Notes under the pieces: generated by a model
Database searches by the model: none
What the model was told of the DNA's origin: nothing
The model's input: the letters and a program-made list of their open reading frames with translations, nothing else
Assembly (NCBI RefSeq): GCF_040938485.1
Contig: NW_027270907.1
Span: forward strand, 2,356,001 to 2,420,000
Direction: 5' to 3'
DNA length: 64,000 bases
Source of the DNA: Diadema antillarum
Lineage: Eukaryota
Made by a program: the position numbers and the translations under genes
Part shown: piece by piece, positions 1 through 64,000 of the stretch
Numbering within the stretch: the first letter of the stretch is position 1
Layout: every line of letters starts with the position of its first letter

Positions 1-550
1 TCCATTTGGCTCAAGTGTTGATTATTCTGGTTTTATATGAGACTGGATTGCAAATATCTAAAGTTCATATATTTTTTAATAGTGGGAAATTGAGCAAAGA
101 AAATGGGATTCCGTCGGGATATTTATTTTTCATTACTTACAACACACTGATATGGATGATCATTGAAATAATTGGGATAAGCAATAATCCTATACATAGT
201 ATTATATTACTATTATCGAGACCTACAGCCTCTCCAATAGCCTCTCCAATATCAAGTTGAATACTGGAGTGTGTCCCCAATAACATGAAGGTCGTTAGTT
301 GTATTGGTAAGTCTAAGTCTTTTGAGAGTAACACAAACCTTCGACATCCAACTTTCTGTGGTATAGGTATACCAACAAGGTAAAAGGCGAGCTCGCCTAA
401 ATGAAAGGTATATATACCCAACTACCATAGCATTTCTACCAGCAGCCTCACCAACAAGTTCACATCAGCTATTAATAGCTCAGTATCTTTACGCTCCAAT
501 GTGTGTGTCCTTATATTACGGTTTGCTCACATAACAGCCACACACCCACA

Positions 551-552
551 CG

Positions 553-590
<38 letters not shown>
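551..590. repeat. (CA)n microsatellite
   Basis: Direct reading. Other simple repeats: (TA)n at about 1020-1060, 8387-8436 and 25375-25422; (TG)n 6569-6610; (AAAC)n/(AAC)n about 11875-11925; (CT)n about 40420-40445 and 54225-54295. Confidence 0.9.
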
Positions 591-591
<1 letters not shown>

Positions 592-1361
592 AAATATACA
601 GTTGTAACGGGTAAATGAGTAACTAAAATATTCGACATTATTCCATGATGATACAAATTGAAAACGAGTGGGTATTATTTTATGCATATATTTCATTTTA
701 ATTTTATTTCAACACGGTAATAACAGGGAACTTACCAATTGCCCAGCCATCGGCTGTTATTCTGCAAGTTCGCGCATGTATGCAATATAACAGAACAAAA
801 ACATAGATTCAGTAAATTCAGCATATAATGATTAAAAATAAGAAAAAATATATCTACAACAGCACATCAAAAATATACAGACATTGACATAAAACAAATA
901 ATATCAATAATACTCTCGCTTAAAAGAATAGGAAACTTTACGATATATTGATATGATACAACATGACATACAATACAGTGAATATTAAACTACAACTGCT
1001 GCTGTTTTAAATGAAACCTGATATATATATATGTATATATATAGACATATATATATATGCAAACTTAATCGTATGTAGGCCTACTTAATTGCATGCAGTT
1101 CAAAAGACAAATTGTATACTGTAGACCATCTATCATCGTAAGCAGATGCTTGGAGGGGATTATGACATTAGAAGTACATTGTAGTAATGTTCTCATACAA
1201 GTTATACAGCACTAAGTGTAAAGAAGGTGATGCTCAAGACCGAAGTGCATTAAAAGAAAACGATTATTGACCACTGTGTGCTTTTTCTATCGAAATTCCA
1301 TGTACGAAATGTTTAGTACTTCTAAGATGGAACACATGATTTGGTTTTTCTGATATGACAG

Positions 1362-4300
1362 ACTTTCAAGAAGACCATAACAGAGCACGTTGATGCCATA
1401 AACGCCATCGAGTGCCTCGTGGAGCCGAGGTTGCCGACGAAGTACCCACGTCTCCCTGGCTATAGGCCTGAACAGAAGGACAACCCACTTAACGCATGGT
1501 CATCACATTTCTTATTTGATAATTTGAATAATTACTAATTGACTTAATCTCACCTTTTTAGATGAGAGGTATAAGGGGATGTGATGTTAAATATCATGAA
1601 AAATTAGGGCAACTATATTTATCACCATATTATTTTTATTTCCTAAAATCCGACTGAGAATTGTGTCATTACCAGTCAAATTTAATTTGTGTTGCATTGG
1701 TACGTTTTTCTCTTTCTTATAAAAGTACACCTAAATAGAAAGTCGTTTGACACTTTCACCCTATGTCACTGTCGTACATGATTACGTTTATTACTTTGTC
1801 TAATCTCCCCAGACCAACTAATGATCTAATGATCGTTTCAGTTTATGATATAATAACGTATTTGAAGTAATAGAAATGAATACTAAAAGCTTCATCGTGT
1901 GAAGAATACAAACGCGTCATCCTCATGCAACAAAGTATCCGATATATATTATCTATATCATCTACAGACAAGCTTGTTTTATCACGTGCTGAACCATGCA
2001 GGTATTGGCGATGTGATATCAAAGGTGCAGACAACGGAAAACTGTCCGGTAAGAGAGTTGCGGTCAAGGACAACGTAGCTGTAGCGGGTGTCCCAATGAT
2101 GAACGGCTGTCATGCTCTCGAGGGTTACACGCCCGATTTTGACGCAACAGTAGTCACAAGAGTTTTGGATGCAGGTACGTTCGATTGTTAAAGGGGATGG
2201 CCAGTAACTGATCAGTGGGAATCAGTGGGAATGCTGGGGAATGATTGTTCTAATCCTTGTGAGATTTATTTAAGAGTACATTATATATCTATTGACTGTT
2301 GTGTGAAAATTATTTGTTTCAGAATAGTCTCATATTCAATTAATGTGCAGTTTAATGTTTCCAGGTTAGCATGCCTGTACAGTGATGGGGCGATCGTTAA
2401 CGGCCCCTCAACGATCGCCCCGTCACTGTACGGGAATTCCCACGGCATTCCCACTGATTCCCACTGATCAGTTACTAGCCATCCCCTTTAAATTCTCCAT
2501 TTTATAATTTCAATTCGTCAATTGTGTGAGCTGTAAATGAAATTCAATTTATTGTAAATGAAAGTGCCCCGAAAGCAATCTACATAAAGGCTATAAATGG
2601 AATTTATTTGCCCCAACATGAAAGACATATATTGTGTTTTTTGTGAGATCCCTTGTTTTGATAACGATGATCAGCAGTATTGTATTAATAACGATAATTG
2701 TAATAATAATTGCCAATTATGAAGCGGACCTTTCGGTTGTGTCTGATGATCTTAAGGATGAAATTATCATTCGATTTTATAGCAAAGTCTCAAACATTAT
2801 GAGGCTGAAAATACTTACTGATGCTATTTAGATGCAATGGTGATTTTGATGGTCAGTAGTTCCTATAGGGAAACAGAGAGTACAACTTACAACTGGAGCT
2901 TGAAATCATCTCGATAGCTGTAGAACTGAGTCTGTTTGATGCCGTCAAAACGTGAATCCTATATAGTTAAGATTCGTAATAGGCATGTTTTACGTGTGAT
3001 CAGGGTATTTGCCCTGTCGAAATGTTTCCTCGGCATTTATAGAAGTTAAAGGCATTATTTACCATTTACAGATGAAACAAAAACCCAGCTACAGTGCTTC
3101 AAAATGGTTCTAAAATGTGAGTTAGTGATACGACCAATCGTTGTAATCTGCGGTTATGGTTTAATGAGGAAAATAGTAATATCTCCATATATTTTAGGCT
3201 TCTCAGCAAAATCGTAATGTGGTATAGGATGTTTTGTGATACAACTGACCAACAGATTTGCATCAAATGTGATAAATTGAAGATTTTTTTTTTAGATCAC
3301 TGCTCCCAATGACAAACAATACCTTTAATGATAAGTCATTGATTGGACTGAAAAAGTGTTATCATTGATTTTGAAGTACTGATTTAAAGTCAGAGTGCCA
3401 TCAGGAAAAAAAAGAGAGGATATGCTAACAATGCCACGGCAGTTCGAAGCGGGTTCACTGTACTATCGAGCAGACAAAGAAAATTACAGTGATTTGGATA
3501 GTGATTCGTGATTCGTTAATAACGACGGAAGAACCCCCAATATAGGTTTGTATAGACCTACTAATTGCTACACAGACAATAAAGCAAGGCGGGTATACCT
3601 TCCAATACGGACCCAAACTGGAGGGGAAAAAATGAACTTTTCGAGGCCAACATTCAGCAAATATGCTGAATAGTTGACTGATAAAGGGAAAATTAATTCC
3701 TGATAAGTCCAGAGAAGTCAAGCCCAAGACAAGACAAAGTCATGTATAATAAGACTAATTTGCTCAACTATTGAGAAAAGTAAAAAATAATACAGAAATT
3801 TCTGTCTGATGATCAGTTATATGCGTAACAACATTATAATCATGTTAACCTTTTGCATATAAACATCAGGGGCAAAAGTGAAAGCATCTAGAAATACGCT
3901 GAATTTCAGCCACTGCAATCTTGTGTGTCTTCAACTTTGTTTATAAATTACTTCATTAAGCTTCTTGTTCACTCTAAATTCGTTAGCTTAAAAAGTAATC
4001 TAATAGACCATGAGGAGGGACAAATCCAATAAAAAAAATATTATTAATTTCAAATCTAATGGATCTAATTTCTAAATCAATTAGACTAAAAATTGTTATC
4101 TCATGTGGATTTGTCCCTCCCCGTGGTCTTATTAGATTACTTTTTAATCGAACGAATTTAGAGCGTTGGATTCTTGAGGCCTACGTGAGTTTGTATTTGA
4201 GCTATTTTGTTCAAAAGAACTTCTGTATCGATTACTTGGCAACGCACGTTTGTATTCATATCATAGGCCTATTAGGACCGTCTCTCAAGACAAATCAAAA

Positions 4301-6567
4301 CCTAGACCGACAAGAAACTTCGCATGTAAGGGAGAAACTCCCCATGTAAATAAAAAGTGTAACTTTGTCTATCATTGGTAAAGGAAAGAGAAAAAATTAG
4401 ATGAGTTAATTGAATGTTCTGCAAAAGATAGATATGAAAATGTCAGTGCAGTAGGTCGTTGGTGTCACTTGGACGAAATTTCATTTTTATCTATAGGTGG
4501 TACTATCGTTGGAAAGACAGTATGTGAGTCACTTGAACGAAATTCCATTTTAATCTATAGGTGGTACTATCGTTGGAAAGACAGTATGTGAGAACTTGTG
4601 TTTCTCCGGAGGAAGTTCCACCGCGGCTAAAGGTCCTGTCAAGAACCCTCATGATACCGGTCGTAGTACCGGAGGATCAAGTTCTGGTAGTGCTGTGGTG
4701 GTAAGTTGATGGAATGAGCCACAGAACACAAGTCATGATGTGCTCATGGGAAATGCACCGTTGTAGGCGTTTGTCGAAGTGAAATATCTCTTGTGTTTTC
4801 CTGTTTAAAGGGAGAGGGCTGATGATGGACATTTTCTGTAAGTTGAATGAACATGACTGTGTTGACGTTCGCTTTGAGTCCAGGAAGTGCATTACTAAAG
4901 GATCTCTGTATCCTTGATGTTCAAGTAATATAGCATCTTTTATGGCGTTTGCAGCCTGCTCGTGCTTTCGTTTTGCTTTGGTTTTTTGATGTCTCTGGAC
5001 AGTTTTACAGAATCATCTTGCTGTCAGGTTTGTCAATTATTTTGGTTCACTCTGAAAAAAAAAGGAAACCGTACAGCAACATTTAAAATGTCATTACTCC
5101 TCCATGCCTTTCGTTAAATGTTAAATCTAATACTCAAAATGTTCAGTTTAGCACCAAAAATATTGAACTACCATTTTGCAAATGGTAACAGTTTGAGTGT
5201 TAGATTTAAACTTTTATTCATTGTTAAATTTAACGTTTACACAAAGATTGGAAGAGAAACAACCTTCAAGATGTTGATTTACCATTAGCTATTGATTTTT
5301 TTTTTAGTGTTGATGGATTTCTTTCAAAAAACCTGAAGTAAGTTCCCCTCTGTAGCATTCTCACATACCAGACATTAATTACATGTACTGTCAACTCGTC
5401 GTGTGACTTTGACTTCGACCAACAACAGGTGAGTGTTGGCGAAGCGGACATGGCTATCGGAGGTGATCAGGGTGGGTCGGTCCGTCTACCAGCCAGCTGG
5501 ACCGGCATCGTAGGGCTGAAGCCGACGTATGGTCTCGTGCCTTACACTGGCGCGATGGGGATTGAGATGGCAGTGGATCACCTCGGGCCCATGACTAGGT
5601 CTGTTCATGACTGTGCTCTCTTTATGGAGGTAAACTTTTCCTCTTCTTGTTGATTCTTCTCGGGGTGCTTTTCTTTTGGTTTGTTACTATTTGTCGTCAA
5701 TATTATATAGACGGCTAGTTTTGGGAGCAGTATACACAATAGTGTCGACAAGCACGTACATCGTGTATTTTCTTTTCTTTGTAACGGACTGCAAATTTTC
5801 CCGCCACAGTGGTTTTCTATTCTGTGTCAGTCAGTCACAACTCTCACTCAGTAAAGTTATTTTAAGTTGCGTTTATTCAGATGAACGCAAAAGATATTAG
5901 AATTGAAGGGAAATGTGTTCACAAACTCACACATTGCAAACTGACTCATCCGATTTTACTACTTCAACAAGCAAATGCTGTCGTACATTCATGGTTGCAA
6001 GGAATATGCCCTTCACACAAGAGGTACCCAAGGCTTTTTCGTGTTGGCCAGAAGAACATGGAATCTGGATAAATGATTATGTACCTGTCTTTCTTTCACT
6101 TTTTTTTTTCGTTGATCGAACTTTTGTTGCCTTGCAAAGGTTCTAGCTGGCTACGACAACGGGATGGACCCACGACAGCACCCACATATCAAAGTTCCTG
6201 AATATACACAGGAGGTGAGAACTTAGAATTTCATTTTTATATTTGAGTTTTCCAAATTGACAAGGGAAATGAGACCCAAATCTATTATCGTCAACATATT
6301 TTTGTAGCAAGTGGAAGAAATGTAGTGTTCCTGTGCTATTCATGAAGAAGGGAAAATAGTTCAAATTCTCATAATATTTTCTCTGTTGTCGTATAGATTG
6401 TGACATCACGAACTTTTGTTCTCATCTCATCCATTAATGTTGTACCGAAACTTTGCAAATTGATGCTCCTGATAGGATTGTCCGATTTTCCTCAAGATTC
6501 ACAGATGACTTTTACAATATTTCTGCATTCACTCAATTCACAACATGGCTGGCGCCCACGTTTTCAA

Positions 6568-6613
<46 letters not shown>

Positions 6614-8386
6614 AGGGGGGGGCACTTCCGGGGTTCATGACCTATTATAACAAGCAAAAAACAAAAACAAAACAAAACAAAACGAAACAAACAAGCGCAA
6701 AAACAACGGCCTTACCGAGCTCAAATGTTTCATTCTATTTTTGTTTTTCTAGTGCCACTTCCGGGGTAAAAAAATGGGGCCCAAAGTGGTGACACCGTAT
6801 GTATTCCTATGTACGCCCCCAACCCCCCCCCCCCCCCCCCCCCCGGTTCCGCCGGCCCTGCACAAATGAATCGGAGTTGCATTTCCCTTTAAAATCAGGT
6901 CGGCATATGAACAGATGGTTATGGTCACAACATAAAAAGTAGATGCCATGCCCTTGCAAGATTCAGATGACTACTTTCTGGAAATGAAAAGGCAAAAATA
7001 CAGCAACGGTATACAATGCTGTGATTTCAGATGAAATTATTTTGTGTCTCCTTTCCATTTTTATCTCAATTCGAGAGAAACATGTTAAACCAACCTATTA
7101 TCCTTTGGGATATTAGTTGATATCTATAATATGCTAGATAGATATGCTATTAGGTGATATCTGTGCTATAGAGTCGAGAGATATGATATTAGTTGAGAAC
7201 CGTGTAATCCTTTAAGCCAGAATGCATGATCTCCGAGATGAATTCCACAAGACCTGTACCACTCAAACTATATGGTGTGATCACAATGTTGGAAATCACA
7301 GTATAATGTTAATCTAGATGTATAAAGCTGCTTTTACGCAGAGAAACTAAAATGGTGCCTTTTCTCCAAGTTAAGAATGTCTCTTTTTTGTTTTGTTTTG
7401 TTTTGTTTTTACAAATCAGTACACCATGTTTCCCTCTATTAACCTCTCAGCTGCTAATTGGCAGCGCCCAGGGCATGAAGATCGGGATTCTGAAAGAGGG
7501 TTTTGCATCGCCGAAAGCAAATCCAGCTGTTGATTCTCTGGTGAGGAAGAGTATCGAAGCTCTGACAGGCATGGGTTGCATCGTGAGAGACGTGTCGATA
7601 CCGATTCACGTACAGTGTAAGCTGATCTCATTTCTCACGGTCGGACAATGCGTCATGTAGATTTTTATTGTACTTCTGAGGTCAGCAGCCATTATGGCTA
7701 AAACAGCATTGTGGGGCATTCGGTGTTATACAGAAAGTTGGTAATACGTTAGAATCATTGAATCAGAAAGAAGTCCCACTATGACTTTATAAAGCGGCAT
7801 ATTTTGTGCTTTCCATTTTTGCAAGTTATTCTGTGATTGTTTGTAAATGTATTGCATTATTATCATTGACAATATTTGATTTTCTTGGTCTTCTTTTTTT
7901 TCTTCTCCTGTCTGTTTCATATTCATTGACAACTAACATCTTATCAATGTGCGTTTGGGGACTTTAACGATGACATTTTCGTCCAAGTGACGTTAGTCCT
8001 GTGCCTATACACGTTTAATAAGCTATTGTTATTTGATGCTTTTCTCTGAAATGAAATTCTGGGCCGAAATAGTCATTGAAATGATTTATGGATACTGATG
8101 AATTCAGTAATCACGTGCTCTCACACACACACACATTTATTGTATACCAGTATATGTATCACAATACAAACGTGTGTTTATTTAGAGTTTTACCATAAAT
8201 GTTTCTGTTATTATGGCACAGCTCCATTGATCTGGGGCGCAACTGCGCAGGGTTGCTATGAAAACATGATTCGCTTCGGAGGTAAGTTATTGTTTCATAT
8301 CTATTCTGGGTAACATAATATTTCACAGAAGAAGGGTAATTGGTGATGGGTTGGGTTAATGGTGCAGTGTCGACGTTATGAAACAA

Positions 8387-8440
<54 letters not shown>

Positions 8441-11276
8441 ACCTGAAGTCACGTCAGCAATATAGCCTATATGGTTCATAAGATCAAACTCGAAACGATA
8501 GCTGCTCAAGCGTAAGTGTTGCTAAATATGTGCAAACTATTTCTTCAGTCTAAATGAATATGAAAGCATCTTTGATTTCAACATTATATTAAGATACACC
8601 CCATCCTTTGCCCCAACCCGTGCGCCGATCGCAATAATGCACCAATAACTTGGTGCATTGCGTCTTTATTCCTGCCACATTTTGGAGGGGGTTAACTGGG
8701 TTGCTTACGGGGTAGGAAAAATATCATAATTAACCGAACATCATCATCACCAGCACCAACACAACAATAATAATAACAAAGACTTTGTGAACATGAGGAA
8801 ACGCATTTACTAGGGAGCTTAAGATTTGCGACGCAGACGTTAAGAGGGAAACACACACAAAACATGTGAGTATGCGCAAGATCGCTTATCAAAATTGATT
8901 TCGCGTCATCTCGAGTTTTTATAACGACTCTGAGCCATTTTAGTGTCCGCTCAAATTCACGACGCAGAGAAGATACTTGATGGATATCATTAGGGCGAAC
9001 GCTTACCGGGAGCGCTAGGCTACATCTTGGTAAAGTCTATAAAGCTACTTTGCCACACGACGCAGGGAGAGAGAAGATCTGTCAAAGCAACCTTCGTCTT
9101 TACGTTCGCGTCGCAAATCTAAAGCTCATTAATGTCTCAGAAGAGATGACGACGGTCATATGGGAATTTTCGAATTACTTTTCTGATTTTGAGACCGAGA
9201 ATTGGAGATTCAGAAATATCAATCAGAGAGAGAATGTTTTTACTTCCAATTGTTTGTTCATCATCCTCAATTTCATTAGCTCTTCTGGAAGTACAGACAG
9301 TTAACAGAGCATATCATGTTATATTCCAATATCATATTACTAATTTAGTGGGAAAACAAATCTAGCAAAAGTAGAATTCAATTATGAAGTTACGATAGGA
9401 TGCATTCCTTACTCATTGAATGCAAGAGAGAAACATGTGAGGAATAAGTAATGGGTTTAGAGTAATTCTATCAATACATACGGATTAGTAACAATAAAGA
9501 TTAGAAATGGAACTGTTGGCTTAGCGTTGATATGTGCAAAATGGAACAAGAATGAAGTTAATGGCTCGGTCACAAATACCATGAAGAACTGCTACGAACG
9601 CCGTACGAACGATTTTTAGACAATTTCGTAAGATCTTCTTAAGAAGGCCGCACGAAACCAACGTTAGCGTTAGTTCTTAGCCTGGTCAATGGCCTGGTCC
9701 AAGATTTTTTTTTAACTTCGTACGAAACTCTCTCTTCGCAAGGCGGCCGTACGAACATCAGAATTCGTACTAACATTGGTATTCGTTCGAACACATCGTT
9801 CGTACAAACCTTTGTGACCGTAATGCTTTAGATGATCATATTCTATTCCTAACATATGTTTTGTTAAGGCTATCATGAATTATCAAAACTACGAATTATG
9901 TTCTATTTTGTTTCGTTGCTTTGTAAATATTTCGTTATTTCGTTCAGTCATAATGATGTGGTATATTTTGAATTTTGTTCTGCAATGAAAGGAATTGGTA
10001 TGGGACATATTGGCTATTATCCCACGAGCTTCGGAATCGCATCCAAGAAAATGATTGCAAGCAGACCCAACGATCTATCAGAGGCATTGAAGGTAAGAAA
10101 GAAGTAAAATACGAAAACAACTCAGTGATCGAAGTTAGTCTTGTGTTGCTGTTGTGGTTTTCTGATCTGTATGTTTTTAGAGATAGAAACTTATTAGCAC
10201 AAGCGACAACGGTGACGTGAACGTTGTCCATTATTCCTCGACATCGAAGTACTTGAAGAAAATTGGTGATAAGTGCTAATTTGTAATCATATTTTAGTTC
10301 ATTTCTTGTGCATACTTCATTTTTGACTGTCCGTGTCTTTCAGATGTTCTCTGTGGAAGGGGAGTACCTACACAGGTATTACGGCAATCAAGTGTATGCC
10401 AGGGCCCGTAACCTCGTCTTCAACCTTCGCCAGGCCTATGATCGGGCGCTAGAGGAAGTAGATGTCGTAGCCATGCCCACCATTCCGTTTACAGCATCTG
10501 AGCTCATTCATAAGGACGACTCATTGTCAGGTATATGTGGAGGCCATTGATGTTTGAAGCTTCAGTTGTTTAATTTGTCATTTCATCTTGCATGTCACAA
10601 CACTTCAGTCAATACTTTTCGCTTTCACTCATACAGTCATATTAAATTACACAGGTTAACAAGGATAGTGAAGAGCTAAGTATAGATCAATATTGCGCCG
10701 AATCTTGACTACATGACGACTCTATTGGGAAAAAAAAAACCAAGGGGGAAAAAAACCAATTGAAGAAGTGATAAACAAATGGTTTTTCACTAGCCATTTG
10801 GTTTAAAACACGACGTCTCTATATAGTAGTCGAGAAAAGTGACGTGAATAAAAGTATTTTGAAGAATTGCAAAAAAACAAACAAACAAACATTGACCTTA
10901 TACGATTGTCACACGTCAGAATCATCGCAATAAAAAATGTAAAAAAAAAAATAAGCAACCGTTTCCATTGAACACTCGAAAATCTTGAGATGTTATTTGT
11001 TAACCGAATTATTGTGCACAAAGAATGCTTTGCGTGTCAACTTGAATGGCGTAAACCGTGATTTTGCCTATAGGCTACTTCACAAAATGCATGGAGATGA
11101 CAAGTAATACCATGGCCGCCAACTTAACTGGTCACCCCGCCATCAGCGTCAACGCCGGATTCCTGGACGGCTTACCTGTTGGACTCATGCTGGTAGGAAG
11201 GCACTTTGAAGAGACCACCGTCCTCAGAGCCGCTCAGGCTGTCGAGACATTGAGAGAAGCTGCTGTCGCCAAGTGA
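1362..11276 (+). CDS. Amidase-signature (AS) family amidase, bacterial/CX3C type; 5'-partial, 10 exons in window
   Basis: Exons 1362-1498, 2002-2174, 4561-4700, 5429-5629, 6140-6214, 7451-7616, 8222-8281, 9992-10092, 10344-10530, 11074-11276. All are GT-AG and join in frame (1443 nt = 480 aa + TGA). Motifs: PGYRP..DNPLNAW, VAVKDN (catalytic Lys), [27 protein letters not shown] (nucleophile Ser), [33 protein letters not shown]. No start exon was found in 1-1361. Confidence 0.93.
2192..2487. mobile_element. Kolobok-like MITE (TTAA TSD, AGG...CCT termini)
   Basis: 43-bp TIRs 2192-2234 and 2445-2487 (one mismatch), TTAA at 2188-2191 and 2488-2491, and an internal 22-bp-stem hairpin at 2377-2431. 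The superfamily is inferred from the TSD and termini. Confidence 0.8.
3998..4137. repeat. Palindromic element with about 31-bp arms
   Basis: atctaatagaccatgaggagggacaaatcca (3998-4028) is the near reverse complement of tggatttgtccctccccgtggtcttattagat (4106-4137). Confidence 0.7.
4464..4591 (+). repeat. 64-bp tandem duplication spanning the acceptor and the start of amidase exon 3
   Basis: Copies 4464-4527 and 4528-4591 differ at about 3 positions. Each contains ...ctatag|gtggtactatcgttggaaagacagtatgtga. Confidence 0.95.
6544..6860 (+). mobile_element. hAT-like MITE with 5-bp TSD (copy 1)
   Basis: Termini CATGGCTGGCG...CGCCGGCCCTG, flanked by CACAA at 6539-6543 and 6861-6865. The interior is colinear with 21886-22085 and contains a (TG)n expansion. 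Confidence 0.75.
8811..9131. mobile_element. MITE with about 24-bp imperfect TIRs
   Basis: tagggagcttaagatttgcgacgc (8811-8834) versus gcgtcgcaaatctaaagctcatta (9108-9131). The TSD is not clear. Confidence 0.6.
9563..9826. mobile_element. Degenerate MITE
   Basis: Inverted 10-mers cggtcacaaa (9567-9576) and tttgtgaccg (9811-9820), with repeated cgtacgaac-like subterminal motifs. Confidence 0.45.
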
Positions 11277-14051
11277 ATGAACCTCTTGATGAGGAAGGGA
11301 TATCGTTTCCTCTCCAGTTATTTTTGTATCAGTCATAGAAAGTTTATATGTATTGAAGGTGCAGACAAAATTTGATCCTCAGAAATCAGTGCCTCAGGTG
11401 TGTCCATGAGGACGTATATGCGCTCTTTACTGATCGACTCGAAATTAGGCCCTCCTCTAAATTTGGCATTCTATCCGGGCATTCTATGTTTATATTCATT
11501 ATTTTTAGACAATCGAAGATTAGAATTATACCTGAATGTATGAAAATTTAATGTTAATAGTCATTGTTTTGGGACAGTCGGTGATCAGAGTTACGCCTTG
11601 GTGTCAGAAAACAGCAATCTGTACTAATTGCATGTCTTATAGTCAATATATTCCTGAATTCTTAGCCATTTGAAATGTATATTACTTTCGTACAGATTTT
11701 GTATTGCTTTCTTTTCTTGTGTGTTGTGGCTTCATAAAGCATATTTAGCATACATGTATTACCGTTTCCATCATGGTCATGTAGGCCTACTGATTTGCAC
11801 CATTTAAGATTTGTCGGGCTTTCCCAATTCTAGCACGTTGAACATGTCTTTTGGAGTCTCCCCCCTCCCCCTCCAAACAAACAAACAAACAAACAAACAA
11901 ACAACAACAACAACAACAACAAACAGAATGTAGGCCCATGTCTCTCTCCCCTACTCCCACCCCTTAAAAAATGATATTACACTATAACGCACTACAGCAG
12001 AACAAGAAGATCACTGGAGATTATTATAGATCGACTGTCAGGTACTGATTTGTTACATGTTGCAGGGAGGTCTTTTCCACCTCCGTGCATGTTGATAGCA
12101 CGACTGGCCGTTTTAAGATAGTCCAGACCTGTTTACTTCTGAACTGTTTACTTAGGACTTCTGTATTTATTTCCTGACTCGCTCTTCAGTCCGTATCCAG
12201 GAACATTATGTCACAGTACGTCCTCCAATACATATAAAAGGACATTGATTCCCTGTCTGCAAATACAAGAATAATGGTACGGTCTTTATTCACACAACAA
12301 ACACGCTCTTCTTCACATTCGATAACACTGATAATTACGTAACCACCAAGGCAGTTATGTCGATGTCTCAGAAGTGGGTAGATGACTGCTACTGCAGTAA
12401 AAAGTTGTAAACGTGAAAGCAAGAGATTATTGAGCAGAGAGCAGAAGGTTGAGGTGTGAGTTTTCTTCAATTTGTCTCCCTTTACAAATTAAATTTGTAA
12501 GATCGCAACTGCTGACCTATAATTTAACAAACATGTCCCAAGATCCTTTTCGAGCAAACTTTTATGAACCTGTTTTCTATGGCTAGTAGCCATTATCTTT
12601 ATGTAGGAGCTTTAATGCTTACTTCCTTTGATACAGAGTGTGAGTAACGTTTCCAGCCCACCACTGACAAACCTTGAACCTTAAAGACGTTTTATGACAT
12701 AGGCCCTATCACATGTCGACGTCTGCCATCCTAATTGTCTGCCATTTCAAGACGATGAAGGATTTGGGGAGCGTTTTATAATATCTTTCGACAGAGCGGT
12801 TATCGCCTGTTTTGGTCTGGTAGTATTAAGAATTAAAGGGATTTACAAGTTTTGCAATAATCTAAATGTACAATCATTGTAAACTTCCTCCTTGCTGTGT
12901 AAGGAGCACACCACTCGTAAAATACACTAAGTTGACATCAAATTCGGTCATGAGAAGCATACAATGGTGACATTTACTTATAAAACATGCGCCATCTTTG
13001 TTCGTAATTGTGCAGAAATGAGAATGTTAACGACTGGCAAACTACCAGTAGACCTATTCACCACTATTCATACAGATATAGAAATGGACCTCACTGCGTA
13101 CATCTGATATACTGCTTTGGACCTTTCATTCAAACCGAGGACATCCTCGAATTAGAACGGACGATATTGATCTCAGTCCATGTAGACTCGGTAAATATCC
13201 CAAATGTTTACATCGCTACTTTGGTATTCAGAGGTCCTCATTCCTAAAACATGATGAACCTAGATATATGGCCTACATTGGACTTGATACTGATCTGTCT
13301 GAAGTTCACAGATAGCACCATGTATCAAAAATCAGATGACGCTATCCGTAGGAATAACGTGCTTACTTTATACATACACGGTATCACAAATGTGAACACG
13401 GAACACAGAGGGGGAATATGGCAGCCAAAATTGGTATAACTTGGAATCTTAAGACTGAGGATTATGCCGACATTGAAATCAATATCGAAACTCAACATTA
13501 CTTTGATCTGGCTGACCCCACAAGCACATCATTAACAGGTCTTTGTCACGTTTATGTGTATAATGATGACATTTGCTTTTTAGAACAAGTACAACAGTAA
13601 TGGATCGGCAAGTAAATACACAATTGTAAAAAATATCCGTATGAATTTATGAGCTTTTACATTTTCCAAGAGAGTGATGATATTGCGTGCATAATGCTGG
13701 CATTCTGCGATTTATTTGCAAATAATGAAACATGATAATCAAGTCCAGTTACATAAATTGGTACACACACTGTAACACGCTGTGCAGTCTTACCCGAAGA
13801 GTTTATATGCCAGTATTGTAGGTCCTACCTTTGGTGTTACATTTGATGAGGTGCTATGTGCGCCACAGGTTTGTGTACGTGTAACGTATTTACAAAATGT
13901 GTGTCTGGTTGCATATCCTCGAAGCGTGTTTTGGGAAGTCGAGCGTACCCCCTTCCCCATTTTTTTTAAATTGTTTTTTGTTCAATCCTGTAACAGATGA
14001 AACAAATACATGTATGAGATACATACATGAGTTCGACCTGTAAATTACTCA

Positions 14052-14375
14052 CACTGATGAAACCTCCAAATTACCTCGCTCTGTGTAGAAAGTTGTGCCA
14101 TAGAAAATGTAACATAAATTAAATCTTGTATCAGACAATCAAAATGAATATTGAATAATAATGACATTTTGATGTGTTCATATCGCACTGATGAAACTTC
14201 TGAAATTACTTCGCTATGTATAGTAAGTTGTTCATGTACCACAGGAAATTTCACATAAATGAAATCTTGCAATGGACAAAGCAAATACATTATTATGGAA
14301 TGAAATGACATTTTGATGGGTTACCTCCGAAATTACCTCGCTCTTCATGTAGTGAGTTGTACCTTAGAAAATCTT
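14052..14375. repeat. Diverged tandem repeat, period about 134 bp, about 2.5 copies
   Basis: cactgatgaaac..aaattac(c/t)tcgct recurs at 14052 and 14186, and partially near 14322. The copies also share atgacattttgatg. Confidence 0.6.
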
Positions 14376-17300
14376 GTTGTATCAGTGTAAATTTTTGTAG
14401 TGTATACCGGGGCTTACTCAAAATTTTTATGATGTTCATATTTTTGTACAGGAAGCACTAGGAAAGTTGCGAGTTCATGACATTATTACCTCAGTTATTT
14501 TTGAGATGTGGTTGTGACCAAATATGAGAAAAAAACAAACAAACTTTAAATCCCCATAAATATCCTGTCAGATCATGCTGAAATTACCACCATTTGGTGC
14601 ACCTGATTTTTACCATGTCTATATCAACTTGAAAATGGTGTGAAATTGTACTTTAATGCAGAAGACAAATTCAACACTGGAGAACATCTTTTGCATGTAA
14701 ATCAAATGAAGGTGTCTGTTGAGTGTCTTCTGTTGAATATGTATCCACTGTTGATTTTACTCAAGAAAGGTACATGTACATGTATTTTGTTTCTGCTTTT
14801 CATTATGGCCCTGTAGAAGAATAAGACATCTCAAATCATCATACCGCACACCATGATAGCACTCCCTCCAATCACTTCCTCTTCAAAATAATGCAAGTCC
14901 ATATTCCATTTCATACACTGTCACTGATACATAACACAAATCACTGTACACTGTGTATCCCAATGCATTTGGAAACGACTGATATGTGTATTTCTGTATC
15001 TCTCATAATACGGTTTGTCAGCATTTTTTTTTTCTTTCCAGTGGGAAAATGGAAACATCATTAAGTATGACATAAATATTACAAAGAGTGGTCTTGCCTT
15101 CATGTGGAAACACATGACATGGCTGTAACAATATTTTACATCATTTAGAGGACTTAAATGAAACATTATACAACTCCACTATCAGGTAAATGGACAAAAA
15201 CATGCCCAAGAAAAAAGGTTATTTCACTGGTCAAGACATCATAGTAAGGGATCATATCTCACTGAATACAACTGACACATTGTCAGACCATTATTTTCCT
15301 TCAGTACCTTACCATCAAACTGAGGCATGGACGCTCATGCAATTTTGCATGCTGTGAATTGGACTTGCACTGTGCAACACCCGTATGAACTACAAAAGAA
15401 TCTTATTCTGTTCATCCACATCCACATCCACATGAAATAAACTTTATCACAGATTACATTATAACTTCTGACAGTACACTTAGTCACTATACTCGTGTTT
15501 CAATGTTACCTTTGCAAACCATATGCTGAGTAATTTTCTGTATTATTGCAATCAACGCCTAGCTGATGCAATGTAGACTTCTACTTACTTAAAAGGTTCA
15601 AAACTGTCATTTCCCTTGTAGTGCTTCATAAAAAGTGAGCTCATTGATTTGCATTGTACAAGCTCACAAGACACATTGATAGATGACGAGGTCTGCATAG
15701 CTTACCAGTTGAATAGGTAGCCTAAAAAGAAAGAGTAAAATTTTATAAGCACAAGAGTGCAAATTTGATCAAAATCAGATAAAAATCAGGGAAGTTATGA
15801 AATGATATTATTTTTTTTTTTCAAAACAGTTGATACGAATATGGATTCCTCAAAAAATATCGGATATCTGTAAGTTTCATAAATTATTTCTTGCTCATTT
15901 TACTATTAATCAACACATGCTTGATACCATCAGAATGATAATTTAATTCTCTTTAAAAGGATACCTTACAATTCATGACTATGCCATTGAGGAAAGGGCA
16001 AAATTTTAAAATATGGGGATAAGATCTAAATTGAAAAGTTGGAAACTGAACACCAGCAGTCATGATGAGTCAATAAAGAACATCTTTTGTATGGTGTTAT
16101 GGCTCTTGTTCTAAGCTGGTTAGCCTAAAACGTCAATCTCAATAGACTTCTGTATTTAACAATCAAACTCATATTGGTGCCATGTCGGGTAATCATGATA
16201 GCTCATTTTGTATTTGGCTGCTCTTCATGCCACATGTAAGCAATATTCAAGAGAAGACTCTGTTGTGTGAATGTGGTGAAGGTTTTTGTGAGATTCAGTG
16301 GTTTGAGTCCTGTTTTTCAATGTCCATACATGTTTGTCTGCTCCTGCACACATTTGTTAGAATCAATGTTAATGTTGATGTTAGAATGCATAACAACCAA
16401 TAAGACAATGGGAAACTTACTCATCAACAAGGAAAACAATCGGGTGACTTACCAAACTTGGGTCATGTGCAGTTTTTCAATTTTGAACTTACTCCACATT
16501 TCAAAGCACTGCACCTCCATGTAAGCCATGAATATAACAAGTAGGGTATCATTTTACACAAAATTGAGCTATCTGTCCCTGGTTACCAAGCATGTGTCAA
16601 TTTTTCCTAAGATAAAGAGAACAATAATTGACTGAACTCAGACTTTCACTTTATTTTGTTTTCAGGAGTTTACAAGTGAGTGCATTTTTGCTGTTATCAC
16701 TTCACAATCTTCAAATGATCATGTACAAAACACTGTCAAAAATTATTGTTATTATTATTATTTTTTTTGCTGTAAAAGTGTCAAACATTAATGCTATTTA
16801 TGGATGAATACCTTCAAATAGTGATCACTCTGATATACAGTGTATACGGATTTGAGACTGGGGCAAAATCGCAAATTAAAAAAAAAAAATCAAGATTTTG
16901 TGTACAAACTGTAGTTGTGAGAAAATGACACAATGTGACTGTTCATGAAATGTTTTGCACATACAAGCCTGTATTAACTAACCTTCCTAACTTCATAAGT
17001 TCCTTAATTTATGTGATTTTGATTAAATTTTTGCTTTTGTGCTAATACAATTTACTCTTTCGTATCACACAAACTTTTTCTGGTTCAGAATTCACATTTT
17101 CCTACTTTCATCAGACACTTAAGATTTCTTAAGTCAACTGTTCCTATAAAATATAATTATCTACTTGGGGTATCTCTTCTGGCAAATTTATGTGCCTAAA
17201 CTTGTCATATATTTTTTTATTGGCTTTGACATTGAAAAAGAAATCAGTTTAAACTCTGCCATTCTATAAAAAAAGACACATAGGGGGATTATCAATTAAT

Positions 17301-17902
17301 TAGAACACTCTGCACACACATAATCCTGCATGAATCCAGTAAATATGTTCCTCAATCATATGTCAGCAACGACCTTATGAAACTGACGTGCAGCATGCTG
17401 TCCACACGCTGTTCTCACATTAAAAGTTTACTCAACTCCCAACTCTGCATAGCATAGTACAAGCATTAACAACCAGGTGGGTAAATATCAATTTATGTCA
17501 TCCCATTCCACAATTTCTCATTCCTTTTTCCATCTGTGAATTATGATGACAAGAGATTTGCTTTATCGAAATTTGCATGTTCAACTCAGGACGGAAGGAA
17601 GACCTCAGAGCAAAATGAATGCACTACCATGCACTTTCTGTCCTGAATAAATACAAATACATAGCTTGGTAGAATGAGGTGGTCTGTGAGTGACCTTTGA
17701 CCTTGCTTCAGCAAAACTTTTCATCTTCCCACGGTCAGACTTCCTGATGTTTGCTGCAGTGTGCAAAAGATGCACTGACAAAAGAAAGGGACGGTAATCA
17801 AAGCTGACCCCTGACTGCAGCAGGGCATCGTAAAAGTTCAACGGCCCAAGGCACGATATGACTGATGAGCATGCTGTCCATTACTTCCTCTGGCCATTGT
17901 TT

Positions 17903-20900
17903 TCACTCCTTCTTGACCTGGTCATCTCCTGGTCTGGAGGACAAAGGCACAAGAATACTGTCCATGCTTCCCGACAGGCTCTCACTGCATGTCACTTCCA
18001 AGCTGCCATCCCTGCAGTATAAGCAGCAAATGACAACAGTTACACAGGTAACAAGCAAACAGGTACGGGCAACTCCTGTTATAACAAAGCCCCCAGGGCA
18101 GTTTTCTTTTATAATACCCAAATTTTGTGATATCCAAAGGGAATGTTGCACCATACACTTTAATGATAGTGATTTTGAGGCCTAAATTTTTGCTTTGCAG
18201 TAATGAAATCTTCTTTTAACTGTGTTTGTTATAACAGGAGCGCCCTGTACTGAAACATTAGTAAAGCAAAGTGCATCATGTAAAAATGGGATGGTAATAA
18301 CACACTGTGTATAAATCTGCATTTATTGCATGCTTGATTGAGAGCTTTCTAAAAACAGGATTGCTCATCAGCAATTGACATCACCAGACCAACTGCTAAG
18401 CCTCTGCATAATACAAAGTACCGGTATATGCACACCATCTGTACCTGCTTACTATACGTTTTCCCTTGTATCATGTGTGGACAGCTAGTCAAATATAGAC
18501 AGCCAACCTCACCTTAGTCGACCTTGCACAAGGCACAAACTTGGCTATATAGGTCAAGGAAAAATTCTGCCCTGGATGGAAATAAAAATGTGTTCATTCT
18601 ATTGTGTAGGTAAAAAGAAGAAGAAAAAAAAAATCCACTTGAGTCATAGCATTTTCTTTGATCCCTTTGAATTTGACTAATGCAAGGTTGACTGTATTTG
18701 GACATCAACGGACACAAACCCTATCCCTATGTCTTGAAGGAACTACAGCATAGATAAAATGTATCACTTCAGAGGGATTTCAAGAGCTCTGCCAAAGCAT
18801 TGAGATGACTTGATAAGAAAGCTAATTATACATGACTTGTTAAAAGAGTGGTTCATTCACCTTTTCAGATGGACATCTAGGGTGACTTTACCCTCCTGTG
18901 GCTCCTCTGTGGCTAAGTCTCTGAGAACAATCTGCAAAAAGAGAAGCAAGATAAGAGATGAATTAGATGTGGTAAGATGCTAACACAAAGGCAATTTGAT
19001 ATATCAATTTAGAGGGTGCACTGCACATCTCCAATTCACATTTTTTTTAAAAATCGATACACTGAAATCAGGTATGACAGGTGTTTCTGGGGTCATACCT
19101 GTCCTAGACTGGTGGTGGCAGCTGGTGCACACCCTGGCTCTCCTTCCACAAGCTGTAGGCAGAGGGAATCCTGCTCCTTGGGAATGGTGAAGTAATGCTG
19201 CTGTCGCAACGGGATGTAGCTCAGCTTTGGCACGATGGTATGCAGAGATGGGGACCCACTTTCATCTACAACCTGCCATAAAACATGTTACAAGTTGTTC
19301 AATGACAAACAGTAGCTAGCAGATTATATGAATACTACACTGGTTCACTATTCTTCTACAGTTGCATGTTCAAAAATAAACAAGACAAAAAATAGCAACA
19401 AAATGAAAATTTAAATTGTGATCATTGCATACAAAACAAAGAACTTAGTTCAATGTAGGCCCTACTTATCCATACCTGCACAACTATTCACTAAATAAAT
19501 CGCTTACTAGCCTTCTAGCCAAGATCATGACTTGTGTGGAAAGCAATGAGTGCATTCTTTGGTGTGAAGGAACAAAAACAAGGATGTCAAACTAGTAAAC
19601 AGCAATGGAGTACTATGAGGACTGAAAAGGTGTATTTTGTATGTGTGTGTAAAAACAGTATTTTTATACCCTCTCCTGTGTAGTAATACACTTTGGGAAA
19701 AACAGTATTTTTCGCGAAACCTGTAGTATATTTAGCTAAAAAAAACCAACAACACATACGCAAACAAAACATTGCTTTTCAATACAGCAAAATGTAACAG
19801 TTAGCAACTTTATAAAAAACCTAAAGCCCCCGTTCCACTTTCACAATCTGGATCCCGATCTGTCCCGATCTAGCAGATCGGGAGAGAGCGGCAAAAGCGT
19901 ACGGGGATCGGAAGCATCGTAGCAGCGGCGTGTGGAGGTCGGGGTTAAAGCGGGCATTTTTTCAGATCGGGAAGAAATTTTGAACCGGTTCAAAATTTCT
20001 TCCCGATCTTCCCGATCAAAATTGACATATTTTTAATCGTACGGCAAGCGGGGAGAGCGTAGTGACAGCGTAAACGTAGCGGGGAGAGCGTAGTGACGGC
20101 GTAAACGCAGCGGGATGAGCGTAACAAGGTCTTTCTGAGCGTAATAACATCGGCACAAGAACGGGAAGTAATTTTAGCTGTAATTTTCGAAGAAGAAGAA
20201 GAAGAGATGAAGAAAAAGAAGAGAAGAAAGCAGCGAAGCAGCTACCCAAAAGGCGAAGAAAGAGAGACTGCACGTGATGCTGAAAGAGGAGGAAGAGGAC
20301 ATAGCAGAATTTTGAAGAATATGGAATCATCTACAACTGGAGGAAGACGGACTATAAAAGCAAGGACATCAAGAAAAAGCCTTGGAAAAATCAGCACGTC
20401 TTTGTTTATACAATGCATTGCTGCAAAAGAACTGTGAGTTGAGGAGCCTCTTCGAGGTCCATAGTATATTTCTTCAGTTCTGCATGCTAATAAGTTGACT
20501 GACTGCAGACCGACAGTCGAATCGGGGTACATCGGGGCACATCGGGCACTTTTCAGCTCTCTGAACGGAGTAACAGCGTGATAAGATCGTATAGATCGTT
20601 CAGAGCGTAGATACAGCGTGCATCGATCGGATAACATCGGCAACATCGCACTAACAGCGTAGCTACATTGTTCTAAAGCATACCGGCAGCGGCAGAGATC
20701 GTAATGTCTCATTCCCGATCATCGTAGTAAGAGCGTAGCAAGCACTTGGTAGTCGTAACTGCAGCGTACTTAGAGCGTTCTAACATCGTACTGTGTCCAG
20801 ATCGGCTCAGGTTTTACCCGATCCTTCCCGACCTGAGAAAATTGTCAAATCGTACCGAGAACGGCATAGTGGAACGGGGGCTTAACCGTAAAGCTTACCT

Positions 20901-23900
20901 TGACATAAATGGACTTGCTAGTAGATGGTGTCTGTATCTCATTACTGCTGCAAGAAACACTGTCGTCTCTGCTCATTAAAAGGGCAGCCTAGAGGAGATG
21001 AAAGAACAGTTTGTGAGATAAAGTTCAAACACTATCTTTGCATAAATCCAGATAAGACTTTGATGAACATGAATGTGGTAATGACAAAAGTGACTGAGAA
21101 TTATAATGCTATAAAACCAGAAGTTTTTGTGAATAACAGCCGACAACTTTTTTTGCTCAATGAATTTTGCACAAATTGCCACTTGCGTTCAATGCCTGAA
21201 GTGTAGACAAGAACTTTCATGTATATTTCAATTTTGCGAATCTTGGCTCCACGCGAAATTTGCAAAACTTTCGTGCAGACAAACATTTCTGGTTTTGCAG
21301 TCATGTAGCTCTTGTTTCTTAGTAGCTTTCCACCACACTGTGGCATGTAAACTGCTTTACAGCGTATCATTATACGAGTCCCTGGAATATAAAACCAACA
21401 TTTACTTAGCACTTATTCTACTTGATGGGGAGTATTCCAGCTAGGCATCAGTTTACAGCACACACATAACAGCAAACTACCTTGTCATTCAGTTTTATAT
21501 CAGGTACCCAATTGTACATTTAGGTATAGAGGAACATTGTACATGAAGTGTTGCAGTAAGGCTCAAATCCTCAATGTTTCTGTTGAAGGTCAGTGTGCAT
21601 CCACCAGAACATTACACCTCTACCATGGACCTTTGAAACATTAATCTTGTGGACTGTGACCCATTCCTTAAGATACCAACAGTCCAAAGAATGACCAGTC
21701 AACTATCTTACTAGCAGCATCCTGCTAAGTTCTTCACTTAATATCATGTGATATCATTTGAAGTTCACAAATCTGTAAAGCTCATCCCACCTCCCAATTC
21801 CACGAACTGGTCATGGACATTGACTACCATATAAGAGGTTTGTTCTCTGCAATATACCAATAACTTGATATGATGGAATATGCATCAGGGCCGGCGGAGC
21901 GTTTTCAAAAGTGGGGGGCCCACTTCCGGGTTTCATGAGCTAACAAGCAAAAAAATGTGTACTTTCGGGTTAAAAAAAGTGGGGGGCCCGAAGTGATGAC
22001 ACCTTATGTATTTCTTTGTATGGTGCCCAAAAAGTGGGGGGGGGGGGGGGTGCCCCCCCCCCCCCTTTTGGTTCCGCCAGCCATGTGCATATATTGTATA
22101 CTGTAATCTAATGTATACTGTAATCTAATGAAATTTTATTGTTTTTCACCTTGTTCTTTGCATTTTGATGAGAATTTGGAAATAAATGAAATAAAATGAA
22201 ACTAACTGGTATATAGTCCAGCAATTAGAAAATCAGACTTCAAACCCATTCCAACATCTGTTCAAGCCTTTCTAATTACAGTTACAGTCTAAGATGATTC
22301 CTAAGTGCTAGGATGTAGCACTGTACCTGCACTGCAGCCCCTGTTGCAATGACCTCTTCCGGTGATATTGAGTTGAGCAGCTCAGCGTCAGGAAACATAT
22401 CTCTTAGCTGACTTTGAAGTTTTGGAATGCGAGTTGAGCCTCCTGTAATAATTACCTATCATTGTCAGTAGATAGGCAAAAAACACAAAGTAAAAAAAAA
22501 TTATATATAATTACATGTACACGACATAATACCCCTATCTGATCAATGATATTTAGGATGACACCTTCTGTGATTTCAAGCCTCACTGATTGTCATCATT
22601 CAGAATACCTGCACCTCAATGAAATGCAAGACATAATTAAAAAAAAAAAAGAAGAAGAGAGAATAGTTTTGGCCAGGATTGCAGATATTGTTTTTCATTG
22701 TCATAATAGTGTTCATTACACTTACAGAGACATGTGTAAATGGGAAAAGAGAAGTATGTACAGAAATGTGCAGCTCAAGATACTTCATACCTGCCAAAAG
22801 TCATATTTAGAACAACAAATGCTGTATCATTTGCTGAATGCTTGGGTTTTACACGGCCTAGGGACTTATTGTCTTGTAAACAACTGTGCATAATAACAAT
22901 TTGAATATCATTTCCTCATATACAGTCCTACCATTATTTCCTTGGATTACAGTACTAGTCATCACCCTGTATTAAAGAAGACTCTGCAAATCAAGAAGCT
23001 GCCATATCTGGGAGCTGTATACACTGTGTTCAATGGCAAATGCAGAAATAAAAGCTACACATTTAGATAAATACATGTGATTGCCTTGGAACAACCCTTA
23101 TGTGATTCAGCATTGCCATCTTTACTGAAATGTAATAACTGGAATTCAACTTCCAAGAGATTGCTGATCTAAATAGTTACAGTGTATTATTGTTTGGACC
23201 AAACTAAGGTAAATATGATTGGTCATGTTACCTTGTGTATATCACTTGAAGATAAGCCAGTTTCTTGAAGAGTAGCTAGTATTAAGTGTAGACATCTCTG
23301 GAGAGGTACATTAACCACCGATTCAAATTTAGCCCTGCAAGGAATCATATAGGTACAAAGGTATTTCTGAAAGATTGTTACACATTTACACTTTTCAAAA
23401 ATATTGACTGATGGGTGATTCATGGACCAATTCCTACTGGCAGACTGATGGGCAGATTTGGTGTTTCAGTATACATTGTATAAATCACCCATTACTAAAA
23501 TCTAAGCTCTCTCTTTCAAGGGTTATATAGGAAACAAATATTGACTGCTTTGATGGACATGGTTAAAACTATCTGCCCAGTGGTAACTTCTAAATAGTGC
23601 TATGCCCCAAGAAAGTAACACTGTCAAGAAATAACACTGCAGAGAAATCATCGAGGACAAATAGTTTTAATCGTGACCTGAGAAAAAGCAGTTAATATTT
23701 GTTTCATATACCGCATCCCTCTTAATTTGAGATACTTAGCAAAATAATGCTACGTGAAGGCATTGAAATGAAGTTGTCGTGCTACCAGTTAGAGAAATTA
23801 CACACAGCATCATTTCACAATGGGCAGTTAGATACATGTGTATGATACTTATACGTTTGCAAGATATACTTATGCACATCTTGAAAAACTACTAGCTGAC

Positions 23901-25369
23901 TACTGGGCAGTAAAGCCGAAACTATTTACTGCACCTTGGACCAATCAGAATCGAGGACTCATCAAATGGGGTACATAATAGTCAACATACAATCATATAG
24001 AGGAATTTAGGCACTGAAAGTCTTAATGCAGTTTGATGCTAGTATTCAAGAGGCTCATAAATGACAGTATACAATTTCACACACTTGCTTCATTAATCTG
24101 TGGCCATCACAGAAAAGTACTCACAGATTAACGGTTGGTTATACATCGTGTCACTAAAAATAGCCTGGAGCAGTGCATATGATTCAGAGCATCAGTTTGG
24201 AGGGAACATAATCTTTTCTTGTTGTAAAAATCCCATATACATGGAATGGGAATAAGAGTTTAGTAAAAAATGAATTTCCTGGTGAAAGTACAATCGATGA
24301 TACATACGCTTATTGGGTATCCATCTTACCTAGTTATGTTGCTATGGAAATCAATGCCCTCGTACAGTGAGTCCACTGAGATGTGTGAAGTATTGATGGT
24401 GGAGAGTACATGCTTGCACGTCTCACATGCATTGTACAGCTTCCCCATGGCTCTCTTGTTTTCACTGACATCCATTTTATACTGTCTAGAATTGAATACA
24501 AGGACAAGACAAAAATAGGTCATGGTATATTTGTCACAGCATTTGATGTAGGCAAGGTTAGGTCTGTTGAAAGAAATCATTTCTGCTGGAACTTTACTCT
24601 GATTCTTCTATACATGGGGCAATTTCATTGGACCGACCATGTGGCAATTATGTGTACGTTTTATAAATTTGGGATCATGAAGTACTGGTAGACTACTAGT
24701 AACTCACACCTTCATAGAAAATTTTTTAAAACCAAATTTATATAAATTCAAATTTATCATAAATACCACATTGGTCACTCAGACAAACATATTGGAATCT
24801 TTCTTGTTAAACTAATCAACCCTAAAAAGACGGGGGGGGGGGGGGGGGGGATCATGACCCTCCGGAAATTTTGCTATAATGTCCAGAATGCATAAGATCT
24901 AACCCTGACACATCATGACTTTTTTCTTTAGAGTCTTACACATCTTTTGACACCTAATTTGCATATATACCTGCAGCGGTTATGGTGTTACGTAACATTT
25001 TATGGTCACATGTCCGTCAAAAATGGCATATTTGTATATGTTTATGTGTAAAATTAATGAGGTTTTGCAAGATTCTAATGTGTTACATTTGTTTTTCTTG
25101 CACAGTCTGTTTTTCAGCTATTAAAATCTGATCTGAAGTTGAAATTAATTGTTCTGAGTACAAAAAACATAAAACAATAGAAAACATATAAAATAAAAAA
25201 AATAATTAACATAATAGTCTGGTACATATAACAAGTATAATTGTTAAATTAATTACGTAATTTTTACTCTTAGACAATCAGTTTTCTTACAAATACATGT
25301 TAAACAACTTCCTTTCACATATTTCACAATTAAGGGATCACTAGACGACCATTACTGGCACAAAATAAA

Positions 25370-25426
<57 letters not shown>

Positions 25427-28400
25427 CCATAAAAATTAGCATATTTGCATAAGTAATCAGCCTTAATTAGAAATTTATTGGAATTTTTGTAAAATTAACT
25501 ACCGAGTATGCCTTCTTGTAGGGTACATCATAAACTAGGTGCATGCCAAATATGGTCCATGGCTGAGATCTGGGGAGGTAATCATTGCCCCACCCCCATC
25601 CTCAAAACCTCCAAAATAGCTCAGTCTTTTTAGGGTTAACCCTATTCTAATGGTGGGGGGGGGTCAAATTGACCCCCCCCTTGACGTTTCGCGCCACGAT
25701 TTCGCAACGCGCAAAGCTTCTGCCGCGTCGTTTCATGACTTTTTTCATTGAAATCTTCCGCATATTTTGAGACCAAATTTGCGGCGTCCGGGTACACCGT
25801 TTTGAAGTTACGTAATGTTTTGCATATGCATGTCAACCAAAAAACAGCTCAAATTCTTGATATCGTGTGCAAATCCAATGCAAATTGCGTTTTTTGGTTA
25901 AATTGATATAAATTAGATTATTTCAACTTTTAACCATTGAATTTAATCAATTCTAGTGTAGATAAGCCTGACAAAGTGCCTGCAACAAGTTTTGGCAAAA
26001 AAAAAGTAGAAAAAAAAAAGGTTGAAAAAACAATAAAATACATAAGAAATTAACAAAACAATAAAAAACAAAAGAAATTAATTTCAATTGAGCTACTTTT
26101 TTAAACAAAAATTGTTTGATGTGTCTTGAGGAATTCTGGCACAAAAATTTAGCAATCCTCCAGTCTTTTTAATGGAGTTATAGGTGAAAATATGATTTCA
26201 TGCACAAATCTGCATAATTAATTTATCAAAAATAGAAAGGCAATATTTTTCTATTGTGTGACAATGTAATCTTGTAGTTGACATCCAGCTCTATCTTCAG
26301 GCAAAATTTCGCGGCAATCGCGCGATCGGCGGCCGAGATCTGAAGGGGGGGTCAAATTGACTGACCCCCCCTCAGTAAAAACTTGGTCTCAAATAGCCCA
26401 GTTAGAATAGGGTTAAAGGTACAAGAAAAATGCACGCAGACTAAAGAACAGCGCATCACTGTGTGCATATGATGGTAAGCATGAACAAAAGCATCAACCA
26501 TGCTGTTCATGTGAATGTTGATGTTTAGATGCATTTCCTCCATAGATCAAAAGGTGGGGATTATGATCAAGTGTGAGAGATGGTACATGTCTCATAACTG
26601 TGTGCAAGGATCTATTTTATTTCCCAGAAAATGTTGTGCTGCATGATGACATATTAGTAAGAGGATCCCCCTCCACCAAAAAAGTTAAAGTGTTGCATGT
26701 GCATTGATATAGGAATTACATATTGGCACATACTGATTATCACAACCATGATGGTTTTTGTTTATGATCTTTCATTTTATCAAATGCAGTCGTCATTATA
26801 TGAACAGTAAAGCTTCTAATAATTCCTGTTTGGCTTTTGAATCAGAATCATTATTCTCAACTACATCAGAACAATTTCCCTAGTAGCAATACAAGCAATA
26901 TCAAATTTGTGCTCCTAGTTAACATGAAAAATGTGATGTATATCATTCCATACCTCTTGAATTCCTGAACACACAAGTTTGAAAGGGCGCTGGTAATGTC
27001 ATCTCCTCCACACTCATGATGTGTCTTTGAGGCCTCAATCCTGTAGAGGCCATTTGTCACATTGACAACTGACACACTCACTGTGCTGCCTCCAAGTCTG
27101 TACACTAGCACATTACTGGAAAGAACCACAAAACCAACATCTGGGTAAGCTGACAAATGCTGTAACAGCACATCTAAAAGGTCAAAAAAAGGTATGGCCC
27201 AGCTCACAACGACATGCATTATGTCAACCACAATAATATTTTTAACCTCCAAACTATAACTATGTAATCATGACTATGCATCCAGATTTCAAACAAATAG
27301 AACACCACTGACATATATCATCATTGAACATTTACAAACACTTGTGTTTCTGAAGATGAGTGAACTAAATCACTCCTTCATCTAGAATAATTGATGGCAC
27401 TACAGTCCAAACTCTCTAATCCGGACATGTGGGGACCGGGGCTCATCTGCATGAGGGATTTGGTTGGATATGGGAGACTTAATGTTTGATACATGCAGCT
27501 GCCTACCCAATGGTAGCTACATGTTACTTATTGCAGGTAGCATATACTCATACTCTTTCTTTGCTACAAGTGCAAAATTATAGGCATTTCTCTTTTTTTT
27601 TTTTTTATAAAATGAAAATAAATTTGTTGTCAAATAATATGTAATTCATGAGAGCTTGTGTAGGATTTTTTTTAAAGTTTAAAATCCCCCCTTTTCCTGT
27701 AATTATTAGATTGAAAAAAAAAAAGAAGCAAACAAACAAACAATCATGGTAAGATTGCATCCGGATAATAGAGAGATCCGGATAAAGGGAGGCCAGATAA
27801 GAGAGGTTGGACTGTACTTCTGTTAATGACAGGTGATATAGGCATACCATGGATCATGAAGCTTTGTAACCCCGATGCTGTAAGCTAGAGCTGCTGCAGA
27901 AGGCTCACTGATTAAGCGTAAGACATCAAATCCTGCCACTTCTGCTGCTTTCCTGCCAAACAAAGAAAAAATACCACATAATTATCAAATATTGCTACAT
28001 TTCTTTACATGTATTTCTCAACTACCCACAATGATAAGAACTTCCAGGAACATTAGCAAATTGGATGATTTCTTGTGCTCATTTCTATCACTCTCAATGA
28101 AACTGAAACAAAAGAATATATTGTCTGCAGCTGTCACGCCAGTTTCACACAAAAGCATGAGATATCTGTTGTTTCACTGTTTCATTTGGCACTGCAGATT
28201 TATATCAACATTGATGTGCAGGGTGGTATATGAGGGAGTTATGCATAATATCGTAATGCCTTGCCAACGATTTCGTTGAACATTAACGTGGTGTCACCGA
28301 AAAAAAAAAAAAATGACATCACATAGACAATAGAAAACTTGCCAAAGAGCCAAATGTGTCCATTAAATTCTAGAAAACATAGCTCAAGATCTATTCTTAG

Positions 28401-31400
28401 ATCATAGCTCCTTTACTGATAACCATTCAAGAATATTCCATTAAGGATAAGGTCCATCTCAAACTCAAGAGAATCCTAGGTCCTTGAGAGGGTGCTGGAC
28501 CCCAGCTGCACGAGACTTTGCAATTCATACTTGTGATGCCTGTGGTGCATACAATTTCAAGATCTCTTTCCAGTCATCGTGCTTAAATTTGCAAGTTGTG
28601 GACTACACTGGACATGTGTCATAGCGTGTATGAACAATAATGAACAATACTGCTATAACTCGACAGAAAGAACAGCTGGTATTTAGGCTCTAATGATTTT
28701 TTAGAAAGCTGTATTTAGTTTAATAATATATCCTCTGCTATCAGTTGGGATTTTGTCATAATTTCTACATATATGGGAATTTATCAACAAAAAAGATAAG
28801 CTTAGAAGCAGACATTCGTACACAGAAAGGGGCATGGTAAAGAAAGGCAGCTTCACTACAGTGCACACACCTACAGCAGGTAAACAGGAGATATCCTTAT
28901 TAAAGAGGAAATCCACCCCCAAAATAAATAAACTTTTAAAAAAAAGAAAAAAAAAATTCCCTACAAAGTGTTCCAAAAATGACAAAAATCAGATAAGAAG
29001 TAAGGAAGATATGACATTTTGAAATTTCACATTTCTTAAGAAAACATTTCTTGACCAGTCCATATTCAAATGAGTGAGTTGATGATGTCACACCGTCACA
29101 ATTTTTCATGTACATCATACATGAAATTCTGACAAATTTTCATTTCCATCTAATACAGGTACAAACATATTCCCATACCAAAATATATCGGAGTGAACAT
29201 TTCTTTTTAATTTGGGTGGTATTTATAAGGCTGAAATATAAGATTTTTTGTAATTTCATATAATGAAACGAATAGGAAAATGTGAGTACATGACAGCATC
29301 AACTTGCTGATTTAAATATTCATAACGACTGCTCAAGAAGGGTTTTCCAAAGAAATTTACAAAAAATTCAAAATGTCTTATTTCTTATTCAATTTTGATC
29401 ATGTTGCACTGTTCTGCAGGGATTTTTTTTTCGCTTTCTTATGAAATTGATACAATTTTGGAGTGGATATCTTCTTTAGGTCAACTAATCATTGATACCC
29501 ACCTTACTGCATCCCTTTGTTGGCCTGAGAAATCAGCTGGTACTGTTAGGACCGCACTCTTTACACTTTTGCCTCCCCCATGCTCTGCAATTTCTGTTCA
29601 TGATAGATATGACAATACACTGTTAATGCCATCTAATTAAAAAAGAATATAAAAAGCTTTAAGGAAAACGTGACTGAGTTCCCATCACATGTAGCAATAA
29701 CTAAACTGTCTGATTTTTCTTAAGTTTAATCAGCTCTTTGTTTTTGCAGTAGCATTGCATAATAATCTTACATCTGTGGGTAGCTAAAAAATAGCTTTGT
29801 GGCTCAGATTCAGAAATTTCACAGTTTAAAACAAGTTTGAAATATGACTAGTGTGAACAGAATCTCATTATAAATGTGAAAAAAAAATGCAATACAGAAA
29901 ACTGTACATTTTGTCTTTGAACGATCAGCTGCTTGGCTGAATTGAAATTTGAAGTTTGTTTGCATTGGTAATATAGACAGAATTCACAGTTGGAAATCTG
30001 ATACAAAATACAAAACAAACGTTGCAAAGAAAGAATAGGATGTTAATCACTTTAGAAATTACTGTTATACATGTATAATTAAGTCATGGAAAAACAAGTT
30101 TTGTTTTTGTTTTGTTTTTAACTATAGGATTATATTGGTTGTGGACCCAGTGTACATGTACTTTAATACAATCAAGATTATTCTATTGACATGCAAATGC
30201 AAACAAGAATGAACCTTTCAATTTCTTAAAGATGAGGACAGCAACTTCCAGAGAAGAGATGAGTATCTTCTTGTTGTTAAGTTCCACCTCAAAGCCTGCC
30301 AGGCCCTGTTTGTCTACCACTCTGAATGCAGATCTCTTCTTCACAGCTAGGACCACTTGATCTTCAAAAGACCTTCCTAACAGGTGTTTGACATGCATCA
30401 CAGTGTTTACCGGGTTGCGCAGTCTTCCTTGCTTTGCAGCTAGCCCTACAACCTGTCAAACAAAGTCCAAGAAATAATCACCAATGCAAAAATCTTGGAA
30501 TCATTTTTGTAGTGCCTCAAGCAAAGAGATTTCCATCTTGATGATCCCAGAGATGCAGTCAAAAAGTATTGTAATCATGTCTCTCCATCTTTCACATGTG
30601 GGTTAGTTTCAAAAGGTTACTCCTTATTCAGGGAGTGAAAGTCAAAGATTCTTACAACTGCATTTCAGCTTTGTGATTTACTTACTATTTTCAATTTAGT
30701 GGTCTTCATATTGCCAGATATCGCACAGTTATTCAAGGACTGACACTACCACCAGCTCCAGCAAGGACAAGTGCTTATCTAAATCCCAAAATTTATCAGG
30801 ACCCCATTGCACAAAAGATGCAATCAAACATTAAGTCAGAAAATCAAACTACAGTGCAAGTCAAATATCAGCCAATTCATAACATGTTGCACCACAGACA
30901 AGGTGCCTTGAGGTACCCGGTATCTGTCGTTAGTCCCTGGGGTCAGCAAAGGTCATTCATTGTTCCCAATGAGCAGAGTGAAGAAGAGTGGATAAGTAGA
31001 GGGAATGTATTTGAAAAAAAAAAATATCCAAATTGGTTTCTTTGCATTTTTGCTTTTCGGACAATGATCAATCCATGCAGTATACATGTACTGTATGTCA
31101 GTGCACAGCATATCAAACCATTAAAACTCCGGTAGCAGATCGACACAACATACCTTGTCATTGTCACTGAAGGCTACCACGTTTGGAGTAGTTCTGTCAC
31201 CTGCATCATTGGCCAAAACTTCAGTTTTTTCATCCTGCCATAACAAAGTGCAAAACACATTAGGAGCCGAAATGATAATCGAAAGTATGGTGGCTACTTC
31301 CTCAGTATAGTGTCATCAGTTATGTGTAACCTGGCACATACATGATGTACTCATAGAGGAATAGAGAAGAAAGAAAAATAAAACCACACCTTAACACTGT

Positions 31401-34400
31401 GAAGGGGAATGACACCCCTCCAACTCCATGATGCAGCTAGTTTGTTTGGTGGTGTGTACCACTGTATCTTCGTTCTTATTTGGTCCCAAAATATCATCGG
31501 TCCAATGTCCTACACAGCTACAGCACTAAAATGTACCCACACCACTGGCCATCACACTAAGCAATAAGATGTCATACATATACATCTTATTCTTGCCACC
31601 TCTGTGCGGGCGTGGCTGCTGGCCATTGATCGTGAAAGCAGAACCAAACTTCTGCCCTTTGGATAGAATGTACTTAGTAAGATTTTCTCTGAGAAACTCA
31701 CAGTTAAAGAGACAAAAGTTTGAGACAAGACCCCCCCCCCCCCAAAAAAAAAAAAAAAATATATATATCTGAAATGAAAAATCATATAAAAAATGAGAAA
31801 AGACAATTAAAGCAAAGTGAAAAGCACTGAAAGAAAAAGTGGTCTAAAATGTATGGTCAATTTAGTGATTTTCATCATACATGTAGATCATGTAGCTGTA
31901 TGCATGTACTGTATAGATCTATGCAGTCAACCTTTCTTTCCAGCAATGGCTACATCTACACAGTCATACACGACCCTGGGGTGCTCTATTCCTACAGTTG
32001 TGGAGTTGTACTGAGGGAGCACCCTGAGAGTGAACAGCATGCTACATTGTACATGTATCTTTGTACAATGAGAGAGAGAGAGAGAGAAAGGAAAAAAAAA
32101 AAAAAGAATTTCATAAATTCAGGAACTTAAAAGTGCACCATGTGTCTCTATCAACAGGGCACTGTGCCCTGTTGCATAAAACCCTTACCGCTGGACTTAC
32201 TGCTCCTTTCTAGCGGGAAGTCTTCAAATTAGCGGTAAATTTTATAATCCTTGATGCTGATTGGCTGCACCGACATGATGCCTAATTTTGACGGTAGTTA
32301 CCATTGAAATTCAATGGTAAGTTTTATGCAACGGGCCCCTCAGAAATTCTGGATCTATCTAGACACGGTACCCAGTCGTCTACAGTCTACGGCGGCTTTT
32401 GCTAAACAGTCGAGTCGCAGGTGTGGCGCAGCGCGGCTCACTGGGGCTAATTTAGCTCCAAAATGCTGTATGGTGTCTTCAGGAAGACACATTGAAAAGA
32501 GCCCATATTCATTACCGGCTTGCAACGAATGTACGCCATGCATCAAAACATTGCTTGGGCAAAATGCTTTTGGTGAAAGATGATTTAAGCCTTTCAAAGA
32601 ATCGGAGATTAGAAAGGAATGGCGCAAAAGTACACAAGTGCCGAATTCACGAATAATGCATTTATTGGCATTTAGATTAAGGTAAAGATCACAAATAAAA
32701 TGGGGATCCTTGTTTAAGCAATGCCACAAAGATGTGTTGTGTCACAAATGAAGATCCAAGCTCCATTACAATTAATGAATGACTCTAGGCCTATCTGTTA
32801 TGGAGATATTATGTTTTTACCCTCAGGTTAGATAGGTCTACATGTAAAAATCATGATTCAAAGCGGACAGAGGGGCTATTCATTATACACATTGCATCCA
32901 AAAATGTTGATTCCTTATACTTATTCATAATCTTTATTTTCTGACATTCTTAATTTTTATTTTTTGGCTTCAATGACTTTTCTGCTTTTCTATTCGTATG
33001 CTCGTACTCAATATAGTCTCTCCATTCACTTCCTTATAGGTTTTTTGGCAACTCAAATATTTCTTTTGCTATGGAACTTAGCATTAGTTTAGCATTTTTA
33101 TGCATGCTCCAGTCAATGAAGCACCGGCGTGCAATTTTGTACAACATAGTAAATTATACAGTGTTCGCTGATCACACTTAAGTTTACAGTTCAAGATTCT
33201 CACCAAATCAGATTGTGACTCTCTTCAAAATGACCTAAATGAACTGGCAGCATGGTCCAAACGCTGGCTGCTTGACTTTAATGCTGAGATATGTGTTGTT
33301 TACGCATACGTGCATCTTTAGATTGCCAGTACTCCCTTAATGGCAATTACCTACAAGAAGTGACGAGCCAAAAAGATTTGGGTGTTACTGTATAGTGTAG
33401 TGAAACCAGCATTGGAATATGCATCCACAGTTTGGAGTCCATTTACAAAGAAAGACATAGTAGCTTTGGAGAAGGTGCAGACAAGATGCCTACGTTTATG
33501 TAGCATCAAACTCAGACTGGAACCTCTTCAGTTGAGAAGAATCAAGACCGATCTTACAGATACCTACAAGCTTCTAAATGGCCATTATAAAACCAAGCCA
33601 GATATTTTCTTCTCTAACCCACCCAAAACACTAAGAGGCGACTCTTACAAGCTGTATCACAGACGCTACAAAACCCAACTTGCTGGCCACTTCTACTCCA
33701 ATAGAGTGCTCAAGCCATGGAACTCCCTCCCAGATTAGAGCATGTTGTGTCTGCATCTACTGTGGCATCCTTCAAGAGTAGACTGATGAGAGCCCTTCCC
33801 ACAGGAATAGAGGGCTAATCAACCAAGTATCCAAGTATCCAATCCAAGTAAATGTCTTGGGAAATAACCAACACTAAATTGCTGTAATGTCTCTCTTGCC
33901 CTTGTGCTATAAGCTGCCTCTATTCTTTGTTATCATCTGATATTGAACATGAGTTTTAATGTCAGAAAATGAATCATTGAATACAAAAAGTCATTCTTCG
34001 AATTCATTTTCAATCACTTGGCATCCACAATCTGTAGTGTGACTGTGTGGATGTATAGCTCTTCAGCTCTTTTTTCTTTTTCTTTTCTAGCTGTTAATCT
34101 CTACTTGTCCATCATTCTTCGTCATTCTTATCTGATTTTGATTCTGATTTCAGTTCCCCTTCAGTTCTATAAATCTAACATTATTTCTATCCTCTCTCCC
34201 TGTCAATTCTTGTTTTTCTTCACATTATTCTAATTTCTATCATGTTCTCTCTTATTTCTGTCAAATTATTTGTCATGTTATGTGTGATATATCCTCTCAT
34301 TTATTTCTCATTGTAAATTTATACTTTGATTGGTTTCATTCTGTGATATCAATACTCCTTTTTGATGTGTCCCATTAGATGAAGACACCATGCACCATGC

Positions 34401-35301
34401 ACCAAACAGCTTTTTGGGCTAATTTCGCTTCAGCAAGCTGCGCTGTGCCACGCCCACAACCTAACTACTATTAAGCGGCATGTATAGTAGGTCTAGTCTA
34501 GATGTCAAACACATCGACACCAGGGCTGCCAACTCTCACGCATTGAGCGTGAGACTCATTTTTGGTCCTTTCTCACTCTAAAAGTACACTTTATTTCATT
34601 TCCATGCATTTCTATTGATCTCACTCATTTTGACTCCTAAACCCTAAATTATAGCATTGGCCTACTGAAGTCTCACTCTCAACTAGTTTCCAGTGTTGGC
34701 AGTCCTGCGACACTGTACATTTTTAAAACCAACACCCCTCTAAGCTCTATTTATATCATTGGGTGTAAAAGAACAAACTTTCACACATGAGACCACACGC
34801 AGCAGTGTTCTTGCATTCTTCACTTGTTGTGGATTTGAATAAAAATTAGATGCCCAAATTATCATTTATAGGTCTGTAGTCTACCCCAACAAACAAAAAC
34901 AAAACAAACAAAACATTAGAGTGTCGATTTGTTGAACACCCAACTACATGTCCTGTACGATTTAAACTAGTGTCTGGAATCTACACATTGCACACTTTAC
35001 AATTTAATGAAGTACATTTTACAGTGTTACCAGTGCAATACCAGCTGTACCGGTTGTAAATATTACAACTACAAGTACACAAAATTAGATACGTGGGACT
35101 AACAATGTACTAAACACGTGCGAAGCATTGCATGACTAGCTCGGTTCTATTTTTTCCAGTCCATACGAAAATAACGCAAACTAGCTAGAATCTCCATGTT
35201 TATAAATGACTAATAAAGCCAGTATTTGATAAATCACTTACTTTGTTTATTGCTACACAAGACGTTGTACCACCAAAGTATACTCCGATGGAGGCTGCCA
35301 T
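17903..35301 (-). CDS. HSPA14: Heat shock 70 kDa protein 14 (Hsp70L1, ribosome-associated complex subunit)
   Basis: 13 exons (high-low): 35301-35242, 31234-31154, 30452-30215, 29593-29503, 27952-27848, 27115-26954, 24485-24330, 23334-23232, 22455-22327, 20988-20899, 19272-19099, 18931-18861, 18011-17903. All are GT-AG; 1569 nt = 522 aa + stop. Diagnostic sequence: [99 protein letters not shown]. Confidence 0.95.
18066..18247. mobile_element. Tc1/mariner-like MITE (TA TSD)
   Basis: TIR-like ends tacgggcaactcctgttataacaaa and tttgttataacaggagcgccctgta, flanked by TA. Confidence 0.6.
18500..18694. mobile_element. Tc1/mariner-like MITE, same family as 44739-44923
   Basis: cagccaacctc...gcaaggttgactg(ta). 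The left portion resembles cagtcaaccttgcttaagtcgatcttgca at 44739. Confidence 0.55.
19825..20882 (+). mobile_element. Non-autonomous PIF/Harbinger transposon with a decayed MADF/Myb-like ORF
   Basis: Perfect 15-bp TIR AGCCCCCGTTCCACT, TAA TSD at 19822-19824 and 20883-20885, and many subterminal AGCGT/ATCGG repeats. 20286-20396 encodes [35 protein letters not shown] with one frameshift. Confidence 0.88.
21886..22085 (+). mobile_element. hAT-like MITE with 5-bp TSD (copy 2)
   Basis: Termini CAGGGCCGGCGGA...TCCGCCAGCCATG, flanked by TGCAT at 21881-21885 and 22086-22090. Confidence 0.75.
24820..25635. mobile_element. piggyBac-like non-autonomous element A
   Basis: 12-bp TIR CCCTAAAAAGAC. Left flank TCAA (24816-24819), right flank TTAA (25636-25639). 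Confidence 0.7.
25640..26412. mobile_element. piggyBac-like non-autonomous element B
   Basis: 11-bp TIR CCCTATTCTAA, with TTAA at 25636-25639 and 26413-26416. The interior is related, in reverse orientation, to 47608-48330. Confidence 0.78.
27403..27814. mobile_element. Tc1/mariner (pogo/Tigger-like) MITE, copy 1
   Basis: TA-cagtccaaactctctaatccgg ... gataagagaggttggactg-TA. It is an inverted copy of 42676-43119. Confidence 0.75.
28904..29475. mobile_element. Kolobok-like non-autonomous element
   Basis: TTAA-agaggaaatccac ... gtggatatcttct-TTAG: imperfect TIR with a degenerate right TSD. Confidence 0.65.
33155..33850 (+). mobile_element. CR1-clade LINE 3' fragment (decayed, internally deleted)
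   Basis: Degenerate FAD.TKVY...LQNDL...W..RWLLDFN, then [37 protein letters not shown] (ORF 33382-33738). It ends in a short (ccaagtat)n tail. Confidence 0.85.
34521..34707. mobile_element. hAT-like MITE with 6-bp TSD
   Basis: TIR CAGGGCTGCCAAC / GTTGGCAGTCCTG (12/13 match), with CGACAC at 34515-34520 and 34708-34713. Confidence 0.75.
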
Positions 35302-35691
35302 TTTGTTGGCCTAATGACCTACGCTACGATTAACGCGATTACGTCATGCAAATTTGCCCAATCAGTTAGCGACAAATGTATGACAAAGTTGTCCACGTGT
35401 AGTAGTTTGAGATCGTACACACTAGAAACCGGTAGGTAGCCTACTACTACATGTACTACTAGATTGGTGTGTGTAAATCCGCTTGGTTGCCTTTTAGCTG
35501 AGTGACTGACATCGACGATGTACACATCACATTGAAATCTGTGGATGAGTATGAGTTGGAGACCAAAATTTCTCCACGTCTGTTATGAACCGACTCGTGC
35601 TGCTGCTGCTGTAGATTTGCTGACTTGCCGACTTCAATCATTTTGTTTATAGTGTATTCGTTAGCCACCACTCAAAACAAAGTGAGAAAAG
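35302..35691. promoter_or_regulatory. Putative bidirectional promoter and 5'UTRs shared by HSPA14 and MANF
   Basis: The divergent ATGs are 390 bp apart. The interval is CpG-rich and contains TTACGTCA (35339-35346, ATF/CRE-like), CCAAT (35358-35362), CCACGTG (35393-35399) and ATTGG (35463-35467). A YY1/TISU-like CAAAATGGCAGC overlaps the HSPA14 ATG. Confidence 0.7.
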
Positions 35692-38600
35692 ATGCAGATT
35701 TCATCAAATTTATTCATGTGCCCGGCGCTAATTCTGCTCCTATCAGTCGTGATACAATGTTTGACACTGACAGAAGCAAAGCTAAAGGAAGGTGAATGTG
35801 AAGGTAAGACTATTAGAGTATTAAAACGAGAGTGGCAGTGCAGTGGGGTGTATAGTAAATTAGCTAAATTCCTAACAGTGTAACACGTTAATCATGCTAA
35901 TCTCTGATATCTGATCTCTGTGCGAGTACTTTAGTTGCTGGCCAATTAGGTCCAGGGGAAATACTAGTACTAAGTAGTAGTATAATACTAAATTATTATG
36001 TTCAATGACATTGATGCAATTGTATGAATGATCAGTTCTCCCTATCGCATATAGCTCTCCGAATCTGAACACGTGTGGCGCTCTAATTTTTTAACCTTTT
36101 GGCTTTAATTCTTGGGATATAAACTTCCGGTTATGAAGGCGCGATGTGTAAATGTACGCTTTTATGCACATTGAACGCCGAAGTACTAGTATTCACAGTT
36201 CGTTTTAAATTCTGTCGAATAAAAATAGAGTTATTTTGTAATCTGTAACTTTACTCTGAATGGGATTCTTCCGCAAAGTGGCCCCATGAATGCTGGGCCG
36301 ATGATGCAAAACAACGAAATTATGGAAAATATCTAACAGGTTATAGATGAAGGACGTGACGTGGGTACACTGTAAACCGCAAAACCGGAAGTTTACGTCC
36401 CAAGAGCGATCGGTCAGATATCGGTATCGCATGGTGATATCACTTGATTTCGGCTATATGCGATAGGGAGAATTTCCTCTTCTTTTAAGTTTGGTTGGCA
36501 AGGTTGGTGCTATATTGAACTAACAGTTCGTAGAAGTTTAAAGTTTATTTAAAGTTTTTTATCCATGTCGATCTCAAAGCGTGACAAAGGCACCAGACTA
36601 ACGTTAGAAGTTAGAAGTTCACCGCTGTCTCAAAACTCACAGACCCAAACTATCTCTTCTAGTAATGTAGGCCCTAGCCCCTACGTACATTAGTCAGCGT
36701 TAGTAGACAAGAGTATAGCCTAAAACAATTGTTAAATTGAGAATACAAGACTATAAAGTCTACAGCAAAATCTGAGGATATAATGTTGTCCGCCCATAAT
36801 TATAATGCAACCATATTAAACGCCATCCAAAATTTCGATTGGCAACAACCTCACATGTAAAAAACTTTTTTTTTTTAATTTTATAGATGACAACAGAAAT
36901 ATAAAGAAACATCTGAAATCCTAGCCAATTATCATTCTGAAAGGGAGTGTTTCAAGCATTTGTAATATGGTTTGGCACTTGAGTGGGGGGGGGGGGGGGG
37001 GGGGGGCAGGCCTTTGACTGACACAGCATTTATTGGCTGACATTAAATGTTTCATGTTCAGGTTTCTTGATTGTTCAAGAGACACAAGCATGTCAACCCG
37101 TGTACCGGTATTTCTTTTTTCCGTGTCAAAGCCAACTGATATACATTTTATCTTCATTTCAAATACTGTGCTTCCATTTTTTTTTATTCACTTTTTGTTA
37201 GTCATCACTGATTCATTAAAGATAATTGTTTGTCTTGTAAAATAATGTTGAACTAAAACAAGAAAAGTATCAACAGATCTGTGCAAAAGCAGTACAGATA
37301 CCCCAGTATGTGACATCCAGTACACTGTATCTTCAAGACAGGACTTCAGGTGTACTTTCATGTTGTCGTTTTTTTTTATCTCCATCAGAACAAAAAAGTA
37401 TGTTAGATTATTTTAGTGTGTTTTATTTCAATCCTCAAATTATAACAACTAAGCATGCCTCATACTTGCATGTATTTTCGTTTTGTCTCTAGTGTGCCTG
37501 AGTGTAGTGCAGCAGTTGGAAAACATGATCACAGATGAGGACAGAAAAGATACAGCTGTCATCGAAAAGAAGATCAGAAAATTCTGCAAGGGAGCCAAAG
37601 GGAAAGAGAACAGATTTGTAAGTATCACTCAGGTTTGACTTCAGTATTGTTTGAGATACTGTACATTTTGTCACATTCAAATTGCCTTGAAGTGATGAAA
37701 TAATTGGTAATGTATAGAAATGCAGATCATCAGGTGTATGCATAACAACATCATGCACATCACCCCTTACTAAATTGTTAAAGGCAGTTGTTGAGGGGGA
37801 AATGTGTACAATGTACGTAATCATTCAATATTTGAGTTTTATCTCTTCACAATTTGATGGCATAACACAGAAAAAACAACAGGCTTGTAAAAGTGTTTAT
37901 TGATCTCTTTTTTCCCTCTCTTTCTTTTCTTTTCTCAACAAGAATACAATGTAGATTATTTACCTGCTGCACTGATGATCGTAAGTTGAGATGACCAGAG
38001 AATATGTTTTAATGTTGTCATTTTTCACTTGACTAAAATTGTATGTCCTGTTCCATGTACATTTTGTATTTCTGTAGTGTTACTACATGGGAGGCACGGA
38101 AGATGCTGCAACTGGGATGCTCAATGATCTGATAAAACCTCTGTCTGTCCCTCTGCCTGCCGATAGGATATGTAAGAAGCTCAATGCTAAAGACAGCCAG
38201 ATATGTGAGCTGAAATATGGTGAGTTTTGCTCCCAAATGGGAATAGATCAATGTAGTAATTCCTAGTATCAATGATGATAAGGTAAGGCTACAGATGTAT
38301 TTCCCTTTGAGGAAAATTCAAAGGGCCTTACTCTTGTCCTTGCAATTTAGTATGGTAGTTGTTAACATGTACAGCTGAAATAGAATAATTAAAAGGTTAT
38401 TCTTAAAGCAAAGTAAATCCAAAACAAAGAAACAAACACATGCAAAGGGTCTTTTGTCCTTGCTATTTAGTATGGTATTTGTTAACAGCTGTAATAGAAT
38501 AATTGCAAGGATAATATTTTAGATTTTAAAGCAAAGTAAATCTAAAGCAAAGAAAAAAAAAACATAAGAACACTCGTCCAAATTATATGAACATTATTGA

Positions 38601-40631
38601 TTAAGCACTTGAGATATAAAGATCCAGACATATAACTTTGCTGCTGTTTTACATATCAGTATGAATATCATTGTAAAAGAATATCAAACTACTCAGAGAC
38701 TCCAACTCTCCAGTTTTCGACGGGAGATCTCCCGCCGAAAACCCATTTTTGCAAAATCTCCCGTTCTCCCGCTGGAGATTTGATTCCTCCCGCCCTGGCT
38801 CTGTGTCTCCCGGTGGAAAGGATTTCTTACTTATTGATATCGTATGTTGAAAAATAAGCCTTAGATAGCACCAGAGAACATCTAGAACCCTAGGAACTTC
38901 GCGCTTCGCACACATCAACTTGGAGTCTCCCGTTTGCTAGGGGTTTCGGGCGGGAGAATCTCCAGATCAGAAGGTGCTTGGGGTTGGAGTCTCTGACTAC
39001 TTGTGTGGTTTTACAACACTATATCACAGGTTTAAAAGCTACAATGAAGTATTTGTGCAAAAACACACAGAAAATGTATTCATGTGAAGAGATTTGTTCT
39101 GAATGATGGAATGTGCATCTTTTGACATATTATTGATATGATGGAGTGGCAAACTGAAATGGCATTTTGATAATATTCTGAAGACCCATATAAATTGAAT
39201 ATACCAACATGGATACTAAAAGTGTGCCTCATGGATGTTTTCAACGACAGTGCCTCATGCATTGTATGTCTGCAGGTGACTCCCATTAAAACAAAGTCCT
39301 TGGGAGTGGCAGTGAAGTATACACTGTATAAATATATATAGATGATAAATGTGGGACCTGCTCTTTTACACGTTACTTCATTTCATGAGAATTTTGTTGC
39401 AACTGACTGACATTGAGAATTTTGTTATAACCATGTTTGTTAAAGGACAAGCTCACCTTCATAGACATGTGGGTCGAGTGAATGCAGCAATATTAGTAGA
39501 ATACATCAGTGAGAGTTTGAGGAAAATCCGACAATCCGTTCAAAAGTTATGAATTTTTAAAGTTTCTGTTCAGTCATGGCTGGATGAGAAGACTACTATA
39601 GCTTGTGATGTCACATGAGTACAACGGTATAAAGAAAGTATAATGAAAATTCACCTTATTTTCACTTTTCTCGCATAACAAAAGAACACTTGACTTCTCT
39701 CTTTCAGAAGACAAGGGGAATAATATTATCCATAACATACATCAGTAACAAGTCCAAGAAATGTGCACTTTATTCAAAAAGTAACATTTTGTGAAATTCT
39801 CTTTTTGTTTTCATTATATTGTTGTACGCATGTGACATCACACACTGTAGTAGTCTTCTCATCCAGCAGTAATTGCGCAGATACTTAAAAAATTAATAAC
39901 TTTTTAACAGATTATCGGATTTTCCTCAAACTTTCAGTGATGTGTTCTGCTAATATTGTTGCATTCACTCAATCCAAATGTACATGAAGGTGAAATTGTC
40001 CTTTAAAACAGGAGTGTGCTGCATTTTTATTCAACCCATGAAAGAAAATGGAAGAAAGCTTAGTTTGAAGTTGAGGACAAAATGATATGACAATGTCTAT
40101 TCAAGTAATTATACAATCATTCATGCGTGTACAAGAAAGCTGATTTTCCAATGTCATTCTTACATTTCTTCTTCCTATATGTAATTATCTATTTATTTGA
40201 ATAAAATGTTATTTTATGTATTCCTTTATTTGTTGTTGACATTGCTTCTGCCACTGCAAAATGTGTTATCAAACAAAATATTCCAAGCCGGTGATTGTAC
40301 TACTGTAGTGCAGTGTTTTTGCTATATTTGCTATTCATCATTGAATGGTTGGAATAGCTGATACATTCTGACTTGTTCTATAACTTAAAGCAATACTAAC
40401 ATGTTTTCTTCTGTTCGTCTTCTCTCTCTCTCTCTCTCTCTCTCTGTCACAGAAAAACAAATTGATTTGGATGCAGTAGATCTGAAGAAACTGAAAGTAA
40501 AGGACTTGAAGAAGATTTTGACTGACTGGGGAGAGAGTTGCAAATCCTGCTTAGAGAAGAACGATTTCATCGAAAAGATAGAAGAACTGAAGCCAAAGTA
40601 CTTCAGAAAGCAGCAAAAGCAGGAATTATAA
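35692..40631 (+). CDS. MANF: MANF/CDNF (ARMET) family ER-stress protein
   Basis: Exons 35692-35803, 37493-37617, 38078-38219, 40453-40631; 558 nt = 185 aa + stop. Signal peptide, then [71 protein letters not shown](CXXC)LEK.DFI, and a C-terminal KQEL. Confidence 0.96.
36036..36472. repeat. Inverted-repeat-bounded element in MANF intron 1
   Basis: Perfect 20-bp inverted repeat ttctccctatcgcatatagc (36036-36055 / 36453-36472), plus an inner inverted pair aaacttccggtt (36121-36132 / 36383-36394). No clear TSD. Confidence 0.7.
38694..38995. mobile_element. hAT-like MITE with 6-bp TSD
   Basis: Perfect 13-bp TIR CAGAGACTCCAAC, with ACTACT at 38688-38693 and 38996-39001. Confidence 0.8.
39444..40002. 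mobile_element. Kolobok-like non-autonomous element
   Basis: TTAA at 39440-39443 and 40003-40006. TIR AGGACAA(GC/TT)TCACCTTCAT, 17/19 match. Confidence 0.8.
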
Positions 40632-42675
40632 CTTTTGAGTAAAAGTAGAGAAGGCTATTTATTGATAGACTTTTACTTTTATATTGATTTAATTATTCAG
40701 TGTGTTGAAAGACAAGCCTTGTTTTTCAAGATATAATTGCAGACACATGCACAAATCCCAAACAGCAAGAAAAGAATTGGATAGTTGATAAATGAGGGAT
40801 GCTATTACATTGGAAATATAGTTGGAGAAGATTCTGATACTTGATTTATTACAACATGTATACTTACAGTACATTGTAAATGTGAATGTGTGTAAATACA
40901 TGTACTATACAGTAAGTACATACATTACTTGCAATTGAATGTAACAAGTGTTTAGTGACAAACAAGCATTTTTTGTTGTTAAAAAACTTGCGTAGTGGAA
41001 CAAAAAAATTAGGGCATTCAAAATGTACAAAAAACCCTAGAAAATCTGTATATTTTGTATCCATTTAAATTTTCAAAATTCAATTTTATGTCAAATTTTT
41101 GGAAAATTCTCTTACGTACTCTGTGTAGTAGTGTTGAAGATGCATGCTCAAGGGTTTGTGTAATACACATCAAATTGACAAGAAAGTACATTGAATTGAA
41201 ACATGAATTACATTTGCCTGCATGCTCTCTGTAGACAGGAAGAACAGTGCATCTTGATGTGGATGAACCTACCCATCAAATAGTTTGGACACAGAAATGA
41301 AAGAATGCTCACAATGGGAGAAAATATGAACTCTTCAGTTATACTTTCTTTAATGTACAGTGGACAGTCTGTTTCTGTGACACTGAATGTGCTGAATTCT
41401 GATCATTTAATGAACTCAGATGTATATATTTCAATCCAGGTTTTTTTTTTTTTTTTGTGGGAGCGGTTGGAGGGGTTGTTAAGTGCTTTATTGGAGAAAT
41501 TCTGTTTTTTTTTAATAGGCACTTGCGCAAATTTATCCAATTGCTTTAGAGCCGCTGTACCTTCGAGTTACTGAAGAAAAAATTACAGTGGAACCTCATA
41601 ATTATGAGCTGCTTCGAACCACTGAAATTTCCTTGATATATCGGCATTGGGTTTATCTTGCTTATATGTGGGATAAAAACAGGAGCATAAAAGGAATGGG
41701 AACTGCACAAATACCTCATTATCAACAGGTATTGCTATATCTGACCTCATAACGTGGTCCAACTGTATTTTACAATACATGTTCCCTATACAATTGTACA
41801 TCAAAATGCAGAAAATTTGCCATTGTACATAAGATAGTAAAAGCGAAATTTAGTCAAAACCTGCATTGTAATCTATGGGATTATAATAATTTAACTTCAC
41901 AAAATGAGTTTTCTGTACTGTTTTTATTTTGATTAAACACAAATGTCCATCTGGTCAAGATCAATTTCACTTGAATATATCGTGCATCTCAAACAGTTAA
42001 GAAAGGTGCAAAAGCTAGAAATGTTGGAAGCAATGATACAGTATGTCAAGGAATTGAAAGGCTTCTTGGGCAAAAAGACAAGTCATGATGAAATTCAACT
42101 TGTCCAAAGATGCAGGTACTATACTTGTGCCATTGAAATCAGACATGCATTTTTTCTCAGCGTAATGTGGTCTATACCTGTGTATGTACTTTGAGGGAAA
42201 AAAAAGGTAGTTGATAGCATCAACAAAGGAACGGGTAGAATTGTGCACTTTGATACATATTGTGATTCTTTAAAAACGTGACTGTAGAAGTTCCATGTTG
42301 ACTGATTACTGTTGTATGCATACTGTATTTGGCAATGGACAACTAGTACCAGGTATTCATTGCTCTGTGATGTGAAGGTGCATTATACGTGTACACTGAA
42401 GTTTGACTGCAGGTACTGTACATGTACTTATAAACATCCCTACGATAATTACACGTACTCTTGAGTGTTCATGCAGCACATACAAGTACTTCAGATGCAA
42501 TCTGATCCGTTGGCAATTCATTCTCAAGAAGCAACTACAGTGAACATGTATAAATTTAGAGAAATACACATGTACACTGTGTGTATCACTTGTAGCTTCA
42601 GTAGCATTCTGAGTAATGAGTCAGAAAGTTGGCAAATTACACATCGTCGAACTTTTCTGGTCCAGTATACTTGTA

Positions 42676-43119
42676 CAGTTGAACCTCTCTTATCCGGCCT
42701 CCCTTTATCCGGATCTCTCTATTATACAGACGCAATCTCACCGTGATTTTTTTTTTTTTTAATAATTACGGGAGGAAAGGGGGATTCCCAACTCCTTGAG
42801 AGCTCCTACACAAACACACATGAATTACATATACTTGATACATTTCTTAATAATCATTTAGGTAAATAATCCCAAGAATTTATAAAAGAAAATGATTTCC
42901 TTCTTGCAAACACGAACCTCTATTTTGGGGTCTGTTACTGAGTGTAACAATGAAAAGGTTGCAGTATACACATTACTACATGTGGTACTACAATGGGCTA
43001 CTGTACATGTGTATGTATATTATGTACATGTATAAAGCATTGAGTCTCCCGTATCCGGCCAAATCCCTTATCCGGATGAGCCCCGGTCCTGACTTGTCCG
43101 GATACGAGAGGTTCAACTG
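42676..43119. mobile_element. Tc1/mariner (pogo/Tigger-like) MITE, copy 2
   Basis: TA-cagttgaacctctcttatccgg ... ccggatacgagaggttcaactg-TA. Confidence 0.8.
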
Positions 43120-44738
43120 TATGTCAAGTGTGTCAACTTCTTGAAATATTAGATCAACTAGATTAGATCAAGTATGGGTTAGAGGAGGCAACATACATAT
43201 TCGGGCTTAAAATTCTGCAGAAGTAGAAGTTTTTGCGCATTTCACTTGTCCAAAAACCAGCACAAAATAAAAGTCTGTATTTTCGCTTTTTATATGTAAC
43301 TCTATTTGATGTTTTGATTCCATGGATTTAAAAAGACTTGAAATTCATCTTTCTGGGCCAGGGGTGAAAACTAACTCGAGTGCAAATTTCCACTTTTATT
43401 GAATAACAGCAAAAATTTGCATGCAAGTAAGTTTTCACTCTAACACCATGTAATCTCTTATTTTCAAGCAAATGAACTTGCTGAAGTGTAGCTGAAATTA
43501 GTTATTTTCAATGATTATGGCAAACATCTTTTGAGTACGCTTGTATACATATAGGCCTACCTATATGTGTGTGGTAAAAGAATGGATGCCACTGCGATCA
43601 CGGATTATTTTTCTTCCACAGGTCAAGTGTGAGTTTCACATTCCTCTTGTCCCTTTTCAATTGACTACAGATCAGAGGCTACGACTTTGGATAGTTTTTT
43701 GTTTTTTTTTTCAGGTTCCATTTTTTGGTTCATTAATTTTTAGCTACTTTTTTTCACACATGCCAAGAATTATGAAATGTATATCATTGCATTTGTATGT
43801 AAACTGTATATACATGTACTGTCTACAACTTTTAGCATTGATGTACATCAGTACATGTACTTGTACATACATATACTAAATATGCATTGTAATATATGCA
43901 TCTTGGATGGTCTTTGTGTACCAGCATACTGGCAATCAGTACAATACAGTACATTGTGCAGTGCGATGTATCAAAGTAATGCAGTGTGTATTTGTTGGTC
44001 ATCAAAACACAATTCAACTCTTCAAAGTGTCCTTTATGTGTATTTACAATTGTATCATACATTTACTGCTGTATAACTGAATAAAAGTATGCGTATTCTG
44101 TTTTCAGTATACAGTGTACTGTTTGTTTCTGCTCCAGTAAACTTGCATTGAAATTGAATGGATTAGAGATTACTCATCCACCACACTCATTGTGTGCTTG
44201 CAGTGTGCATACATGTTGTACATTATACAAATGTACAAGTGTATAAACAGGGATAACATTCATGATAGAGAAATCAAATTAAGGAACTTATAAGAAATAA
44301 GAGTTATGACCAAAGCATCTTTCATACTGTACCTGTCTACAGCAGGTCTCAAGTCGGGTTCTCTCCACTTTTTGTACAGTTACCCAAGTCACAACTGCTG
44401 GTACATGTATATCAAGATGTGTCACCTGTGCATTGCATTCATGTACAGCATGCCCACATAGAATGGTGGACAGTAATTAACATGGAACTGTCAGGGAATC
44501 ACAGAAGACACAGAAAGACATAAGATGAACAGTGTAAGTACAACTGTATAGTAACAGTTATTGTCTTTTTTTTTTCTTCTATTAAATAGAATGAGAACAT
44601 TCAGCCAGCTAGAAGTATGTGTATGTGTACTTTTCTATGTTGTGAATACCATGTAGTGGTACAGTACACAAGCTTGATGAGAGTGAAGTGACTTTTACAA
44701 AATAAACATAACATGCATTAACAAAAATACACATAATA

Positions 44739-44923
44739 CAGTCAACCTTGCTTAAGTCGATCTTGCATAAGTTGACTAATCGCTGAAGTCAAAGGTCTTT
44801 TCAAATCCTCTTCTCTTTATATTATATTGATTTTAATCCCTCATAGGTCTAATTTTCTTTATTAAAAGTCAAAGCTGTTTCTTCAGTCCAAATAGATTCA
44901 ACTTTTAAAGGCAAGGTTGACTG
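44739..44923. mobile_element. Tc1/mariner-like MITE
   Basis: TA-cagtcaaccttgc ... gcaaggttgactg-TA (13-bp perfect TIR). Confidence 0.75.
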
Positions 44924-45876
44924 TATTACCAAAGTCCTTATTTCCAACACAAGATAGAAGAGCAGAATAACAGCAATATGACAGACATGAATTACCTTTA
45001 AAACAAAACAAAAGCAATATTTCTAGAAAGAAAATGCATGTACACTGTATAATTAAATCCAACATAAAAAAAGAGATATTCAGAGTTTCCGGCTTTAGAA
45101 ACAGGGAGTTTTCTTAGCCTAACAGTTGTTGATGCAGACCCCAAGGACACTCCAAGGATGCCATTTAGAATGAAAGAATGGGCCTGAAAAAACATTGACA
45201 TAGAGGTACTTTGATACTACACGTACCAGGGCTTAAATTCAGGCTTTCGCCAAAAACTGGCATCCCTGAAATCTGGCATAAACTACCAAGAAAAAAATCA
45301 ACTACCGGTACATGTACACATGTAGATGAAAAGTCATGTGTATTTGATGAATTATTCAAAGCTAAACAGGTTAAAGGTTTCCATCTTTCTCAGTCACACA
45401 TAGCTTTAAAAAAAAAGAAACAAAAAAGAAACAAAAAGGCCTATACAGGTAATGGTTTTAGTGTACTTTCATTGATTTCATGGAAATGATTTTAGAACTA
45501 TGTCATACTTCCTATCACCAGCTGGTTCAGTATAAAAAAAAAATCAACATAAATATACAATGCACAAAGAATTGCCTAACTGATTGCCTACATCATAAAC
45601 CAAAGAAACAAGACATTGTCAACCATTCCCTCTTGGACTGGATTATGGACTTCGCAGGCGAAATTTCTGATGTTTTTCTGGCACTGTAGTTATCAGCAAA
45701 GTATGAGTGCGCCAGACGTATCAAATTACACCTACATACATATGCATTAAATGAGATCAACTTCTAAGAAAATCATGTATTGTACTGCATAACCAAAGTT
45801 TTATGTCATGAAGTCATATTAATACAATATAGTTATACTAAGTACAATATGTATTACAATGTAAGTCTTCATACAA

Positions 45877-46818
45877 TCATAAAGCAACAGATGGTAATGT
45901 AACATTTTTGCTTTCAAATGCAACCAGAGAACACTGTTTGAATGCTTGAATTCGCTCTTTGATTTCTTCTTTCCACTGCAAAATTACCTCATTTAGACTT
46001 GATGACAAACATTCTGGAGCACTGAATGAGTAAACAACATGCTCTTTTTTCTGCATGATACAAGTGTTGCTTGGGTGCTCATTTTTTATGGATGGAAAGC
46101 TTTCAAACGTAAAATTGCATATGCACTTGTGAACACATAATGGAGTGTAGGAGAGACAGTTTCCATGGACATCCACTTCATACCAATACAGTACAGGATA
46201 GCCCAACAGTAAACCAAACACTGTCGTGAGATTCCATTCACTACATGAGAGATTCACCACATCTCCAGAATCTCTTTCAACCTGAAACACAACATCCCTT
46301 GCAGCCAGAGCAAAGTTTGAAATATCCTCTTGGCTCGCTATCTTTGGCTTCTCTAATGCCCCAGTAACATCCACCAGAAGTGCAGAGAACTGAGATGTTC
46401 GACATGTTGATACATCAACAGTGTCGTAGTTGTCACTATCCATCACATTGTTGACTGGAGTTAATGTAGTCAAGAACTTCCTTATATTCTTCAACAGCAA
46501 TAGTCTGTTAACAAATATAATGTCATCATGCAATATCAAAGTAATGTACTGTGTCCCTTGCACAACACTGCTATCTTCTGCAACTTCACTTTGTTGTGCT
46601 TGTACAAGTGGAGAAGGTTTCTCAACATTTACACAACATAATGGTTTGACGATATCGCTTGCAAATCTTTGCAAAGATTCTGGTTTACATGGAGGATAGT
46701 CATATAAAAAAGCTGGCTTGACTCCACCTATAACACTAGAAATGTCACACACTATTTCTTTCCAATGTTTGCTAGCTGCTCTTCCAAGATAACTTCTTGT
46801 TGCCGATTGTAAGTTCAT
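45877..46818 (-). CDS. C1orf74: UPF0739 protein C1orf74 homolog (DUF4504), single coding exon, 313 aa
   Basis: Uninterrupted ORF with the family motifs GVKPAFLYD, WNLTTVFGLLLGYPVLY, NCLSYTPL, VYSFSAPE and C-terminal VTLPSVAL. Confidence 0.9.
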   Translation of the reverse strand: MNLQSATRSYLGRAASKHWKEIVCDISSVIGGVKPAFLYDYPPCKPESLQRFASDIVKPLCCVNVEKPSPLVQAQQSEVAEDSSVVQGTQYITLILHDDIIFVNRLLLLKNIRKFLTTLTPVNNVMDSDNYDTVDVSTCRTSQFSALLVDVTGALEKPKIASQEDISNFALAARDVVFQVERDSGDVVNLSCSEWNLTTVFGLLLGYPVLYWYEVDVHGNCLSYTPLCVHKCICNFTFESFPSIKNEHPSNTCIMQKKEHVVYSFSAPECLSSSLNEVILQWKEEIKERIQAFKQCSLVAFESKNVTLPSVAL

Positions 46819-47607
46819 TATGTATCATTCACCAGATCATTCTGTTTCAACTTGGAAAACACTGTAAATCCTGCATGTGCACTTCCAACTCTCAGCAGAC
46901 GAGCCCAACGTCAGTGAGTGGCGATTGTGATAACCTCCGAATTTGTCAAGCACTTTTCGATTGAGCTGACGAGCTGACGCAGCAGGGATCTAAATGTACA
47001 TCACATTAATTGTATCTACCTTGCACTTGCAGTGCAGTGCCAGAATGTGCTTCACTATGTTCCAAACAAGCTGCCCTTTCTTGTTGGGCTCTTGCCTGTA
47101 ACATACAAAGTGTAGTGGTTCATGCGGATGGAGTGAAGACTTGGATTCTGATCCTATAGGCCTACAGCTCAATGAACATTAGCCCGACCAGATGTCATGC
47201 AAGTACAGACGTGTTTGATGTGTAGAGGCACTCGAGGCAGGGGTGTAAACCTGTGTAAAGTTAATTGAACATAAACCTGTTTAAAGGGATGGTATAGGTT
47301 GTTTTTTTTCAAATGATAGAATGTATTGATTTCTCGAAGCAACATAATTATACAGAGGATGGATGAAATACAAAATTATTACTTCAACACAAAGCCATTT
47401 CTTTGGTACAAACAATATAAACACTTATCTATGTTTTTCATGTTTTTCTTTCAGATATTTAAATAACTCCTTACTAACAAACATACTATAAAGGGTCATA
47501 CATGTGAGGATACCCACTAATGCAAACATGACTTTATATACCCAACCAAAAATGGTTTGGCAGGGACCTCCAAAAACAACTGATTATGACAGCCCTCCTC
47601 CGTAGTG

Positions 47608-48330
47608 CCCCCCCCCCTCCAGATCTCGGCCATCGACCGCGCGATCACGCCGAAAATTGGCACACACATTGCCTATGATGTAATCTAATATACCATGAAG
47701 TTAATTTTTCAAAAAAAAAAATCATCATTTATGCTAAATTATGCTAATTTATGCATGATAATGCATAAAATCAGACTATTTGGTATAAATCACAAAATAA
47801 AGCTCAAAACAGGCACATTTTTTGTGTAAATATTCTTTTTAGTGTCCTTAGCAAATGTAATAAAAAAAATTGTGATATCAGAAAAAATTCTTAAGCATTT
47901 TATTGTTTTTTTAATTTCTTATGTATTTCCTTGTTTTTTCGACTTTATGTTTTTCATTGTTTTTTCGATGAAATTTGTCCGCGACATCGCTCCGAACAAG
48001 AAAATATGTTATTCATTGATTTTAATCAATAAAACACCAAAATAATCATGCTTTTATGAAATTTGCCAGTAAGTATAGGGTCCTACAGTTTGCATTGAAA
48101 TTGTACACGAATTAACGTTTTTGAGCAATTTTTGGTCTGACATGCATGTACATATTTATGCATAACTTCGGAACCGCGCGCCCGGGCGTCACAAATTTGG
48201 TGTCAAAAGATGCGGGAGACTCGAAAAAAAAAAGTCATGAAACGTCGCGGCGATAGCTTTTTGCGATTGCGATACATTGCGCGGAATGTCGAGGGGGGGC
48301 CTCGGAAGGCCCCCCCCGGCCTAGTTAGGG
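47608..48330. mobile_element. piggyBac-like non-autonomous element C, one end lost
   Basis: Right end ...ctagttaggg-TTAA (48331-48334). The interior (agatctcggcc...cgcgcgat, catgcataaatatg-like blocks) matches element B in reverse. It abuts a Kolobok-like 5' end starting near 47281. Confidence 0.65.
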
Positions 48331-48338
48331 TTAATGCT

Positions 48339-48376
<38 letters not shown>

Positions 48377-60200: not shown

Positions 60201-63200
60201 GCACTCTGCAAACTCAGTAGATGTGTTGAGGATATTAAGCAATGGTCATGTGATAATTATTTGAAATTGAATTGTGTTAAATCAGAATTTTTATATGTTC
60301 ATTCTCAGTTTAGGCGAGGTGGTTCTCTCACAGAATTTTCCCTCGAAGACAGTACTATACCCACCTCTCAGTCCGTCAGAGATCTCGGAGTTATTGTAGA
60401 TAAGCACCTGAATTTTCAACAACACATTAAGAACTCATGTCGTTCTGCTGCTTGGGGTATCTGTAAAATTGGTAAAATCCGTAAGTTATTGGATCAGTCT
60501 TCCACTGAACGTCTCATCCACGCATTTGTTTCTTCCCACCTTGACTACTGCAATTCCCTGCTTGTTGGTCTCCCTGCTTCTAGTATTGCACCACTTCAAA
60601 GAATTCAAAACACAGCTGCTAGGCTTGTAACCCTTACAAAAAGATCTGACCACATTACTCCTGTTCTCCAATCCCTCCACTGGCTCCCCATACATCAACG
60701 TATCACCTTCAAAATCCTCCTTATCGTTTACAAGATATGTAATAATCTTGCTCCATCTTACCTCAAAGACTTAATTTCTTTCCGCTCCTCCACTTCAACC
60801 CGTTCTCTTCGTTCTTCCTCCACTCTCCAACTATCACATGGTCCCCGTACCTGCACCCGCTATGGTGATAGGGCTTTTTCTGTTATTTCCCCGTCTCTCT
60901 GGAATAAACTTCCTCTCCATATTCGTAATGCTGATAACGTTGATAAGTTCAAGTCATCGTTGAAAACTTATCTGTTTACTCAACTTTAATTATGTTGTTT
61001 TGCTGTTGCATGTTATATCATAATTTGTATATTTACATAATGCTGTATTTTATTTTAATGTCATACTTCTTTTTTTTTCCGGATGAATGCGCTTAGAAAC
61101 ATCAGTATTAAGCGCTATATAAATGTTATTCATTATCATTATCATTACTTCTCAGGGTTTCTAGACCAATTGCAGAATCATGCAGTCATTAATGTTTACT
61201 TGTGTAATTTAAGTTTTTCTGGAGAATGGGGGCAGCAAAAAAAACAAAACAAAACAAAAGTAAGTCAAACCTCATATGATAAAGAGTCTGTGATAACTGG
61301 AATATCAAGTTTTGTGACTAGGGTGATGTATTTGTTTTGTGTGTGAAAACCCTTTTTATGCCTCTTCCCGTACTAACTTGGTTATTAGATGGTATGAACT
61401 TTAGAATGCCTGCAAAGTCCCTTTATCATGCATTTTTGTTGTCATTTAGTTGATAGCGTCGAAACCTGGAACGTTGTCAGAATTCACTCATAAGAGGACA
61501 TCGACTTTGACATCCGTGATCATTTAGCAAAACAACTGATATTGTCTGATTGTCTGATTCAATTAAAGGGACTGTACAGTACTGGTTGAGGTAGGGATTC
61601 ATGTTTTGAACATTCCTAAGTGAGATAATGAAAAGCCTCTTATGAAATATGAAAGAGCATGTAATTTTAAGAAGGATTCAACGTTTATTTGATGGAAATT
61701 GGTTTTCAAATGGCTGAGATATCCAAAAAAGTGCTAATAGTAAAAGGCGACATGCCACAACTTTATTAGGATCTCTTTGTGTCACCTTGTTTTTGGATAT
61801 CTCAGCCATTTCCAAACCGATTTTCATCGAATAAACTTTTGATACCCCTTAGAACTGCATGCTCTTTGACATCTCATAGAGTGGTTTCTGAATATCTGGC
61901 AAAACGTTAGAAGCTAAATCTTCACCTCGACCAGAACTTCACACACCCTTTAAAGTTCACAATGTGAACATACAGTTTAGTAAGACAAAAACTGATTGTA
62001 AACAAAATCTCTTTCTCTTTGTATCTACAGGCAGAGCCACAGCTGGCCAGCTTCTGATTGACCTGCACAAAAGACACATGTCTGAAAAGGACTTTGTCCT
62101 CTCCTTGTTGAAGGGCAGCCAGGGTAGACCTCTCTTTGCTGCAGAGATGGTGACTGAGTATGTCTACTATGTCAGCCAGCAGCTCATTGCAAGCTGGGAG
62201 CCCTCTCAGCTGGAATACTCAGCAATGGCCATGGGCATCTCTGAGCGGACACAGGATATCAAAATGTCCTGGTCAGTGGGAAATCTTTGTTCGCAGTAGA
62301 TAACATGAACAATATGAATCTTAGTTTTGGAATTAACTCAAAAACATTTGATTAATTACCTGTATTTTCATGTTTAATCTTTAATTCCCTTCATTGTTGT
62401 GTATAATTCTTAATTCCCATCACTGTTATGTTTAATGATCAAATATTTCTATTCGTAATTAATTTTCAAACAGAAGAGTCAGTGTAGATACATATGCATA
62501 CTGTTTTGCAACCTTATTGATAACTGCATCACTTGAATGTGGTGGGAAACTGATGAGTGGTTTATTAAATGCCATCTCAAGAAAGGAGTGCAGTCAAACA
62601 GGAGTATATTGGATCGATGTGTGAGTTAAAAGTGTGGAAAGTAAAAGTACACTTGTATCCTCTTGTGCATGCAGTTATGATTATGATCGTGATCTGCATG
62701 AGCTGCTGGCTTTAGAACGTCTTCACAAGGCCCCAATGGGGACCTTCCCAGACAAGCCATCAGGAGAACACCCACCCATGGAAGGCCGCAGTCGTGGGAT
62801 TGTAGACATCCAAGTTCAGGTCATGCGTGCTGTACTCCGTAAACACATCCACGAAAGACAGGTGAGCATTGGTGGATGTTGTCATTTTAATTGCTTTGTA
62901 CCCTGCTTCACTTTCTCATGCTCATTCTAGTAAATCTGCCCATGACTGCGTAAATTTGATAAAGCCAGTATGTCGTAGAGCATTAAGGAATATGAAGTTG
63001 TCCAAACCTTCGCCTTGAGTTGCATTCCACAGCGTAGCTGAGTTGATATCTAGGTTTCATTGAGTATTTACATTTGACGCAAGGATTGTATCAAGCCAGA
63101 AACACCCACAGTGTCAAGACAAGAGTTGATATGACACACTGCCTTATGTTCTCTGTAGATGATGGTGTACATGCTTCAAGGCAAGGAGAGCAAGGCCTGG

Positions 63201-63370
63201 CGAGCAGTAGCCCGCAGGAGGACCACTAGGGAAGGGAGAGAGGAGAGAATCAATGAGCTGAGAGCCCAGTGCTCTAACTGGCGCCAGTCCTCGGCAGACT
63301 TCATACGTGCAAAGCAGAAGGCACACATCAAAATGCTGCTTGAAGGCACCTGGCTCTACCATGAGAATAA
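52608..63370 (+). CDS. Uncharacterised protein with an N-terminal EF-hand-like module and coiled-coil regions; 3'-partial
   Basis: Coding exons 52608-52736, 53220-53366, 53733-54005, 56457-56542, 57509-57681, 58134-58427, 62031-62271, 62675-62861, 63159-63370. All are GT-AG and frame-consistent (1742 nt, about 580 aa, no stop). EF-like loops are FDAVYDILDSRQRGFIEYEE and FKGLDTKDADRISTKDA. The gene continues past the window. Confidence 0.85.
55144..55253. repeat. Long hairpin (about 48-bp arms, 13-nt loop)
   Basis: atggtaaaactatttga..cagtgctatgtccc and gggacatggcactg..tcaaatagttttaccat pair with few mismatches. Confidence 0.8.
58588..61147 (+). mobile_element. 5'-truncated L2-clade LINE with an intact ORF2 remnant (partial APE endonuclease plus reverse transcriptase)
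   Basis: Stop-free ORF ending at 60989. Motifs: NIHVDD, TH..GHTLDLV, FRPIANL, QSAYR..HSTETAL, LLDYSAAFDT, GVPQGSVVGPLLF, YADD, LDYCNSLL, HITPVL..LHWLP. The 3' end has a GCGCTTA...TAAGCGC stem-loop and a (cattat)n tail. It sits in sense orientation in an intron of the EF-hand gene. Confidence 0.93.
61567..61949 (+). mobile_element. Kolobok-like MITE, copy 2
   Basis: TTAA at 61563-61566 and 61950-61953. Same family as 50250-50628. Confidence 0.82.
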
Positions 63371-64000
63371 GTAAGAACCTTAGAGTCTAAAAAAGCTCTT
63401 CCAAACTGTTTTATTGAAATCTGTCAGTCAGGTGATAACCACATTTGTCTGACATATAGTAGGTTAAACACCATTATTTCCTGTACACCTATTTATGTGA
63501 CATACATGGTACTCAGAAACAATGGTATCATGGTATTGAAAGAAAACAGAAAGCCTTTCATTGGCTGGGTAGGCCAACAGTCCTTTTCCTTCAGCGGAAA
63601 TTCAAATTTGCTACCATGCCCACCAATGATAGAAGATATAAAGATGAGGGAAGGAAAACTTCCCTTTGAATAATTTTCCATGTTTTAGTCCCTTTTCAAG
63701 TGAAAATGATTTGGGATAATCAGTCAACAGGGTTCATAAGATTTAGAGGTCCATGAAACTGATATTAGAGAAGGGACTTTTGCATACATGTCAGAGAGAA
63801 GGAAACTAAGCATTCAGCTTAGCAAAGAATTTGTTTTTTTGCTTGTGTGGTTACTTTTCTACTTTACTCATGCTGCTATTGATTAGAGGTTTCAAAAGAA
63901 TTGTAAGAGTAAAATCTCAGTCCTCTTTCTCCTCTCCCATTGAAGATGTTTGTAGTACATACACAAGTACATACTGCTTGTTCATGCATGTTCAGTTTGT

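What the first reader, a model, noticed from the sequence alone, without database searches (positions are those of the whole stretch)
35242..35803. HSPA14 and MANF/CDNF are head-to-head, the same pairing as human HSPA14-CDNF
Seen: the HSPA14 ATG (35301, minus) and the MANF-family ATG (35692, plus) diverge from a 390-bp interval, so they almost certainly share a promoter. Established: human CDNF and HSPA14 are immediately adjacent and divergent on 10p13, human MANF lies elsewhere (3p21), and invertebrates generally have one MANF/CDNF gene. Inference: the pair predates the vertebrate duplication and has been kept since at least the deuterostome ancestor, and CDNF rather than MANF retains the ancestral HSPA14 linkage. 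This points to an ancient co-regulated proteostasis module coupling the cytosolic ribosome-associated chaperone with an ER-lumen UPR regulator. I am not aware of this being described, but could not search.
Basis: partly seen in the sequence, partly recalled or inferred. Interest (0 to 1): 0.72.

Follow-up and report, generated by a model that had tools for sequence, protein, structure and literature searches.

The report
Old HSPA14–MANF head-to-head gene pair
In this sea-urchin (Diadema) DNA, an HSPA14-type Hsp70 chaperone gene and the ER-stress factor gene MANF start 390 bases apart and point away from each other, as scallop MANF and mammalian CDNF also do, so the pair is old; but many other animals have broken it, and it is an ordinary example of a known kind of conserved neighbour pair.

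Summary
A minus-strand Hsp70-family gene starts at ATG 35301. A plus-strand MANF/CDNF gene starts at ATG 35692. The interval between them is 390 bp. The MANF model equals NCBI's 185-aa 'MANF homolog [Diadema antillarum]', so the window is Diadema or a near-identical urchin.

I surveyed ten other genomes.
- **Same arrangement:** a 507-509-aa Hsp70 gene lies head-to-head with MANF in the scallop Pecten maximus (ATG to ATG 305 bp) and with CDNF in a marmot (461 bp). First-intron positions are identical in all three species.
- **Arrangement absent:** a crinoid, two hemichordates, a damselfly, a coral, a sponge, and salmon MANF.

It has been lost repeatedly. After the vertebrate duplication it survived beside CDNF only.

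A shared promoter is plausible. The interval is short, has undepleted CpG, no consensus TATA motif in the MANF-sense orientation, and a CCAATCA box that all three species share.

The 'co-regulated proteostasis module' has no support. No ERSE, UPRE or HSE consensus is present, and the pair was broken right at the promoter in two ambulacrarian lineages.

No paper describing the pairing was found. It is a new member of a known kind, the conserved 5'-5' microsyntenic pair, and of modest interest.

The parts
17903..35301 (-). HSPA14-type Hsp70 gene, coding span. Exon pieces lie near 35242-35301, 31154-31234, 30216-30455, 29502-29597, 27862-27951, 26950-27117, 24329-24475, 23229-23330, 22321-22455, 19096-19287 and 17906-18040, with the stop at 17903-17905. 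Boundaries other than exons 1 and 2 are approximate, and some small exons were not located.
   Evidence: Pfam HSP70 hits run in order along the profile. Exon peptides are read from stop-to-stop frames. tblastn hits are collinear with the Hsp70 genes next to scallop MANF and marmot CDNF. The C-terminal exon has no match to any PDB Hsp70.
35242..35301 (-). HSPA14-type exon 1: 20 codons, ATG at 35301, donor GTAAGT
   Evidence: The same first-exon end (…K|gt) is seen in Pecten and Marmota.
35302..35691 (.). 390-bp divergent interval, the putative shared promoter. It holds a CCAATCA box at 35358, CCACGT at 35393 and 35574, and TTACGTCA at about 35339. CpG o/e is 0.97.
35692..35803 (+). MANF exon 1: signal peptide up to …GECE, ending in phase 1
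   Evidence: Identical to the N-terminus of P0162. The intron position is the same in Pecten MANF and Marmota CDNF.
37493..37617 (+). MANF exon 2
   Evidence: ARMET_N hit, splice sites, identical to P0162.
38078..38219 (+). MANF exon 3
   Evidence: ARMET_N at 72.6 bits, PDB MANF 6ha7/2w51 at E 9e-16, splice sites.
40453..40631 (+). MANF exon 4: SAP-like C-domain with CKSC, ending in KQEL and a stop
   Evidence: ARMET_C at 82 bits, splice site, identical to P0162.
45880..46824 (-). DUF4504 gene, tail-to-tail with MANF. Part of a separate three-gene block conserved across ambulacrarians.
   Evidence: Pfam DUF4504 at 1.7e-27. The same neighbour, in the same orientation, is found in Saccoglossus, Ptychodera and Antedon.

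Best explanation
This is a real and old head-to-head gene pair. In a Diadema sea urchin, an HSPA14-type (short, divergent) Hsp70 gene and the single-copy MANF/CDNF pro-orthologue have start codons 390 bp apart on opposite strands. The same arrangement occurs in a scallop (305 bp) and at mammalian CDNF (461 bp). It is therefore most simply inherited from the bilaterian ancestor.

Shown: the gene identities, the orientation, the spacing, the shared first-intron positions, and the presence or absence of the pair in ten other genomes.

Inferred: both genes are transcribed divergently from one compact promoter region that is CpG-undepleted and carries a CCAAT box. I also infer that the pair persists mainly passively. 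A 300-460-bp interval full of promoter elements is a small and costly target for rearrangement. The pair survives in slowly rearranging lineages and has been lost several times (crinoid, hemichordates, an insect). After the vertebrate duplication an HSPA14 copy survived only beside CDNF. A specific functional coupling of the two chaperone systems is not needed to explain the data.
For: Scallop locus L002 has a 507-aa HSP70 gene on the minus strand ending 305 bp from the MANF ATG. Marmot locus L005 has a 509-aa HSP70 gene 461 bp from the CDNF ATG. Window Hsp70 exon peptides hit collinearly in L002 and L005, with no significant Hsp70-exon hit (E < 0.1) in any other fetched locus. Exon 3 is 68% identical to the marmot gene over 31 aa. 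It is about 48% identical to the best PDB Hsp70 over the same stretch, by my count from the alignment. First exons end at the same codon in all three species for both genes. Vertebrate MANF and CDNF form a clade with 98/94 support, with CDNF on a long branch. Salmon MANF has no Hsp70 neighbour. Interval CpG o/e is 0.97 against 0.55 for the whole window, and 1.32 and 0.82 in the scallop and marmot intervals. CCAATCA lies on the MANF-sense strand in all three intervals. Papers give the mouse order Cdnf-Hspa14-Suv39h2 (PMC5774710) and list cdnf and hspa14 next to each other among the genes of one sole BAC (PMC6579814). Conserved 5'-5' pairs with intergenic distances under 1 kb are a described class (PMC3514665).
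Against: Only three positive lineages were found. The pair is absent in Antedon, Saccoglossus, Ptychodera, Ischnura, Porites and Corticium, so several independent losses are required. No amphioxus, tunicate, lamprey, annelid or second mollusc family was sampled. The HSPA14 assignment rests on exon-level similarity, neighbour product lengths and synteny, because no full-length search was made. The shared-motif test is weak: for the 7-mer, 15% of shuffles did as well.
Confidence: 0.72

Rival explanations
1. The pair is held together by selection because the ribosome-associated Hsp70 and the ER-lumen UPR factor must be co-regulated from one stress-responsive bidirectional promoter.
For: The pair is retained with very tight spacing in three phyla. 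The Diadema interval has two CCACGT boxes against 0.06 expected from window density, plus a CRE-like TTACGTCA. CACGT cores also occur in the scallop and marmot intervals. Both products act in protein folding (general knowledge).
Against: No ERSE, ERSE-II, UPRE or HSE consensus is in the interval. In the crinoid and in hemichordates the block MANF-DUF4504-large gene is intact, but the break lies immediately upstream of MANF, that is, at the shared promoter. In vertebrates only CDNF kept the link; MANF, which from my knowledge is the classic UPR-induced paralogue, did not. Coral and sponge MANF are head-to-head at 400 bp or less with unrelated genes. This suggests a generic compact promoter rather than a specific partnership. 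No expression data were obtained.
Confidence: 0.1
2. Convergence. The head-to-head arrangement arose independently in echinoids, pectinid bivalves and vertebrates.
For: The pair is absent in six of the nine lineages sampled. That includes every other ambulacrarian examined, an insect, a coral and a sponge.
Against: The chance that one given gene becomes the immediate divergent neighbour of another given gene is of the order of 1 in 10^4 per lineage, and three independent events would be needed. Spacing is similar in all three (305-461 bp), and both genes keep identical first-intron positions. The upstream neighbours in the lineages lacking the pair differ from one another (MFS transporter, TBK1-like kinase), as expected for independent breaks.
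Confidence: 0.05
3. The two genes are adjacent but use separate core promoters within or outside the interval, with no shared regulation. On this view the adjacency is pure historical linkage.
For: 390 bp is enough for two independent core promoters. On my inference from upstream ATGs, the HSPA14 TSS lies within about 45 nt of its ATG and the MANF TSS within about 105 nt of its ATG. That would leave at least 240 bp between the two TSSs.
Against: Both lie in one continuous zone of undepleted CpG, 35000-36700. Pairs with under 1 kb between starts generally behave as bidirectional promoters (PMC3514665, PMC2688522).
Confidence: 0.13

Closest known systems
Mammalian CDNF-HSPA14 divergent pair (human 10p13; mouse Cdnf-Hspa14-Suv39h2)
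   Same: The same two gene families in the same 5'-5' orientation, a few hundred bp between start codons (marmot 461 bp), and the same first-intron positions.
   Different: Here the partner is the unduplicated MANF/CDNF pro-orthologue, which is closer in sequence to vertebrate MANF (63%) than to CDNF (54-56%). The downstream neighbour of HSPA14 is an amidase-like gene rather than SUV39H2.
Conserved ancestral microsyntenic pairs (CAMPs) of Irimia et al. 2012 (PMC3514665), e.g. HSPD1-HSPE1
   Same: A 5'-5' orientation conserved across phyla, an intergenic distance under 1 kb, and chaperone genes in the textbook example.
   Different: HSPD1-HSPE1 products form one physical machine and the pair is kept in almost all species. 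HSPA14 and MANF work in different compartments, and the pair was lost in most lineages sampled here. I could not check whether it is in the CAMP list, because no supplements are held.
NF-Y/CCAAT-dependent bidirectional promoters (e.g. Mrps12-Sarsm, PMC1802594)
   Same: A short interval with a CCAAT box and no consensus TATA motif in the MANF-sense orientation.
   Different: NF-Y dependence is not tested here. Only one CCAATCA box is shared among the three species, and the statistics are weak.

Membership tests
MANF/CDNF (ARMET) family | N-terminal saposin-like ARMET_N domain and C-terminal SAP-like ARMET_C domain | tested here: met
   Pfam ARMET_N at 34 and 72.6 bits and ARMET_C at 82 bits. 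PDB MANF and CDNF match at E about 1e-15.
MANF/CDNF (ARMET) family | Signal peptide, eight conserved cysteines including a C-terminal CXXC, and a KDEL-like C-terminus | tested here: met
   Read from P0162, which equals the window exons. It has a hydrophobic N-terminus, eight Cys after …TEA, a CKSC motif, and ends in KQEL. That these features define the family is from my own knowledge.
MANF/CDNF (ARMET) family | Pro-orthologue of both vertebrate paralogues, i.e. outside the vertebrate MANF+CDNF clade | tested here: met
   Vertebrate MANF+CDNF clade has 98/94 support and the echinoderm clade 97/98.
HSPA14 (Hsp70L1) subfamily of Hsp70 | Hsp70 nucleotide-binding domain | tested here: met
   Five of seven exon pieces tested (pieces 2, 3, 4, 5 and 7) hit PF00012 in order, positions 15-373.
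HSPA14 (Hsp70L1) subfamily of Hsp70 | Short protein of about 509 aa with a divergent, truncated substrate-binding part and no EEVD end | tested here: inconclusive
   The C-terminal exon 19096-19287 matches no PDB Hsp70 at E<=1. The last exon ends …QVKKE. Exon lengths add up to roughly 500 aa, but the exons were not joined and some small ones were not located.
HSPA14 (Hsp70L1) subfamily of Hsp70 | Orthology to the vertebrate gene next to CDNF | tested here: met
   Exons 1-3 are collinear with the 509-aa Hsp70 gene next to marmot CDNF at 45%, 59% and 68% identity. The best PDB Hsp70 reaches about 48% on the same stretch of exon 3, by my count from the alignment. The first-intron position is shared. 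No full-length reciprocal search was made.
Conserved 5'-5' microsyntenic pair (CAMP sense, PMC3514665) | Adjacency of orthologues in distant animal lineages with conserved orientation | tested here: met
   Found in an echinoid (the window), a bivalve and a mammal, all 5'-5'. Absent in six other lineages.
Conserved 5'-5' microsyntenic pair (CAMP sense, PMC3514665) | Correlated expression of the two genes | not tested
   No RNA run could be laid.
Bidirectional promoter | Less than 1 kb between the two starts, CpG-rich, usually TATA-less | tested here: met
   ATG to ATG is 390 bp. CpG o/e is 0.97 against a window value of 0.55. One TATAWA match lies on the minus strand only, and a CCAAT box is present.
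Bidirectional promoter | Divergent transcription starts mapped inside the shared interval | not testable with these tools
No listed run is on record as RNA.

The most novel reading that the evidence does not exclude
In the lineages that kept it, the HSPA14-MANF/CDNF pair is maintained by selection. One NF-Y/ACGT-core bidirectional promoter would co-tune co-translational folding capacity (the ribosome-associated complex) with ER-lumen proteostasis (MANF). Its survival at CDNF would then reflect an unrecognised regulatory link between CDNF and cytosolic translation quality control.
Probability: 0.1. Interest if true: 0.6.

Novelty: new member of a known kind. Interest (0 to 1): 0.3.

Why it matters
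The result dates the CDNF-HSPA14 neighbourhood of mammals to at least the bilaterian ancestor. It shows that CDNF, the faster-evolving paralogue, sits in the ancestral genomic context. That is useful when assigning orthology in the MANF/CDNF family and when reconstructing the 2R history of this region. It also gives a clean natural experiment: species with and without the linkage can be compared for MANF and HSPA14 regulation. It does not by itself reveal a new mechanism. Conserved divergent pairs with sub-kilobase promoters are a described class.

Tried and rejected
- **Contig look-ups that found nothing.** The DUF4504 ORF and Montipora MANF are not on record. P0003 is only an RNA contig without neighbours.
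- **Naming the Hsp70 gene as HSPA14.** The Atlas gave only generic 'Hsp70 domain' clusters or nothing. PDB holds no close relative. The word search with the 90-aa exon piece found nothing.
- **Stress-element scans.** ERSE, ERSE-II, UPRE, HSE and AARE all gave no match in the interval.
- **Shared k-mer test among the three intervals.** Only CCAATCA is shared at k=7, and 15% of shuffles did as well. I do not claim a conserved regulatory code.
- **Literature.** No paper links CDNF or ARMETL1 with HSPA14 beyond gene lists. The supplements of Irimia 2012 are not held.
- **Artefact considered and rejected.** Three independent assemblies show the same arrangement, and NCBI's protein equals my exon model.
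Full report
**1. What is in the sequence**

The window is animal DNA with spliced genes, about 38% G+C and no N.

On the minus strand an ATG at 35301 opens a 20-codon exon, [20 protein letters not shown]. It ends at 35242 on a GTAAGT donor, and an in-frame stop lies three codons upstream. Further minus-strand exon pieces run down to 17906. They hit Pfam HSP70 in order along the profile, positions 15 to 373.

On the plus strand an ATG at 35692 opens a 112-nt exon that ends at 35803 on GAAG|GTAAGA. Three further exons follow with canonical splice sites: 37493-37617, 38078-38219 and 40453-40631. They hit ARMET_N and ARMET_C and match solved MANF and CDNF structures at E about 1e-15. The four exons total 185 codons.

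Read one after another, they are letter for letter the protein P0162, 'mesencephalic astrocyte-derived neurotrophic factor homolog [Diadema antillarum]'. The word search returned this protein. So the window comes from Diadema antillarum or a near-identical urchin, and the MANF model is independently annotated.

The two start codons are separated by exactly 390 bp, 35302-35691.

**2. Is the Hsp70 gene HSPA14?**

- No solved structure is close. The best PDB Hsp70s reach only 30-36 bits over the 80-aa exon 3.
- The C-terminal exon 19096-19287 matches no PDB chain at all. This fits a divergent substrate-binding part.
- The window's exon peptides align collinearly with the 509-aa Hsp70-family gene that lies next to marmot CDNF. 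Exon 1 is 45% identical, exon 2 is 59%, and the first 31 residues of exon 3 are 68%. The best PDB Hsp70 reaches about 48% on that last stretch, by my count from the alignment.
- They also align collinearly with seven exons of the 507-aa Hsp70 gene next to scallop MANF.
- Mouse gene order is Cdnf-Hspa14-Suv39h2 (PMC5774710), so the marmot gene is HSPA14.
- In all three species the first coding exon ends after the same lysine, at codon 19 or 20.

I therefore accept 'HSPA14-type'. There is one caveat. Attempts to get a name from exon pieces failed.

**3. Survey of other genomes**

The exhaustive protein search with MANF exon 4 and two word searches gave named MANF and CDNF proteins. I looked up their genomic places with 10-kb flanks.

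| Species (locus) | Upstream neighbour of MANF/CDNF | Downstream |
|---|---|---|
| Pecten maximus, scallop (L002) | 507-aa HSP70 gene, minus strand, ATG to ATG 305 bp | Peptidase_M20 gene |
| Marmota, CDNF (L005) | 509-aa HSP70 gene, minus strand, ATG to ATG 461 bp | none called |
| Saccoglossus (L003) | MFS transporter, same strand | DUF4504, minus strand |
| Ptychodera (L006) | MFS transporter, same strand | DUF4504, minus strand |
| Antedon, crinoid (L011) | TBK1-like kinase, same strand | DUF4504, minus strand |
| Ischnura, damselfly (L007) | unrelated gene 7.8 kb away | none called |
| Porites, coral (L009, L010) | 531-aa non-Hsp70 gene, head-to-head at 400 bp | ion-channel gene |
| Corticium, sponge (L004) | 653-aa gene with no Pfam hit, head-to-head at 179 bp | kinase gene |
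| Salmo, MANF (L008) | none called | RRM+SPOC gene |

tblastn with the window's Hsp70 exon peptides finds no significant hit (E < 0.1) in any of the loci that lack the pair.

The MANF first exon ends at the same place (…C-E, phase 1) in Diadema, Pecten and marmot CDNF.

A maximum-likelihood tree puts vertebrate MANF and CDNF in one clade (98/94), with CDNF on a long branch. All echinoderm sequences form another clade (97/98). The Diadema protein is 63% identical to salmon MANF and 54-56% identical to CDNFs.

**4. Reading of the distribution**

Three phyla share the same two genes, in the same orientation, at 305-461 bp, with the same intron positions. Independent origin would need three events, each with a prior of roughly 1 in 10^4. 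Loss by rearrangement is common. The lineages that lack the pair have different upstream neighbours, as independent breaks predict.

The pair is therefore most likely ancestral to protostomes plus deuterostomes. I found no sign of it in a coral or a sponge.

The linkage is not strongly held, however. Within Ambulacraria only the echinoid has it. The block MANF(+)-DUF4504(-)-large gene(+) is intact in the crinoid and in both hemichordates. So in those lineages the break fell immediately upstream of MANF, in or at the shared interval.

**5. How it probably works**

- The interval has CpG o/e of 0.97, against 0.55 for the window. It sits in a zone of undepleted CpG from about 35000 to 36700.
- The scallop and marmot intervals are likewise CpG-rich, at 1.32 and 0.82.
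- There is no consensus TATA motif in the MANF-sense orientation.
- A CCAATCA box lies on the MANF-sense strand 57 bp from the HSPA14 ATG. The same heptamer in the same orientation lies at 77 bp in the scallop and 151 bp in the marmot.
- That sharing is only suggestive. It is the only shared 7-mer, and 15% of dinucleotide shuffles share one too. The count of shared 6-mers is exceeded in 4% of shuffles.
- The Diadema interval also has two CCACGT boxes (0.06 expected from window density) and a CRE-like TTACGTCA.
- No ERSE, ERSE-II, UPRE or HSE consensus is present.

My inference is that both genes use one compact, housekeeping-type, CCAAT-containing bidirectional promoter region. From the positions of upstream ATGs, both have short 5' UTRs. 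This step is inferred, not shown.

**6. The 'proteostasis module'**

Nothing found here supports a specific functional coupling.
- The pair was broken at the promoter in two ambulacrarian lineages and is absent in the insect.
- Coral and sponge MANF share equally tight divergent intervals with unrelated genes.
- Vertebrate MANF itself is unlinked.

Passive persistence of a tightly packed divergent pair explains the data. I give the module idea about 10%.

**7. Comparison with what is known, and novelty**

Irimia et al. 2012 (PMC3514665) described several hundred conserved ancestral microsyntenic pairs. These are enriched for the 5'-5' orientation and for intergenic distances under 1 kb, and HSPD1-HSPE1 is the chaperone example. 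The present pair fits that class.

Full-text searches found CDNF and HSPA14 together only in gene lists. No paper discusses the pairing, its orientation or its age. The Irimia supplements are not held, so I cannot exclude that the pair is already in their table.

Verdict: a real, correctly observed, old gene pair; a new member of a known kind; of modest interest.

Noticed in passing
window 35692-63374; L003, L006, L011: A three-gene block, MANF(+), DUF4504(-) and a large gene of about 2700-2800 aa without Pfam domains (+), is conserved in order and orientation in Diadema, the crinoid Antedon and the hemichordates Ptychodera and Saccoglossus. Window exons at 52620-63374 are collinear with the large gene by tblastx. 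Among ambulacrarians this linkage is more persistent than HSPA14-MANF.
   Followed up: partly
L003 1-10001, L006 1-10001, L011 1-10001: Where the HSPA14 linkage is missing in ambulacrarians, the break lies directly upstream of MANF. The new neighbours differ: an MFS transporter in both hemichordates and a TBK1-like kinase in the crinoid. That pattern fits two independent breaks at the old shared promoter.
   Followed up: partly
L009 2847-10001; L004 1-10001: Coral (Porites) and sponge (Corticium) MANF are also head-to-head, but with unrelated genes, at 400 bp and 179 bp. MANF seems to sit habitually at compact divergent promoters.
   Followed up: no
window 36000-36600: A second peak of undepleted CpG (o/e about 1.3) lies inside MANF intron 1, about 300-900 bp downstream of exon 1. 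It could be part of the same unmethylated island or an intronic regulatory element.
   Followed up: no
window 58551-60986 (+): An uninterrupted 812-aa reading frame with a reverse-transcriptase domain (RVT_1, E 3e-32). It is a LINE-type retroelement lying inside an intron of the large gene. A short LINE-like fragment also sits in HSPA14 intron 1 at about 33382-33738.
   Followed up: partly
window 1880-10547 (+): Exons of an amidase-family gene (Pfam Amidase, E up to 4.5e-25), tail-to-tail with the HSPA14-type gene. This is not the SUV39H2 neighbour seen in mammals.
   Followed up: partly
window 40420-40446: A (TC)n run of about 26 bases forms the polypyrimidine tract just before the acceptor of MANF exon 4.
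   Followed up: no
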